Below are positions 1-64,000 of a stretch of 64,000 nt of DNA, piece after piece; positions within the stretch are counted from its first letter, which is position 1, and every line of letters starts with the position of its first letter. The stretch is from Myxococcota bacterium. GTDB taxonomy: Bacteria > Myxococcota_A > UBA796 > UBA2385. The position numbers and the translations under genes are program-made. The notes below the pieces were generated by a model, which searched no databases, was not told where the DNA came from, and saw only the letters and a program-made list of their open reading frames with translations. Where the stretch lies: the NCBI GenBank assembly GCA_044344255.1, contig JBIJDH010000028.1, forward strand, positions 13,423-77,422, in the 5' to 3' direction.

Positions 1-489
1 GTGTGGTCGTCGCTCTGGAACAACCGCGCCTGGGAGGAGCGGGCCTGGTACGGCATTGACCCGAGCAAGGTCGCGATGGGCGTCCTCTGCAACACCCGAT
101 CCAACGATGAGCAGGCCAACGCCGTCGCCTTCTCGGGCAACCCCTCCACCGACGGCGACGACCGCTACCTCGTCAACGCCCAGGAGGGGGAGATCGAGGT
201 CGTCTCTGCCGATCCCGGTGTCACCCCCGAGCGCGACCTGCTCACCGTCGTAGACGGTGAGGTCACCGAGATCCTGCGCTCCAGCGCCAGCTCCGAGATC
301 CCGGCCGGCGAGTACGTGCTCACGGACGCCGAGCTGATGGAGCTCGGTGGCTTGCTCTTCGAGGCGGGCGTGGTCTTTCCCTTCGACGACGTCGTGCCCG
401 ACGACCGCGACCTCCTCTGGGACACCGAGTGGAAGTTCGACTCGGACGGCCAGATGAAGATCAAGCAGATCCGCCCCTATCTCCGCTGA
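1..489 (+). CDS. C-terminal part of a PEP/pyruvate-binding (PPDK_N-like) domain protein, truncated by the window edge
   Basis: WSSLWN.RA.EER...GID...VAMGVL, ANAVAF.GNP and DTEWKF...IKQIRP match the end of the PEP-synthase/PPDK nucleotide-binding domain. Confidence 0.6.
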   Translation: MWSSLWNNRAWEERAWYGIDPSKVAMGVLCNTRSNDEQANAVAFSGNPSTDGDDRYLVNAQEGEIEVVSADPGVTPERDLLTVVDGEVTEILRSSASSEIPAGEYVLTDAELMELGGLLFEAGVVFPFDDVVPDDRDLLWDTEWKFDSDGQMKIKQIRPYLR

Positions 490-577
490 GCCCCGCTCCA
501 CACCGCCGCGCCGCCCGGCCGAGCCGCCTCCCTTGCCCGCTGAACCCGCTGAACCCGCCGATCCGTCGAGAGTCCTG

Positions 578-1711
578 ATGTACCGATTCCGCCGCCCCTC
601 CCCGCTCTTCTTCGGGCTCACCCTCGTCCTCGCCAGCCTCGGCGCCTGCGGCGACAAGGCGGAGGAGGCCGAAGAGGGGGACGCCGACACCGACGCCGAC
701 ACCGACGCCGATACGGACGCCGACTCGGACGCGGACGCGGACGCCGACTCGGACGCGGACGCGGACGCCGATACGGACGCCGACGCCGACGTCGAGCCCA
801 CGCCCTCCCCTTGGGCGGAGTGCCCCGACAACCGCGCCTGGGAGGGTGACACCACCTGGGCGGGCCGGATGGAGGCCTCGGACGCCGCGATCTACTGCGG
901 CACCTTCAACGAGTTCCGAACCTTGAAGGAGGACCTCTCCGCGAAGACCCTGTTCGGCATCCCCGTCGGCGACTACCCGCTCCCCACCGTCGCCGGCACC
1001 TACAGCCTCACCGTCCCCGTCTGCACCCGCACCGCCGAGGGCGTGGCCGGCCCCGTGCTCGACGGGACGGGCAGCACCACCGCCAGCCCGACCAGCGTCG
1101 GTGGCACCACCTACACCTACCTCGCGGGGAGCCAGCCCCTCGCGGACTCCGGCGGCGGCGCCTGGAAGCTCGACCACACCATCGTGCTGGTCGGGCCCGA
1201 GGGGGAGGCGCCGGCCCCGGTCATCGCCGACGGCGGCCCCAGCGACCCCTCCACCGGATCCGGGCTCTCGTTTGTGATGTACCCGAGCGCCGGCTCGCCC
1301 TGGGACGCCACGAGCGTGACCTTCGCGCCCTGCATGATCGACACCTGGACAAAGAACGACCACACCATCGTCTTCGACGGCGGCGAGGTCCACTTCGAGC
1401 TCTGGCTCGGTGAGAACACGGTCGCCACCGCGCCGGGCAACCTCGTGCGCGCCAACGGCACACTCGACGGCACGGCCTTCGACGTCGCGAGCTACTACCA
1501 GCTCCCCTACCGCCCCGGTCATCACCACTTCATCCGCGACTTCGGCGTGGTCTTCGACAGCCCGATCGGCGCGTTCTGCGGCCTCACGGTCACCGGCGTC
1601 ATCCCCGAAGAGGCCCCGCCGGCCGCGGTGGTCACCCTGACCGACTGCGCCCTCGACGCCGTCGAGGAGCGGAGCTTCACCAGCCAGACCCTCGTCATCG
1701 GGGCCGAGTGA
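578..1711 (+). CDS. hypothetical lipoprotein with acidic D-A-D-T/S repeat linker
   Basis: ATG at 578, signal peptide ending LGAC, DADTDAD repeat, then a Cys-containing globular region. Confidence 0.7.
   Translation: MYRFRRPSPLFFGLTLVLASLGACGDKAEEAEEGDADTDADTDADTDADSDADADADSDADADADTDADADVEPTPSPWAECPDNRAWEGDTTWAGRMEASDAAIYCGTFNEFRTLKEDLSAKTLFGIPVGDYPLPTVAGTYSLTVPVCTRTAEGVAGPVLDGTGSTTASPTSVGGTTYTYLAGSQPLADSGGGAWKLDHTIVLVGPEGEAPAPVIADGGPSDPSTGSGLSFVMYPSAGSPWDATSVTFAPCMIDTWTKNDHTIVFDGGEVHFELWLGENTVATAPGNLVRANGTLDGTAFDVASYYQLPYRPGHHHFIRDFGVVFDSPIGAFCGLTVTGVIPEEAPPAAVVTLTDCALDAVEERSFTSQTLVIGAE
680..790 (+). repeat. low-complexity coding tandem repeat (GAC GCC GAC ACC/TCG) encoding DADT/DADS
   Basis: repeat visible directly in the sequence. 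Confidence 0.9.
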
Positions 1712-3993
1712 TGATCGCCCCCCGCTCCAACCCGCCGGCCCGGCCGCGCTCCCCCCTCTGGAGCGCGCTCGCCCCCGCCGCCCTCGTGGCCCTCTTCGGC
1801 TGCGCGGCCGACCCCAAGGCCACCGAAGAGGACGCCGACAAGGACGGCTTCGGGGTGTCCGAGGACTGCAACGACGCCGACCCCGCGGTGAACCCGGGCG
1901 CCGTCGAGCTCTGTAATGAGCTCGACGACGACTGTGACAGCACCGTGGATGATGGGGTGACCACCCAAGCGTGGCCGGACGCCGACGGTGACGGCTTCGG
2001 GGTGATCGGGCGATACGTCTGGGCCTGCAGCCCCCCCGCCGGCTATGCCGCGACCAATGACGACTGTGACGACACCAACGCCAGCGTCAACCCCGCGGCC
2101 ACCGAGGTGTGCAACGGCATTGACGACAACTGCGACCTCATCTCCGACGCCGATCAGTCCTCCATCGTCTACACCGACTCCGACGGGGACGGCTACGGCG
2201 ACCCCACCACCGGCGTCGAGTCCTGCTTCGCCGAGCCGGGCCAGGTCGAAGACGGCACCGACTGCGACGACACCGACAACACCGTCAACCCCGGGGCCAG
2301 CGAGGTCTGCGGTGATGGAGACGACGACGACTGCGACGGGTACCCCGACATCGCCGGCGCCATCTCGGCCTGGTATCGCGACGACGACGGCGACGGCTAC
2401 GGTTACACGAGCACCGTCATCACCGCCTGCGACCCGCCGGAGGGCTGGGTGGAGGTCGGCGGCGACTGCAACCCGACCAACGCAGAGGCCTACCCAGGCG
2501 CCCTCGAGGTCTGTAATGACATCGACGACGACTGTAACGGGTTCGTCGATGAGATCGGTGACGTGGACGAAGACGGCTACGAAGCGTCGGACTGCGGCGG
2601 CCTGGACTGCGACGACCTCGACCCCGAGGTCCACCCTGGCGCTGAAGAGATCACCGACGACGACATCGACAACGACTGCGACGGGCACGACACCTTCGGC
2701 GGCTATGATCCCGAGTACGCCCTCTCGGTGGCCAGCGCCAAGCTCTACGCCCCCAACGCCTCGATGGACGCCGGTCGCCTGCTCGACTCCGGTGACGTAG
2801 ACGGTGATGGTTACGACGAGCTGCTCGTCGCCACCCTCTACGCCAATTCCTACAACGGCGGCGGCTACCTCGTCTACGGCTCTCCAGCGACGGGCAAGTC
2901 CTCCCTCGCCACCGCTGGAGTGCGGATCGCAGGCGTCGCCCAGACTTACGGCGCCAGCCGCTCCATCGGCCTCGGTGACGTCGATGGGGACGGCTTCGAG
3001 GACATCGGCTTCGGCGCACCCTGGGCGAGCACCCCCAACATGACAGTGCTCTACGGGCCGGTGACCGCGAGCACCACCCTCGCCTCGGCCGACGCGACCC
3101 TGCAGGGGCAGGGCAACAGCTACTTCAGCCACGGATCCGACCTCGCCGACGTGAACGGGGACGGGATCGCCGACGCGGTGATCGGCGCCTACTACACAGG
3201 CGGCGGCACCGGCACGCTCTACGTGGAGTACGGGCCCCTCTCCGGCACCATCAACATGCTCTCCGGCGCGGACGCCACCGTGACCGGCACCGCGGCCTCC
3301 GGCTACCTCGGCCGAAACCTGCGCGCCGGGGCCGACATGGACGGCGACGGCATCGGCGACATCATCGTGCCCGCCGTCTACGCCAGCGTGGGGCCCTCTC
3401 AGTCGGGCGTGACCTACGTGCTCTACGGCCCGCTCAGCGGATCGAGCACGATGGCCAGCGCAGACGGCACCTTCAGCGGTGAAGGGGCTGGGGACTACTC
3501 CGGTTACTGTGTGTCCCAGGGGGATGTGAACGGTGACGGACTCGCCGACGCCCTCATCGGCTCCTACAACAGCACCGCCGGCTCTCAGGCGGGCGCGATG
3601 TACGTCGTCTTCGGGCCGGCCTCGGGCTCCGCGTCGCTGTCCACCGCGGACGTCATCATCCGTGGAGACACGGCCAGCCAGCAGTTTGGCCTGGGCAATT
3701 GGTCGGATGACGTCGACAGCGACGGTCAGGACGAGCTCTTCGTCGGCGCGCCGGGAGACAACGGCACCGGCGGTGCCTTCCTCTTCTTCGCCCCCCTCAG
3801 CGCCGGAACCTACGCAGCCAGTGACGCCGAGGTGCACCTCACCGGTGAGCGGACGAGCGACTACGTCGGCCACGGCGTCGCCATCGGCGACTTCGACGGG
3901 GATGGCTTCGGCGACCTCGCCATGGGCGCGCTCAACGAGGCCACGGGCGGCTCCGGCGCAGGCGCCGCGTACATTCAGTTCCCATACGAGTAG
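1708..3993 (+). CDS. surface lipoprotein with MopE-like metal-binding repeats and FG-GAP (integrin-alpha-like) propeller
   Basis: lipobox LFGC; repeated DCND.D..VNPGA.E.CN..DDDC; then repeated GD.DGDG..D.....A.. FG-GAP motifs. Confidence 0.85.
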   Translation: MMIAPRSNPPARPRSPLWSALAPAALVALFGCAADPKATEEDADKDGFGVSEDCNDADPAVNPGAVELCNELDDDCDSTVDDGVTTQAWPDADGDGFGVIGRYVWACSPPAGYAATNDDCDDTNASVNPAATEVCNGIDDNCDLISDADQSSIVYTDSDGDGYGDPTTGVESCFAEPGQVEDGTDCDDTDNTVNPGASEVCGDGDDDDCDGYPDIAGAISAWYRDDDGDGYGYTSTVITACDPPEGWVEVGGDCNPTNAEAYPGALEVCNDIDDDCNGFVDEIGDVDEDGYEASDCGGLDCDDLDPEVHPGAEEITDDDIDNDCDGHDTFGGYDPEYALSVASAKLYAPNASMDAGRLLDSGDVDGDGYDELLVATLYANSYNGGGYLVYGSPATGKSSLATAGVRIAGVAQTYGASRSIGLGDVDGDGFEDIGFGAPWASTPNMTVLYGPVTASTTLASADATLQGQGNSYFSHGSDLADVNGDGIADAVIGAYYTGGGTGTLYVEYGPLSGTINMLSGADATVTGTAASGYLGRNLRAGADMDGDGIGDIIVPAVYASVGPSQSGVTYVLYGPLSGSSTMASADGTFSGEGAGDYSGYCVSQGDVNGDGLADALIGSYNSTAGSQAGAMYVVFGPASGSASLSTADVIIRGDTASQQFGLGNWSDDVDSDGQDELFVGAPGDNGTGGAFLFFAPLSAGTYAASDAEVHLTGERTSDYVGHGVAIGDFDGDGFGDLAMGALNEATGGSGAGAAYIQFPYE

Positions 3994-4075
3994 CGCCGCT
4001 CGGGCGAGCGCGGCGGGGCAACAAACGGGGTCGTCGGTCTGCTATGCTGACCGACCTCTCAGCGTGGGACCCCGC

Positions 4076-5176
4076 ATGGCCGTTCAGATCCACGAGCTCC
4101 TCACCTTCGCCGTCGAGAACCGCGCCTCGGACATCCACCTCGCGGCGGGTGAGATCCCCTGCGTGCGCATCGACGGCGAGATCCGGCGGCTCCAGCTGGC
4201 CGCGCTCTTGCCCGATGAGGCCAAACGTATGGCCTACTCGGTGATGAACGAGAAACAGAAGACGCACTTCGAGAAGAACCTGGAGATCGACTTCTCGATC
4301 GGCCTCAAGGGGCTGGCTCGTTTCCGTGTCAACGTCTTCACGCAGTCCCGCGGCGTCGGGGTCGTGCTCCGGCAGATCCCCGCCAAGGTGTTGACCCTCG
4401 AGGAGCTGAGGCTGCCGCCGATCTTCAAGCAGATCGCCGAGTACAGCAAGGGCCTCGTGCTGGTGACCGGCCCGACCGGCTCGGGCAAGTCCACCACCCT
4501 CGCCGCGATGATCGACCACATCAACAAGACGCGGTCTGAGCACATCCTGACGGTGGAGGACCCTATCGAGTTCGTCCACCAGCCGATCAAGTGCATCATC
4601 AATCAGCGGGAGGTGGGCGCCCACACCCACTCCTTCACGAACGCGCTCCGCAGCGCCCTCCGCGAAGACCCAGACGTGGTGCTGGTCGGTGAGCTGCGGG
4701 ACCTCGAGACCGTGAGCCTCGCGCTGACCGCCGCCGAGACGGGCCACCTCGTCTTCGGCACCCTGCACACCAACAGCGCGCCCGAGACCATCGACCGCGT
4801 CATCGACTCCTATCCCCACGAGCAGCAGGCCCAGGTGCGGACGATGCTCTCGACGGCCCTGATGGCCGTCATCGCCCAGCGGCTGATGCGCAAGCCCAAG
4901 GGCGGCCGCATCGCGGTGCACGAGATCATGATCGTGAACCCGGCGCTCCGCAACTTGATCCGGGAGAACAAGCTGTTTCAGATCCCGAGCCTCATGCAGG
5001 CCGGACGCGGAGAGGGCATGCAGACCTTCGACATGGCGGCGAAGGAGCTGGTCACCCGGCGGGAGATCACGGTAGAGCAGGCGATCCAGCTGACGAACAA
5101 CCCGAAGCTCTTCGACGGCGAAGACCCGGACGCCATGCGCCGCCGGGCCATCCAGAACCGCCAGATGGGCGGGTGA
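4076..5176 (+). CDS. pilT: type IV pilus retraction ATPase PilT
   Basis: ASDIHL, RFRVNVF, Walker A GPTGSGKST, EDPIE, ALREDPD, GELRD, AAETGHLVFGTLH, NLIRE; ATG at 4076. Confidence 0.93.
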   Translation: MAVQIHELLTFAVENRASDIHLAAGEIPCVRIDGEIRRLQLAALLPDEAKRMAYSVMNEKQKTHFEKNLEIDFSIGLKGLARFRVNVFTQSRGVGVVLRQIPAKVLTLEELRLPPIFKQIAEYSKGLVLVTGPTGSGKSTTLAAMIDHINKTRSEHILTVEDPIEFVHQPIKCIINQREVGAHTHSFTNALRSALREDPDVVLVGELRDLETVSLALTAAETGHLVFGTLHTNSAPETIDRVIDSYPHEQQAQVRTMLSTALMAVIAQRLMRKPKGGRIAVHEIMIVNPALRNLIRENKLFQIPSLMQAGRGEGMQTFDMAAKELVTRREITVEQAIQLTNNPKLFDGEDPDAMRRRAIQNRQMGG

Positions 5177-5184
5177 GCCGCCCC

Positions 5185-5406
5185 ATGGTGACGCCCACCC
5201 CTGTGCTCCCGCTCCGCGTCAACGGCGTCCCGGCGGAGGCACAGCCCGGCGAGACCGTGCTCGCCTTGCTGCAGCGCCTCGGCCTCCACCGGGAGGGCGT
5301 GGCCGTGGCCGTCAACATGCAGGTGGTGCCGCGCGGCCAGCACGCCAGCCGCCAGCTCGAGGCCGGCGACCGGGTCGAGGTCATCCAGGCGGTCGGCGGC
5401 GGCTGA
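5185..5406 (+). CDS. thiS: sulfur carrier protein ThiS
   Basis: small protein with VNG, VAVAVN..VVPR, GDRVEVI and C-terminal AVGGG. Confidence 0.88.
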   Translation: MVTPTPVLPLRVNGVPAEAQPGETVLALLQRLGLHREGVAVAVNMQVVPRGQHASRQLEAGDRVEVIQAVGGG

Positions 5407-5415
5407 GCGCGCCCC

Positions 5416-7296
5416 TCAGAACTGCGCGCGGACCGTGCCGCCAGACGTGACCGTCACCGACTGCGAGGCGTCCACCCCGGCGTCCGCGTTGACGACGCGG
5501 ATGGTGTGCGTGCCAGCGGGGAGGGTGAGCGAGGTGGGGGCGTCCTTGCCGGTGTCCTTGCCGTCCACGAAGACACGGCCCCAGCCCTTCATGCCCACGG
5601 CCACCTTGCCGGGCTCGGCGGGGGCGGCCTTCTTCTCTTCGACCTTCTTCTCCTCTCGCTTCTCCGGCGGCGGGGCCTGCTCGGGCGGAGGCGCGGCGGC
5701 GGTCTCCGACTTCTTCTCGCTCACCGAGGTCTTCTCGGCCCTGTCATCCTTGAGCGGCGCCGGGGCTTCGCCCTCCTTGACGAGGGCGACCGGCATGCGG
5801 AGCACCTCGCCCGCGGGGACGTTGATGGCGTCCTCATAGGGCTTGTAGCCGGGGGCCTCGACGCGGAGGCCGAGATCGACGCCGGGCTGGATCTCCTTCG
5901 AGAGGAAGCTCCCGGTGGCCGAGCCGGCCACCTTCCCGCCGATCAGCACCTTCACCGCCACGTCGGCGGGGGTGATCCGGAGCTGAAGCGTGCCGGTGGT
6001 GGGCTCGGCGACGGCGACGGGCTCAGGCGAGGGCTTGGGGGCGGGCGTGGTATCCCGCGTCAGCCAGACCGCGGCCGCCACCGCGACCACGAGCCCCATA
6101 CCGAGCACCGCCAGCACCGCGATCACCCAGGGCAGGCGCGACGGGGCGGTCTGGATGGTCGGGGTGCCGGCGCTGGCGCCCTCCTTCCAATCCTCGTCGA
6201 GGTCGATCTCCGGCTCCTGCTCCCACATCTCGTTGGCGAGCCGGGTGCCCACCTCCAGCCGGTCCCGCTCGTCGCTGATCTCCCCGGCGAAGATCTCGGC
6301 CGTGAAGTGAGAGAGGGACTCACGGATGATGTCGGGGCTGCTCGGGTAGAGGTACTCGAGGAGGGCCTGCTGGAGCTCTTTGCAGTCCGTGTAGCGGTGG
6401 TCGGGGTCGCGGGACAGCGCCCGCATCGCGATCTCTTCGAGCTTGGCCGGCACGCTCGGGTTGATGCTCGAGGGCAAGGGGACGTCGGCCGCCTTCACGC
6501 GCTCCAGCGTCTTGATCTCGGAGTCCGTCTTGAACAGACGACGGCCCGTGAGCATCTCGTGGAGGATGATACCCGTCGCGAAGATGTCACTCTTGAAGGT
6601 GACCTTCCCGCCGCTCGCCTGCTCGGGGCTCATATACTCGAACTTGCCCTTGAGCACACCGTCCTTGGTGTTGTACAGGCTGATCTGCGCCTTGGCGATC
6701 CCGAAGTCCGCGACCTTCACGTCGCCGTGGTAGGAGACGAGGATGTTCGACGGACTGATGTCGCGATGAACAATCCCCAAGGGCTCGCCCTTGAGGTTGG
6801 TCTTCTTGTGCGCAAAGTCGAGGCCCTTGCACATCTCATGGGCGATGTACGCCGCGTACTCCGGGGGCATCACCTTGCGGCGCTCAGCCAGCTTGCGGAG
6901 GATGCCCTTGACGTCCTTGCCCTCCACACACTCCATCGCGATGAAGTAGTTCTCGCGGATCTTCCCGAAGTCGTAGATCTGGACGACGTTGGGGTGCGTC
7001 AGCTCGACCGAGATCTTCGCCTCATCGATGAACATCTCGACGAAGTCTTCGTTCCCGCTCAGGTGCTGGAGGATGCGCTTGATGACCAGCAGCTTCTCGA
7101 AGCCGCGCTCGGAGAAGCTCTTGGCCTTGAAGACCTCGGCCATCCCGCCGACGGCCACCCGATCGACGAGGTAATACCGGCCGAAGGACTCCGGCTGGAA
7201 GGCCGGGTTGCCCGCGCTCTGTACGCCGCCCACCGCCCCCGACGAGGCGCCGGGAGACGGGGGAGCATCAACGGGAACCGGGTGAGGACCGGACAT
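5416..7296 (-). CDS. membrane Hanks-type Ser/Thr protein kinase with extracellular PEGA-like domains
   Basis: GGMAEVF, VIKR, HRDISPSN, DFGIAK, YMSPE; one TM helix; C-terminal PEGA-like repeats. Confidence 0.92.
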   Translation of the reverse strand: MSGPHPVPVDAPPSPGASSGAVGGVQSAGNPAFQPESFGRYYLVDRVAVGGMAEVFKAKSFSERGFEKLLVIKRILQHLSGNEDFVEMFIDEAKISVELTHPNVVQIYDFGKIRENYFIAMECVEGKDVKGILRKLAERRKVMPPEYAAYIAHEMCKGLDFAHKKTNLKGEPLGIVHRDISPSNILVSYHGDVKVADFGIAKAQISLYNTKDGVLKGKFEYMSPEQASGGKVTFKSDIFATGIILHEMLTGRRLFKTDSEIKTLERVKAADVPLPSSINPSVPAKLEEIAMRALSRDPDHRYTDCKELQQALLEYLYPSSPDIIRESLSHFTAEIFAGEISDERDRLEVGTRLANEMWEQEPEIDLDEDWKEGASAGTPTIQTAPSRLPWVIAVLAVLGMGLVVAVAAAVWLTRDTTPAPKPSPEPVAVAEPTTGTLQLRITPADVAVKVLIGGKVAGSATGSFLSKEIQPGVDLGLRVEAPGYKPYEDAINVPAGEVLRMPVALVKEGEAPAPLKDDRAEKTSVSEKKSETAAAPPPEQAPPPEKREEKKVEEKKAAPAEPGKVAVGMKGWGRVFVDGKDTGKDAPTSLTLPAGTHTIRVVNADAGVDASQSVTVTSGGTVRAQF

Positions 7297-7354
7297 CGGA
7301 TCATCCTACCGGAATGGAGCCCCATCGGTCAACCGACGGCGCGCGCCCTCGGCT

Positions 7355-7723
7355 TCAAGCACCGGTGTCATCCGCGCTGTCTTCGCCGCTGCCGGCGCCA
7401 CCGTTACCCTGGCCGAGCAGGTTCGCTTCGACCTCTTCGCAGGTCCACTCGTCCTTGAGGGTGGGGCGGAACGCCTCACACTCGGCACGGTAGTCCTCGG
7501 AGGTCGCCTTGCGGGTGTTGGACTCCATACAAGCGTCGAGATCCTCTTCGCTCACGGTGAAGCCGCACTCTTCTGCGTAGGCCGCCATGTCTTTGCACAG
7601 CTTCTGGCACTCGGTCTTGCAGCCGACGAGCGAGGACAGCGCGAGCGGCAGCAGGAGGCCGAGGCCACGGACGAGAGAGCGCCCCGAGGCGGGGGAGGCA
7701 GGGCGGTGGGGCATGTTGCGCAT
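7355..7723 (-). CDS. small Cys-rich lipoprotein
   Basis: signal ending LVGC, then C..LC......EC...C pattern and acidic tail; exact start uncertain. Confidence 0.65.
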   Translation of the reverse strand: MRNMPHRPASPASGRSLVRGLGLLLPLALSSLVGCKTECQKLCKDMAAYAEECGFTVSEEDLDACMESNTRKATSEDYRAECEAFRPTLKDEWTCEEVEANLLGQGNGGAGSGEDSADDTGA

Positions 7724-7824
7724 GGGCGCGGACTCCGGGCGAGGGGCGGATCGTCACACGAGCGCCGCGCAGGGTCAAGGCGCGAGCCCCCGGGGACCGT
7801 CGATAGACCCCGGGATCGAGCGGC

Positions 7825-8856
7825 TCAGCTCCGCTCCGCGGTCGCGCCGAGCTGATCGCGGCGGGCCTCGATCGCGCCCTTCAAGGGGCCCGAGTAGTGG
7901 GCCTGAACCGCGAAATTCACGCCTTCGTTGTAGAAGCTCCAGGCCTTCTTTTCCAGCACCGCCAGCTTCTTGCCGATCTCGGCCTCGTAGATGGGCACCT
8001 GATCGGCGGTGAGCGAGGCGGGGGGCGGCAAGGCGGCGAGATCATCGCGCAGACGGAGGTAGGCGTCCCCCACGAGGATGAGGCCCTCCAGGATCTGATC
8101 GGCCTGCCCGAGCCGGGCCGCGGCCACGACCTCCTTCTCGGCGGCGTCCATCAGCCGAGCCCGGGCGCGGAGGTGGCGCTCGCCTCGCTTCTTGTGGTTG
8201 AGGGGGAGGGCCGCCGCCGCCTCAAGGTCAGCCTGGGCCAGCGCCACGCGCCCCTTCGATCGCATCCAGGCGAGGCTGCGCTCGGACTCCGCCGCCGCCA
8301 GCGCGGCCTCGAGGTGGCGCCGCCCTCGGCGCTCCCGGCCCATGCGGAGCTCGTTGACCGCGACGCCGATGTCGAGGGTGAGGGCGTCGGCGCCCGCCCA
8401 GTCCCCACCACGCTGGAGCCGCCGGAGCTGGTCTCGGGCGCCGCGGTGCTCGCCCAGGTCTTCGAGGCAGAGCGCGCGGCGGAAGGCGGCGTCCTGCGAG
8501 CGAGCGCCCCCGGGCCAGCCCTCCAGCACGGCCTCGTAAGCGAGCACGGCCTCGAGGAAGCGGCCCTGCATCTCCGCCGAGTAGCCGACGAGGTAGACCA
8601 CCCCCTCACTCTCCCCCTCTCGGGCGCGCTCCTGCGCTGCGAGGAAGGTGAGGCGCGCGTCTGCGCCCGCGTAGTCGCCGGCTTGGATGCGCGCGGCGGC
8701 CTCCTCGAGCACAGCCTCCGGCGGCAGGCTCGCCCAGAGCTCTGGCAGGGAGCCTGCGCCCTCCACGAGCGGAGGCGCCTCGGGATCGGAGGGGAGGAGG
8801 GCAGGCTCTTCGGCGCGGGGGGCGCTCGAGAGCGCGGCGAGGAGGAGGAGGATCAT
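7825..8856 (-). CDS. exported TPR-repeat protein
   Basis: signal peptide; TPR-like helices (YEAVLEGWP...DAAFRRALCLEDLG). Confidence 0.7.
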   Translation of the reverse strand: MILLLLAALSSAPRAEEPALLPSDPEAPPLVEGAGSLPELWASLPPEAVLEEAAARIQAGDYAGADARLTFLAAQERAREGESEGVVYLVGYSAEMQGRFLEAVLAYEAVLEGWPGGARSQDAAFRRALCLEDLGEHRGARDQLRRLQRGGDWAGADALTLDIGVAVNELRMGRERRGRRHLEAALAAAESERSLAWMRSKGRVALAQADLEAAAALPLNHKKRGERHLRARARLMDAAEKEVVAAARLGQADQILEGLILVGDAYLRLRDDLAALPPPASLTADQVPIYEAEIGKKLAVLEKKAWSFYNEGVNFAVQAHYSGPLKGAIEARRDQLGATAERS

Positions 8857-8861
8857 GGGGC

Positions 8862-9941
8862 TCAGGGCTCCGGGAGGGGCTCGTTGAGGCTGACACCGGC
8901 TCCCCCGCTTTTGTTCTCGAGCGGGGCGGCCGCCGCGAGGGCCGGGGCGTCGAGGAGGGTCCAGACGAGCAGGGCGCGCACCACCTCGAGGTCTCCGAGG
9001 ACGTCCTGCGTGAGCCCTCCGACGAGGATCGCGGACAGCATCGCCTTGCCGGCGCGGCCCGTCCGCGTGGCCAGCGTGAGCAGCAGCCAGCCCCAGGCGG
9101 CGAGCCCCCCGAAGCCGCCGATCGCCCCGAGTTGGAGCAGGCTGTCGTGCGCGTGTAAGGGAAAGAAGTAGCCGGGCTCGAGCGTGTCCTGCAGGGCCGC
9201 GGCCGCCTCTCGGAAGCCGAGGGGGCCGACCCCGAGGGGCCGCTCCAGCATCAGCGTCTGGCCGGTCGCCCAGAGCAGGGCCCGCTCGTGGAGGGCGACG
9301 TCGGCGCCGAGGGCGAAGTGGCGGATGAAGCCCACGGCGACCACGAGCCCGCCCGCGAGCACCGGCCAGGGCGGTAACGCGCTGGCCAGGAGGAGCACCC
9401 CGAGCGAGAGCAGGGGCCCGCTCGAGCCCGCCGAGAGCACCCCGAGCGACAGCAGCAGGGTGAGGCCCGGCCGTCGCGCCTGGACCGCGGCGGCGAGGGG
9501 CATCAGGAGCGCGTAGCCGAGGGTGAGGTGGTGCGAGAAGGGCCCCGAGACGGGCCGCTCCCAGGGCAAGAGGCCCGACTGTCCGAGCTGGAGGGCCGCC
9601 TGGCCGAGGGCGAGGGCCGCGACGAGCCCGGCGGCGGCGAGGCCGAATCGTCGCGCCTGCTCCACCTCACCCTCGTTCAGGCGGGCCCGCAGCATCGGCA
9701 CGCTCAGGATGGGCGCCAGCGGCCACACCCGGCCCAGGGCCTCGAGGAGGCCGGCGGCCCCATGCCCGACCGCCGAGGCGAGCAGCCAGCAGGCCACGGC
9801 GAGCCCCGGGCCGGCCAGGGGCGAGGCCCGCCGGTCGCCGAAGAGCAAGGCGAGGCCGAGGGAGACGCCGGTCCCCACCTCCATCGCCGCCGTGCCGAGC
9901 GGGGTGGTGACGAGCAGCAGCAGCAGGGCGAGCCGGGCCAC
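8862..9941 (-). CDS. O-antigen ligase (Wzy_C)-like membrane protein
   Basis: multiple TM segments, R..LW......RPLGVG and HAHDSLLQ motifs; GTG at 9941 chosen as start, downstream of the ncRNA. Confidence 0.75.
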   Translation of the reverse strand: MARLALLLLLVTTPLGTAAMEVGTGVSLGLALLFGDRRASPLAGPGLAVACWLLASAVGHGAAGLLEALGRVWPLAPILSVPMLRARLNEGEVEQARRFGLAAAGLVAALALGQAALQLGQSGLLPWERPVSGPFSHHLTLGYALLMPLAAAVQARRPGLTLLLSLGVLSAGSSGPLLSLGVLLLASALPPWPVLAGGLVVAVGFIRHFALGADVALHERALLWATGQTLMLERPLGVGPLGFREAAAALQDTLEPGYFFPLHAHDSLLQLGAIGGFGGLAAWGWLLLTLATRTGRAGKAMLSAILVGGLTQDVLGDLEVVRALLVWTLLDAPALAAAAPLENKSGGAGVSLNEPLPEP

Positions 9942-9990
9942 ACGACGCCCCGGGGGCGCGGGGGGCAGGCGCCGAGAGGAGAGAGAGGTA

Positions 9991-10160
9991 CCCGCCCTGG
10001 CCGTGTCGGAGAGGAGAGCCGGACCCCCTGAAAGACAGGGGGGTCTCGGTGTCTCCGCTTCAGGGTTCCCCTCGATGGAGGCATCCCTTTCACGGAGAGG
10101 AGGTGAGTCCCGAAAGACAACACGGGGTCCGAGCACCTCGCGAAGCACGCGCCGGGCAGG
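9991..10160 (-). ncRNA. ssrS: probable 6S RNA
   Basis: 170-nt rod by hand folding: CCUGCCC/GGGCGGG, GGC/GCC, CGUG/CACG, GGACCCC/GGGGUCC closing stems; central bubble; UCGG/CCGA, UCUCCG/CGGAGA, AGGG/CCCU inner stems; apical CCUC-CAUC-GAGG; sigma70-like promoter directly upstream. Confidence 0.65.
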
Positions 10161-10167
10161 CAAAGAG

Positions 10168-10196
10168 AGCCTACACCCGCCCGCGGCCTCCGTAAA
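10168..10196 (-). promoter_or_regulatory. sigma70-type promoter of the putative 6S RNA
   Basis: minus strand TTTACG (10196-10191), 17-nt spacer, TAGGCT (10173-10168), 7 nt before the terminal stem. Confidence 0.6.
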
Positions 10197-10213
10197 GCCC
10201 GACGCGACAGGGC

Positions 10214-13200
10214 CTACCGGACCCAGATCTCCCAGACCCCGGCGAAGGTGACGGTCGCAAAGTTGTAGTCGTCACACTCGAAGCGGATGTCATAGGTCGC
10301 CCAGTGGTAGCTGCCCCACACCATGAGGGGGAACTGCGAGAAGCGGTCCTGCACCGCGACGCCCGGGAAGCCCCACTTCTTGGCGCTCGCCCCGGTGCCC
10401 CAGCTCCCGGGGACCTGGCTGATGTAGGAGGTGTCGTCGGACTCGACCGTGAAGCTGCCCGTCGCCGTGGGGTAGGTCGAGGTCTGCGCGGTGAAGTAGG
10501 CGATCACGCTGGCGTCGTCGGTGGTGATGTGGATGACCCGGCCGGGGTTCACCTTCTTGCAATAGAAGCGCATCTCCGAGAAGCCGGAGGCGGTCTGGTA
10601 GTTGTAGAGGTACGAGGGCGCGATGTTCCCCGAGCCCGCCGTCGCGGCGGCGAGGCCGGCGTTGACGCTCGTGTTGGACACCCCCGGGAGCCCGCCCGTC
10701 GAGGTGACACCGAAGACCTGGGTCCAACCGCCCCCGTCATGGGTCATGTCGCAGGTGGCCTTCACCGGGGTGGTGCCGTCGCCGTCGATCCAGTAGGTGC
10801 CGTCGCCGGTGGACGCCCCGAGGTTCAGCACCTCCAGGCAGGAGGTCGCCGGGCAGTCCGACGAGGTCGCAAAGCAGACGGGGTCAGCGCTGGCGGTGGC
10901 GGAGCTACCGTCGTCGGTGCCGTCGTTCGGCGTCAGCGTGCAGGTCCACTCCTCTCCGGGGAGGAGGTCCTCGGCGGGCACGGTGTCGTCGGTCCAGGTG
11001 GTGGTGGTGGGGCCGGTCCAGATCGGCGAGGCGGTGTCGGCGGTGTCGGCGGAGCCGCCGGCGAAGTAGGGCTCGCCGTCTACCTCCCAGCTCACATGGT
11101 AGGTGATGCTGTCCCCATCCAGATCGGAGCTCGCGTTGTCGAGCGCACAGAGCAGCGAGTCGCCGTAGGCGGGGGCCGAGGGGGTCACATCCGCGGTGGG
11201 GGCCGTGGGGACAGAGTTCTGGACGGTGAGCGTGGCGGAGCTGGCGACCGTGGTGTCGATGCCGTCCGTTGCGGTCACCTGGACCGAGACGGTGTCGCCC
11301 TTGTCAAACCAGAGGGTGCCCAGCAGGGAGGTGCTGGTCGAGACCACCGCCCCGTTCACGCTCCAGGCGTAGCTGAGGCTGATGGGGTCGCCGTCGGCGT
11401 CGGTGGCGGAGGTCGAGGCGGTGGCGGTCGAGCGGGTGGTGAGCGTCCCCGGCGAGATCACCGGCGTGGTGAGGACCGGGGGCGAATTCACCACCGTCAC
11501 CGAGGCGCTGCCGGAGATCGGCGCCGCCTCGCCGTCGCTGGCGGTCACCGTGCAGGTGAACACATCCCCCACCGTCGCGGTGGTGGGGATCGTGAGGGTC
11601 GCGCCCGTGCTGCCGTCCGACCAGGCCGTGCTCACCGTCACGACGTCGGTGGGGTCAGGATCCACCGCCGAGGCCGTGCAGGTGATGAGGGTGCCTACCC
11701 CGGCCGATGACGCAGACAGCGTGGGCCCGGTGAGGGTGGGCGGGCTGTTCTCGACAAGGCGCTCCGCCGTCGCCGAGGGCCCGTCGCCGTCGCCGTCGGA
11801 GGGGGTGGCCACCACCCGGTAGCTGTGGTGCTTCGTGGTGGCGCTCGCCGGGAAGGTGCTGCTGGTCGAAGCAGAGGACAAGACGCTGTCCTCGTACCAC
11901 TCATAGCGGTACGTGACGGCCCCGCCCTCGGGGTCGACCGACCCATAGGCCAGCGCGACCAGATCGTCGTCGGTGAAGGCGGGGTCAGGACCGAGATCGA
12001 CCGAAGCGGCCGAGGGCAGCGCGTTCACGGTGATCTGAACCGAGACGGAGTCGGAGAGGCCCGAACGATCGGTGGCCTCCACCGTGACGGTGTGCGCCCC
12101 CGCCGAGAGGTCGGCGCGCGCCAGGGAGACGCCGCCCGAGCTGTCGGCGCCGGCGGTGCTGAGCAGGCCGTCCAGGTCGCTCGTCCAGGTGAGCGTCAGG
12201 TCTCCCGGGGCGTCCTCGGGATCGGAGACGGTGCCGAAGAAGGCGACCTCCTCGCCCTCGTTGAAGCGGTCGCCGTCCGAGGGCTGGTCGAGCTGCAGAT
12301 CGGGCGCGTTGCCGACTGTGAAGTAGAGGCTGTCGGTGCAGGCGGCGCCCACCTCGTCGGTGATCGACAGCGTGATGACATGCGTTCCGAGCGAGAGGGC
12401 GGAGGTCGACAGCCGCGCGGTACCGTCACTCTCTGGCGGGCTGTCGCCGAGGACACCGTCGAGGTCGCTCTCCCAGGTGACCGAGAGGTCGGGCGACGGG
12501 ATGTCAGCGTCCTCGGCGAGGCCCACGAAGCGCTGCTCGACGCCGTAGGCCCCGAGCGCGCCGTCCGCGGGCTCGGTGATGGCGCAGGTGGGCGGGGAAT
12601 TGGGCGGCCCGACCGCGATCAGCACGCTGTCGGCCGCGGTCTTGCCGGTCGTGTCGGTGACGAGCACGGTGATGGCGTGCTCCCCCTCCTCGAGGGCGCC
12701 GAAGGCGGAGGCCTCGCCGCCGCTGGTGACCTGGGTGACGATGTCGAGGTCGCCCTGGAGGCTGCTCGACCAGGCGAAGGCGAGCGCCGTGGCGTCATCC
12801 TCGGCGTCTGAGGCCGTGGCCCCGAAGGCGACGAGCTGATCACTGTAGTAGCGGCCGCCCTCGAGCGGCGCGGTGAGGTCGACCTCGGGGGCCTCCGTGG
12901 GCTCCACGGTCAGCACGACGCGGTCGGAGTCGCTGGCGCCCGAGGGATCGCGGACGACGAGATCGACCTGCCCGCCGTCGAGGCCGATCGGGGCCTCACA
13001 GGTGACCGCGCCGAAGGAGTCGGTGACCGACTCTTCACAGAAGGCGACCTCGTCGACCGTCCAGGTCACCGTGAGCGAGGTGAGCTCGTTGTCCGGATCA
13101 CCCACGGTGCCCTGGAGCCGCACCAGGACTCCCTCCTGCACCACATCACCGTTCTTGTGGGAGGTGATGTCGACGGTCGGGACCGCGTTGAATTTGGTGA

Positions 13201-13297
13201 GGCCCCCGTCTGAGCAGCCCAGGGCCGCCCACACAGCCGAGATGGGCAGCCAGCGGGCGCAGACTGCCGTACGCGAGGAACGAGGTGCCAAGGCCAT
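10214..13297 (-). CDS. large surface lipoprotein with Ig/PKD-like repeats and a C-terminal fibrinogen-related domain
   Basis: lipobox LGC; repeated W.SDLDG.L...G.H.ITL..TD modules; SCLEVL..G...DGTYWID......TCDMTHDGGGWT. Confidence 0.8.
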   Translation of the reverse strand: MALAPRSSRTAVCARWLPISAVWAALGCSDGGLTKFNAVPTVDITSHKNGDVVQEGVLVRLQGTVGDPDNELTSLTVTWTVDEVAFCEESVTDSFGAVTCEAPIGLDGGQVDLVVRDPSGASDSDRVVLTVEPTEAPEVDLTAPLEGGRYYSDQLVAFGATASDAEDDATALAFAWSSSLQGDLDIVTQVTSGGEASAFGALEEGEHAITVLVTDTTGKTAADSVLIAVGPPNSPPTCAITEPADGALGAYGVEQRFVGLAEDADIPSPDLSVTWESDLDGVLGDSPPESDGTARLSTSALSLGTHVITLSITDEVGAACTDSLYFTVGNAPDLQLDQPSDGDRFNEGEEVAFFGTVSDPEDAPGDLTLTWTSDLDGLLSTAGADSSGGVSLARADLSAGAHTVTVEATDRSGLSDSVSVQITVNALPSAASVDLGPDPAFTDDDLVALAYGSVDPEGGAVTYRYEWYEDSVLSSASTSSTFPASATTKHHSYRVVATPSDGDGDGPSATAERLVENSPPTLTGPTLSASSAGVGTLITCTASAVDPDPTDVVTVSTAWSDGSTGATLTIPTTATVGDVFTCTVTASDGEAAPISGSASVTVVNSPPVLTTPVISPGTLTTRSTATASTSATDADGDPISLSYAWSVNGAVVSTSTSLLGTLWFDKGDTVSVQVTATDGIDTTVASSATLTVQNSVPTAPTADVTPSAPAYGDSLLCALDNASSDLDGDSITYHVSWEVDGEPYFAGGSADTADTASPIWTGPTTTTWTDDTVPAEDLLPGEEWTCTLTPNDGTDDGSSATASADPVCFATSSDCPATSCLEVLNLGASTGDGTYWIDGDGTTPVKATCDMTHDGGGWTQVFGVTSTGGLPGVSNTSVNAGLAAATAGSGNIAPSYLYNYQTASGFSEMRFYCKKVNPGRVIHITTDDASVIAYFTAQTSTYPTATGSFTVESDDTSYISQVPGSWGTGASAKKWGFPGVAVQDRFSQFPLMVWGSYHWATYDIRFECDDYNFATVTFAGVWEIWVR

Positions 13298-13397
13298 GCG
13301 TGCTCCGAAGCCCCCACCATACATCAGCGACCGCGCTTCGTCGGGCACGGGCCCCGACGCGGGCGGAGAGGGCGTACTCCTCGGAGGATCGCGCTCG

Positions 13398-13877
13398 CTA
13401 CTTCTCGATCGGGAAGCCGGCGGCGCGCCAGGCCGCGGTGCCGCCGGTGACGTTGATCGGCTTTACAAAGCCAGCGGCGGCGAGGGTCTGGGTGGCGGAG
13501 GCGCTGCGACCGCCCTTCTCACAGATGAGGTAGAGCTCTGTGCCCTTCTGGGCGTCGAGCTCGGCCTTACGCGCCTCGAGCTGATCGAGGGGGATGTTGC
13601 GGGCGCCCGGCACATGACCACCCGCGAACTCTTCGGCTGAGCGCACGTCGATCACGACCGCGGCCCCGTTGTCGACCAGAGCCTTGAGCCCGACCACGTC
13701 GGTCTCTCCCGGGGAAGCGGCGCTCACCGTGGCCGCAGGCGCGGCGCTAGCCGGAGCGGCGGCCGCCGGAGCCGGGGCGGAGGCCGTGGGGGGCTCCGCC
13801 GGGGTGGGCGCGCCCCCGCAGGCCGCGAGCGAGAGGAGCGAAGAGAGCATCAGGGCGGTGCGGGGTCGGATGAGCAT
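13398..13877 (-). CDS. rhodanese-like lipoprotein
   Basis: LAAC lipobox; DVRSAEEFAGGHVPGA, active-site CEKGGRS, GGTAAW. Confidence 0.88.
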   Translation of the reverse strand: MLIRPRTALMLSSLLSLAACGGAPTPAEPPTASAPAPAAAAPASAAPAATVSAASPGETDVVGLKALVDNGAAVVIDVRSAEEFAGGHVPGARNIPLDQLEARKAELDAQKGTELYLICEKGGRSASATQTLAAAGFVKPINVTGGTAAWRAAGFPIEK

Positions 13878-13960
13878 GGGGCCTCCAAGGGGCGCCAGTC
13901 TACACCGGCGGAGGCGCACGCACCGCTTGACGAGGGGGCGGCGCGGGTCAACATGGAGCC

Positions 13961-15289
13961 ATGTCTTCGATCCGCTGGCACGAAGCGCTCGCGCCCCTCG
14001 CCTCCGCCATCGCTCCGGGCCTCAGCCCCGGCCTCGCCGCGATGGGGGCCCCGGCCAGCCCGACCGGCGGCCTCGCGGTCTCGGTGGGCGCGACCGGCCT
14101 CCGCTGGGGGGCGCTCACGGTCGACGAGAGCCTGCTCGGCCCCAGCCTCTACGGCGAGGAGGACGCCGCCCTCGCCGAGCTCGCGCCGGGCTTCGCCCTC
14201 GACCGCTTCCGGCGCCTCACCGGGCTCGTGCTCGAGGCGGTCCTCCTGCACCGCGCGATCGAGGCCGACGAAGGGGGGCCGCAGGGAGGCGACCCCTCCC
14301 AAGAGGCGCGCCAGTCCGAGCGCCTGCAGGACCCCTGGCGCCGGGCCGCGGCCGCGCTCGCCGTCGACGCAGCCCTGCCGGCCCTCGGCTGGCTGCTCCC
14401 TGCCCTCGCCGGCCTCGCCCTCGAGCCCGAGCAGAGCGCCCTCGACGCGCCGCGGCGCCTCGCCTGGTACCTCCGCTGGGCCGGCGGCCCCACGCCGCCC
14501 ACCCCGGCGTCCTGGGTCGCCTTCGGGGCGTGGATCCGCGACCGCAAGCAGGGGCCCCTGGCCCAGGTCTCGGCCCCGCTGAGCCCCGCCCCCGCTCGCC
14601 CGCTCCCCGGCGGGGAGTGGCTCGCCGCCGCGCTCTCCCATCGCCCCGTGCAGGTCGAGGGTGGGGAGCGCGGCTGCCAGCTCATCGTGCGCGGGGTGGG
14701 CCGCATCGCCGGGCCCGAGTCGGCGCCGCCCCGCGGGCAGGCCAACCTCCTGCTCGGCGCCGTCTCCGCCGGCTATTGCCTCCTTCGGAGAGAGGCCGCG
14801 GGCCCGATCGGCGGCTGGACCCTCGACACCGGGAGCTACGGTCACCACGTCGGCGGCGCGCGCGGCGTCGAGCTCCACCTCCACGAAGACGGCCGCGTCG
14901 AGATCGTCGGCGCCGACGCCTTCGTCGGCCGCCCCACGCCCGAGCTCCTCGAGATGGCCGAGTCCGTCGGGCTCTCCGGCACGGCGGCCGGCCGCTGGAC
15001 CCTCACCGAGCTCGAGCCCGACGGCCGCTCGGGCGCCCTCCACCTCACCGGCCTCGAGCTCGGTCCCGTCAGCCTTCACCCCCGGAAGGGCCGTCGTTTC
15101 CTCCTCCCCGCCGACGCCATGGTCGCCCCGGTGCGGGCCACCCTCGCCGCCCTCCAGGCCGGCCCCATCCGCTGGCGCACCTTCGAGGCCGACGGGCAGC
15201 TCCGCCTCTCCACCCACCGGAGCCTCGGCGAAGGCGCGCTCGCCTTCCACTTCTCGCTGCGGCCACCGAGCAGCGGTCCAGAGAGCTGA
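13961..15289 (+). CDS. hypothetical protein
   Basis: GGAG RBS before ATG, host-like codon usage, fills the gap between neighbours; no family recognised. Confidence 0.65.
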   Translation: MSSIRWHEALAPLASAIAPGLSPGLAAMGAPASPTGGLAVSVGATGLRWGALTVDESLLGPSLYGEEDAALAELAPGFALDRFRRLTGLVLEAVLLHRAIEADEGGPQGGDPSQEARQSERLQDPWRRAAAALAVDAALPALGWLLPALAGLALEPEQSALDAPRRLAWYLRWAGGPTPPTPASWVAFGAWIRDRKQGPLAQVSAPLSPAPARPLPGGEWLAAALSHRPVQVEGGERGCQLIVRGVGRIAGPESAPPRGQANLLLGAVSAGYCLLRREAAGPIGGWTLDTGSYGHHVGGARGVELHLHEDGRVEIVGADAFVGRPTPELLEMAESVGLSGTAAGRWTLTELEPDGRSGALHLTGLELGPVSLHPRKGRRFLLPADAMVAPVRATLAALQAGPIRWRTFEADGQLRLSTHRSLGEGALAFHFSLRPPSSGPES

Positions 15290-15312
15290 GTTTCAGAGAG
15301 CGGCCGCCCCCC

Positions 15313-17709
15313 TCAGGCCCCGTGCACGTTCGGCAGCACCGCGAAGAAGCGGATCGCCATCAGCCCGCCGAAGAAGACGAGCAGCCCCAGGAGCAGCAGC
15401 AGGCCGAGGCGAGACCCCCGACCGACCAGGGGCCAGCTCCGCGCGCGCGGCGGCTCGACCGCGTCGGCCGACCACCAGGCGCCGAGCGCCGCCCGCAGCC
15501 TCGCCCCGCCGCCCCGCCGCGCGCCGAGCAGCAGCCCGGCGATGATGCCGGCCAGCACAACCTTCCCGCCGCTCGAGAGCCAGGCGAGCAGGAGGCCCGT
15601 CAGCACGAGCCCGAGGCCGAGGCCGAGGCGACGCGCGGGGGCCGCCGTGGGCGTCTCACCGCTGGCGCGCAGCAGGCCGAGCACCAGGAGGAGGCCGCAG
15701 AGGAGGGCCGCAGGGGCGCGGAGCCAGCCGCGGGCGAAGGTGAGCCCCACCCGCACCGGCGACGAGGCCGCCACCCAGTAGCGGTCGTAGGAGAGCGGGG
15801 TGCCGCCGGTGGGCAGCTCCACCCGCACCGGCAGCACGCCGCCGGTGTCACCCCCCACGAAGGTGCCGCCCACGAAGGAGCCACCGCCGAAGGTGTCGTA
15901 CCACTCCGCGCTCCCGGTGAATCGCTGGGGCTCGATGTCGCTCTCCAGGGCCGAGTAGTCGTTGTTGGCGGGCAGCCAGATCGACCAGTGTACGGAGGAG
16001 GCCGGCAGCTCGAGCTCGGGCAGGGCCAGCTCTCGGGCCCCGACGAGGCCGAAGCGCCCGACGTCCTGCTCGAGCACGAGCTGGAGCGTGAAGGGGACGA
16101 GCCGGTCCTCACCCTTGGAGCGCTTGAGGGGGAGCAGCAGCCCGCCCTGACCATCCTCGGAGGGCTTGATCGGCTCTCCGTCGAGGAGGCTCGACCGCAC
16201 GCTCAGCCCCTCGGGGAGGCGGAGGCGGAGGCTGTGGCGGAGCCGATTGCGGAGGGTGATCTGCAGATCGGTGAGCGCGCGCCCCTCGGCGGCGATGACG
16301 GTGGTGGCGCGGACGCCGTCGATCGAGCCGCTGGCCGGCTCCTTCTCGGGGAGGCTGGTCGCGGTGAGCGAGAGCCGGGCCCCGGCCGAGTGGTAGCGGT
16401 AGCCGCGGAGCACGGGGCTCACCGCGCTCTGCACCATCAAGGCCGGGAGCTCGGCCACGTCTACGGCGAGGACCTCGCTGCGCGCCACCTCCTCGAGCTT
16501 GAGGTTGCCGATCACCTCGACGCCCACCCAGCCGTACTCTCGCTCGACCCCGGTGGCCCGCGGCGGCACCACCTCGAAGGCCGCCCCTGCGCCGCCGGTG
16601 AGCTCCCGGCGGAGGCGGAGCGAGAGCTCATAACGGTCGCGGATCGGGAAGGCCGTCTCCCCGCGGAGCAGGGTGCCGGTGGGTCCGGGCGGGTCGAGCG
16701 TGTAGCGGAAGGCGCCCTCGCCGTCGGCCGAGACCACCGTGAAGCCGGGCGGCACCAGCACATCGAATTGCCGCGTCCCAGCGTGGAGGATGTTGTAGCG
16801 GAGGACGGTGAACAGATCGACCTCGGTCTGCCCCACGCTCAGCAGGCTCAAGGTCTCGGCGTAGACCTTCGCCGCCCGCCCCTCTTCGGCGCCCAGCTCC
16901 CGGAACCCGACGAGGTGGAGGCGGCTCGTGGGCGCCAGCCAGGCGTCGAGGCGCGTCTCCCCCGGGCTGCGCACCACCTCGGCCCGCACCGCCCGCGACA
17001 GGCGTGGCTCGAGGCCCTCGGTCGGGAAGGTGCAGGAGAAGCGGGTCACCGGGGTGCGGGCGACGAGCAGGTCATACTCGGCGGAGCCGCGCGGGCCCTT
17101 GACGGGGACGAGGGTCTCCAGGGTCAGGGAGACCTCGCCGGTCATCTGCGTGAGCCATACGTGGTAGCCCCCGGTGCGGGTGACCGAGATGGGCACGCCG
17201 CCGACGCGAGCGCCGACCAGCGCCACCTCTTCGCCGAGCAGGGGCACCACCTTCCAGCGCCCGGGGCCGCGCAGCGTGACGTCGAGGGTCAGCGTGAGCG
17301 AGAGCCCGCCCGGCACCGCGCGCCCGACGTACTGGCTGGCCCCGAGCACGACGAGGGTGTCGTAGCCGACCGCGTCTTCGGCCTGGCGGGCGCGCAGCTC
17401 GGCGCGGAGGCGCTCGTAGGCGTCGAGCGAGACCTCCACCTCCCCCGCGCCCGAGCCCGCGCTGATCGGCGGCAGGGTGACCGGGCCCCGCGCCGGCGCT
17501 GGGGCGGGGCTGGCGGCGGCGGTGTAACCGAGGGCCTGCAGCGCTCCGCTGCCCTCCCCCGTGTTCTGCTGCATGATCGAGTTGAACTGGGCGTCTGAGG
17601 CTCGCTCGGCCTCGACCTCATCCTCTGCCCACGCAGGGGCGCCGGGGAAGAAGACGAGAGCGAGGAGGGCGAAGAGGGCGACGACCCAACCGCGGAGGGG
17701 CGCGCTCAT
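15313..17709 (-). CDS. exported/membrane hypothetical protein, paralog of the upstream gene
   Basis: signal peptide, large beta-rich region, C-terminal TM helices; start overlaps the stop of the 17706..20096 gene. Confidence 0.75.
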   Translation of the reverse strand: MSAPLRGWVVALFALLALVFFPGAPAWAEDEVEAERASDAQFNSIMQQNTGEGSGALQALGYTAAASPAPAPARGPVTLPPISAGSGAGEVEVSLDAYERLRAELRARQAEDAVGYDTLVVLGASQYVGRAVPGGLSLTLTLDVTLRGPGRWKVVPLLGEEVALVGARVGGVPISVTRTGGYHVWLTQMTGEVSLTLETLVPVKGPRGSAEYDLLVARTPVTRFSCTFPTEGLEPRLSRAVRAEVVRSPGETRLDAWLAPTSRLHLVGFRELGAEEGRAAKVYAETLSLLSVGQTEVDLFTVLRYNILHAGTRQFDVLVPPGFTVVSADGEGAFRYTLDPPGPTGTLLRGETAFPIRDRYELSLRLRRELTGGAGAAFEVVPPRATGVEREYGWVGVEVIGNLKLEEVARSEVLAVDVAELPALMVQSAVSPVLRGYRYHSAGARLSLTATSLPEKEPASGSIDGVRATTVIAAEGRALTDLQITLRNRLRHSLRLRLPEGLSVRSSLLDGEPIKPSEDGQGGLLLPLKRSKGEDRLVPFTLQLVLEQDVGRFGLVGARELALPELELPASSVHWSIWLPANNDYSALESDIEPQRFTGSAEWYDTFGGGSFVGGTFVGGDTGGVLPVRVELPTGGTPLSYDRYWVAASSPVRVGLTFARGWLRAPAALLCGLLLVLGLLRASGETPTAAPARRLGLGLGLVLTGLLLAWLSSGGKVVLAGIIAGLLLGARRGGGARLRAALGAWWSADAVEPPRARSWPLVGRGSRLGLLLLLGLLVFFGGLMAIRFFAVLPNVHGA

Positions 17710-20096
17710 GCTCGGCGCCTCCACTGACGGGTGAGGGCCACGAGCGCGAGGGTAGACCAGAGCAGCGGCACCATCAGCAACACCCACACGAAGAAGAGCA
17801 GGCCGAGCCCGAGCAGGAGGCTCCGGCCGCTGAGCAGGCCGAGCAGCGAGCGGGCGCTCTGGAGGCGGCGCCGGCCGAGCGCCAGCAACCCCGGCCCCTG
17901 CTCCACGGCGAGGGCCACGAGCAGGGCCAGATCGACCCCCCAGAGGATGCGCCGGTGGACGCCGAGCACGAACCAGGCGAGGCCGAGCAGGGCCATCATC
18001 CCGGCGGCGACGGCGCCTCGGCCGATCTTCCCGCGCAGCAGCCCGAACACGAGCCCGAAGGCGCCGAGCAGGGCGCCCACCCTGAGCGCCGGCAGCACCG
18101 ACCGCCGCACCCAGGTCACCACCATCGCAGGGGCCTCCCGACCGAGGAGGATGCGCTTGAAGCGGTACCGGTCCCCGATCAACGGGAAGGCGCTGGCCGC
18201 CTCCTGCCCACCGGACTCGTGCAGGTTCTCCTCTCGGTAGATCGCCTTTCGTCGGGCGAGGATGTTGGTGTAGCCGTCTCCGCCGGCCCAGGCCGAGCGG
18301 ATGAGCAGGGCGTCCCGGAGGAAGGTGCGCAGCCGCCGGATGTGGTCGTAGCGGATGTCGGAGTACTGGCTCAAGTTGGCGCTGAAGTCGAGGGGCTCGA
18401 TCGAGTCGGGGAGGTAGACGTGCCAGGTGGCCTCGACGACGTCGACATCGACCGCGGGCAGCCGGAGCGCCCGGCGACCGAGGCCGCCGAGCGCCTCGCC
18501 CTGCCGGGTGTACGCGAGCTCGACGACGAAGCTGCTCTCCTGGACAGACAAGCCCGGCTCGGTGGGGATGCGGAGGACCTGCCCCGGAGCGAGATCGAAG
18601 GCGTGCGAGAGCTGGTCGGGGTTCGCCTGGAGGATCGCGTCCCAGCGGCCCGGATCGGAGAAGAAACGATCGGCGATGCCGCCGAGGGTGTCGCCGGGCT
18701 GCACCTCCCAGGTCTGCGTCTGCCCTTCGGTGAAGCGCTCGCTCTGGACGAGCGGGAAGAGGAGCCCGTTCGGGTCGTCGGGGGAGACGGCGGGGCGCAC
18801 TGGGCGGCCGTCGATGAGGGCGTGGGTGAGCACCGCCCCCTCGGGCAGGCTGAGGCCGAGGTACTGCCGCGTGCGGTTCCGGAGGCGGAGCTGCATCTTC
18901 GTGATCTCGGCGCCCCCCTCGTCGAGGACCGTGGAGGCCTCGAGGTCATCGACGACGGTGCTCGACAGCTCCACCTCAGCCTGCCGGTGCACCGCGAGCG
19001 CGATCTGGGGCGGCGCCTCGAAGCGGTAGCTGAGCAGGAGCGGGTTCTCGGAGATGTCGGAGAGCTCGCGCGGGAGGTCGCGTAAGGGGGTCACGCCCTC
19101 CGCGGAGACGACCTTCGCCTCGAGCCCGGCCGGCCCCTCCACCCCGAGCGAACCCGTCCAGGGGGTGCCCGCCGGCGGGGTCGGCATGCGCAGGGTGATG
19201 CCCTGATCGAGCTCGACGGGGAACTGGAAGTGGACCCGCAGCGGGACGTGGTCGGTGACGAGGTAGCGCAGCAGCACGACCAGCTCGCCGCCACCGCCCG
19301 GGGGGCCCGCCTCGGTCTGCCACTGGAGCACGGCCTCGCCGGTGACGTCGACCACCTCGACACCCTCGGGGAGGGTGAGGCGGACCCGATCGGCCTCCCC
19401 GTCGAGCACCGTGGTGTCGACCACGAGCAAGCCCCGCACCAGGGCCTCATGGAGGGTGAAGAGCGCCGCCACCCGGGCCTCGGTGCGCACGGGCGCGGCG
19501 GCCTGCTCGGTGTGGCCCTTCCAGGCGAGGTCAAGGGCGCCCGTCGCGTCGAGCTGGCCGCGGATGCGCGTGCCGCCCGCCTCCGGGACGAGCGCGGTGA
19601 TCGCGCCGTGGCTGAGCGTGGCCTCGATGCCCGCCTCCGGGACCTGGATCGAGATCGCGGTGGGCCCGCCTCCGGGGAGGTTGAAGGAGAGGCGGCGGGC
19701 GAAGCGGTCGTCTTCCCGGCCCTGAAAGAAGCCCACCCGCAGCGAATGGACCCCTGGCGAGTCAACGGCGACCGTGTACAGGCCGCCTTCTTCGAGGAGG
19801 GAGGTGCGCCGCCCGTCGAGCTCCACGCTCGCGACCGAGGCCGCCGCGTCGAGCACCGGCACCCGCAGCGGGGCGGCGCCGGCCGGCACCTCGAAGCGGC
19901 TGCTCAGCGTGCCGCTGAAGACCCCACGGCGCAGGCTCCCCTCGACGGTCCGATCCTGGAAGAGCACGGGCTCCGGGGGCGCCGAGACCGCCGCCTCCGC
20001 AGAGAGGGCCTCCTGCAGGGCCACCCAGTCGGGCAAGGGCATCGTGACGGTGCCGTCGGCCGCCATCGCGAAGGGGGCGAGGAACAAGGTCCACAT
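17706..20096 (-). CDS. exported/membrane protein with an internal LysM domain
   Basis: signal peptide; LysM motif WEVQPGDTLGGIADRFF.....W..I..AN......L.PGQVLRIP; C-terminal TM helices. Confidence 0.8.
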   Translation of the reverse strand: MWTLFLAPFAMAADGTVTMPLPDWVALQEALSAEAAVSAPPEPVLFQDRTVEGSLRRGVFSGTLSSRFEVPAGAAPLRVPVLDAAASVASVELDGRRTSLLEEGGLYTVAVDSPGVHSLRVGFFQGREDDRFARRLSFNLPGGGPTAISIQVPEAGIEATLSHGAITALVPEAGGTRIRGQLDATGALDLAWKGHTEQAAAPVRTEARVAALFTLHEALVRGLLVVDTTVLDGEADRVRLTLPEGVEVVDVTGEAVLQWQTEAGPPGGGGELVVLLRYLVTDHVPLRVHFQFPVELDQGITLRMPTPPAGTPWTGSLGVEGPAGLEAKVVSAEGVTPLRDLPRELSDISENPLLLSYRFEAPPQIALAVHRQAEVELSSTVVDDLEASTVLDEGGAEITKMQLRLRNRTRQYLGLSLPEGAVLTHALIDGRPVRPAVSPDDPNGLLFPLVQSERFTEGQTQTWEVQPGDTLGGIADRFFSDPGRWDAILQANPDQLSHAFDLAPGQVLRIPTEPGLSVQESSFVVELAYTRQGEALGGLGRRALRLPAVDVDVVEATWHVYLPDSIEPLDFSANLSQYSDIRYDHIRRLRTFLRDALLIRSAWAGGDGYTNILARRKAIYREENLHESGGQEAASAFPLIGDRYRFKRILLGREAPAMVVTWVRRSVLPALRVGALLGAFGLVFGLLRGKIGRGAVAAGMMALLGLAWFVLGVHRRILWGVDLALLVALAVEQGPGLLALGRRRLQSARSLLGLLSGRSLLLGLGLLFFVWVLLMVPLLWSTLALVALTRQWRRRA

Positions 20097-20149
20097 CGGG
20101 GCGCTCCAGACCGGGGACCATAGCAGAGCCCCGCGACCGCCGTGTCGGC

Positions 20150-21697
20150 CTACTCGCCGCGCCCCACCACCTCCGACAGGTGGTCGGTGTAGCCGAAGGC
20201 CAGCCCATCGAGGGCCAAGACGCTCTGGAGCTGCCCTTCGGCCGTGACCCGGCTGAGCGTGGCGTCGCTCCCCCAGCTCACGAGGGCCCCGCCCCCCTCC
20301 GTCGGGACGACGCTGCCCATCGTGACCCGCTGGTGAACGCCACCCTCACTGTAGGCCCACTCCCGTCGCGCCCGCAGGGTGTCGGGGTCGAGCGCGTAGA
20401 TCACCGCCTCTGCGAAGGCGCCGTCCTCACCGCCGTCGCCGTTGTCAAAGAGGGCGAGCCGGCTGCCGCCGTCGAGCAGCAGGGGGGAGTGCTGGCGGGA
20501 GAAGCCCTCGCCGTCGTCAAAGCGCCAGTCCGATCGCTCGCCCCCCATCACCCACCGCGAGCGGCCCGACGTGGGATCGACGCGGACGATGGCGTCGGCG
20601 AGGTAGAGTGAGAGCAGCAGATCGCCGGTCTCGGCGTCAATGTCGAGCGAATTGGTGTGCGGGTACTCGAGGCCCGACACGCCGCTCATGGCCGACCCCG
20701 CGTAGGGGAATTCGTCCCAGGAGCTCCACACCACCTCGAAGGACCGGCCGTCGGGCGAGACGTGCAGGACGGCGTCTCCCAGAACGGTGACGCTGTCTTC
20801 GTCTTCGTCGTCGCCTCCCCGCTCCTCGTCGTCGTCGCCGCCCTCCTCGTCGTCGCCCTCGTCGTCGCCGCCCTCCTCCCCCGGGTCGAGCACCTCCCCC
20901 GACGCGGTCACCACCCGCTCGTCGTAGGTGATGACGTACCAGCCGCCGGCCGGATCGAGCTTGATGTCGTGGTGGGGAGAGGGCAACGCGACCAGCTCTT
21001 CGGGCACCCCGTCGAGCGCGCAGCGCCAGAGCGCCTTCCCGCCCCCCGAGGCGCGGCCGACATAAGAGACGGACTGGGTGGCGGGGTCAAAGAGGGCCCG
21101 CAGCGCGCCCACGTCCTCGACCTCCTGCCACCACACGTACTGGCCTTGACTGTCGAGCAGCGCGATGACGGCGTCGGGGTACTGGAGGATGACCGTGAGC
21201 GAGAAGCCGGAGCCGGCCGAGTCACCCTCCTGCCAGAGGCCGACGTCGGGGAGGGCGTCGGGGAGGGGCTCCGGGCGCAGCGGGAGGCGCTCGCTCTGGT
21301 AGCGGCCGCCCTCGCCCACAGAGTCCACCTGCACGACATAGTCTTCCTCCCCAACGAGGCCGACCAGCAGGGCCTCGTGGTGGAGGCCATCTTCACTCGT
21401 CCCCTCGACCACGCGGTCGAGCGCCCCGCCCTGCCCGAAGCGGACCGACGAGCCGGCGGGGGTCGGGGTCTCCCAGCGCGCCCGATAGACCCCGGCGTGC
21501 TCGGCGGGCTCGAGCGAGACGTCGACCGGCGCCGTCCCGCCCCACAGGGCCAGCCCCTCGCCGAGGGGGGCCTCCTCGCCCTGCGCGGCCGGGCCGCCGG
21601 GGCGACAACCGACGACCGCGGCGCCGATTGTCAAAATGACGAGAATGCCCATGGAGGGGGAGAGAGCGAGGGGGGCGGGGCGGAAGGGCGGCTTCAT
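20150..21697 (-). CDS. aryl-sulfate sulfotransferase (ASST) family lipoprotein
   Basis: HHDI, HTNSLD, QHSP and FDNG motifs of the ASST propeller; VVGC lipobox; acidic insert. Confidence 0.8.
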   Translation of the reverse strand: MKPPFRPAPLALSPSMGILVILTIGAAVVGCRPGGPAAQGEEAPLGEGLALWGGTAPVDVSLEPAEHAGVYRARWETPTPAGSSVRFGQGGALDRVVEGTSEDGLHHEALLVGLVGEEDYVVQVDSVGEGGRYQSERLPLRPEPLPDALPDVGLWQEGDSAGSGFSLTVILQYPDAVIALLDSQGQYVWWQEVEDVGALRALFDPATQSVSYVGRASGGGKALWRCALDGVPEELVALPSPHHDIKLDPAGGWYVITYDERVVTASGEVLDPGEEGGDDEGDDEEGGDDDEERGGDDEDEDSVTVLGDAVLHVSPDGRSFEVVWSSWDEFPYAGSAMSGVSGLEYPHTNSLDIDAETGDLLLSLYLADAIVRVDPTSGRSRWVMGGERSDWRFDDGEGFSRQHSPLLLDGGSRLALFDNGDGGEDGAFAEAVIYALDPDTLRARREWAYSEGGVHQRVTMGSVVPTEGGGALVSWGSDATLSRVTAEGQLQSVLALDGLAFGYTDHLSEVVGRGE

Positions 21698-21789
21698 CTG
21701 TCAAGTTGAAGCAAAGATCGTGCCCATCGGCTCCAGCGCCCGCAGGCTGCACATCCACCGGCCTCCGGGCCGTGCGGAAAGGGCGATCC

Positions 21790-21895
21790 TGACATGATCT
21801 TGACGAAGTCAAGGCCAATGCCACCCCGCCCACGCCACGCGCCGCGCCTGGGCTTGTCACGAAATGTCACAGCCTCACAGGGCGCTGACAAAGTC
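21790..21895. promoter_or_regulatory. cluster of TGAC/GTCA direct and inverted repeats upstream of the ASST gene
   Basis: TGAC at 21790 and 21801 (11-bp period), palindrome CTTGAC-gaa-GTCAAG (21799-21813), TGTCAC at 21855 and 21865. Confidence 0.45.
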
Positions 21896-21897
21896 CG

Positions 21898-22959
21898 TCA
21901 GGCGGCCGATGCAGGCACCGAAGCTGGCTCACTCGCGATGCGGATCAGCGCCAGCAACATCGCGACCAACGTGGGCCCGATGATGAGGCCCGAGGCCCCA
22001 AAGGTGGCGATGCCGCCGAAGACCCCGATGAAGATGAGCGCGAGCGGGATGTCGGAGCGGCCCCGCATGAAGACCGGCTTGACCACGTTGTCGATGGTGC
22101 CGGTGAGCACGAGCGACCAGATCACGAGCCCGAGGGCGGCGCTGGTGCGCCCCGACGCGATGAGCTGCACCGCCACGGGGATCCAGACGAGCGAGGTGCC
22201 CACGACCGGGATGTAGCCGAGGAAGACCACGAGGATGGCCAGCACGAGCGGGCGCTCGGCCCCAAAGATGGCGAAGCCCACCCCAGCGACCACCGCCTGC
22301 GCGAGCGCGGCCGCCCCGCTGCCGAGCACGACCGTCCGGGTGAAGCTGGAGAAGGTGTCGAAGAGCGCCCGGGTGTGGGCCGGCAGCAGGAAGCTGCGCG
22401 CCTCGAGCGCCGAGACCAGGGATGGGCCCCGCAGCAGGAGCGCGGTCAAGGTGAGGAGGAAGACCATCACGTCGAGGATGAGCTTCGCGGTGAAGGTGGC
22501 GAGCGACCCGAAGCGCTCGCTCACCGCGCCGGCGATCGAGAGGGCCCCGCCCTCGGCCATCTCGCGCGCCTTCTCCACCGCCGCGTCGGCGCCGCCGAGC
22601 TGGTCGATCACCGTGGCCAGCCCCGGCGCCTCCAGGCCCCGCTTGACGAGCTCTGCCCAGGCCCCGGACTGAACGCCGGTCACCGCCATCTGCAGCACCC
22701 CTCCGATCTCGCGGATCGCCAGCACGAGGCCGAGCGAGAGCGGGATCAGGACGGCCACGAGGAGGACGCTGAGCGTCAACGCCGCGCTGGCCTTGGTGCC
22801 GTGAACCCGGTGCCCGATGCGCTCGTGTAAGGGCCACGAGAGGATGGCCACCACGCCCGCGAGCACGACGGCGTCGAAGAAGGCGCGGCCCACCCAGGCG
22901 ACGAGCAGCAGGACGAAGAGGGTGAAGAGCTCTAGGCGCTTCTGGGGGTCTATCGTCAT
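21898..22959 (-). CDS. AI-2E (PerM/TqsA) family transporter
   Basis: multiple TM helices; YIPVVGT..VWIP, IDNVVKP, GG...FG..GLIIGP. Confidence 0.9.
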   Translation of the reverse strand: MTIDPQKRLELFTLFVLLLVAWVGRAFFDAVVLAGVVAILSWPLHERIGHRVHGTKASAALTLSVLLVAVLIPLSLGLVLAIREIGGVLQMAVTGVQSGAWAELVKRGLEAPGLATVIDQLGGADAAVEKAREMAEGGALSIAGAVSERFGSLATFTAKLILDVMVFLLTLTALLLRGPSLVSALEARSFLLPAHTRALFDTFSSFTRTVVLGSGAAALAQAVVAGVGFAIFGAERPLVLAILVVFLGYIPVVGTSLVWIPVAVQLIASGRTSAALGLVIWSLVLTGTIDNVVKPVFMRGRSDIPLALIFIGVFGGIATFGASGLIIGPTLVAMLLALIRIASEPASVPASAA

Positions 22960-22996
22960 GCTTGGGACCTCGGACTGAAAAATGTAAGCACCGCGG

Positions 22997-23028
22997 CGGG
23001 ATCGTCCACCCCCGGGATCGTCCACCCC
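22997..23028 (+). repeat. perfect 16-bp tandem direct repeat CGGGATCGTCCACCCC x2
   Basis: copies at 22997-23012 and 23013-23028 in a divergent intergenic region. Confidence 0.85.
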
Positions 23029-23110
23029 AGCGGACAGCCGCCCCGCCCGGACCGCCCAACGCGCCGGACAGACCCGCGCTCAATTTCACAATTGCTGGCG
23101 TTATTCCTTA

Positions 23111-23127
23111 TCGGCACGGCTCGTGCA
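23111..23127 (+). promoter_or_regulatory. putative sigma54 -24/-12 promoter
   Basis: CGGCACG-gctc-GTGCA, GG-N10-GC spacing, preceded by an AT-rich tract. Confidence 0.5.
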
Positions 23128-23194
23128 CTCCAGTCGGCCCGTCCGGACCGGGGGGAGGCCCTCCCCACGCTCCGCACCCCCCCTTGGAGTCCCC

Positions 23195-25111
23195 ATGCGC
23201 CGCTTGTTCACCCCGGTCTTTACCCCGGTCGCCCTCTCGGTCACCCTCGCCCTCGCCTCCAGCCCAGCCGAGGCCGCCTTGGGAGAGGGCGTGTTCCTCT
23301 TTGAAGGTCGATCCTCGATGGTCCTCACGCTGGACCCATCGGTCCGCGCCGAGTGGGTGGCCCGCGGCGCGACCTTCAGCCGCAGCAGCACCTGGCCTGC
23401 GGACCTGAGCCTCTATCGGCTGATCGTCCTCGTCGCGCCCGCCCAGAACCTCAGCGCCGCCGAGCAGGCCGACCTCCTCGACTTCATGGACCAGGACGGC
23501 GTGGTGCTCCTCTTCGAGGAGGCCTACGCCTTCAGCGCCTCGCGCAGCCTCATCGGCAACAGCCTGCTAAGCGACCTCGGCTTCGAGAGTCGACTGACGA
23601 CCTCCTCCCTCGACTCTGTCTGCTCCCACACCGCCCTCCGGACGGCCACCACACCCGTCAGCCAGGGCTCCCCCAGCCTCGACTACGCGTACTCCGGCGA
23701 CATCTCCGCCGGCGCCGACGCCACCGTGCTCTATGAGGGGGAGTCTGGTCAGTCCCTCATCGTCCAGGAGGGGCGCCTCGTCCTCACGGCGGACACGAAC
23801 CTCATCGACACCGGCTGCGCGCTCCCCTCCACCCAGGCGACCTTCTTCGGTGACCTCTACGACGCCGTCTGTGACCTCGACGGGGACGGGGTCGACAGCG
23901 CGGCCTGCGGCGGCGCGGACTGTGACGACGTGGACAGCGCGGTCGGGGACACCGCCACCTTCTACGTCGACGCAGACGGCGACGGCGACGGCGACCCCGC
24001 CCTCTCGGTCACCGGCACCTGCGGGGCGCTGGTCGGCTACTCGGAGAACGGGGACGACTGCGACGACGCCGACCCCACGGTCTACTTCGGCGCCGCGGAG
24101 GTGCCCTACGACAGCCTCGATCAGGACTGTGACGGCCTCGACCTCACTGACGTCGACCTCGACGGCTCCGACGGTCTGCTGGCCGGCGGGGACGACTGCG
24201 ACGACACAGACGCCCTCATCTTCGTCGGTCAGACCGAGCTCCCCGACGGCGCCGACCAGGACTGCGACGGCGTCATCGACGAGGGGACCACCTGGTTCGA
24301 CGACGACGGCGACGGGGTCTCGGAGCTGGACGGGGACTGCGACGACGCCCTCGCCGAGGTCAGCCCGGACGTCGAGGAGCGAGTGGACGGCCTCGACAAC
24401 AACTGCAACACCCTCATCGACGACGGCACCGAGGTCTACGACGATGACCACGACGACTACGCCGAGGTAGACGGCGACTGCGACGACGACGACGCGGACG
24501 TGAACCCCCACGCCCACGAGCTCGAGGCCAACGGCAAGGACGACGACTGCGACGGCACCACCGACCTGGGCTCCTGGAACATGGACGCCGACGGTGACGG
24601 CTGGGCCGAGGACGAGGGGGACTGTGACGACTACGACGACTCCCAGTACCCGGGCGCCCCCGAGCTGGCAGACGCCAAGGACAACGACTGCGACGGCCTC
24701 ACCGACGAAGGCACCGTCAACCGCGACGACGACGGCGACGGCTACTCCGAGAACCAGGCCGACTGCGACGACCTCGACCCCGCCACTTCCCCCGAGGCCG
24801 AAGAGGAGCCCGACAACGGCAAGGACGACGACTGCGACGGCCTCATCGACGAGGTCGAGCCCACCGAGGACGGCGAGGACGGCGGGTCTGAGGAGGCCGA
24901 CGCGGACAGCGGGGAGAGCGAGGAGGACACCGGCGAAGCCGAGCCCAGCGGCGACACCGGCGAAGCGGCGGAGGACGAGGCCGGCGCCACCGGCAAGGAC
25001 AACACCGTCTCGGGCTGCTCGACCACCGGAGGGGGGCGCCCGCGCTCCCTCGCCGGCCTCCTGCTCGGCCTCGTCGGCGCCGCCCTCCTCGGGGGCCGCC
25101 GCCGGCGCTGA
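23195..25111 (+). CDS. surface protein with MopE-like repeats and a MYXO-CTERM-like sorting tail
   Basis: signal peptide, DCDD...PG..E..D..DNDCDG repeats, C-terminal GCSTT...hydrophobic helix...RRRR. Confidence 0.85.
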   Translation: MRRLFTPVFTPVALSVTLALASSPAEAALGEGVFLFEGRSSMVLTLDPSVRAEWVARGATFSRSSTWPADLSLYRLIVLVAPAQNLSAAEQADLLDFMDQDGVVLLFEEAYAFSASRSLIGNSLLSDLGFESRLTTSSLDSVCSHTALRTATTPVSQGSPSLDYAYSGDISAGADATVLYEGESGQSLIVQEGRLVLTADTNLIDTGCALPSTQATFFGDLYDAVCDLDGDGVDSAACGGADCDDVDSAVGDTATFYVDADGDGDGDPALSVTGTCGALVGYSENGDDCDDADPTVYFGAAEVPYDSLDQDCDGLDLTDVDLDGSDGLLAGGDDCDDTDALIFVGQTELPDGADQDCDGVIDEGTTWFDDDGDGVSELDGDCDDALAEVSPDVEERVDGLDNNCNTLIDDGTEVYDDDHDDYAEVDGDCDDDDADVNPHAHELEANGKDDDCDGTTDLGSWNMDADGDGWAEDEGDCDDYDDSQYPGAPELADAKDNDCDGLTDEGTVNRDDDGDGYSENQADCDDLDPATSPEAEEEPDNGKDDDCDGLIDEVEPTEDGEDGGSEEADADSGESEEDTGEAEPSGDTGEAAEDEAGATGKDNTVSGCSTTGGGRPRSLAGLLLGLVGAALLGGRRRR

Positions 25112-25257
25112 AGGAAGCGGAGGGAAGCGGAGGGAGCGCGGGGAGCAACACTCCCCCGCCTCGTGCGTAGGGGAGGGGCCCCGCCTGGAGCCCCGCGATG
25201 TCCCGCCTTTGCCCCTCCCCCCTGGAGCCCATAGGTGGAGCGCCCACCGGGACCCGC

Positions 25258-25803
25258 ATGCGCTCCGCCCGCCTCCCCGCCGCCCTCCTCGCCCGCCTCC
25301 CCTCGCGCCCGCTGCTGCTCGTGCTGCCCCTCATCGGCCTCCTCGCCGTGGCGCCGCGGGGGGCGCTCGCCCAGTCGGGGCCCCCGCCGGACCCCGCGCC
25401 GAGCGCCGTCCCCGAGGCCCCCGCCGCGCGGCCCGACGCGCCGGCCGCGGTTCGCATCGACGTGAGCGGCCTCGAGGAGGACTGCGGGCCTGGGGTCTGC
25501 TGCCCGGCGACGACGAAGGAGAAGCTCTCCATCACCATCGCCGGGCTGCTCCTCTTCTCGGTCACCTTCCTGCTGCTGCGGGCCGCGATGGTGAGCGCCC
25601 TCATCCGGCGGGACTGGAACCCGGTGCTGGCGGCCCACTCGGCGCTCTCGGTGAGCCTCGTCGTCGGCACCGTCGCCACCTCGATCATCGCCCACATGGT
25701 GAAGGGCTGCTGGCTCACCGGCTTCACCGGCCTCGCCTGCCTGATGAGCTTCGTGTGGTTCCTCCACGCGATCTTTGTGCTCGTCGCCGTCCGCAAGCGC
25801 TGA
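25258..25803 (+). CDS. small membrane protein (signal peptide plus about 3 TM helices)
   Basis: hydrophobic segments, CGPGVCC cluster; lies directly upstream of the tubulin-like gene. Confidence 0.7.
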   Translation: MRSARLPAALLARLPSRPLLLVLPLIGLLAVAPRGALAQSGPPPDPAPSAVPEAPAARPDAPAAVRIDVSGLEEDCGPGVCCPATTKEKLSITIAGLLLFSVTFLLLRAAMVSALIRRDWNPVLAAHSALSVSLVVGTVATSIIAHMVKGCWLTGFTGLACLMSFVWFLHAIFVLVAVRKR

Positions 25804-25853
25804 CCCGCACATCCAGGTTCGAACCCTAAGGTTCGAGTGAAACTGAGGTTCTC

Positions 25854-28800
25854 GTGACCACCTTTCAAGGCGACATCGTCAACCGAGTCGCGGGCAACAG
25901 CCCCGACGTCATCCAAGACATCGAGGCGCGGGCCGAAGAGTACGGCCGCTACTCGCCCACCCTCCTGGTCGGCCTCGGCGGCACCGGGGCGCGGGCCCTG
26001 CAGCGCGTCCGCCAGCTCACCATCGAGCGCTTCGGGGCCCTCGATCGGCTGAAGGGGGTCCGCTACCTCTCCATCGACACCGACCTCGGCAGCATCGCGC
26101 CCGACCCCGCCCAGCGCGACGCCGTACACAAGAACGACCCCCTCGCCGCCGAGGTGGCCTTCCAGGAGGGCGAGCGTATCAACCTCGCCGCCCCCCTCGA
26201 GCAGTACCTGCACGAGAACAACATCCTCCAGCACGAGCACATCCGGAGCTGGCTCGATCCGGTCGTGCAGGCGATCAAGATCAACCTCGCCGAGGGGGCC
26301 GGGCAGATCCGCCCCGCCGCGCGCCTCGCCCTCTTTCACAACATGTTCGGCGGGGCCCGTGTCTATCCGGCCCTCGAGACGGCGCTCCGCGACGTGCGCA
26401 AGCAGGAGGTGGGAGACGCCCGCCTGAACAGCCAGGGCACGCTCGTCATCGTCGTCGGCAGCTTCGCCGGGGGTACGGGGGCGGGCATCTTCCTCGACAT
26501 CGCGGCGGCGCTGCGCGCCATCGGCGGCTCGACCACCACCATCATCGGCCACTTCGTGCTCCCCGACGTCTTTCACGACAAGGAGAAGGCGACCAAGGTT
26601 CGGGCGAACGGCTACGCCTGCCTCACCGAGCTCAATCACCACCTCGAGCACCCCTTCGTCGTGTCCTGGCGAGCCGGACAGGCCCCGCTGCGCATCCACT
26701 CCCTGTTTGACCACATCTTCCTGATGGACGGCCGCAACGAGGCCAACCAGCAGGTGAGCAGCCCCGACGACGCCTATCGCACGATCGGTGACAACATCTT
26801 CTCCGAGTTCTTCCAGGGGAAGTTCGCCGCCGTCAAGCGGAGCGTGCGCGTCAATCGAAAGCAGTACCTCGCCCAGTGGTACACGAAGCGACACGCGCTG
26901 CCGCCACGGCCCGGCACCACACGCGATGACGCGCCGATCTGGGTCGACGCCGAGCGCTACCGCACACAATTCCAGTCCTTCGGGATGAGCCGGGTGGTGT
27001 TCCCGGGCTGGCGCCTCTTGAACGCCGCCTCCTATCTGCTCGCCATCGAGCTCATCCGCCACCTCGACAAGCCGCTGGTCATCAGCACAGACCTCGCCCG
27101 CCTCCGCGCCGAGCTGGCCCAGCAGGCGGGCTTCTATCAGGGGGAGCTGACGGTCGAGGGCACCCGGAGCCGCCACTGGTCGGTCTGTCGAGCGCTCAAG
27201 TCCCTCGACGACCCGTCGGGAGAGGGCCTCACCACCCTCCACGACGAGATCGCCCGCACCGCGGCCTGGATCCGCGATCCGATGTGGTCCGAGTCGGCGC
27301 GTCGAGAGAAGGCCACTGGCCCCCGCATCCGCGAGGTGGAGCGGCGCCTCGTCGAGCTCTGGAGCAGCCCCTCAGGGGCGGCGCGGGCGAGCACACGGCC
27401 GGCCCACGTCGAGCTCAATCGACAGGTCTTTCAGGCGACGGTCGCCGCCCGCCTCGACAAGACCATCGAGGACCTCTGTGATCGCGAGCGGATCGGCCCC
27501 ACCCGCGTCTCCGAGCTGCTCGCGAGCCTGTCCGACGAGCTCCGACAGGGCCGGTACCACTACAAGGTGCAGATGCTCGAGGAGGTGGCGCGGGCGCGGG
27601 TGCGCGAGCAGGAGGAGACCACCCGCTACGAGCGGGCCGTGCGCAACGCCGAGGACGCCGAGCAGAGCCTCTTCGTCGGCCGCGGCGGCTATCGGGAGGC
27701 CCTCGACCGCGTGGCCGACGCCCTGCAATCCCGCTGGGAGGCCGCGTGTGACCGCAAGATCTTCGAGGAGGCCGTGCTCGCGATCGAGGAGGTCGCCCGC
27801 CTCTTGGACGAGAAGCGACAGGCCCAAGAGGTGCTGTCCCGCGACCTCGGCGAGATGGCCAGCCGCTATCAAGACCACGCCGAGCTCTACAGCCGAAAGG
27901 ACAGCAGCCCCGGCGTCGAAGAGATTGACCCCGGCCTCCCCCCCGCCCACTACCTGCGCGAGTACCTGGGAGAGACCCCCGACGCCCGGGTGATGAACCT
28001 CGACCGCCTCTTCAAGCGCATCCGCGAGCGGCTGGGCATCCACACCAACCCTGGCCTCCTCCGGCGCGTGCAGGAAGACCGCGCCGGTCTGTCCCGCCTC
28101 CTCCGCGAGCAGTGCTGGCTCTCGCTGCGCGGCAAGGACGGCTGGACCCACGACTTCACCGTCGAGGGCGGGCAACCGAAGCGCGGCTTCATCGAGCGCT
28201 ACTCTGTGCTCAAGGTCCTGCACGAACAATACAAGTCGCCCGACGCGCCCGAGATCGCCCGCGTCGCCGGAGAGGCCTGGAAGAAGGCCAAGGCCTGGAT
28301 CTATCCGACCGACAAGCTCGCCTCGATCCAAGGGGCCGAGGCCGGCGTGCACCGGGACTGCTTCGTCGCCGTGGCCGTGGGCGACGACCCCATCGAGAAG
28401 CGGGTCCACTCGGCGATCGAGGCGGTGCTGAAGAACCAGAACGACGGCCTCTTCCGGCCCCAGTTCGTCTCCGGGTCCGACCCCTGCGAGATCGTGATCT
28501 ACACCGAGACCACCGCCTTCATCCCCGCCTGGCTCTCGTCCCTGCACGGGCCGGACGGCATGAAGGCGGCCTATGACCACTGCATGCGCAGCCGCACCGT
28601 CGAGGCGGCCCTTCACACCGACAAGCACATCGGAAAATACACCCGCCTCGTCCCCCTCGATCCCGCCGAGGTGGGGGCCTTCGCCCTCGCCTGGAAGCGC
28701 CTCGTGCGCGGCCTCCTCACCGGCACCGTCCGCACCGAGCCCGGCCCCGAGCTCGGCAACGAGGCCCCCGAGCTCGGCTTCGACGAGGTCCGACAGGGGA

Positions 28801-29651
28801 ACCGCACGGTCACCCGCCTCGGCCTCGTGGGACAGGCGATCGACGCCCTGATGAGCAACCGCGGCCTCACCGAGCGCCTGGAGCTCCAGATGACCGCCGC
28901 CTGGGAGCGCGCCGGCCAGCGGCCGATCGAGACCCTCGCTCTCATCCGGTACTACCGCTACTGCCTCTTCCCGGCCCTGATCACCGAGGGGGGCCCCGCC
29001 TCCGGCGGCGGGCGAGAGAGCCGCGCCAGCATGGCCTGGCTGGCCCTGGAGGAGCTCGAGGAGGAGGTGCTGCGCATGGGCCGCCTCTCGCGCAGCGACC
29101 GGATGGAGGCGTCGGTGGCCGAGGCGATGCAGCGGCTCCCCGAATTCACCCGCCTCACCGGCCGCCGCGCCGAGGACGTCTCCGGACTGAGCGCCGGCCA
29201 CGGGCGCGACTACGCCGAGTCCAGCGCCACCGTCGAGCGGGAGGAGCTCCGACGCCTCGCCCACGCGCTGCTGCCCGGCCTCATCGCCGGGCCGGAGTGG
29301 GAGCGGCGCGACGTCTTCCCCTGGCTCGCCCTCGACCCCGCCAAGGCCGACCTCGCGCGGGCGCCGGCCGAACGGTCGGTCGAGCCCACCACCTCGGCTG
29401 GTCCGCCGCCGCTGCCGGGGGCCGTGAAGTGGTTCCACAGCGAGGACGGCGAGACCAGCCAGCCCCGCGCCGAGGCTGAGCTCATCGGGCGGATCGCCGC
29501 CACGCCAACCGCCGAACACCTCGTCTGGAAGGAGGGGATGCCCGACTGGCTCCGCTGGCGAGAGGTGCCCGCCCTGGTCGAGAAGGTGGCCCAGCACCGG
29601 CCCCCCGGCGCCCCGCCGCCGCTCCCCGGTCGGAGGCCGGCCGATCCGTGA
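25854..29651 (+). CDS. large tubulin/FtsZ-like GTPase (Tubulin_2/FtsZl1 type) with helical/coiled-coil region and C-terminal GYF_2-like domain
   Basis: LLVGLGGTG, SIDTD, GAGQIR, GSFAGGTGAG tubulin signature, ANGYACLTEL; C-terminal W.....G....LVWKEGMPDW.....VP.L. Confidence 0.88.
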   Translation: MTTFQGDIVNRVAGNSPDVIQDIEARAEEYGRYSPTLLVGLGGTGARALQRVRQLTIERFGALDRLKGVRYLSIDTDLGSIAPDPAQRDAVHKNDPLAAEVAFQEGERINLAAPLEQYLHENNILQHEHIRSWLDPVVQAIKINLAEGAGQIRPAARLALFHNMFGGARVYPALETALRDVRKQEVGDARLNSQGTLVIVVGSFAGGTGAGIFLDIAAALRAIGGSTTTIIGHFVLPDVFHDKEKATKVRANGYACLTELNHHLEHPFVVSWRAGQAPLRIHSLFDHIFLMDGRNEANQQVSSPDDAYRTIGDNIFSEFFQGKFAAVKRSVRVNRKQYLAQWYTKRHALPPRPGTTRDDAPIWVDAERYRTQFQSFGMSRVVFPGWRLLNAASYLLAIELIRHLDKPLVISTDLARLRAELAQQAGFYQGELTVEGTRSRHWSVCRALKSLDDPSGEGLTTLHDEIARTAAWIRDPMWSESARREKATGPRIREVERRLVELWSSPSGAARASTRPAHVELNRQVFQATVAARLDKTIEDLCDRERIGPTRVSELLASLSDELRQGRYHYKVQMLEEVARARVREQEETTRYERAVRNAEDAEQSLFVGRGGYREALDRVADALQSRWEAACDRKIFEEAVLAIEEVARLLDEKRQAQEVLSRDLGEMASRYQDHAELYSRKDSSPGVEEIDPGLPPAHYLREYLGETPDARVMNLDRLFKRIRERLGIHTNPGLLRRVQEDRAGLSRLLREQCWLSLRGKDGWTHDFTVEGGQPKRGFIERYSVLKVLHEQYKSPDAPEIARVAGEAWKKAKAWIYPTDKLASIQGAEAGVHRDCFVAVAVGDDPIEKRVHSAIEAVLKNQNDGLFRPQFVSGSDPCEIVIYTETTAFIPAWLSSLHGPDGMKAAYDHCMRSRTVEAALHTDKHIGKYTRLVPLDPAEVGAFALAWKRLVRGLLTGTVRTEPGPELGNEAPELGFDEVRQGNRTVTRLGLVGQAIDALMSNRGLTERLELQMTAAWERAGQRPIETLALIRYYRYCLFPALITEGGPASGGGRESRASMAWLALEELEEEVLRMGRLSRSDRMEASVAEAMQRLPEFTRLTGRRAEDVSGLSAGHGRDYAESSATVEREELRRLAHALLPGLIAGPEWERRDVFPWLALDPAKADLARAPAERSVEPTTSAGPPPLPGAVKWFHSEDGETSQPRAEAELIGRIAATPTAEHLVWKEGMPDWLRWREVPALVEKVAQHRPPGAPPPLPGRRPADP

Positions 29652-30982
29652 CCGCGGTCCTCCTCGGCGACCTCTCCGTCCTGCGCGTGGAGCCCCCGCG
29701 CTCGCTCTACTCGGTGGCCGGTCAGTCGCGACCGGCCTCCCCGATCCTCGGCAGGAGCGAGGGAGCGCCGGCGACCTGGATCGAGGCGCCGACCTACACC
29801 GCCGACCCCAGCATCGTGCGGCGCCTCCAGCGCGCCTTCACCCTCAAGCTGCTGGGCCCTGCGCCGGCCTTCCCTCGACCGCGGCCGGCAGAGCTCGTCG
29901 AGCAGGAGACCGCGCGGGTGGGGCGAGGAGAGGCCCTCGTGCTGGCGACGACCGGCCGCAGCGCCCGTCACCGGGTGGGTCCGGGCGCGCTCCTGCCCGC
30001 CTTGCTCGCCGGTCAGGCCGCGCTCCAGCACGGGGATCGCCCCCGGCAGATCCTCTATGGCATCGACCAGGACGCCGTCCTCGTCCGCTATGACCCCCAG
30101 GCCGAGGGGCTCCGCTGCTCGGGGGCGCTGCTCCTCCCCGGCTTCGGCGCCCGCGCCTTCACCACCGGCCTCACCTTCACCCTGGCCGGTGAGCTCCAGC
30201 TCCTCGGACGCGGACAGGGAGCGCGGCCCGATCCCGGCCTCCGCCCCCACCTCCTCGGCGTCGCCACCCTCGCCGTCGAGGCCCTGCTCGGCGGGGCCGC
30301 CCACACGACCCTCCTCGCCCCGAGCCCCCTCGGCAAGGTGGAGGTCGGGCTCAGCGTGTCGATCGAGCGGCTCCGGACGCAGGTGGAGGACCGCCCCCTC
30401 CAGAGCGCCGAGCTCGCCGCCCTCTTCAGCCGGGAGACGGTGGTGGCGCTCGAGCCCGGCCTCGTCCACCCCGCGCTCCAGGAGCTGCTGCGGGCCCGCT
30501 CCGGCCTCGTAGAGGTCTCGCTCTTGCACGCGCTCGAGGCGGCTGACCTCGGCCTGTCCGGGCAGCGGATCCGCGGGGCCACCTTCCCCGAGAAGGACCG
30601 ACTCACCGGCGTCGCCGCGACCGCCCTCGACGCCTGGACCACGCTCCCGCCCGTCTGGCTGCTGCCCCTCGACGCCACCCGGTCCGCCCTCACCCCACCG
30701 GCCCCCCGCGAGGACGTCGCCCCGGCGCCTGCAGCCCCGCCCATCGCGACGCCGGCCGCCGCGCTGCCCACCGAGTTCCTGCCCTGGGGCGCCTTCGCCC
30801 TGTCGGCCCTCCCCGACCTGCGCAGCCTGCAGGTCTATCAGGACGAGGCGCTGCTCCCGGCGGACGCCTATACGGTGGAGGCCGAGCCCGGGCCCTGGCC
30901 GGCGGTGCTGCGCTTCAAGGCCGGCCACCTGCCGAGCGCCACCGCCGTGCTGCGCCTGTCCTATCGGGAGCAGCGGCGATGA
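29648..30982 (+). CDS. hypothetical protein of the tubulin-like operon
   Basis: 4-bp start/stop overlaps with both neighbours; host-like codon usage. Confidence 0.7.
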   Translation: MTAVLLGDLSVLRVEPPRSLYSVAGQSRPASPILGRSEGAPATWIEAPTYTADPSIVRRLQRAFTLKLLGPAPAFPRPRPAELVEQETARVGRGEALVLATTGRSARHRVGPGALLPALLAGQAALQHGDRPRQILYGIDQDAVLVRYDPQAEGLRCSGALLLPGFGARAFTTGLTFTLAGELQLLGRGQGARPDPGLRPHLLGVATLAVEALLGGAAHTTLLAPSPLGKVEVGLSVSIERLRTQVEDRPLQSAELAALFSRETVVALEPGLVHPALQELLRARSGLVEVSLLHALEAADLGLSGQRIRGATFPEKDRLTGVAATALDAWTTLPPVWLLPLDATRSALTPPAPREDVAPAPAAPPIATPAAALPTEFLPWGAFALSALPDLRSLQVYQDEALLPADAYTVEAEPGPWPAVLRFKAGHLPSATAVLRLSYREQRR

Positions 30983-33807
30983 CCGCCCCCGCCACCCTCT
31001 CCTGTCCGGACTGCCTGTCCACCCTGTCCTGGCAGGACCGCTTCTGCGGCACCTGCGGCGCACGGGTCGCCCGGCTGCGCCTCGCCGCCGACGATCTGCC
31101 GATCGGCGATCTGGCGGTCCCGCCCGCGATCTGGCTGCTGAACGAGGGCGCCGTCCCCGTCACCGTCACGCTCGGGCCCCCCGAGCCCGGGCAGCCCGCG
31201 CCGCCCCCCTGGCTCCGCCTCCCGAGCCCTGCGATCGAGCGCGTGGTACCGCCGGGGGAGTCCTGCGCGATCCCGCTCACCATCCTGGCCGACGTGCTGC
31301 GGGCCGACGATCCCGCCCTGGTGGGCGCCACTCAGTACAGCCTCCGCCTCCAATCCGACCGCGACTACGCCGACCCTGCGCTCCACCTCCGCCTCCACCT
31401 GCTCGGCCGCTCGGCGCTCCTGCCCGAGCTCGTCGAGCTCCCGGCGCTGCCCCTCGGCCGCGGCCCCATCCCCCTGCCCTTCGCCCTGCACAACGGCGGC
31501 GGACAGCCATTGGAGGTAGAGCGGATCGAGGTCCTCACCGAGGAGGGGATCCCCGTCCTCCTCCCCCGCGGCCGCCCCCCGACCGTGCCGGCCGGACAGA
31601 CCCTCCCCCTCGGCCTCTCGCTGCCGCCCCTCGACCGCCCCGACCTGCTCGGCCGGCTCCTCCGCCTCCGCGTGCGCTGCGTCCACCCGAGCGCGGCCGG
31701 CCTCGCCCCCACCGAGGGAGAGCTGCGCCTCCGCCTCTGTCGGCCGCCCCGCCTCACCGTTCACGGCGGCCCCGCGCTCGTCCGAGTGAGCGGCGGCGAG
31801 CGCTTCGAGGCCGAGCTCCGTAACGAGGGTGACTTCCCGATCGAGGTCCGCGCCCTGCGCAGCGCGGCGCCCTGGCTGAGCGTAGAGCCCCTCGAGGGCT
31901 TGCTCCTCCCCCCGGGCGCCGTGCAGCGGGTGAGCTGGACCGTCCACCCGGAGCGGAGAGAGGGCAACGAGCTCGCAGAGGCCAGGATCCAGGCCGAGCT
32001 CTGCGTCGAGACGATCCCCCCCCTTGATCCACCCCTCCGCCGCCTCATCGCCGTCGAGACCGAGCCCATCCACTCGCTCGACGAGGCGGTGCTGGGCATC
32101 GACTTCGGCACCACCGGCTGCGCGGTCTGTCTGCTCCACCCCGACGCCCCGGCGCCCCTCCCCCTGTCCCTCGAGTGGGAGCCCGCCCGCGGCCGCGACC
32201 TCGCCTCGCTGATGTTCTATCTCGGGGCCCCGGAGACCCCCTTCGTCTATGGCCAGCGGGCCCGGGCGCGGGCCGCCACCGACCCCCACAACCTCGTGCG
32301 CGCCTTGAAGCGGGCCCTCTCCCTCCAGCCCGACCGGGTGTGGCACTTCGCGCACGGCGAGGCCGAGAGCCGCCGCCTCGTCCAGTACGGCGCCGCCGAG
32401 CTCGCTCACGCCCTGCTGGCCGAGCTCCTCCGCCGGGCCGAGCGCGCCTGGCGCGAGCTGCCCCGCGACCAACGCCCCGTCGACGCCGTGGCCGTGCGCT
32501 TCCGCCGCGCGGTCTTCACGCACCCCGTCGAGGCCCCCACCTCCCTCAACGCCGTGCTCTTCGCCGCCGCCCGGGCCGCCGGCCTCGACGGGGGGGCCAC
32601 GAGCGTCGAGGAGTTCGGCCGCTTCGGGCTCATCGACGAGTCGAGCGCCGCCCTGCTGCACTACCTCACGCTGCGGGCCGAGGAGGAGGCCGACGGGGTG
32701 GAGGGCTCGGGCCTGGCCGGCGAGAAGGTGCTCTGCCTCGACGTCGGCGGCGGCACCACCGACATCACCGCGGCGGAGACCGGTGACCCCGCCGCCTTCA
32801 CCCTCGATATCCGCATCCGCGCCACCGCGGGTGACGGCCGCCTCGGCGGCGAGGACCTCGACCGCGCCATCGCCCGCGCCGCCCTCCCCCTCTTCCTCAC
32901 CGCCGCCCCCGACCTGCGCATCGACCTCCTCGACGAGGCCCTCGGCGAGGTCGACCCGCGCGGCCTCCTCTCCCGACTCCCCGGCCTCTCCGCCGCTCAG
33001 GCCGAGGCCGCCGCCCACCGCGTCCACGGTGCGGCCCTCTCGCTCCTCGAACAGGCGGAGCGGGCCAAGATCGAGCTCGGCGGCGCCTCCGGCCCGGACT
33101 CGCTCACCCTCCGGCTCGGCACTGAGGCCCCCCACGGCCCCGACGCCGCGCCGGGCGGCCGCCCCGTCGAGGTCTCCCTCCACCAGAGCGCGGTGGCCCT
33201 CGCGTACGGCGACTGTGCCACCCGCGTGCTCGACCTGCTCGACCGCGCCGTCGACACGGCCGGCTGGCGCTGGACCTCCGTCGATACGCTCCTCCTCACC
33301 GGGCAGACCACCCGCTCCGCCCTCCTGCGCGGCCTCCTGCTCGACGCCGTGCGGGCCCGCCGCGGTGAGCTCCCCCACGTCGTCGACGCCGACCGCTTCG
33401 ATCCCAAGGGCTGCGTCGCCGCCGGCGCGGCCCGCTTCGGCCTCGCCCGCGGGCAGGTGCGGGTGATCCGCCCCGACGGACTGCCCGCCACCCTCGAGCT
33501 CCGCCACCCGCTCACCGGGCGCTGGATCTCTATCGAGGGCCTCCAACAGGGTCGGCCGCTGCCCGCCCGGGCCCGCCTCCCCGCGCGGCCCACGCCGTAC
33601 ACGCTCAACCTCTACGCCGGCCGAAGACTGTTCGGCACCGTTCACGTCGCCTCTCTCCCCTTCAGCGCCGAGGTCGAGCTCCTCTACGATGAAGACCACA
33701 CCGTCTGGCTCACCTGGGACGGGCATCGGCAGCTCCCGGTCACCCTCCTCCCGCTGAGCTCCGCCCCCTCACCCGCCGCGCCGGCCGCCGAGTCGAAGCA
33801 GCCATGA
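30979..33807 (+). CDS. Zn-ribbon + Ig-like repeats + atypical Hsp70-family ATPase fusion
   Basis: N-terminal CPDC...FCGTCG; Ig/BACON-like L.N.G...W-L-V-P..G.L.PG segments; Hsp70 motifs GIDFGTT, IDESSAA, LDVGGGTTD, GGEDLD, AERAKIEL, DPKGCVAAGAA. Confidence 0.85.
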   Translation: MTAPATLSCPDCLSTLSWQDRFCGTCGARVARLRLAADDLPIGDLAVPPAIWLLNEGAVPVTVTLGPPEPGQPAPPPWLRLPSPAIERVVPPGESCAIPLTILADVLRADDPALVGATQYSLRLQSDRDYADPALHLRLHLLGRSALLPELVELPALPLGRGPIPLPFALHNGGGQPLEVERIEVLTEEGIPVLLPRGRPPTVPAGQTLPLGLSLPPLDRPDLLGRLLRLRVRCVHPSAAGLAPTEGELRLRLCRPPRLTVHGGPALVRVSGGERFEAELRNEGDFPIEVRALRSAAPWLSVEPLEGLLLPPGAVQRVSWTVHPERREGNELAEARIQAELCVETIPPLDPPLRRLIAVETEPIHSLDEAVLGIDFGTTGCAVCLLHPDAPAPLPLSLEWEPARGRDLASLMFYLGAPETPFVYGQRARARAATDPHNLVRALKRALSLQPDRVWHFAHGEAESRRLVQYGAAELAHALLAELLRRAERAWRELPRDQRPVDAVAVRFRRAVFTHPVEAPTSLNAVLFAAARAAGLDGGATSVEEFGRFGLIDESSAALLHYLTLRAEEEADGVEGSGLAGEKVLCLDVGGGTTDITAAETGDPAAFTLDIRIRATAGDGRLGGEDLDRAIARAALPLFLTAAPDLRIDLLDEALGEVDPRGLLSRLPGLSAAQAEAAAHRVHGAALSLLEQAERAKIELGGASGPDSLTLRLGTEAPHGPDAAPGGRPVEVSLHQSAVALAYGDCATRVLDLLDRAVDTAGWRWTSVDTLLLTGQTTRSALLRGLLLDAVRARRGELPHVVDADRFDPKGCVAAGAARFGLARGQVRVIRPDGLPATLELRHPLTGRWISIEGLQQGRPLPARARLPARPTPYTLNLYAGRRLFGTVHVASLPFSAEVELLYDEDHTVWLTWDGHRQLPVTLLPLSSAPSPAAPAAESKQP

Positions 33808-35462
33808 CCGGCCCCCCGAAGAACTCCTTTGACCCTCACACCGGCGCCTTCGGCTATCCGAACGCCTGCCCGCGCTGCGGGCTCCCGCTGCCGAGCCGCC
33901 AGCCCCTCCGCGGCCCGGTCGACCACCCCCAGGGCCAGCGCTGCCCGCATTGTCGAGGCCACATCGCATACATCCCCGAGGAGCTGGGCGAAGGGCGTCA
34001 CCGCCGCACCTGGTGGATCCCGGTCCGGCCCGAGGCCCGCTTCAGCCCCCTCAGCGGCCGCGAGTGGCTCGGCCCCGCCGTCGCCGAGTGGGCGGAGCTC
34101 GGCGGCTCCCCCCTGCGCGCCTCCTGCACCCTCGACCCCTCCCGGAGCCTGTCCCCCCGCGAGCCGGGCCGGAGCTGGAGCCGCGTCCGCCTGGACCACT
34201 GGCCGTTGCTCCAGGGCGCCCACCTCGGAAATGGGGACGAAGACCGCATCCGCGCCCTCCAGGTGGCGCGCGGGATGCTCGTCGCCACCACCGCCCGCGG
34301 CGACCTCCACCTGCGCGACCCCGACACCGGCGCCCCGCTGCGCCCGGAGCCCCTGCACACCCGAAACGCGCTCCACGACGAGCCCGTCTACTGGCCGCCC
34401 ACCTGGCGGGGCGGCTTTGTGGCCCTCACCGCCGAGCGCCGCCTGCTCATCGGCGACCTGAGCCCCCTCCTGCGCGACCGCGCGCGGGGCCGCCCCCGCC
34501 TCCAGACCTGGACCCTCCCGGAGGGGGAGAGCTGGGCCACCGCCCCCTTCGCCCTCGACCGCGACCCCTGGAGCGGCCCCCGCTTCGGCGCCGTCTCGCT
34601 CGACCGCAGCGGCCGCAGCGCCCGCCTCGTCCTGCTCGACGCGGCGCCGGTGCGCGAAGACCAGCCCCCGCGCCTCCTCTACGAGGGCCGCATCGACGCC
34701 GCCGTGGCCCCCGTCGTGCTCCCCCACCTCCACCCTGGCGCGCCGTGGGCTGGCCAGCTCCTCTGGGTCGACACCCAGGGCCGCGTGAACCTGCTCGACC
34801 CCGAGACCGGCCTCCTCTCCGCCCCCCTCGGCGCGCCCCCCGCGCTCCCGAGCCCACCGCCGGGCGCCCCACCGCCCCTGCGCGGGCGCCTCCCCTGGCG
34901 CCGCACCCACCTCGCCGTTGAGGCCGACCGCGACAACGAGGCCGTCTGGATGGTCCAGGAGGACCCCCAGGGCGAGCCTATCCTCCGCCGCTGGTCGCTG
35001 CGCGCCGAGGCCTGGGAGGACCGCCGCGAGCTCAGCCGCGACATCGGCGCCGCCGCGCCCTGGCTGGCCCTCCACCCCTACACCCCCGAGGGAGAGCCCG
35101 GCCGCGTCGTCGTCGCCGGCAGCGCCTACTACGAGCTCCACCGCAAGAGCGGGGCCGACCGCGACCCCCTCAACAAGGCCGACCGCACCCTCGGCCTCCA
35201 CCGCTCGATGGGCGAGGACGCCCGCACCATCGGCCCGCCCATCCTCACCCCCGCCGGCCTCGTCACCTTTCACCCCTCCGAGCTGCGCCTCACCGCCAAC
35301 CACCCCACCCGCCCCGAGGCCGTGACCGTCCTCGACCGCGACCCGGTGCCCCTCTGCCGGGCCTGGTCCGACTTCGAGACCTTCCCTTGCGCCATCGGCA
35401 GCACCGTCTGGTGCGCCACCGAGGGCGGCGCCGTGGTGCGGGCGGAGTTCGCGCAGCGGTGA
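33804..35462 (+). CDS. Zn-ribbon protein with a probable beta-propeller-like region
   Basis: CPRCG...CPHC; repeated short strands of the type V.T..G.L.L.DP.TG; ATGA overlap with the Hsp70 gene. Confidence 0.65.
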   Translation: MTGPPKNSFDPHTGAFGYPNACPRCGLPLPSRQPLRGPVDHPQGQRCPHCRGHIAYIPEELGEGRHRRTWWIPVRPEARFSPLSGREWLGPAVAEWAELGGSPLRASCTLDPSRSLSPREPGRSWSRVRLDHWPLLQGAHLGNGDEDRIRALQVARGMLVATTARGDLHLRDPDTGAPLRPEPLHTRNALHDEPVYWPPTWRGGFVALTAERRLLIGDLSPLLRDRARGRPRLQTWTLPEGESWATAPFALDRDPWSGPRFGAVSLDRSGRSARLVLLDAAPVREDQPPRLLYEGRIDAAVAPVVLPHLHPGAPWAGQLLWVDTQGRVNLLDPETGLLSAPLGAPPALPSPPPGAPPPLRGRLPWRRTHLAVEADRDNEAVWMVQEDPQGEPILRRWSLRAEAWEDRRELSRDIGAAAPWLALHPYTPEGEPGRVVVAGSAYYELHRKSGADRDPLNKADRTLGLHRSMGEDARTIGPPILTPAGLVTFHPSELRLTANHPTRPEAVTVLDRDPVPLCRAWSDFETFPCAIGSTVWCATEGGAVVRAEFAQR

Positions 35463-35678
35463 CGGGGAGTGGCGGCGCGACGCCAACCGAGGACCGCCGC
35501 GAACGACAGCGGGGCACAGAAGCGGAGTAGAGGACCGCCCAAGTCTAAACAGAATTCATCAGAACCACAAAGGTCACAGCCTCGGCGGTCTACGCCCATC
35601 CCGCACTCGGTTTGGCGCACAAACCGTCTTTGTCAACCTCAAAGACAGACCTACCGTCCGCCTCAGCTATGAGCTATT

Positions 35679-36146
35679 TCACCCTTCACTCCTCCGCTTA
35701 GTCTCAACGACTCGAACATCAAAAGATACATCAAATCCACCGTAGTGCCGGGTATGGCCGCTCTTCTTGTCCCCCACGATGATTCCACCGTAACCAGCCT
35801 GAAACCCTATTAATCCATCAAGAAAACGCATTCTGGGCCCCACCCTCCCGTAAACCATGTCCGCGACAATCGCTTGCTTCTCCGTCGAAACACGATCCAC
35901 GACGTCCGACCACCGCACTCCCACCATGACCAACGAGAGGTCGAGAACTGAACCCTGATCGAAGTTGAAGAACCCCGCGGATCCCCCTAGTAGATAGCTT
36001 CGCATCGCGTCCTGGTTCACCTCCGTCCGCCCCGACATCGGGAGAAACACCAGCGCCGGAACGGTTCGAATCTCTCCATGAAATGTTGAGTATCCAGCTT
36101 CCGCTGCCTGAGTAAGGGCTAACTGAATTGCCAGCGCTGGGATCAT
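35679..36146 (-). CDS. small exported hypothetical protein with atypical (lower-GC) codon usage
   Basis: GGAGG RBS, ATG at 36146, signal-like N-terminus, beta-strand-like C-terminus (GGFDVSFDVR). Confidence 0.55.
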   Translation of the reverse strand: MIPALAIQLALTQAAEAGYSTFHGEIRTVPALVFLPMSGRTEVNQDAMRSYLLGGSAGFFNFDQGSVLDLSLVMVGVRWSDVVDRVSTEKQAIVADMVYGRVGPRMRFLDGLIGFQAGYGGIIVGDKKSGHTRHYGGFDVSFDVRVVETKRRSEG

Positions 36147-36438
36147 CGCACCTCCGAATCTGCCTGAGGCAGGACACATTGGAGCGTACACCCTGAGTGC
36201 TATGCGAGGGGGCTTCGTGGAACAAATTTCAACACGTGGAACATCCGCCTGCGATCCAGGAACTCGCTCCTCGGTGACCCACACAAAGGGCTCGGGCCAA
36301 GAGGAACCGCACGCCACCCGTCCGTACACTGCTCGGCTCCGCGAAGGCCACCTGCTCCGCAGAAGCAAGTAGCGTCAACGCGCTCACCCCACGGACGCTC
36401 AGAATGCCTCGGATCCCGGCCCGGGATAAAGCCGCGCG

Positions 36439-39400
36439 ATGAGCGACGGCACCGGTCTCCGCCTCCACCTCCCCGCCCTCCTCCAAGCCTGGCTCGAGGC
36501 CGACCTCCTGGCGGACCGCCGAGCCCGGCTGGCCGACGGAGGGGCTGACGCGGACGATGGTGTAGATCTGGCGCGGGTCTTCGTAGACCTGCCGGCGAGC
36601 TGGCGTGCGCCAGGAGGGGAGTGGGTCCCCCACGGGAAGGTCCTCCAGCACCTCCTCGGCTGCCCCGCGGAGGCGCCGCCCCGCGCGCTGATCATCGGCG
36701 GGCCAGGTGCCGGAAAGTCGACCGTAACGGCGATGCTCGCCCAGGCCCTGCGCGCCGCCTGGCTCGACACGGTCGAGGTAGGAGAGCCCCAGACGGGCGA
36801 GGCCCCCCGCGGAGCGGGTGCCCCCCTGCCGGAGGTGGAGACGGTGGTGGCGGAGCTCGCGGCCATCGGCGCGCGCTTGCAGTGGCCGAAGAGCGAGCGC
36901 CCGGTCACCTTCCCGCTCCGCATCGATCTCCCCGAGCTCCGCCGCTGGATGGCGGAGCGGTCCGGTCCGTCGGTCTGGGCCTTCCTCGCCGGCCGGGCCG
37001 AGCGCGACCTCCGCCTCCGCGGTCGCCCCCAGCCCGTGGCGACCGAGGCCCTCCAGGCCGCCGTGCTCGCCCTGGGGCCGACCCTTTGGATCCTCGACGG
37101 CCTCGATGAAGTGCCCCCCTCCGCGGGCCGGGCCGAGCTCCTCACCGCGCTCCGAGCGGAGCGGCGGGCGGGCGATGGTTGGATCGTCTCCACCCGTCCC
37201 CAGGGCTACCAGGACGAGCTGGACGAGCTCCGCCCCATCGAGCTCCTTCCGCTCGACGCCGGAATCGCCAACGCCTACGCAGAGGGGCTGGTCGGCGCCT
37301 GGATCCGCGATCCAGTGCTGCGGGAGGGCAAGCTCGACGAGCTGCGAAGACAGCTCGACCGCGCCGACGTCCGGGAGCTGCTCACGAGCCCCCTTCATGT
37401 GACGATGGCCACGCTGCTGGTGCTCGCCGAAGGAGAGCTGCCCCTCTCTCGCGCCGCACTCTTTCAACAATACTTCGAGCTGAGCTGGAAGCGTGAGCTC
37501 CGCAAGCAGAGCGGCCACGGCCTCCAGGTCACCGACAAGGCGCTGATCGTAGACCTGCACCGCCGCGCCGCCCTCAGCCTGCAGGTCCGCGCCCAGGCCT
37601 CGGCGGGGGCCCGACCCGGCCTGCGGCGGAGAGAGCTGCGCGCCCTACTGCTCTCGCTCTACGAGGGCCTCGGCGAGCCGCCCGAGCGGGCCCGCGAGCA
37701 AGCGGATCGGATGGCGCGCTTCGCCGTCGAGCGCCTCGTCTGGATCGTCCAGGATGTGCAGGGGGAGCACAGCTTCACCATCCGGCCCCTTCAAGAGCAC
37801 TTCGCGGCGGAGGCGCTGATCGAGGGCGAGGTCGAGGAGGTGCGGCGACGCTTCGAGGCCATCGCGACAGACCCGCACTGGGAGGGGGTGCTCCGCCTCG
37901 CGGCCAGCGCACTGGCCAGCCGCACTGGGGCGCGCGACCTCCGCCTCGCCCAGCGCGGCCTCGTAGAGCTCTGCCGCGACCTCAACGCCGGTCGCGTGGG
38001 CGGCGAGGGCGCCTGCCGCCTCTACCTCGGCTCCCGGCTCGCGATGACGATCCTCGGAGAGACCGCCGGCTATGGCAAGCCCTGGCTTCACGACGGACTG
38101 TGGGATGTTGCCCTGGAGGCAGCCAAAGCACCGAGGATGGCAGAGGTTACGCGGGTGCAGCAGCGAGAGGACAGCTCATCCGGGAAGAGAACCAACGCCG
38201 ATCGTTTCGCGTTCCGAGCGGAGCTCCATCACCGGCTGGGGAACCTGGTTTGCCGATGGCCGAGTCCGGATCGCGAGGCGCTCCAGGGTCGGCTGCTCCG
38301 TATTGTCGAGGAGCTGCTTGGCGATGGGGAAGCCCGCTGGAACGCTTGGCGGATCCTCGAGGTCCTCGCTGGCGGCGAAGATCCAGCCTTCCTCGACCTG
38401 GCCGACCGCCATTTCCCCACCCATGCTGCCGAAGTGCGTCGCCTCGCCCGCCAGTGGTCGGGCAGTCTCTGGAACGGCGGAGCGGTCCTTCGCCGCAGAA
38501 TGCTGGAGCTGCGGCCGGAGCTGCACACACCTTCGGACACCGTCGCCAGCGACCGAGACAGCCTCAGCAGCCCCATCGCCAAACAGCTGGCCGTACTCCG
38601 GAGATCTCTTCAGCGGAACCTCGGAGTTTGGGTCGTTTGGGCCGGAGAGCCCAAGGTAATTGCGGGAGTTCTTACTGAGTCAGGTAACCCCAACCCGGCG
38701 TTACTCGCGCTCGACGGGCTCGATAACTGGCTCCATCCTCGTCGGGGACTGTGGAGGGCCCTCACCGACTTTCACACTTCCACCACGCCCGACACCCTCG
38801 CGGAGCTGCTCGCGATCGCTGCGGCCAACTTCGCGGACTTCGAAGCACTTCGGGAGGCGGAGTGGGCCCATCCCTGGCAGCTCCGCTGCATCCTGGCCGC
38901 AGTCGAGCGACCGGAAGAACTCGCCCCAATCGAGGCATTGGTCTCCAGCGGAACGCTCGGGAGTGCAGCCGACTGGCTGGCGGCCGAGCGCCGTTGGACG
39001 GAGATGGCCTCGCTCTCGACCGAAGATCTGCGTCCTTGGATCGAGACAGACGCGCCGTGGAACCACGACATAGGCGAGCGCGGCATCCCATGGCCTGAGC
39101 TGCGGCAGTGGGGCTCCGCGACAGATCACCCGGAGCTCCGCCGCGCTTTCCAACTGGCTCTGATTCAGCCCTCCTCCCGTCTTTGGAAGGCCGCACACCT
39201 GGCACAGCGGCTCCTGGCGCTGGACAGCAATCAGCCGCTGGTCGCCTTTCCCATCGCGGCTTCCGCCGAAGCATGCCAGGAGCCGCGGCGAATGCACTCG
39301 CTGCGCGCGATTGCCTCTCTCCTGCCCGATCTCGGCGGGCCCCATGCGGACCAATGGTACGAGCTGCTCGACCATCGAGGCAAGCGCAGCTCGGAGCCTG

Positions 39401-41199
39401 TCACCGTTTGGCGAGACGACCGCCCCGCACGGTGTCGTCGCCTGTCGGAGATCATTGTCCAACTCGTGCAACGGGTCAGCGTTCAGCCCGACCAGTGGGG
39501 GCTCATCGACACAATCGGCGCCGCTCTGTTCGGAGCGCCCACCGCCGACCTCTCTGACCTGGATTGGGGGAGACTGCCAGAGGGCATGCCTGCACAGGCA
39601 CTCGGCGGACGTGCGCAACTGCAGCTGCTCGCCGGTCCGATTGAGGCAGCCAAGCGGGGGGAGCTCCTCTCCCTGCTCGGCGACCCATCCGGAACTTACG
39701 ACTACCGGGGCGGGCTCACACAGATCGTACCTTTGCGGCGCGGCTTGCCGGACCGCGAGTCCCTGCTGCTCGGGGCCCTCGAAGCCGAACCACCGCCCTC
39801 CGAGGACGTGCGGGACGCGCTGCTCGGCGCCCTGCAGGAGGTCCGCCTCCAGGAGCAGCGTCCGGCCTTCGACTCCGTGGCCGCCTGGGCGGCGGCGGGA
39901 CTGCCCGAGCCCTTCCTGCCCCTCCCGAAGGCCGGGGGTGCCGTCGTCCTGCACGCGATCCGCCGCCTCAAGAACATCCGGGCTTTCGCCGACACCCCCG
40001 CGGTCAGCCGCCCCTTTCCCATCCCACGGGCCGACGAGGGGCAGTGGATCCTGCTCATCGGCGAGAACGGGGTCGGAAAGACCACCCTGCTCCGGGCCCT
40101 GGCCCTCGCCCTCGCCGAGCCGGCGGTTGGCACCAAGCTGATAGATGAGCGAACCCCCCTGCTGCGCAACGGCGGGGAGGGAGAGGTCGAGGTGCTGGTC
40201 GGCGAGGGGCCCTTCGGGGTGAGGGTGCGGCGGACGGGGCGGGCGGAGGAGGTCGTCTCCGAGGCCGAGCCGGAGGCGGGCCCCGAGCGGCCCTGGGTGG
40301 TCGCTTACGGGGTGCGCCGCGGCGACGCCCGCGGTGAGTTCGATCAGGGGGCCCCCGAGGCCGGCCCCGTCGGCGAGCTGCACACCCTGTTCGATCGCCG
40401 CGCCTCTCTCCACCGCGCCTCCGCCTGGCTCTTTACGGCCGAGGCCAACGCCGGCCGCGAAGCCCGGAGAGGTCCGGGGAGCTCCGGCAAGCACGCCGCG
40501 GTGTGGGCCGCGGCGAAGAAGGCGCTGGTGAAGCTCCTGGAGCTCTCCGACCTCTTCGTGGACGAGGACGGGGTCGTCCGGGTGGACCACCCCACCTTCG
40601 GCACCCTGCGCCTGGACGCGCTCAGCGACGGATACCTGACCACCGCTGGCTGGGTGATCGACATGCTGGCCCGCTGGGTGATCCGCCAGGACGAGCTCGA
40701 CGCCCCCTTCGGCGCAGACCTCCTCTCCGAGATGCGCGGGCTCGTGCTCATCGACGAGATCGACCTCCACCTGCACCCGCTGTGGCAGCTCCGCGCGGTG
40801 GAGGACCTCCGCGCCCTCTTCCCCCGGCTCAGCTTCATCGCCACCACCCACAACCCCCTCTGCCTGCAGGGCGCGCGGGCGGGGGAGATCTACCGGATGC
40901 GCCGCGTGGGGACCGAGCTCCGCCTGGAGCAGGAGGACATCACCCCCGGCGACGACGTAGACCGCATTCTGCTCGATCAGTTCGGCGTCCCCCACACCGA
41001 AGACCCCGGCACCCGCCTGCTCCTGGCTCGACACCGGCAGCTCCTCCGCGAAGGCAAGGCCGATGACGCCGAGCGGCGGAGCATTGAGCGGGAGCTGGCC
41101 GAACGCCTCGGTGGGCCGCCACCCGCGCTGGGCGGCGGGGGCCGGCGGCTCGGCGTCGAAGAGCGCCCCCTGCTCACACCGTTCTTGAAGCGGCGCTGA
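36439..41199 (+). CDS. NACHT (STAND) NTPase fused to a C-terminal PtuA/AAA_21-type ABC ATPase
   Basis: NACHT: GGPGAGKST (36697), WILDGLDE, STRPQGY, SPLHVTM, F..RPLQEHFAA. ABC ATPase: LKNIRAF, GENGVGKTT (40060), LSDGY, LIDEIDLHLHPLWQ, TTHNP. Confidence 0.88.
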   Translation: MSDGTGLRLHLPALLQAWLEADLLADRRARLADGGADADDGVDLARVFVDLPASWRAPGGEWVPHGKVLQHLLGCPAEAPPRALIIGGPGAGKSTVTAMLAQALRAAWLDTVEVGEPQTGEAPRGAGAPLPEVETVVAELAAIGARLQWPKSERPVTFPLRIDLPELRRWMAERSGPSVWAFLAGRAERDLRLRGRPQPVATEALQAAVLALGPTLWILDGLDEVPPSAGRAELLTALRAERRAGDGWIVSTRPQGYQDELDELRPIELLPLDAGIANAYAEGLVGAWIRDPVLREGKLDELRRQLDRADVRELLTSPLHVTMATLLVLAEGELPLSRAALFQQYFELSWKRELRKQSGHGLQVTDKALIVDLHRRAALSLQVRAQASAGARPGLRRRELRALLLSLYEGLGEPPERAREQADRMARFAVERLVWIVQDVQGEHSFTIRPLQEHFAAEALIEGEVEEVRRRFEAIATDPHWEGVLRLAASALASRTGARDLRLAQRGLVELCRDLNAGRVGGEGACRLYLGSRLAMTILGETAGYGKPWLHDGLWDVALEAAKAPRMAEVTRVQQREDSSSGKRTNADRFAFRAELHHRLGNLVCRWPSPDREALQGRLLRIVEELLGDGEARWNAWRILEVLAGGEDPAFLDLADRHFPTHAAEVRRLARQWSGSLWNGGAVLRRRMLELRPELHTPSDTVASDRDSLSSPIAKQLAVLRRSLQRNLGVWVVWAGEPKVIAGVLTESGNPNPALLALDGLDNWLHPRRGLWRALTDFHTSTTPDTLAELLAIAAANFADFEALREAEWAHPWQLRCILAAVERPEELAPIEALVSSGTLGSAADWLAAERRWTEMASLSTEDLRPWIETDAPWNHDIGERGIPWPELRQWGSATDHPELRRAFQLALIQPSSRLWKAAHLAQRLLALDSNQPLVAFPIAASAEACQEPRRMHSLRAIASLLPDLGGPHADQWYELLDHRGKRSSEPVTVWRDDRPARCRRLSEIIVQLVQRVSVQPDQWGLIDTIGAALFGAPTADLSDLDWGRLPEGMPAQALGGRAQLQLLAGPIEAAKRGELLSLLGDPSGTYDYRGGLTQIVPLRRGLPDRESLLLGALEAEPPPSEDVRDALLGALQEVRLQEQRPAFDSVAAWAAAGLPEPFLPLPKAGGAVVLHAIRRLKNIRAFADTPAVSRPFPIPRADEGQWILLIGENGVGKTTLLRALALALAEPAVGTKLIDERTPLLRNGGEGEVEVLVGEGPFGVRVRRTGRAEEVVSEAEPEAGPERPWVVAYGVRRGDARGEFDQGAPEAGPVGELHTLFDRRASLHRASAWLFTAEANAGREARRGPGSSGKHAAVWAAAKKALVKLLELSDLFVDEDGVVRVDHPTFGTLRLDALSDGYLTTAGWVIDMLARWVIRQDELDAPFGADLLSEMRGLVLIDEIDLHLHPLWQLRAVEDLRALFPRLSFIATTHNPLCLQGARAGEIYRMRRVGTELRLEQEDITPGDDVDRILLDQFGVPHTEDPGTRLLLARHRQLLREGKADDAERRSIERELAERLGGPPPALGGGGRRLGVEERPLLTPFLKRR

Positions 41200-41206
41200 G
41201 CCTTCC

Positions 41207-42034
41207 ATGCTCGCCTGGCCCCTCCCCGCTCCGCCCGACGGCTTCGAAGCCCACGCCGCCCGCCTCACGGGCGAGGTGCGGGGCCTCGTCGGCACCGGGA
41301 AGCCGAAGGGGGAGCACTTCGTCGGCCGGGAGATCTGGACCCGCTCCTGGCGAAGGCTCCACCACAAAGACGCGATGCTCCCTCCGGTCCCAGGCCTCGT
41401 GGCCTGCTACTGGTGCGAGCAGCTCCGCTCCGGGAACCGCGAGCTCGACGTGGAGCACTACCGCCCCAAGGTCGAGGTCACCCGTTGGGAGGGCCGGCCC
41501 TCCTTCGTCGCCGACGAGCCCCCGCCCGAGCGAAACGCAGTCTCCGGCTACTGGTGGCTGGCCTTTCGCTGGGACAACTACGCCCTGTCCTGCAAGACCT
41601 GCAATTCCCACTGGAAGCGCAACCTCTTCCCCCTCGACGGAGGAGCTTCGCCCTGTCTGGAGGGCGAGGAAGAGAGTGAGCCCGCCTTGCTCCTCCGCCC
41701 CGGCGCCGCCTTCCGCACCGCCGACCACTTCGAGTGGACCGTCGACGGCCACATGCTCCCCCTCACCGAGGCCGCCTACGCCACCCTCGTCACCTGCGGC
41801 CTCAACCGCATCGAGCTGGTCGCCGCCCGCAAGAAGGTCCTCGGAGACACACGCTTCCACCTCGAGGAGTTCCTCCGGACGCTCCGAACGGGTGACTCTC
41901 CGCGCCAGCAATATCATTGGAAGTGGCTCTGCAGGAGCGGGGCACGGGGCTCGGAATTCGCGGGGATGGTCCGGTGGCAAGTGGAGCGCGCCCTCGGGGT
42001 GGAGTGGGGAGAGCTCGACGGCGCGCCGGACTGA
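41207..42034 (+). CDS. HNH endonuclease, PtuB/Septu-like
   Basis: CYWCE...VEHYRPK...YWWLAF.WDNY.LSC..CN..K.N.FP, LL.P, T...CGLNR..L...R. Confidence 0.85.
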   Translation: MLAWPLPAPPDGFEAHAARLTGEVRGLVGTGKPKGEHFVGREIWTRSWRRLHHKDAMLPPVPGLVACYWCEQLRSGNRELDVEHYRPKVEVTRWEGRPSFVADEPPPERNAVSGYWWLAFRWDNYALSCKTCNSHWKRNLFPLDGGASPCLEGEEESEPALLLRPGAAFRTADHFEWTVDGHMLPLTEAAYATLVTCGLNRIELVAARKKVLGDTRFHLEEFLRTLRTGDSPRQQYHWKWLCRSGARGSEFAGMVRWQVERALGVEWGELDGAPD

Positions 42035-42086
42035 ACCCAACCATCGGGGCGGGCCCTCCACGGTTACGGATGGCCGGGGGTGGCCT

Positions 42087-42872
42087 GTGCACTGGATCCT
42101 CGAGGGTGGCGTCTTCGCCAGCGGCTTTGACCTCGGTCCGGCCGCTCGCGCGGCGGGGCACGCGGTGACGCGCTGGGACGACGACTGGTGGGAGACCGGC
42201 CGTTGGCCTCGCCCGGAGAGGCGCGGTGTGGTCTTTCACGGCAGCCTCGGCAACGCCGCCCAGATCGGCGAGCGACTGCCGTGGCGCCCGGGCGGCCTCT
42301 GTGACACCGCCGCCTTCTGCTGTTCGGCCTGGTATCCCCGGGCCGCGCCCTGGCTGTTTCAGCGAGGTTGGCGGCGCTGCAGCGCAGCCGAGCTCGTCGC
42401 CCACCCGCCCGACTGGCCCGCCTTCTTCGTTCGACCAGACAGCCCGCTGAAGGCGTTTTCGGGGCGCGTCCTCCCACGGGCGGCCCTGTCCTTGGAGGCC
42501 ATGGACTTCGGCTACTACTTCGATGATCCCTCGCTCCCCGTGATCGTCGCCCCGGCGCGGCCCGTCGAGCGGGAGTGGCGCTACGTGGTGGTCGAGGGGC
42601 GGGTCGTCGCCGGCAGCGCCTATGCCGCCGACGGGCGGCGGCCGCTCCCCGACGCGCCCGACGGCGCCCCCTGGGCCTTCGCGCAGCAGATCGCCGCGCA
42701 GCTCGAGCCTCCCACGCCGCTCTATGTCCTCGACCTCTGCGCCTCGGAGGGGCAGCTCTTCCTCCTCGAGCTCAACCCCTTCGGCGGCGCCGATCTCTAC
42801 GCCTGCGACCCGCACGCAGTCGTAGCGGCGGTCGCCGATTGGGTGGTGTCGGCGGCGCCGCCCCCCCGCTGA
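42087..42872 (+). CDS. ATP-grasp domain protein (DUF4343/R2K-like)
   Basis: FVRPDSPLKAFSG, EWRYVVVEGRVV, YVLDL......LLELNP; GTG start at 42087. Confidence 0.75.
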   Translation: MHWILEGGVFASGFDLGPAARAAGHAVTRWDDDWWETGRWPRPERRGVVFHGSLGNAAQIGERLPWRPGGLCDTAAFCCSAWYPRAAPWLFQRGWRRCSAAELVAHPPDWPAFFVRPDSPLKAFSGRVLPRAALSLEAMDFGYYFDDPSLPVIVAPARPVEREWRYVVVEGRVVAGSAYAADGRRPLPDAPDGAPWAFAQQIAAQLEPPTPLYVLDLCASEGQLFLLELNPFGGADLYACDPHAVVAAVADWVVSAAPPPR

Positions 42873-42907
42873 GCGCCCCACCCGAAAGAGAGGTAGGCTG
42901 CGCGGTC

Positions 42908-44881
42908 ATGGCCGCCCCCCTCGCCAACGCCCCTACCCTCCTCCGCAGTCCGGGGGCGCCGAGCCCAATGCCGGCCTCGACGAGGCCCGGGCCCTCGCTG
43001 GCCGGGCGCTCCGCCGCCGATGAGAGCCTGAGGGAGCTCCTCCTCGACGATTCGCGGCTCGGCGGCGAGGCCGCAGCGGGGGAGGCGGACGGCCCCGAGG
43101 TGCCCGCGACGCCCCCGCTGCCCGCCGAGCTCGAGCACCTGGGAGAGCTCGGCCAGGGTGGGATGGGGGTGGTGCACCTCGCCCGCCAGCGCTCGCTCTC
43201 CCGCGAGGTGGCCGTCAAGTCGGTGAACCCCGCGGCGCCACGGAAGACGGCCCGCCGCGGGCTCCTGATGGAGGCCCTGGCGACCGCGGCCCTCGAGCAC
43301 CCGAACATCGTGCCCGTCTATACCCTGTCGACTGACGCGGCCGGCGAGCCGCACGTGGTGATGCGCCGCATCCAGGGCCGCACCTGGACAGAGCTCATCC
43401 TCGATCCAGAGGCGGTCGAGCAGGGCTTCGGCGCCCGCGACACGCTCGGCTGGCACTTGCGGGTGCTGATGGTGGTCTGCTCCGCCATCCACTACGCCCA
43501 CAGCCGCGGCATCCTCCACCGCGACCTCAAGCCCGACAACGTGATGGTAGGGTCTTTCGGCGAGGTCTATGTGCTCGACTGGGGCCTCGCCGCCCGCCTC
43601 GGCGACGGCGGGCTCTCCGCGCTGCCCCTCTTACGAGACGATCGCCGGATCGTCGGCACGCCCCGCTTCATGGCCCCCGAGCAGGCCATCGGCGACGGCC
43701 GCCTCCAGGGAGCGCACACCGACGTCTACCTGCTCGGCGCCTTGCTCTACGGGGTGCTGACCGGGCAGGGGCCGCACCCGGGTGAGGGCATCGAGGAGAC
43801 CCTCGCCGCCATCCCCGGCTTCGAGCCCGTGATGCCCGAGGGCACGCCGCCCCGCCTCGTCGGCGTCGTCTCGCGGGCGATGGCGAAGGAGCCGGCCGAC
43901 CGCTTCCCGAGCGCAGAGGCCCTCCGGCTGGCGCTCCAGAGCTTCCTCGAAGAGCGCAGCGCCGACTCGCTGGCCGCCGACGCCGCCCAGCAGCTCGAGC
44001 AGCTCGAGCGGCGGCTCGGGGAGCCCGAGCCCGACCGACAGGCCGTGTATCGCCACTTCGGCGCCTGTCGTTTCGGCTTCCAGCAAGCGCTGCACGCCTT
44101 CGAGGGGCACGACGCGGCCGGGCGGGCCCTCCAGCAGGCGCTCACGCGGATGGCCGAGTACGAGCAGTCGCAGGGCAACGGTCGGGCCGCCGCCGTGCAC
44201 ATCGCCGAGCTCGTGGCGCCCCCCGCCGGGCTCCTCGCCGCGCAAGCGCGGGTGCTCGCCGCCGAGGCCGAGGCCGAGCGGCTCCGCGCCGACCGCGACC
44301 CCACCCTCGGCCAGCGCACCCGCATCTTCGTGTTCGGCCTCGTCACCGCGCTCTGGACCCTGCTCCCGCTCCTCACCTGGCTCCTCGATGTCTCCCTGTC
44401 CTGGGAGCGCACCTTCGGGTCCCACGGGCTGATGTTCCTGTTCTCCCTCGGGCTCGTGATCTGGGCCCGGGAGTCGCTCGGCCGGAGCGTCATCAACCGG
44501 CGGGTGGTGTCCATCATCCTCGCGGCCCAGGGGAGCATGCTGCTCGGCTTCGTCGCCTCCTGGCTGGCGGGCGCCGCGCCAGGGGAGGTGCTGCGGACGA
44601 ACACCCTCATCTTCGCGATGATGTCACTGACGGCGATAGAGTCCCTCTCCTGGTACGCCCTCTTCCCCGCGACCGCCTATTTTGGCTCCCTGTTCGCGAG
44701 CTCTGTCCAGCCCGCGCTCCTGCTCCCCAGCCTCTCGCTCGCCAACGCGGTCGTCTTCGCCACGATCTTCGCCAAGTGGTTCCCCGACGCGCGCGGGCGG
44801 CTGCTCTTCCGGACAGAGGGTGAGCTGGCCCTCCTCCGGGCGAAGCGCGAGCGAGAGATGGCGGAAAAGAAGAATAAGTGA
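42908..44881 (+). CDS. Ser/Thr protein kinase with C-terminal multi-TM domain
   Basis: LGQGGMG, VAVK, LEHPNIVPVY, HRDLKPDN, DWGLA, GTPRFMAPE; several C-terminal TM helices. Confidence 0.92.
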   Translation: MAAPLANAPTLLRSPGAPSPMPASTRPGPSLAGRSAADESLRELLLDDSRLGGEAAAGEADGPEVPATPPLPAELEHLGELGQGGMGVVHLARQRSLSREVAVKSVNPAAPRKTARRGLLMEALATAALEHPNIVPVYTLSTDAAGEPHVVMRRIQGRTWTELILDPEAVEQGFGARDTLGWHLRVLMVVCSAIHYAHSRGILHRDLKPDNVMVGSFGEVYVLDWGLAARLGDGGLSALPLLRDDRRIVGTPRFMAPEQAIGDGRLQGAHTDVYLLGALLYGVLTGQGPHPGEGIEETLAAIPGFEPVMPEGTPPRLVGVVSRAMAKEPADRFPSAEALRLALQSFLEERSADSLAADAAQQLEQLERRLGEPEPDRQAVYRHFGACRFGFQQALHAFEGHDAAGRALQQALTRMAEYEQSQGNGRAAAVHIAELVAPPAGLLAAQARVLAAEAEAERLRADRDPTLGQRTRIFVFGLVTALWTLLPLLTWLLDVSLSWERTFGSHGLMFLFSLGLVIWARESLGRSVINRRVVSIILAAQGSMLLGFVASWLAGAAPGEVLRTNTLIFAMMSLTAIESLSWYALFPATAYFGSLFASSVQPALLLPSLSLANAVVFATIFAKWFPDARGRLLFRTEGELALLRAKREREMAEKKNK

Positions 44882-46743
44882 CCAGACACGCTGCCCCCCA
44901 GGCTCTCCGGGCCACCGCCCTCCTGGGCCTCGCCCTCACCTCCGTCACCGTCGGGCCGGTCGGCTGCGGGGGCGGCGGGGCCGTCGATCCCTGCCCGCAG
45001 GCGCCGCTCCGCCTCCCCGGCGCGTCCAGCTCGGGCCCCCTCCAAGCCTCGGCCGAGCCCCCGACCGACACGAGCGGCGCCCCCGCCGTGATCGTGATCG
45101 ACCACTCCGGCAGCATGTACGGAGGTTATCGCCCCGGCCTCCCCCGAGGCGGGCGCCCCTACTTCATCGAGGAGCCGGAATTCCAGGCCCTGCTCGCCGC
45201 GGCGCCAGCCAGCGCCGATGGCCGAGCGTCGATCGTGCTCTTCAACGAGCTCGCTTACGCCTGGGATGGCGCCCGCGCGACGCCCCTCTCTGACGGACAG
45301 GCCGCCCTGGCCCCCGCCCTGAAGGGCCCGCTGAAGGGCGCCCTGTCCGCGATCCCGGCGCCGCCCTACGCCGGCGACACGGCCGGCCTCCGCGCCCCCC
45401 GCGCCGGGGCCACCGACTGCGCCAGCACCGGCGCCGGGCCCAATTGCTCGCGGATGGAGGTGGGCCTCGACGGCGCCGCCGCCGCCCTCCACGCGCAGGG
45501 CGGCGCGGGCCTCATCTGGCTCGTCACCGACAACCTCTACGAGGGGCGGAGCCGCGGGGCCGACGGCCTGTCGGCGGCCGAGCTCGAGTCGAACGCGAGC
45601 TTCTATCGCCGCCTACGCGACGACGACCGGGTGCGGGCGGTGCTCGCCTGGCCGATCCACGGGAGCCCCGAGAGCTGGCTCCACGGCTCCACCCTCTTCG
45701 TCTACGGCATCGCCTGGGACGAGGCCGGCGCCGCGCCCTGGGCCGAGCTGGCGGCGCCCCTCCTCTCCCCCGTCACCACCTCCGCCCTGTCGGCCTATGC
45801 CACCCAGGGCAGCCCCTCTCCCGGCCAGCCCTTTCGCCTGAAGCCCGTCGACCAGGACGTGGTGCAGATCCGCCTCACCGCCCTCGAGGGCGCGCCCGGG
45901 AAGGAATTCGGCGAGGTGGTGCCGCTCAAGGCCACTCTCACGGTCGAGAACACCCTCCCCCACCGCCGCATCGACCGCCTCTCCTTCACGGTGAAGAGCG
46001 GCAAGTGGGTGGGCTTCGACGCCGCCGACGGCGAGCGGATGGCCACCGTGACCCCGCTCTGCCCAGCGACGGGCTTCGGGACGGGCGAGATCACCCTCGG
46101 CCCGATCGGCCCTGGACAGACCGCCTCGGCCGAGGTGAGCTTCGGCATGCCCGGGGTCACCACCGAGTGGCGCGGGGCGGGCGACCTGCTCGAGCTCGCC
46201 GCCAACGAGAAGGTGGTGATGGCCGGCGGCCTCGACGCCGCCCTCACCGAGGTCCAGACCAGCCTCGCCATCGACGGCCCCGAGCTCCAAGGCGTTTACG
46301 GCGTGGAGTCCCTGCCCGGCATCTTCGCCGATCCCGAGAACATCCCCTACACCGCCGCCTTCTCCGGCCAGACGCGGCCGATCGAGAACCCCGGCCTCCT
46401 CACCGCTCTGCTCGTGCTCGGCGCCGGGGGCCTCGCCGCGGGTGGAGTCGCCGCCTCCCTCTTCCTGCTCCGCCGGGCGGGCCGGGAGCTGCTGGTGGAC
46501 GGGATCAGCCAGGGGCCGGTCACCGTCGGCCGCTTCCCAGGCACGCCCGTCCTGGCGCGGGGCCGCCCCATCGCCACCGCCCGGCTCAGCCTGGGCGGAG
46601 ACCTCGTGCTGATCGGCGCAAACGGGGTCCTCGTCCGCACGCAGGGCCGCGGCTGGCTCTGCACGAGCAAGGACGGCGGGCAGGTCACGGTCGAGCTCCG
46701 GCCCCTGCGCGCGGCCGGGCCAGCCAGCGGCCGCGGCTACTGA
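44878..46743 (+). CDS. exported vWA-domain protein with a C-terminal TM helix and cytoplasmic tail
   Basis: MIDAS-like VIDHSGSM and LVTDN; signal with VGC; TM near C-terminus; GTGA overlap with the kinase. Confidence 0.7.
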   Translation: MTRHAAPQALRATALLGLALTSVTVGPVGCGGGGAVDPCPQAPLRLPGASSSGPLQASAEPPTDTSGAPAVIVIDHSGSMYGGYRPGLPRGGRPYFIEEPEFQALLAAAPASADGRASIVLFNELAYAWDGARATPLSDGQAALAPALKGPLKGALSAIPAPPYAGDTAGLRAPRAGATDCASTGAGPNCSRMEVGLDGAAAALHAQGGAGLIWLVTDNLYEGRSRGADGLSAAELESNASFYRRLRDDDRVRAVLAWPIHGSPESWLHGSTLFVYGIAWDEAGAAPWAELAAPLLSPVTTSALSAYATQGSPSPGQPFRLKPVDQDVVQIRLTALEGAPGKEFGEVVPLKATLTVENTLPHRRIDRLSFTVKSGKWVGFDAADGERMATVTPLCPATGFGTGEITLGPIGPGQTASAEVSFGMPGVTTEWRGAGDLLELAANEKVVMAGGLDAALTEVQTSLAIDGPELQGVYGVESLPGIFADPENIPYTAAFSGQTRPIENPGLLTALLVLGAGGLAAGGVAASLFLLRRAGRELLVDGISQGPVTVGRFPGTPVLARGRPIATARLSLGGDLVLIGANGVLVRTQGRGWLCTSKDGGQVTVELRPLRAAGPASGRGY

Positions 46744-46764
46744 GGGCCACCTCAGGGCAGAGTC

Positions 46765-47964
46765 TCAGGGCAGGGTGACGGCGGCCTGGAAGCCGAAGTG
46801 GTCGGACAGGGGCACCGAGACATCGCCTTCGAGGCCGGTGATGGTGACCTCACCGTCAAAGATCCGCGCCGGGGCATCCGAGGTCATCCCCTGCACGAGG
46901 ATGTGGTCGATGGCCCGCGAGTCGGGCGACTTGGTGAGGGAGTTCTCTGCGCACCAGGTGCAGAAGGGCGCCGAGGCGGCGACGTTGGCGTCAAACCAAC
47001 CGGCGGCGGCGATGGCGTCCCACGTCTCGGGGACCTCGGCGGTGAGCCCGCCGGCGAGGGCCGGGCTCGTGTTGAGGTCGCCGAGGAGCGCCCGCGGGCC
47101 GCCGGCCGCGCGGTCATCGAGGAAGGCGAGGGCCGCCTGGGCCTGCGCGAGGTTCTCCGCCTCGTAGCTCGCGTAGTCCTCCCCCGTGTAGGCGGGCGCC
47201 CCGAGCACGGCGGCGAGGTGCGTACAGCCGACGTGCACACCGTTCACCTCCGCGTAGAGCACACCGCGCTGGACCAGCCAGGAGGGCATGCTGAGGTACT
47301 CGGTGGTGGTGGGCTCGTCCTTGAGCAGCAGCAGGAGCCCGTTCTGGCCGCCCCAGGTGAAGGTGCCGCTGCCCGTGAGGCAGACCTCGATGATCGCCTC
47401 GACGTCGTCGAGGCCGATGTTGGCGGCGGCGCACTCGGTGCAGACATCGGAGAGGGCGTCAAACTCGGCCGAGCAGTAGCTCAGCACACAGCCGGTGAGG
47501 TCATCGGTCTCGGCGCAGAACTCGAGGGCGCAGGCCTCGAGCGGCGCGACCTCCTCCTCGGTGCAGGCCGGGTCACCCGTGGCGCCGTCTTCGGTGGTGA
47601 ACTCATTGACCGCGTAGGGGAAGCTCGTGGCCGTGGCGGCCTTGATGGCGTCAATGTCGGCCTGGGTCCAGACCTCTTGAAGGCAGATGGCGTCAGCCTC
47701 GAAGGAGGACAGGGCGCTCGCCACCTCGGGGGCCCGCTCGGGCGTGTAGGGCACGAAGCCCGCCGCGAGGCCGACGTTGTAGGTGGCGAAGGTGAAGGTC
47801 TCACCGCCGCCCCCGCCGTCGCCGCCCCCGTCATCGCCGTCCCCGCCCTCCCCGTTCTTTCCTCCGCAGCCACCGAGGAGGAGCCCGCCCAGGAGCGGGA
47901 GCGTACAGACGAGAGAGAGCGGCAGCGTACCGACAAGAGAGAGGGAGCGGGGGCGGACAGTCAT
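46765..47964 (-). CDS. endonuclease/exonuclease/phosphatase (EEP) family lipoprotein
   Basis: TYNV, LQEV, THL, GDLN, IDHI, SDH motifs. Confidence 0.88.
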   Translation of the reverse strand: MTVRPRSLSLVGTLPLSLVCTLPLLGGLLLGGCGGKNGEGGDGDDGGGDGGGGGETFTFATYNVGLAAGFVPYTPERAPEVASALSSFEADAICLQEVWTQADIDAIKAATATSFPYAVNEFTTEDGATGDPACTEEEVAPLEACALEFCAETDDLTGCVLSYCSAEFDALSDVCTECAAANIGLDDVEAIIEVCLTGSGTFTWGGQNGLLLLLKDEPTTTEYLSMPSWLVQRGVLYAEVNGVHVGCTHLAAVLGAPAYTGEDYASYEAENLAQAQAALAFLDDRAAGGPRALLGDLNTSPALAGGLTAEVPETWDAIAAAGWFDANVAASAPFCTWCAENSLTKSPDSRAIDHILVQGMTSDAPARIFDGEVTITGLEGDVSVPLSDHFGFQAAVTLP

Positions 47965-48075
47965 GGGCGTTCTCGCGTTTCGGCCGGACGATGGGGCCGA
48001 TGAGGCGTGGATAACGCGGCGCTCCCCTCACCCCCAGGGGGCGAGCTGCGGGCCGGACCGGGCTACGATGCGCCG

Positions 48076-50061
48076 ATGTTCGGCTCGCTGCGCGACAAGG
48101 CCCCGCTGCTGCTGCTCCTGCTCGGGCCCCTCCTCCTGTTCCCGGGCGCCCTGCCCGGCCCGCGGGTGGTGAGCGCCGACGACCACCTCTCGGTGCACGT
48201 GGCCTACCAAGAGGCGGCCGGCGGGCGCGTCCGCCACCCCCACCTCTCCGACCCCGCCCTGCAATTCGAGCCCCTCCGCCGGGTGGTGCAACGCTCGCTG
48301 CGCCGCGGCGAGGCCCCCCTCTGGAACCCCGACCTCTACGGCGGGGCCCCGCTGCTCGCCGACGCGCAGTCGATGCCGGCCTCGCCCGTCACGCTCGCCC
48401 ACCTCGCCTTCGAGGAGGACACGGCCCAGGACGTGGGCGTCGCCTGGGTGCTGCTCTTCACGGGCCTCGGGGCCGCGCTCCTCTGCCGCCGGCTCGGGGT
48501 GGGGCCCGGCGCCGCCGCCCTCGCCGGCCTCGCGGCGATGACCGGCCCCTTCCCGATGGTCTGGCTGCTCCACCCCCAGGCCGCCACCTTCGCCTGGGCG
48601 CCCTGGCTGCTGCTGGCGATCGAGGCGGCGAGCCCGGTGGGCGCGGCGCTCTCCACCTTCGGACTGCTCACGGGCGGCCACCCGGGCACCGCCGCCCACG
48701 TGCTCGGCCTCGGGGCCGGCTGGTGGGCCCTCCGATCCCGCCGCGGCGCGCCCCTGATCGGGCTCCTCGTCGGGGCCCTGCTGAGCGCGCCCCTCACCGC
48801 CCCCTTCCTGAGCGAGGCGCTGCGCTCCTCCACCGCCGCCGAGCGCGGCGGCAACCAGCTCGAGCCCCGCCAGCTCCTCGACCTGCTCTGGCCCGGCTGG
48901 CTCGGCCACCCCGCCCGCGACGACTGGGCGGGCCCGGGCTCCTGGGCCGATGGGCAGCTCCATCCGGGGCTCGGCGCCCTCGCGCTCGCCCTCTTCGGGG
49001 GGCGGCGCGCCCTCGGGCTCTGGCTCGGCTGGGCCCTGCTGGTCCTCTTCGCCCTGACCGGCCTCCCCGGACCGATCAACCACGCCCGGCTCGGCGGAGA
49101 GGCCGCGCTCCTGCTCGCCCTCGCCGCAGGGCTCGGCGCCGACCGGCTCCCCCAGAAGGCCCTGCCGGTCGTGTTATTCGGCCTGCTGGCCACCGGGGTC
49201 TGGGCGCGGCGGGACGACCAGGGCAGCCTGCCGCCGGAGGCCCACGCCCCCGCGCCCGCCGCCTGGACCGCGCGCCTCGGGGCCGCGGTGGGGGCCGACG
49301 GGCCCGACGCTGGGCGCGTGATCGGCCTCGGCTGGATGTTGCAGCCGAACACCGGCAGCCTCGTCGGCCTGCGCGACCTCCGCGGTTACGACCTGCCCGT
49401 CTCGGTCGAGACCCACCGCCTGATGACCGCGCTCAACCCGCGCCCCCGCGGGCCCTGGTACCCCATCGACACGCTGCCCCCGCGGCCCTTGCTCGACTTC
49501 GCGGCGGTGCGGGCGGTGATATCGGAGGCGCCCCTCGAGGGGCTCGAGCCCATCGAGGTCGGCCCCGCGCCCGTCGCCGTCTCCGCGCTCGACCCTGACG
49601 CCCCGCGGGCCTGGCTGGCGCCGTCCACCCGCGCCGTAACGAGCGCCGAGGCCGCGCTAGCCGCCATCTCCGCCGATCCCGAGGCCCGGGCCCACCCTCC
49701 CGTGGAGGGCCTCCCCGCGCGCGGCGGAGAGGGCCCGTTCCTCCCCCTCTCGCTCCGCGAGGAGGGCGACGCCCGGCTCACCCTCACGCTCCCCGAGCAC
49801 GCGCCCGGCCTCATCGTCGTGGCCGACGCCTGGGCCCCCGGCTGGCGGGCCCGGGTCGATGGGGCCCCCGCCGCCGTCCTGCGCGTCGGCGGAGCCTTCC
49901 GCGGGGTGTGGGCGGGGGCCGAGGCGAAGGAGATCGAGCTCTACTACCGGCCTGACGCCTGGATCCTCGGCTGCCGGCTCGGCGCCCTCGGCGCGCTCGG
50001 CCTCCTCGCCCTCCTCGCGGCCCGGCTGCGCAGGGCGCTCAGTGGTCGGCGAGCACCTTGA
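48076..50061 (+). CDS. YfhO-like membrane glycosyltransferase (GT-C)
   Basis: PLWNP..YGG.PLLAD, many TM helices, PRAW, PGWRARVDG...FRGV. Confidence 0.8.
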   Translation: MFGSLRDKAPLLLLLLGPLLLFPGALPGPRVVSADDHLSVHVAYQEAAGGRVRHPHLSDPALQFEPLRRVVQRSLRRGEAPLWNPDLYGGAPLLADAQSMPASPVTLAHLAFEEDTAQDVGVAWVLLFTGLGAALLCRRLGVGPGAAALAGLAAMTGPFPMVWLLHPQAATFAWAPWLLLAIEAASPVGAALSTFGLLTGGHPGTAAHVLGLGAGWWALRSRRGAPLIGLLVGALLSAPLTAPFLSEALRSSTAAERGGNQLEPRQLLDLLWPGWLGHPARDDWAGPGSWADGQLHPGLGALALALFGGRRALGLWLGWALLVLFALTGLPGPINHARLGGEAALLLALAAGLGADRLPQKALPVVLFGLLATGVWARRDDQGSLPPEAHAPAPAAWTARLGAAVGADGPDAGRVIGLGWMLQPNTGSLVGLRDLRGYDLPVSVETHRLMTALNPRPRGPWYPIDTLPPRPLLDFAAVRAVISEAPLEGLEPIEVGPAPVAVSALDPDAPRAWLAPSTRAVTSAEAALAAISADPEARAHPPVEGLPARGGEGPFLPLSLREEGDARLTLTLPEHAPGLIVVADAWAPGWRARVDGAPAAVLRVGGAFRGVWAGAEAKEIELYYRPDAWILGCRLGALGALGLLALLAARLRRALSGRRAP

Positions 50062-51460
50062 TCGGCGTGCACATCCGCTGGATGAAGCCCATCTCCGGAA
50101 GGAGCTCGTCGCTCGTCCACTGCATCGCTTCGGCCACCTCCGAGACAGAGGGCACGAGGTTCATCGGAGACAGTCGGCGGTCGAGCGTGAAGTACAGGTT
50201 CGCATACGGGATGTTGGCCTTCACGTTCGGGCGAACGACCTGCTGGATCGGATAAAAGATGAGGCTCGTCGGCTTCGGCGTGAAGCAGTCCATCGCCAAC
50301 AGGAAGAGGTTCCGGCGCCCGAGCCGGCCGCGCATCACCTCGGCGAAGGCGGGCCGGGCGGGCACGTTGTTGACGAGGCCCCCCTCGGTGAGGCGGGTGA
50401 TGCCGTGGGCGGAGTAGAGCTGGTCGAGGAGGCGCTTCGTGCGCTTGTCGTCGCGCACCACGTCGTAGTGGATGACGCCGGGCACGGCCGAGGAGAAGCC
50501 GGCGGCGTCGAGCACGTCGGCGTCCATCGTGAGCTCATCGGCGCCGAACACCACCTCGCGGAGGGCGTCGGGATCGGCGGTGAGCTCGCGGACGACCGAG
50601 AGCATCAGGCCCACCCGCTTGAGCATCGAGACGCGGGCGATGGCGCCGGGCCGCACGAGATCGTCGAGGTAGTGCTCGTAGTAGGTGAGGTCGTGCTTGA
50701 GCGCGTCGAGGGTGATGCCGGTGGTCACGATCAGGAGGGGGATCGGCATGTCGCGGAAGGTGGCGGCGCGGCCATCTGGCGTGTGAAAGAGCTCGCCCAG
50801 GGCCGCGCGGAGGTAGAGCCGCAGCGTGGCGGGGATGCCGTACCGACTGTCCATCTCGAGCACCCGAAAGACCACATTCCAGCTCAGGCGCTGGGCGGCG
50901 GCCACGAGGGTCCCGCCGTCAAAGTCTATCGACTTCGCGCGGAACATGCTCATCAAGGAGCCGATCGAGGTGCCGGCGAGCAGGCGCGGCTGGAGCCCGT
51001 AGTGGTGCAACAGACGGAAGGCCCCCGCGTAGCCATAGCCGCTGCCGCCCCCGCCGCCGGCCACCACCACGAGGGGGCGGGTGGTCACCTCCTCCTCGAG
51101 GCTGTCCCGGTCGAGGGGGAAGTGCTCGAGCACGCGGTGGCGGAGGGCGCGGGTGGCGGCCACCAGGGCCGGGAGCCCACGGATGGCGCCCCAGAGCGTG
51201 GTGTCGACCCCGTCGAGGTGCGGCCGCAGCGCCTCCATCACCCGCCAGCGGTGCGGGGCGAGCATGTCGCTCAGATCGGAGTCCACACCATCACAGCCTC
51301 GCACCAGGGTCAGGCGGGCGAAGCTCAGGACGTAGCGGAGTCCGTCGACCAGCTCCGGCGCCAGCTCGCCGGGGCGGGCGAGGTTCAGCCGGACGACCCG
51401 GGCCTCCAGGTCATCGACGGGCTTTCGGAGCTCGAGCAGGCGGGCGGGGTCCACGTTCAC
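50039..51460 (-). CDS. patatin-like phospholipase family protein
   Basis: GGGGGSG oxyanion loop, GTSIG nucleophile, SSAVPG, EGG..NNVP; start (GTG 51460) uncertain. Confidence 0.82.
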   Translation of the reverse strand: MNVDPARLLELRKPVDDLEARVVRLNLARPGELAPELVDGLRYVLSFARLTLVRGCDGVDSDLSDMLAPHRWRVMEALRPHLDGVDTTLWGAIRGLPALVAATRALRHRVLEHFPLDRDSLEEEVTTRPLVVVAGGGGGSGYGYAGAFRLLHHYGLQPRLLAGTSIGSLMSMFRAKSIDFDGGTLVAAAQRLSWNVVFRVLEMDSRYGIPATLRLYLRAALGELFHTPDGRAATFRDMPIPLLIVTTGITLDALKHDLTYYEHYLDDLVRPGAIARVSMLKRVGLMLSVVRELTADPDALREVVFGADELTMDADVLDAAGFSSAVPGVIHYDVVRDDKRTKRLLDQLYSAHGITRLTEGGLVNNVPARPAFAEVMRGRLGRRNLFLLAMDCFTPKPTSLIFYPIQQVVRPNVKANIPYANLYFTLDRRLSPMNLVPSVSEVAEAMQWTSDELLPEMGFIQRMCTPIKVLADH

Positions 51461-51760
51461 CTTGGCCCCGGTCGGGGGCCTCGCACTATAGCTGCGGCCC
51501 TCGCCGGCCCACGGTCGCCCGCACCCCGGCCCCGGCCTTCCTGACAATCCTTGGACATCGAAGTCCCAGGGGCGACGAGGCGGGGCGAAGACGCGGGGTG
51601 ACGAAGGGGGGGGGTGACAGGTGTCCAATCCGCCCTGCCCAATCTTCGGACACTCACCACCCTTCCGACACCGAGAACCGGCCTCCCTCCGTGGGCACGC
51701 CGGGTGCACAGGGGGCCCCCGCCGCGCCCCTTCCACCCCTCCGGGCGCGCCGGAGTGACC

Positions 51761-52963
51761 ATGTCCGCCTCTCCCCTCCCCTCGGCCCTCACCGCCCTCC
51801 TCTCGTGGGTCCTCGTCGCGACCAGCCTCGCCTGCGCCGACCCCGCCCGCCCGGCGCTCGCCCGGCCGCCCCTCGCCAGAGAGCTCGCGCTGGCCCCGCC
51901 CCCCGGGGAGCCCGCGACCGTCTCGGCGCCCGAGCCCGCCCTCTCTACCGCCCCCTGCGAGGCCCCCACGGCGGTCGCGCGCGACCTCGATGATCGGCTG
52001 CTCATCGGCTGCGCAGAGGGGGGCGGCCTCTGGATCGCCGCCCGCGCCGCGGCGCCCGACCGACGGCGCCCCTGGCGGCGCCTCATCGACAGCCACGCGC
52101 TCGATGTACAGGCGATGGCCGAGGGGCCGGAGGGCGTGCTGGTCACCGGCCGCGACTGGGACGGGGGGGCCCTCGCCTGGCGGGTGCTGCCCACCGCGAC
52201 CGTGGTAGCGCGCGCCCTCGTCCACCTCGACGACCTCGCCGCGCTGGACGGGACCGACGGGATCGACCACCGAAGCAGCGGCCGCGCCATCGCCGGCGAC
52301 GGCGCGCGCCTCCTGCTCAGCTTCGAGGGGGGCACGCGCCTCGCCCTCTCCGAGGATGACGGCGCGACCTGGAGCCTGACCGAGGCGCCCGCGCCCGACG
52401 AGGAGCAGGACGAGCACAACGCGCTGATCGCGGTCGCCGAGGGCTTCGTCAGCGCCGGCGCCCCCCGCGGCGGCGAGCCCACCGTCTACCGCCCCCCGGA
52501 AGGCGAGCGCGTGCCCGCCGCGGCCCACACCGTGGTGGCGGCGCTCCAGGGGGAGGTCGCGGCCCTCACCGCCCTCGGCGTGGGAGAGACCCTGCTCGCG
52601 GGCGGAGCGGGGTTCACCGAGGACGGCGACCTCATCGGCTTCCTCGCCCGCTCCACCGACGGCGGTCAGAGCTGGGGGCCCCTCGCCTGGGACCCCGACC
52701 TCCTCCCAGAGGCCATCGGCGCCGACGAGGATGGCCGGCACGTCGTCGTGGTCGGCGCGCGGGCGACCGAGCCCCGGGAGGGCTTCCTGCTCTTGAGCGA
52801 CGACGGCGCGGCGCGCTTCAGCCCCTACTACGAGGGCCTGCCCGCGCTGCACGCGGTGACCGTGGGCGAGGGTCGCTTCGCCGCCGTGGGCGGGGGCGTC
52901 GTGGTGGAGGGGGCGGTCGGGGAGGCGGCCCTCGGGCTCGCCACCCCCGCCCGCCGCCGATAG
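51761..52963 (+). CDS. exported beta-propeller protein with BNR/Asp-box repeats
   Basis: signal ending LAC; Asp-boxes SEDDGATW, STDGGQSW, SDDGAARF. Confidence 0.65.
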   Translation: MSASPLPSALTALLSWVLVATSLACADPARPALARPPLARELALAPPPGEPATVSAPEPALSTAPCEAPTAVARDLDDRLLIGCAEGGGLWIAARAAAPDRRRPWRRLIDSHALDVQAMAEGPEGVLVTGRDWDGGALAWRVLPTATVVARALVHLDDLAALDGTDGIDHRSSGRAIAGDGARLLLSFEGGTRLALSEDDGATWSLTEAPAPDEEQDEHNALIAVAEGFVSAGAPRGGEPTVYRPPEGERVPAAAHTVVAALQGEVAALTALGVGETLLAGGAGFTEDGDLIGFLARSTDGGQSWGPLAWDPDLLPEAIGADEDGRHVVVVGARATEPREGFLLLSDDGAARFSPYYEGLPALHAVTVGEGRFAAVGGGVVVEGAVGEAALGLATPARRR

Positions 52964-52971
52964 AGAGCAAG

Positions 52972-53859
52972 ATGCGTGCGCTCCCGCCCCTGCCCGATCC
53001 CCTCCTCGAAGAGACCCGCCAGAGCTGGAACATCGCCACGGCGGCACACAACGCGCACAAGGCGGGGCAAGGGGAGTGGCTGCGCACCCACAGCACCCTC
53101 TTCCCCGAGGAGGTCGGGCTCCTCGGGGACATCCGAGGCCGTGACCTCCTCCACCTCTGCTGCAACAGCGGCCAGGACACGATCTCCCTCGCGCTCCACC
53201 ACGGGGCGCGCTGCACCGGCGTCGACATGTCCGACGTCGCCGTCGAGGCCGCTCGCGCCCTGTCCGCCACCGCTGGCGCCGGGCTCACCGTCCACCAGGA
53301 CGAGGTGATCCACTTCCTCGAGGAGACCGACCAGCGCTACGACGTCGTCTACGGCAGCTACGGCTTCCTGCCCTGGATCCACGACCTGCCGCGCCTGTTC
53401 CTGGGCGCGCTTCGAGTGCTCCGCCCCGGGGGCCGCCTCGTGGCGCTGGAATTCCACCCGATGGCCTGGTCCTTTGACCCCGACTTCCGCCTGCGCGACC
53501 CCTACTTCGCGCCGGGCCACCTCTTCTCCGAGCCCGTCTCCGACTACGTGGGCGCGGCGGGCGGCGCCCTCTCCCCCTCTGGCCACGTCGAAGGCGCCGC
53601 GGCCTATGACAACCCCCACCGGGCCCACGCGGCCCAGCAGCCGGTGGGCGACATCGTCACCGCCCTGCTCGAGGCCGGCTTCACCCTCGAGGCCCTCCGC
53701 GAGTGGCCCTACGCGAACGGCTGTCGCCTGAACCCCTCCCTCGTCGCCGAGGGGGAGGACGGCTGGGCGGCCCGGCGCTTCGTGCCGCCGCCGGGGGTGC
53801 CCTCGATCCCCCTGATGGTCGGCCTGTCGGCGCGCGCTTCGGGGGGCGGGCGCGGCTGA
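52972..53859 (+). CDS. class I SAM-dependent methyltransferase
   Basis: LLHLCCNSGQDT, GVDMS, YDVVY, LRPGGRL...EFHP. Confidence 0.88.
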   Translation: MRALPPLPDPLLEETRQSWNIATAAHNAHKAGQGEWLRTHSTLFPEEVGLLGDIRGRDLLHLCCNSGQDTISLALHHGARCTGVDMSDVAVEAARALSATAGAGLTVHQDEVIHFLEETDQRYDVVYGSYGFLPWIHDLPRLFLGALRVLRPGGRLVALEFHPMAWSFDPDFRLRDPYFAPGHLFSEPVSDYVGAAGGALSPSGHVEGAAAYDNPHRAHAAQQPVGDIVTALLEAGFTLEALREWPYANGCRLNPSLVAEGEDGWAARRFVPPPGVPSIPLMVGLSARASGGGRG

Positions 53860-53862
53860 GCC

Positions 53863-56370
53863 TCAGGCGGGGGGGACCGGGCCTACAACGGCCGGCGCCC
53901 CCCAGAAGCCCGCCAGCGCCTCGCCCGGACGGTTCGTGCGCTGGGGGTTCCAATCCTCCGGAAAGAAGGCCTGGTACTCGCGCAGCAGGAAGCGGCGGCA
54001 GAGCAGGATGACGGCGCCGCGGTCCTCCGGCGTGCGGATGACCCGCCCCGCCGCCTGCACCACCCGGCTCATCCCGGGCACGATCCAGGCGTAACGCAGG
54101 CCCTCGTCGTACCGCTGCTGGAACCAGCGCTCGAGCAGCCGCCGCTCCAGCGTGGCCGCTGGGAGGGCCGGCCCGACGATGATCGCGGCCAGGAGGGCGT
54201 CTCCGGGGAGGTCCACCCCCTCGGAGAAGAGGCCGCCGAGCACGGCGAAGAGGGCGTGCCCCTCGCCGCGCCCCAGCGTCTCCAGGAGCTCGGCGCGGGC
54301 CGCCTCGCCCATGCTGCGGTCCTGGAGGAGGAGGGGCCGCTCGCCCAGGTCAACGAGGGGGAGGATGGAGTCGAGGAAAGAGAAGCTCGGGAAGAAGACC
54401 GCGGCGTTCCCCGGGACCTGCGCCAGCGACTCCGAGATGAGGGCGGCGGTGGCCTCTCGATCGCGGTCCCGCCGCTTGAGCTCGGTGGAGACGGTGGGCA
54501 CCACCAGCACCCGCCGCCGGGCGGGGTCGAAGGGGGAGGGCATGCGCTCCACCGTCGCCCGGGCCGCGGGGATGCCGAGCATCGCCTGGAAGAAGTCGGG
54601 CGGCTCCAAGGTCGCCGACATCGCCACCGAGGCGAAGAAGCCCTGGTAGAGCGGGCCCAGCAGGCCGGAGGGGTCGCGACAGAGCAGCTTGACGCCGGTG
54701 ATGGTGTCCTGGAGCGGCACGGCGGCGCGGCCGAAGAGCGAGAGCGGCCCCCGGCGCGCGGGGCCCGGCCGGGGCGGGCGCGGGTGCTGGCGCCAGATCA
54801 CCACGGTCTCCTCGCCGGCCCGCTCGACGGCGGCGCGGAGGCGCGAGAGGGCGCGGGCGGCGTCCATCCAGAGGTCGTCGTCCCCCGGCCCGAAGACCGG
54901 CCGGGTGACCTTCTGGAGCGTGTATTCGAGGGCCGCCCCCTCGAAGCGCTGGGAGAGCTCGGCGAGGCCGCGGCGGTCGAGGCCCTCCTCGAGGCTGAAG
55001 GCGGCCTCGCTGTCGCGGGCGTCGGCGGGGATCTGATCGAGGCCGGCGCGCAGCCACTCCGCCGCCTCATCGAGCAGCAGGGCGTGCTCGCGGTAGGCGT
55101 CGGCGTGCCGCGAGTCGCGCAGCGCGTGGGCCCCCTCCTCCACGGCGCCGAGCAGGAGCTCCGGCGAGCCATAGCCGAGGGCGCGGTCGGGGAGGTTGTG
55201 GGCCTCGTCGACGACGACGATCCACTCCGAGGGGTCCTGCGACACGAGGGCGAGGCGGACGCCGGGGTCAAAGAGGTAGTTGTAGTCGCCGATCACGACG
55301 TCGGCCCGCGCGGCGAGGTCGAGGCCGAGGGCGAAGGGGCAGACCACCGCCCGGGCCGCGTGGTCGCTCACCACCTCCACGCTCGGCGCGCCCTCCGCGC
55401 CCTCGCCCCACACGCGGTCGAGGAGCTCGTGCTGGCGCACCTTGTCGTGGTATCCATCCGCGAAGCGGCAGGCCTCGGCCCGGCAGGACACCACCTCGTT
55501 CAGGCAGACCTTCTCACGCGCCCGGATCGAGACGGCGCGGATCGGCATCCCCCGCGCCGCCATCGCCCGCACGGCCTCCTCGGCCATCCGCTGCTGGGTG
55601 GTGCGGGCGGTGGCGAAGAAGACGCGCCGATCAGCGGCCGCGGCGACCTTGAGGGCGGCGTAGAGCACCGCGGCGGTCTTGCCGTAGCCCGTGGGCGCCG
55701 AGAGCAGCACGTGGCGGCCCTGGTGGAGGGTGTCGACCACCCGCAACGCGAGCTCCTCCTGCCCGGGACGCCAGGCGGCGTGGGCGAAGGGCACCACCAC
55801 CGCCCGGCGTCGGGCCAGCCAGGCGAGGCGGTCCTCCCGCCCGTGCAGGATCCAGTCGAGCTGGTCGTGGACGAAGGTGGCGATGTCCGCGGCCGAATCG
55901 ACGGGGAGGGTGCGGCGGCTGCCGTCAAAGAGCGAGACCAGGATCAGGCGCCCCTGGGCCGGCGTGCCCTTCGAGGCGAGGAACCAGAGGTAGAGCTGCA
56001 CCTGGCGCACATAGGCGGGGAAGTCGTCGGCCTCTCGCTCATCGAGGAGCTCGGCCGTGAGCGCGGTGGACTTGACCTCCTCGACGACGAGGGTGTCCCC
56101 CTCCTGCGAGAGGCCGTCGATGCGGCCCGAGATGGTCACCTCCCAGCCGCGCACGACGAGGCGGTGGCGGACGGTCACCTCCCGCTGGAAGCTCTCGTCC
56201 TCCAGGGCGCGGTCGCGCTGGTAGCGGCCGTGCACCTCGACGCCGGCCTTCATCCGCAGCCGGGCCGACCAGGCCACGGCGAGCTGCAGGTTCCCCATCG
56301 GCGGCCCGGCGTCGATGAGGTCGTGGACGCCGAGCTCGAGCTGACGCTCAGCGTCCCGGAAGCGCAGCAT
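53863..56370 (-). CDS. DinG/XPD-family Fe-S helicase with N-terminal PD-(D/E)XK (Cas4-like) nuclease domain
   Basis: GRIDG...EEVKS...Q...Y; APTGYGKT; Cys cluster and CPF; DEAHNL; SATL; EGVDL; QAAGRVIR. Confidence 0.9.
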   Translation of the reverse strand: MLRFRDAERQLELGVHDLIDAGPPMGNLQLAVAWSARLRMKAGVEVHGRYQRDRALEDESFQREVTVRHRLVVRGWEVTISGRIDGLSQEGDTLVVEEVKSTALTAELLDEREADDFPAYVRQVQLYLWFLASKGTPAQGRLILVSLFDGSRRTLPVDSAADIATFVHDQLDWILHGREDRLAWLARRRAVVVPFAHAAWRPGQEELALRVVDTLHQGRHVLLSAPTGYGKTAAVLYAALKVAAAADRRVFFATARTTQQRMAEEAVRAMAARGMPIRAVSIRAREKVCLNEVVSCRAEACRFADGYHDKVRQHELLDRVWGEGAEGAPSVEVVSDHAARAVVCPFALGLDLAARADVVIGDYNYLFDPGVRLALVSQDPSEWIVVVDEAHNLPDRALGYGSPELLLGAVEEGAHALRDSRHADAYREHALLLDEAAEWLRAGLDQIPADARDSEAAFSLEEGLDRRGLAELSQRFEGAALEYTLQKVTRPVFGPGDDDLWMDAARALSRLRAAVERAGEETVVIWRQHPRPPRPGPARRGPLSLFGRAAVPLQDTITGVKLLCRDPSGLLGPLYQGFFASVAMSATLEPPDFFQAMLGIPAARATVERMPSPFDPARRRVLVVPTVSTELKRRDRDREATAALISESLAQVPGNAAVFFPSFSFLDSILPLVDLGERPLLLQDRSMGEAARAELLETLGRGEGHALFAVLGGLFSEGVDLPGDALLAAIIVGPALPAATLERRLLERWFQQRYDEGLRYAWIVPGMSRVVQAAGRVIRTPEDRGAVILLCRRFLLREYQAFFPEDWNPQRTNRPGEALAGFWGAPAVVGPVPPA

Positions 56371-56379
56371 GGGCGACCC

Positions 56380-57507
56380 TCAGCGGCGGGGCTGGGCGGG
56401 GGCGGGCGCCGGGCGAGCGGGGGCCTCGAGCACGGGCTCGGAGCGGACGTAGAGCCCCTGCTCACCGGAGCGGAGGAGCACCGAGGCGCCGGGCGGGAGG
56501 CGGATGGCGTCCTGCCCGCTCTGGATCTCGACCGTGCGGCCGTCGAGGAGGGTGGCCGAGCCGGCCATGGCCTCGCCCGGGCAGACGACGAGGCGGCCGT
56601 CGGGATCGAGGCGCACCCAGCCGCCGATCATCGGCACCCGCTGGCCGGGCACGAGGCTCCCCGCGTTTCGCCACTCGTTCCGCCGACGGACCCAGACCTC
56701 TGCGGGGCGGGCCTCGACCTTCTGGACCCGGGGGGCGGGGGAAGGCGGCGGCGGCGCAGCGGAGGGGAGCGGCGCCGCCGGGGGCTTCGGGGCCTGCTGG
56801 ACCTGCGGGGCCTTCGGCGCGGGCACGGCCGCCAACGGCATCGGGGCGGACGATCGGCGTGGGGCCCCGGTCGCCGGCTGTAAGGCGGGGCTGACCCGCG
56901 GCGCCGAGGGGGTGCTCGCGGGGCTCGGCGCGGCGCGGTGCTTCGCCGGCTCGATCAACGGGGGCTCGGCGGGCCGGGTCACGCCGCGGGAGGAGACGAC
57001 CGAGTGGTCGAGCTCGAGCGACAGCTCCTCGGTCTCGTCCTGCAGCTCGCTCGTGAGGCCCGTCTGCTCCTTCACGAGCGAGGCCTCGATCGCCGGCAGG
57101 GTGAGGTCGTCCCCCGGGGCGCGGCCGCCGCGGGGCCCGAGCGCGAGGTTGGCGGCTCCGCGCGGTGCGCCGGGGCGAGGGTCATCGGTGACCGAGGGCT
57201 CGACCGTGGGCTCAGTCTGCTCGGGGAGGGGCATCGTGAGGTCGTCGTCGCTCATCCGCTGCACGGACTCGAGCGGCACCTCGTCTACCCGCGAGAGGGC
57301 GCCCCGCGCGACGAACGTGCCCACCTCCCGCCCGGTGAGCATGTCGACGACCGCGATCTCCACGGGCTCATCAGCGAGGCTCCAGCTCCCGAGCAGGCGG
57401 TCTCCGCGGCGCACCCGCAGCGCGAGGCGGGGGGTGGCGCCGCCGTCCGAGGCCGGCGCCGCCTGCACGGCACCCTGCCTGACTCCGCCGTTCTGGTCGC
57501 GACGCAT
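56380..57507 (-). CDS. hypothetical protein with a Pro/Ala-rich linker
   Basis: ORF in line with the helicase; beta-rich ends separated by a low-complexity linker; start uncertain. Confidence 0.6.
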   Translation of the reverse strand: MRRDQNGGVRQGAVQAAPASDGGATPRLALRVRRGDRLLGSWSLADEPVEIAVVDMLTGREVGTFVARGALSRVDEVPLESVQRMSDDDLTMPLPEQTEPTVEPSVTDDPRPGAPRGAANLALGPRGGRAPGDDLTLPAIEASLVKEQTGLTSELQDETEELSLELDHSVVSSRGVTRPAEPPLIEPAKHRAAPSPASTPSAPRVSPALQPATGAPRRSSAPMPLAAVPAPKAPQVQQAPKPPAAPLPSAAPPPPSPAPRVQKVEARPAEVWVRRRNEWRNAGSLVPGQRVPMIGGWVRLDPDGRLVVCPGEAMAGSATLLDGRTVEIQSGQDAIRLPPGASVLLRSGEQGLYVRSEPVLEAPARPAPAPAQPRR

Positions 57508-57669
57508 ACGCTTCGTGTCCGCTCTGCTGAGGGGGCGCCGACCCTACCACACACCGTCCCGCAGCGTTCGGCTTTGTCCCGCGGGCCCGCTCGGCCTTTC
57601 ACGCGCTTGTCACGGCGCCCCAGACGCCCGCGAGCGCGGGAGTTAGGGCGGCCGAAACAGGAGCCGCCG

Positions 57670-59217
57670 ATGACCATGCAAGCCGCTGAAGCCCATCCAA
57701 ACGCCCCCGACACAGGAGGCGGCGACGGCCCCTCCACCGCCGCGCCCTGGGTGGAGGTCCGGCGCCGGGTGGGCGAGCTGGAGGCCCTCGTCGGCACCCT
57801 CGGCCTCCTCCAGTGGGATCAGCAGACCTACCTCCCCAAGGGGGGCGCCGCGTCACGCGGCCAGCAGCTCGCCGCCCTGACGGGCATCTTCCACGAGCGG
57901 GTCACCGACCCCGCCTTCGGCGACCTCCTCGAAGAGGCCCGGCAGCGCGGCGACGGCAGCGCGGCCGAGCGCGCCGGCCTCCGCAACCTGCTCCGCCGCC
58001 ACCAGCGGGCCTGCCGGGTGCCCACCCCGCTCGTGCGCGCCCTCTCCGAGGCCAGCGTCGCAGGCATGTCCGGCTGGATGGCCGCCCGCGAGGCCAAGGA
58101 CTTCGCGCCCTTCGCCCCTGCCCTCGGGCGCATCGTGCACATCCTCCGCGAGACCGCCGCCTGTCAGGGCCCGGCCGCTCACCCCTACGACAACCTGCTC
58201 GAGGAGTTCGATCCGGGCTCCACCGTCGCCGAGCTCCAGCCCATGTTCAGCCGCCTCGGCGGGGAGCTCTCGGGCTTCATCCAGGCCTGCGCCGAGCGCC
58301 CGGGGCCGGCGCCGCTCTCGCTCGAGGTCGACAAGCCCGGCCTGATGGCCCTCTCCGCCGAGGTCTGCGCCGCGCTCGGCTTCCGCATGGACGACGGCCG
58401 CCTCGATGAGAGCGTCCACCCCTTCACCTGCGGCCTCCACCCGGGCGACGTGCGGCTCACCACCCACCCCCACCCCTCTGACCTCCTCGGCACCCTCTCG
58501 GGGACCATCCACGAGTGCGGGCACGGCCTCTACGAGCAGGGCCTCCCCGCTGAGCTCGCTGGCACCGGCGTCGCCGAGGCGGCGGGCACGGGCCTCCACG
58601 AGAGCCAGAGCCGCTTCTGGGAGAACGTCATCGGCCGCAGCCTGCCCTTCTGCCGCTGGCTGGCTCCGCGGATCAACGCGCGCTGGCCCCACGCTGCTGT
58701 CGAGGCGGAGGCCCTCTACCGGGCCGCCAACCGCGTCGCCCCCTCCCTCATCCGCATCCACGCCGACGAGGCGACCTACAACCTGCACATCATCGTGCGC
58801 TTCCAGCTCGAGCTCGGGCTCTTCTCGGGTGAGCTCGACGTGGCCGACCTCCCCGGCGCCTGGGACGAGGCCTACGCCCGCGTGCTCGGCGTGCGGCCGG
58901 GCGACCCGACCGAGGGCGTCCTCCAGGACATCCACTGGTCGAGCGCCCTCTTCGGGTACTTCCCGAGCTACACCATCGGCAACCTCTACGCCTCGAGCTT
59001 CCGCCGCAAGATGGAGGAGGACCTGCCCCAGATGTGGGCCGAGGTCGAGCAGGGTGACTTCTCCTCCGTGCTCGGCTGGCTGCGCCGGAACGTCCATCAG
59101 CGCGGCCACACCGTCGACGCCCCCCAGCTCTTCCGCGAGACGGTGGGCGACCGCGACCCCGTGGCCGACCTCATGGGCCACCTCCGCGAGCGCCACGGGG
59201 CGCTCTACGGGGTCTGA
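57670..59217 (+). CDS. M32 family carboxypeptidase (carboxypeptidase Taq type)
   Basis: HPF, HECGH (HExxH), HESQS, IR..ADE, GVLQDIHW, GYFPSY. Confidence 0.93.
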   Translation: MTMQAAEAHPNAPDTGGGDGPSTAAPWVEVRRRVGELEALVGTLGLLQWDQQTYLPKGGAASRGQQLAALTGIFHERVTDPAFGDLLEEARQRGDGSAAERAGLRNLLRRHQRACRVPTPLVRALSEASVAGMSGWMAAREAKDFAPFAPALGRIVHILRETAACQGPAAHPYDNLLEEFDPGSTVAELQPMFSRLGGELSGFIQACAERPGPAPLSLEVDKPGLMALSAEVCAALGFRMDDGRLDESVHPFTCGLHPGDVRLTTHPHPSDLLGTLSGTIHECGHGLYEQGLPAELAGTGVAEAAGTGLHESQSRFWENVIGRSLPFCRWLAPRINARWPHAAVEAEALYRAANRVAPSLIRIHADEATYNLHIIVRFQLELGLFSGELDVADLPGAWDEAYARVLGVRPGDPTEGVLQDIHWSSALFGYFPSYTIGNLYASSFRRKMEEDLPQMWAEVEQGDFSSVLGWLRRNVHQRGHTVDAPQLFRETVGDRDPVADLMGHLRERHGALYGV

Positions 59218-59253
59218 GCGGCGCCCGGGCTGGCCCAGGCCGGCCCGGGTCTC

Positions 59254-61752
59254 CTACAACAGGCCGCCGAAGATGTAGACGCCGCCTGCATCGTAGGCGG
59301 TGGAGTCGTCGTAGAAGGCCCCGCCCACCACGTCCACCTGTCCGTCGCCGGAGAGGTCACGCTGGCGGGAGGGCTGCTGGTAGCCGAAGTAGGAGTCGCC
59401 GCTGGCGTAGGGCCCGGCGATCTCGTGGCCGTCGCTCACCGAGAAGGTGCCGTTGACCACCGGCCCAGCGAAGAGCGTGATCGAGCCGGCGAGCGAGCCC
59501 GCGCTGTCGTTGCCGTAGGCGCCGACGGAGAAGTCGTCGTAGCCGTCGCCGCTCACGTCTCCGAGGGCGGAGACCGACCACCCGAAGTAGTCCGAACTGG
59601 CCTCCCCGGTGAAGGTGGCCGCCGGGGTGATGGTGCCGGAGATGCGGCTGCCCGAGCCGAAGGTGATGTAGACCGCCCCCTTCGAGCTCGAAACCCCGGT
59701 GGCCGAGACGGCGAAGTCGTCGTAGCCGTCGCCATTCACGTCGCCCACGGTGGTGCCCTGGCGCCCGAGGTAGTCGTAGGAGGCGGCGCCCGTGAGCTTG
59801 CCGTCCGCCGCCGACGGGGCGAGCGAGCCCGAGAGGGGCGTGGTGTCCCCATAGAACAGGTAGGCCGCGCCCTCTGTACCAGTGCCTTCAGAGTAGGCGG
59901 TGATCAGCATGTCATCGAGGCCGTCCCCGTCCACGTCCCCCGCGGGGCCCATGTACCGCCCGAGGTAGCCGTAGCTGGTCACGCCGGCGATGACGGCCGA
60001 GGCCGACGAGAGGGTGAGGGCTGAGCCCGACAGGCGGGTGGCCGAGCCATAAAACAGGCCCACCGCGCCCACCGAGTAGGTGGTGCCGGCGTCGTAGCCG
60101 TAGGCGCCCACGGCGAGCTCGTCGTAGCCGTCCCCGTTGAGGTCACCGACGTTGGCGAGGCCCGAGCCCAGGTAGTCGGAGACCACCGTGCTGTAGACGC
60201 CGGCCGCCGCGGAGGCCACGGTGGTCGAGCCCGCGCCCAGTGTCCCTCCGTAGAAGATCAAGGCCGCGCCGCGGCTGGACGAGAAGCCCTCCGCGCCGAC
60301 CACGAGGTCATCGGTGCCGTCGCCGTCGAAGTCGCCCGAGGTCATCGAGGAGCCGAAGTAGGCGTAGGTGTAGCCCGACACGCCGACGATCGAAGCGTCC
60401 GCGTAGGTGGTGATCGAGCCCTGCTCACCGCTGATCGGACCGTTCACGATATACACACCGCCGAAGCTGGTCGAGCCCGTGTCGAGGCCGTGGGCGCCGA
60501 TGGCGAGGTCGTCATCCCCGTCTCCGTCGAAGTCGGCCACGGCCGTGGAGCGTCCGACGTAGTCGCTGGAGGCCGCGCCGCGGTAGTAGGAGTCGGCGTC
60601 GGCGCTGGTCGAGCCGAAGCAGGCGATGTCGAGGCCCCCGTCACAGTCATTGTCGAGGCCGTCTCCGCAGACATCGATGGCACCCGGACTGACGTCGGTG
60701 GTGGAGTCGTCGCAGTCGTCGCCCTCCGCCGCGTACCCGGACGGCGTCTCACAGGCGATGATCGTCGTGGTGTCGACGCCGTAGCCGTCTCCGTCTCCGT
60801 CGAGGTAGTAGGTGTAGCCCTCGTCGGGGTTCGTATCGACGCTGCCGTCACAGTCGTTATCGACGCCGTCACAGCGCTCCGCAGCGACGGGCGACGTATC
60901 GACGTCGGTGTCGTCACAGTCCCCACCGGTGGTGATGTAGCCGGCCGGGAGCGCGCAGTCGCTCATCGTGTAGGCGGCGTCGCCGTAACCGTCCCCGTCG
61001 TGGTCGAGGTAGCCCGTGAGCGCGTCTTCGGCGCCGACGTCGGCGCTGCCGTCACAGTCATTGTCCACACCATCGCAGACCTCAGCCGCCTCGGGGCTCA
61101 CGCCGACGTCGGTGTCGTCGCAGTCCTCGTGGTTGTCGACCGCCCCTGCGGCGCCCTCACAGGAGAGGATGGGGCTGCCGGGGTCACCATATCCATCCCC
61201 GTCGACGTCCTCCCAGAACACGCTGCCGACGCTCGTGTCATCCACCTTCCCGTCGCAGTTATTGTCGTAGCCGTCACAGACCTCGGTGGCGTCGGGGTGG
61301 AGATCGACGTTGTCGTCGTCACAGTCGAGGGCGTTGTCGGCGTAGCCCGCGGGCTGGGCGCAGGCGGCGGTGTAGGCCTCGGGGGTGCCGAAGCCGTCCC
61401 CGTCCTGGTCTTCGAAGTAGACGGTGCCGTCGGACGGCTCCTCGTCTGTGGCCTCGTCGCAGTCGTTGTCGAGGCCGTCACAGAGCTCGGCGGCGCCCGG
61501 GAAGACGAGCGCGTTCGTATCATCGCAGTCGACCTCGGCGATGACCCCGTCGCCGTCCTCATCGACGACGCCGCTGCCGTCGGTGCCGTCGGTGCCGTCG
61601 GTGCCGTCCGTGCCGTCCGTGCCGTCGGTGCCGTCGGTGCCGTCCGTGCCATCACTGTTCCCGCTGGTGTCGTCCCCGCCGCCTCCCCCCTTGTCTACGC
61701 AGGCGGCGAGGCTGAAGGAGAGGAGGCTGGTCAACCAGAGGATGCGGGGCAT
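59254..61752 (-). CDS. surface lipoprotein with MopE-like repeats and FG-GAP propeller
   Basis: LAAC lipobox, DGT repeat, DCDD..PGA.E.CDG.DNDCD repeats, FG-GAP repeats. Confidence 0.85.
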   Translation of the reverse strand: MPRILWLTSLLSFSLAACVDKGGGGGDDTSGNSDGTDGTDGTDGTDGTDGTDGTDGTDGSGVVDEDGDGVIAEVDCDDTNALVFPGAAELCDGLDNDCDEATDEEPSDGTVYFEDQDGDGFGTPEAYTAACAQPAGYADNALDCDDDNVDLHPDATEVCDGYDNNCDGKVDDTSVGSVFWEDVDGDGYGDPGSPILSCEGAAGAVDNHEDCDDTDVGVSPEAAEVCDGVDNDCDGSADVGAEDALTGYLDHDGDGYGDAAYTMSDCALPAGYITTGGDCDDTDVDTSPVAAERCDGVDNDCDGSVDTNPDEGYTYYLDGDGDGYGVDTTTIIACETPSGYAAEGDDCDDSTTDVSPGAIDVCGDGLDNDCDGGLDIACFGSTSADADSYYRGAASSDYVGRSTAVADFDGDGDDDLAIGAHGLDTGSTSFGGVYIVNGPISGEQGSITTYADASIVGVSGYTYAYFGSSMTSGDFDGDGTDDLVVGAEGFSSSRGAALIFYGGTLGAGSTTVASAAAGVYSTVVSDYLGSGLANVGDLNGDGYDELAVGAYGYDAGTTYSVGAVGLFYGSATRLSGSALTLSSASAVIAGVTSYGYLGRYMGPAGDVDGDGLDDMLITAYSEGTGTEGAAYLFYGDTTPLSGSLAPSAADGKLTGAASYDYLGRQGTTVGDVNGDGYDDFAVSATGVSSSKGAVYITFGSGSRISGTITPAATFTGEASSDYFGWSVSALGDVSGDGYDDFSVGAYGNDSAGSLAGSITLFAGPVVNGTFSVSDGHEIAGPYASGDSYFGYQQPSRQRDLSGDGQVDVVGGAFYDDSTAYDAGGVYIFGGLL
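61577..61650 (-). repeat. 9-bp coding tandem repeat encoding (DGT)n
   Basis: CCGTCGGTG/CCGTCCGTG units on the + strand. Confidence 0.9.
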
Positions 61753-61830
61753 GGTGTCTCCAAGCAGGTGAGCCGCACAGTGTACCGGAGTCGAGCCCGC
61801 GCGGGTGGCCCCGACCGGTTAGCGCGCCGC

Positions 61831-62925
61831 ATGAACCGCCCCCTCACCCTCCGTGTCGGCCGGACCGCGCCCAACCGCGTCTGGCTCGCCCCCCTCACCA
61901 ACATGCAGAGCCACCCCGACGGGGCCTGCTCGGAGGAGGAGCGCCACTTCCTCGGCCTCCGCGCCGACGGGGGCTTCGGCCTCGTGATGACCTGCGCCGC
62001 CCACGTCGCGCAGGACGGCAAGGCCTGGCCGGGAGAGCTCGGCGTCCACGACGACGCCCTGCTCCCGGGCCTCCGGCGACTCGCGGCCCGCATCCACGCC
62101 CCCGAGGGCCGGGGCGCCGGCGGGCCCCCTCCCCTGGCCGCCGTGCAGCTCTTCCACGGCGGCCTGCGGGCCTCCGAGGCCGTGAGCGGCGAGCCCACCT
62201 GGAGCGCCAGCGCCACCGAAGAGCCCGGCTGCCCGCGGCCGCGCGCCGCCACCGAGGAGGACCTCCACCGCGTGATCCACCAGTTCGCCCAGGCGGCCCG
62301 CCGCTGCGCCGAGGCCGGCTTTGACGCCGTCGAGCTGCACGGCGCCCACGGCTATCTCCTCTCGCAGTTCCAGAGCACCGTATACAATCAGCGTCAGGAT
62401 GACTGGGGCGGCCCCCTCAAGAACCGAACCCGCCTGATCCGCGCCGTCACCCGCGCCGTCCGCGCCGCCGCCCCCGACCTCGCCCTGATCGTGCGCCTCT
62501 CCCCCGAAGACTTCGGCCAGGCCAAGGGCATCGACCTCGACGAGACCCTCACCCTCGCCGAGTGGCTGGTCGAGGACGGGATGGACGTGCTCCACCTCTC
62601 GCTCTGGCGCTCCGCCCAGGCGACGCTCAAGCGCCCCGACCAGCACGCCACCCCCCTCTTCCGCGCGGCCGTGGGCCCGCGAGTCCCCATCGTCGTCGCC
62701 GGCGGCGTCTGGAGCGCGGCCGACGCCCTCGCCCAGCTCGCGCGCGGCGCCGACGCCGTGGCCCTCGGCCGCGCCGCGATCTGCAACCACGACTGGCCGC
62801 GACGGGCGGCCGCCGGCCTCCCCATCCAGACCCTGCCCGTCCCCCGCGCCGCGCTCGCCGCGGAGGGCCTCTCCCCGGCCTTCGTGGAATACATGGGCCG
62901 CTGGAAGGGCTTCCTCGCCGACTGA
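61831..62925 (+). CDS. NADH:flavin oxidoreductase (Old Yellow Enzyme family)
   Basis: PNRVWLAPLT, QLFHGG, AGFDAVELHGAHGYLLSQF, R.DDWGG...NR.R. Confidence 0.92.
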   Translation: MNRPLTLRVGRTAPNRVWLAPLTNMQSHPDGACSEEERHFLGLRADGGFGLVMTCAAHVAQDGKAWPGELGVHDDALLPGLRRLAARIHAPEGRGAGGPPPLAAVQLFHGGLRASEAVSGEPTWSASATEEPGCPRPRAATEEDLHRVIHQFAQAARRCAEAGFDAVELHGAHGYLLSQFQSTVYNQRQDDWGGPLKNRTRLIRAVTRAVRAAAPDLALIVRLSPEDFGQAKGIDLDETLTLAEWLVEDGMDVLHLSLWRSAQATLKRPDQHATPLFRAAVGPRVPIVVAGGVWSAADALAQLARGADAVALGRAAICNHDWPRRAAAGLPIQTLPVPRAALAAEGLSPAFVEYMGRWKGFLAD

Positions 62926-62952
62926 CCACGCCCTCGCCCCCAGGAGCGCCCG

Positions 62953-63252
62953 ATGAACCCAAACGACGACGATTGGGACCCCGAGGCGGTCGTCGAGCTG
63001 CCGATCACCGGCGTGCTCGACCTCCACACCTTCTCCCCGCGCGATCTCCGCACCCTCATCCCGGACTACCTCCTCGCCTGTCAGGAGCGCGGGATCCTCG
63101 ACCTCCGCATCATCCACGGAAAGGGCACCGGCGCGCTGCGCCGCTCGGTCGAGGCCCTGCTCACGCGAGACCCCCGGGTGCAGAGCTTCCGCCCCGCGGA
63201 GGCCCAGGAGGGCAGCTGGGGGGCGACGGTGGTGCGCCTCCGCGGCGCCTGA
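62953..63252 (+). CDS. Smr/MutS2-domain protein
   Basis: LDLH, IIHGKGTG.LR, GSWGATVV. Confidence 0.9.
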   Translation: MNPNDDDWDPEAVVELPITGVLDLHTFSPRDLRTLIPDYLLACQERGILDLRIIHGKGTGALRRSVEALLTRDPRVQSFRPAEAQEGSWGATVVRLRGA

Positions 63253-63463
63253 GGTCGGCGCGCGGCCGCTCAGGGCTGGACGATGGCCCTCCCGGCGTGC
63301 ACATCGGTCGCGGGGAGACAACGTGAACGAGACCATCCCCGAAGAGGCCCGCGTGCTCGGGGTCGGGGCCGCCTTCGAACACGGCGCGCAGGGGCACGCG
63401 GCAGCCTCGCCCACGCACCGCCAGCCACCCTCCGCGTTGGGTGAGAGGGCCGCCATCCCATCT

Positions 63464-63700
63464 TCAAAGTCTGCGAGACCCGGGCCGCTTCATCGTGAAG
63501 TGGACCCGCCCATCCGGCTCCACCTCCAAGCGGTCCACGGCCGGCGGGGGTCCCACCGACCGTGCCGAGCACGGTGCGCCCGAGCCGCCGCAGCCCCTCC
63601 CGATCCTCCGCCTCCACCACGACCCCGGCGTGGAGGTTCCAGCCGTCCCAGGAGGCGCAGAGCGGCGGGAGCTCTCGCTCCCTTCCCTCGATGCGCTGAA
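63464..63700 (-). pseudogene. frameshifted IS91/ISCR-like (Y2) transposase remnant
   Basis: PPLCASWDGWNLHAGVVVEAEDREGLRRLGR in one frame continues as PPAVDRLEVEPDGRVHFTMKRP in another; both resemble IS91-family transposase motifs. Confidence 0.7.
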
Positions 63701-64000
63701 CCCGGCGCGCCCCCCTCGTCGGGGCCCCCCCACCACGGAGCTCACCGCCACAGAGGCGGCCTGGAAGAGGCACCTTCCCTCATCGTCGGCCCCTTCCGCC
63801 TCGTCCTCTGGCCCATGACCCTGTCGTGCGAGCCACGCATCGCAGGCGGTCGCCTCTGGGTCACGATCACAGATTAGGCCGAAGTTGCGCTCACCAATCC
63901 ATCGAGAAGGGCCTCCAGGTCGAGCTCTGCTCGATTGTCAAGAATTCACGTGTAGCCAGTAAACCTGGTTGCAGGTCGTGCGCTGGTGGGCTACGAGAGG

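Follow-up and report, generated by a model that had tools for sequence, protein, structure and literature searches.

Two genes lie one behind the other on the forward strand of the window, the whole 64,000-nt stretch of DNA that was analysed. The first (36439..41199) encodes, by its stop-free translation and a homologue search, a 1586-aa protein in which a NACHT module and a putative sensor are fused to a PtuA-type ABC ATPase; the second (41207..42034) encodes a 275-aa PtuB-type zinc-finger HNH nuclease, and its ATG follows the TGA of the fusion gene after 7 nt. From its N-terminus, the fusion protein consists of a NACHT/STAND module (NBD, HD1, winged helix and HD2; ~residues 10-560, 36466..38118, with approximate borders drawn from fold and motifs), a putative sensor that is mostly helical in the AlphaFold model (residues 561-1150, 38119..39888), a short Pro-rich linker seen in the alignment rows (39889..39963), the PtuA-type ATPase core with Walker A, LSDG signature, Walker B/D-loop and H-loop (39964..40938), and the PtuA C-terminal helical domain (40939..41196). 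The NACHT Walker A lies at 36697-36723 (residue 87) and the NACHT Walker B at 37087-37110 (residue 217), and the PtuA Walker A is found at 40060-40083 (residue 1208). The stop-to-stop frame of the fusion gene is 1589 aa, which allows at most 3 codons ahead of the ATG and thus no space for an N-terminal effector. The original prediction had described one 1586-aa ORF with two full NTPase modules, a NACHT nearly at the N-terminus and an HNH gene 7 nt past the stop; translation located all of the named motifs, and the NACHT start, the coordinates and the PADLOC PtuB match agree with the rest of this description.

The fusion is genuine

Contig pieces from four other studies tile positions 35950-42053, with overlaps of at least 165 nt and one mismatch, and continuity across the sensor-PtuA junction was verified by two independent pieces that bridge it. 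Full-length NACHT-PtuA homologues with an HNH neighbour were also found: of 64 homologues, 27 align over at least 95% of the fusion protein at 37-42% identity, and intact fusions occur in the complete genomes NC_021658.1 (L048) and CP170561.1 (L040). An assembly chimera, or a recent non-functional fusion, might be suspected from the metagenome-type source assembly (83 contigs), from the fact that no independent single contig covers the whole gene, and from homologous loci that are split or frameshifted (L005, L011, L050, L057, L144). We give this explanation practically no credence, and the chimera is ruled out by the full-length homologues, the complete-genome fusions and the bridging contigs, confirming that the fusion is not an assembly artefact.

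The PtuA domain and the HNH nuclease are conserved together

The assignment of the C-terminal ATPase to the PtuA type and of its neighbour to PtuB-like HNH proteins was upheld by PADLOC, PDB and Foldseek searches. Residues 1192-1551 match the PADLOC PtuA model (E 3e-51), the PDB search returned PtuA (E 2e-18), and Foldseek matched both Septu and retron PtuA; the remaining motifs are LSDG at residue 1395, DEIDLHLHP at 1439 and TTH at 1469. The HNH protein matches PADLOC PtuB (E 8e-32) and carries CxxC at 67-70, EHYRPK at 83 and CxxCN at 129-133. The PtuA C-terminal helical domain, which contacts PtuB in solved PtuAB complexes (PMC12673091), is modelled with three helices at 1507-1557 and has a mean identity of 47% among 37 homologues.

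The HNH gene is the next gene in 43/43 distinct NACHT-PtuA fused ORFs, a set that takes in 6 ORFs that are split or open at the 5' end, an unrelated NACHT-HEAT fusion and a few forms with a short sensor, and whose genome loci were retrieved by PtuA-derived patterns; the predicted tight coupling of fusion and HNH gene is borne out, and adjacency to an HNH gene is general in this PtuA clade, fused or not. NACHT Walker A/B motifs are present in 37/43 fused ORFs, the other 6 presumably being the split or 5'-open ones. The PtuA Walker A is found in 42/43, the signature in 40/43, the Walker B/D-loop in 39/43 and the H-loop in all 43, and by these motifs both NTPases look active. Distances for NACHT, PtuA and HNH correlate over 36 loci (Spearman 0.66-0.72), and the window's clade is recovered in both trees. 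The catalytic motifs of all three enzymes are conserved and co-diversifying, with PtuB obligately adjacent.

The same PtuA clade also occurs as a stand-alone protein or behind other N-terminal domains. Among 41 N-terminal extensions scanned, we identified TIR (10 loci), PNP (5), EAD1 (1), a calcineurin-like phosphoesterase (1) and the unrelated NACHT-HEAT (1), which makes the NACHT fusion one example of a module that is mobile. NACHT-fused clades enclose TIR-PtuA and stand-alone PtuA proteins, and in a few forms (L008, P0055, P0073) the sensor between the NACHT and PtuA is short or missing.

An NLR-like NACHT and a fast-evolving helical region

Profile support for the NACHT is weak: the N-terminal half alone matches Pfam NACHT under the cut-off (E 4.5e-4), and the match of the whole protein (E 4.6e-9) is strongest over the PtuA P-loop, so that the assignment rests on the fold. 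No PADLOC model, those for Avs and bNACHT included, matched the N-terminal half. The AlphaFold model of residues 1-1170 (pLDDT 87, pTM 0.90) gave NLRC4, NOD2 and NLRP3 as top Foldseek matches (E 5e-8), and VIA against NOD2 gave Z 17.2 with an rmsd of 7.7 across 427 aligned residues; the NLR fold match covers model residues ~10-600. TRP lies at residue 252, SPL at 317 and the winged-helix QEHFAA motif at 446-457, and the NACHT motifs are invariant in 59 relatives, with Walker A/B and arginine motifs kept. The winged helix of NLRs carries a His; the family-wide motif here is FxIRSLQE, without His. Motifs and fold together reveal the winged-helix extension and a Walker B that satisfies the D[GAS]hDE definition for NACHT (Kibby 2023).

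The putative sensor is predicted to be mostly helical over ~590 aa (against a threshold of 400 aa or more), with a single beta-hairpin at 728-745 in the AlphaFold model. It has no Pfam or PADLOC family match, structure searches gave it no known fold, their matches going to the NACHT or PtuA domain, and the best scores in a protein-atlas search (0.76) were all to unnamed clusters. This region evolves fastest (19-27% identity vs 40-57% for both NTPases) and has a GC3 of 0.76 vs 0.88-0.92. When the sensor (600-1163) and the PtuA domain (1168-1586) were put through complex prediction, the score was 0.00, which is uninformative on contact either way. We infer that the helical region 561-1150 acts as a sensor.

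A sister family carries a nuclease in place of PtuA

A sister family, new here, pairs the same NACHT and sensor with an N-terminal Mrr-like QxK nuclease in proteins of ~1300-1340 aa (e.g. WP_373258531.1). It has 1153 members at E<=1e-30, a count that may include fused forms. Among 199 NACHT relatives (query included), PtuA occurs in 75, the N-terminal REase motif in 93 and both in none, which suggests that PtuA and PtuB fill the effector slot. Sensors of the two forms are homologous over their full length (HHalign probability 100, 519 columns): the sensor profile of the fused family matches 87/95 REase-form proteins, at least 90% of the profile length being reached in 61 of the 87. After this match a median of 15 residues remain to the C-terminus of the REase form, which ends at the point where the fused form runs on into PtuA. 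All 10 REase-form loci lack any match to HNH or PtuA.

The REase forms fall essentially into a single clade (21 rows, SH-aLRT 96, with one more row outside it) in a NACHT tree that is effectively unrooted, with long branches and an outgroup that is not monophyletic, and the mutual exclusion may thus stem from a single evolutionary event or a small number of them. Relatives in E. coli and Klebsiella match only across the REase, the NACHT and the first part of the sensor, and both sensor profiles miss them. Five PtuA fusions retain an N-terminal domain of 130-150 aa, one of which matches the REase profile (E 5e-6); jointly the five match only the last 41 REase-profile columns (HHalign probability 38, against at most 0.3 in 30 shuffled controls), a hint that they are intermediates with a degenerate REase. 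The QxK of the sister family falls at 64-66, the position given in the AxAvs14 mutant label; this position is generic, and the family may be one of Avs11-24. Of the original claim that PtuAB is the effector of the NACHT receptor, the covalent fusion and the HNH coupling stand and are joined by the exchange of REase and PtuA; the effector role itself is what these sequence comparisons point to.

Distribution and genomic context

The NACHT-PtuA and PtuB pair is widely conserved in bacteria. Myxococcota are frequent among the carriers and in some cases have several paralogues, and further carriers are Betaproteobacteria, Desulfocapsa and Riflebacteria; cultured, non-pathogenic examples are Uliginosibacterium sediminicola (L042), Mitsuaria sp. 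(L056) and Sorangium cellulosum (L048). The distribution is patchy, with NACHT and PtuA matches in one frame in 2/40 related genomes, and neighbours vary between loci. The phage collection held no match and the plasmids no full-length fusion.

Defence-island context is weak. Clear defence neighbours occur at 3/20 loci (type I RM, GmrSD, Mks-like) and possible ones at 2 more, as raw counts, and most loci sit among housekeeping genes; Pfam and PADLOC profile searches found no known defence genes among the neighbours in the window. An E. coli REase-NACHT relative is flanked by the P2 replication and portal genes, in an interval described as a defence hotspot (PMC13586616).

Comparison with known systems

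Septu combines ATP-inhibited DNase activity, a PtuA6:PtuB2 assembly and phage defence. The locus resembles it in the ABC ATPase, which has the LSDG signature and the DExDLHLHP motif, the helical C-terminal domain and the HNH gene directly downstream. It differs in that PtuA makes up the final quarter of a NACHT protein of 1586 aa, with 1170 residues of NACHT and sensor ahead, in a Walker A-signature spacing of 176-193 aa (40 ORFs) vs ~250 in E. coli Septu PtuA, and in scores far under the NCBIfam cut-offs. As in the type I-A retrons (Eco7/Ec78, Eco4/Ec83), a separate controlling module at the PtuA N-terminus would govern PtuAB; in Eco7, the N-terminal domain of PtuA contacts RT-msDNA (PMC12673091). 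Here, however, the controller is a covalently fused protein, and the ATPase insert is ~75 residues shorter, which would leave no space for the 56-residue coiled coil. Retron membership was rejected since, as originally predicted, there is no RT motif in any frame of the 64,000-nt window or in the 43 fused loci; the single RVT_1 match of the genome lies on another contig (C2).

With Avs and bNACHT proteins the fusion shares a NACHT with a DGLDE Walker B and a winged helix and, C-terminal to it, a long helical putative sensor, and its sister family has their classic N-terminal Mrr-like QxK nuclease. In contrast to them, the fusion has no N-terminal effector, its second NTPase is C-terminal and the nuclease is in a separate gene. 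A C-terminal effector is not new in itself: a known minority of NACHT proteins carry one (Kibby 2023), and the effector mutation of Avs10 maps to residues 1263-1265. No named Avs family was matched by PADLOC 2023, and Foldseek gave a weak, NTPase-level match to Avs3 (E 2e-4). The REase-NACHT-sensor family has the same NACHT clade and a sensor common to both along its whole length; it differs in its N-terminal nuclease and in having no PtuA and no HNH neighbour. We found no description of the NACHT-PtuA and PtuB architecture in the literature searched, PADLOC or NCBIfam, Krishnan 2020 and the sequence tables of Lee 2026 lying outside this scope. PtuA, Septu and HNH are absent from the text and 7 supplements of Lee 2026, its large sequence tables apart, and the whole word 'ABC' is absent from Kaur 2020 and Kaur 2021.

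Discussion

We propose that the two genes form an antiphage system in which an Avs/NLR-type pattern-recognition receptor has a PtuA-PtuB ATPase-nuclease as its effector, a reading to which we assign a probability of roughly 0.65; by analogy with Avs proteins, detection of a phage protein would probably switch on the partner nuclease. At rest the receptor would be closed and the PtuA domain held non-productive. A conserved phage protein would bind the helical sensor, upon which the NACHT would exchange nucleotide and oligomerise; the tethered PtuA domains would pair head to head with ATP sandwiched between them, and these dimers would hold PtuB and activate it. Cleavage of tRNA or DNA by PtuB would then abort the infection. 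More speculatively, a receptor tetramer as in Avs7 would bring together four PtuA domains, as in PtuA4:PtuB2, the free effector of type I-A retrons.

Gating of PtuAB by the receptor is supported by the attachment of the sensor to the ATPase N-terminus, the site of the RT-msDNA-contacting domain in Eco7 PtuA, by the effector exchange, the invariable HNH adjacency, the active-looking NTPases and the correlated distances, and by the patchy distribution and the E. coli relative in the P2 hotspot; it is weakened by the few defence neighbours, the near single-clade origin of the REase forms and the clade-wide HNH adjacency. Retrons restrain PtuAB and then release it, activation of STANDs usually proceeds through assembly, and ABC ATPases of this type dimerise unaided. 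Eco7 PtuAB is toxic once free (PMC12640716), and this toxicity and the self-dimerisation fit restraint better than assembly. Within the receptor-gated reading, we regard activation by assembly as possible, at rather less than even odds, and release from a pre-formed inhibited complex as somewhat unlikely.

PtuA-PtuB might instead sense infection on its own, as an autonomous Septu, with the NACHT-sensor half as one more domain ahead of a mobile PtuA that serves as a scaffold or supplies a separate input of its own. Septu does work without a sensor (PMC12673091), and the occurrence of this PtuA clade alone or behind TIR, PNP, EAD1, calcineurin-like and NACHT-HEAT domains, the nesting of TIR-PtuA and stand-alone PtuA in NACHT-fused clades, and the almost or fully sensorless forms all fit such a view. 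We nevertheless consider it distinctly unlikely, as a NACHT half with no other effector has kept invariant Walker A/B and arginine motifs and has travelled with PtuA and PtuB over several phyla, and the sister form bears a nuclease where the fused form has none. The same wiring could also answer to a non-phage input, such as a plasmid or mobile-element protein, host damage or myxobacterial kin or predation cues, and lead to programmed death. The many Myxococcota carriers with paralogues and the loci among housekeeping genes would suit this, as would the remark in Lee 2026 that for some STANDs no trigger was identified and that these may respond to molecules other than proteins. Its improbability is greater still, since unicellular Betaproteobacteria, Desulfocapsa and Riflebacteria carry the pair as well, and the characterised PtuAB systems in the literature examined are antiphage. 

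Returning to the receptor-gated reading, a wider claim, which we hold tentatively at just under even odds, is that these proteins are a multi-phylum class of NLR-like receptors with a whole second defence machine as effector: STAND and then ABC NTPase switches would act in series in one chain to control a separate HNH nuclease, and oligomerisation would build the PtuA4:PtuB2 that retrons hold in check.

Septu is described as responding to a loss of ATP, with falling ATP relieving inhibition, and the retron studies did not reconstitute cleavage in vitro (PMC12673091, PMC12640716). How PtuA activates PtuB is thus unsettled, and with a switch built into the protein and triggered by another protein, activation could be induced by one defined ligand and so examined directly. 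The REase and PtuAB forms are a natural receptor pair, in which a trigger could be found with the simple form and transferred to the fused form. If the proposal is correct, a two-component ATPase-nuclease joins the known effectors of NLR-like receptors, and the extent of defence-module exchange becomes apparent. Under the wider claim, the same receptor would occur naturally with a simple nuclease or with PtuAB, and PtuAB would be a plug-in effector under three modes of control: none, RT-msDNA and STAND.

The NACHT-PtuA fusion and its HNH partner

The fusion gene at 36439–41199 (+) encodes 1586 aa by ORF translation, and a 275-aa ORF (41207–42034, +) begins 7 nt past its stop, the spacing that the original prediction gave for the HNH gene. 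All the motifs it listed for both proteins are present. The last quarter of the 1586-aa protein matches PADLOC PtuA (E 3e-51) and the 275-aa protein matches PADLOC PtuB (E 8e-32); both score far under the NCBIfam cut-offs for Ec78 proteins. Residues 1–1170 matched no PADLOC model and gave a weak Pfam NACHT match (E 4.5e-4). The AlphaFold model of this part is compact and confident (pLDDT 87, pTM 0.90), and the best structural matches to its residues ∼10–600 are NLRC4, NOD2, and NLRP3. In NLRs the winged-helix motif carries a His, which is missing from the FxIRSLQE motif seen across the fusion's family. Residues 561–1150 are modeled as largely helical, and a model of residues 561–1586 (pLDDT 85, pTM 0.70) matches Septu and retron PtuA. 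As predicted, the locus has no reverse transcriptase (RT): the RT motif is absent within the 64-kb window, and the sole RT of the genome is on contig C2, not the window's contig.

An assembly chimera is ruled out by full-length homologues, intact fusions in complete genomes, and contigs bridging the junction. The fusion aligns over 95% or more of its length with 27 of the 64 homologues from the database search, at 37–42% identity. Intact fusions are found in the complete genomes of Sorangium cellulosum So0157-2 and Burkholderiaceae UC74_6, and more widely among Myxococcota, Betaproteobacteria, Desulfocapsa, and Riflebacteria. Four studies unflagged as possible sources supplied overlapping contigs that tile 35950–42053 with one mismatch; two independent contigs cross the sensor-PtuA junction and none spans the whole gene. 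NACHT and PtuA matches share one frame in 2/40 related genomes, many of them incomplete. Split or frameshifted copies occur at homologous loci L005, L011, L050, L057, L092, L119, and L144, and that of L011 has an intact counterpart in a matching metagenome contig (L083). Shorter fusions in which NACHT meets PtuA, with the sensor partly or wholly absent (L008:7959–10826, L043, L099; proteins P0055, P0073, P0115), may be natural deletions or misassemblies.

Among 148 fetched loci, the genome loci having been picked with PtuA-derived patterns, 45 ORFs (43 distinct) match both NACHT and PtuA profiles. The proposed pairing holds throughout, with HNH as the next gene in 43/43 distinct ORFs; six of these are split or 5′-open, a few have a shortened sensor, and one (L018) is an unrelated NACHT-HEAT fusion. 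NACHT keeps its catalytic motifs in 37/43, and, depending on the motif, PtuA does so in 39–43/43 and HNH in 38–41/43. Pairwise distances of the three correlate (0.66–0.72, 36 loci), which shows co-inheritance only, because kin share history. HNH trails members of this PtuA clade fused or unfused alike, adjacency being general to the clade.

PtuA is a mobile module. Among 41 other N-terminal extensions scanned on related PtuA domains, PtuA with HNH follows TIR (n = 10; L014, L022, L027, L036, L051, L055, L087, L090, L091, L094), PNP (n = 5; L015, L017, L019, L021, L037), EAD1 (n = 1, L025), a calcineurin-like phosphoesterase domain (n = 1, L058), or another NACHT with HEAT repeats (n = 1; L018:4989–9500, HNH next), apparently an independent fusion. 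Extensions of 600–1300 aa at L026, L034, L052, and L061 had no Pfam match. In the tree, some non-NACHT PtuA fusions nest within NACHT-fused clades.

Genomic neighborhood

An operon-like run upstream (25854–35462, +) encodes a tubulin-like/GYF protein (1265 aa), an unknown protein (444 aa), an Hsp70-like protein (942 aa), and an unknown protein (552 aa), possibly a conflict or cytoskeletal module. The spacer at 35462–36438 has a lower GC (0.65), may be the edge of an insertion, and holds a short minus-strand ORF (∼35679–36152) with no Pfam match. Directly 3′ of HNH lies an R2K-clade ATP-grasp gene (42087–42872, +), which was not seen as a conserved neighbor at the 20 loci scanned. The downstream flank also includes a kinase gene, and a tRNA-Glu(CTC) gene lies at 56157–56241 (+). 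We scanned 144 of 153 picked ORFs at 20 of 21 loci, leaving out L069 and one ORF of L007 because of their size. By raw count, three loci had clear defense neighbors and two had possible ones, which is weak neighborhood evidence. Elsewhere in this genome, contigs C69, C56, C38, C7, C74, and C25 hold five more PtuA-like matches and one distant 1347-aa NACHT.

A sister family with an N-terminal nuclease

A profile-free search with residues 1–1170 found 1930 relatives. The largest group among those listed (∼1300–1340 aa) has the same NACHT and sensor, preceded by a ∼185-aa Mrr-like nuclease (motif GxDGG...QxK). Between the two forms the sensor aligns along its full extent (probability 100 over 519 columns); the nuclease form stops ∼15 residues past the sensor, where the fused form continues via a Pro-rich linker to PtuA. 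Of 199 NACHT-positive proteins from this search and the search for homologues of the whole fusion, 75 have PtuA, 93 the nuclease motif, none both, and 31 neither by these criteria, the last being fragments, other N-termini, or motifs missed by the pattern. Ten nuclease-form loci had no HNH or PtuA match. This split is the pattern expected from effector exchange on one receptor, and it should not be over-read, because the nuclease forms are essentially a single clade and the tree root is unreliable, so that the tree gives no order of events. In five PtuA fusions the N-terminus still bears a divergent domain, which weakly resembles that of the nuclease form but is without its catalytic motif. 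Same-NACHT relatives with other N-termini, a ∼300-aa helical-looking or HNH domain, also occur (P0089, P0101, P0111; L164:1895–5323).

Enterobacteriaceae have REase-NACHT relatives at L165:6001–9993 (E. coli H2, WP_096949132.1) and L162:2956–6918. The E. coli relative, present in 3/5426 genomes, lies between P2 replication and portal genes (gpA-gpQ), an interval described as a defense hotspot (PMC13586616). Its similarity to the nuclease form does not extend beyond the sensor's start.

A candidate mechanism

Domain order, folds, intact motifs, obligate HNH adjacency, and a receptor common with the nuclease form are shown here by sequence and structural model. In the literature, Avs sensors recognize conserved phage proteins and form oligomers, a tetramer in the case of Avs7 (PMC13581612). 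PtuB is held by PtuA dimers via their C-terminal helices, and retron RT-msDNA contacts the PtuA N-terminal region and restrains toxic PtuAB (PMC12673091, PMC12640716). By analogy, and in keeping with the controlling role that the original prediction gave the NACHT sensor, a ligand on the putative sensor would open and oligomerize NACHT, which would bring together or free the tethered PtuA domains, activating PtuB and leading to abortive infection. We give ligand-gated activation of PtuAB a probability of roughly 0.65. Within it, activation via assembly is the somewhat likelier course and activation via release the less likely one. Four receptors would, speculatively, supply the PtuA4:PtuB2 ratio of the free retron effector (entry title of PDB 9nnk). 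The Walker A-to-signature stretch of the fused PtuA is 60–75 residues shorter than in solved PtuA, and this PtuA may therefore need the receptor to form higher-order assemblies.

Alternatively, and less probably, PtuA-PtuB could sense infection unaided, the NACHT-sensor half being a passenger, scaffold, or second input. The variety of N-terminal domains on related PtuA keeps this explanation alive, and PtuA mobility and nesting make any single fusion less surprising. ATP loss is the signal to which Septu is reported to respond (PMC12673091, PMC12640716).

Relation to known systems

The fusion differs from classic Septu in that its PtuA is not stand-alone, and from type I-A retrons in that the locus is without RT. 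Like Avs/bNACHT receptors it has a NACHT and a putative sensor, but it is without their N-terminal effector; a minority of NACHT receptors are known to carry the effector at the C-terminus (Kibby, 10.1101/2022.07.19.500537; PMC13581612). A NACHT-PtuA fusion is not described in the passages, abstracts, and listings examined, including those of PMC13581612, PMC12803255, 10.1101/2022.07.19.500537, PMC12640716, PMC12673091, PMC13586616, PMC7159879, PMC8195603, PMC13056530, 10.64898/2026.04.06.716658, PMC12475279, and PMC9122126. Krishnan 2020 may mention such fusions, and this NACHT clade is probably among those covered by the main supplementary tables and figures of Lee 2026 (PMC13581612). The fusion with its HNH is a real, conserved hybrid of two known kinds of defense system, apparently uncharacterized so far, and the E. 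coli REase-NACHT relative is a handy system for study of the nuclease form.
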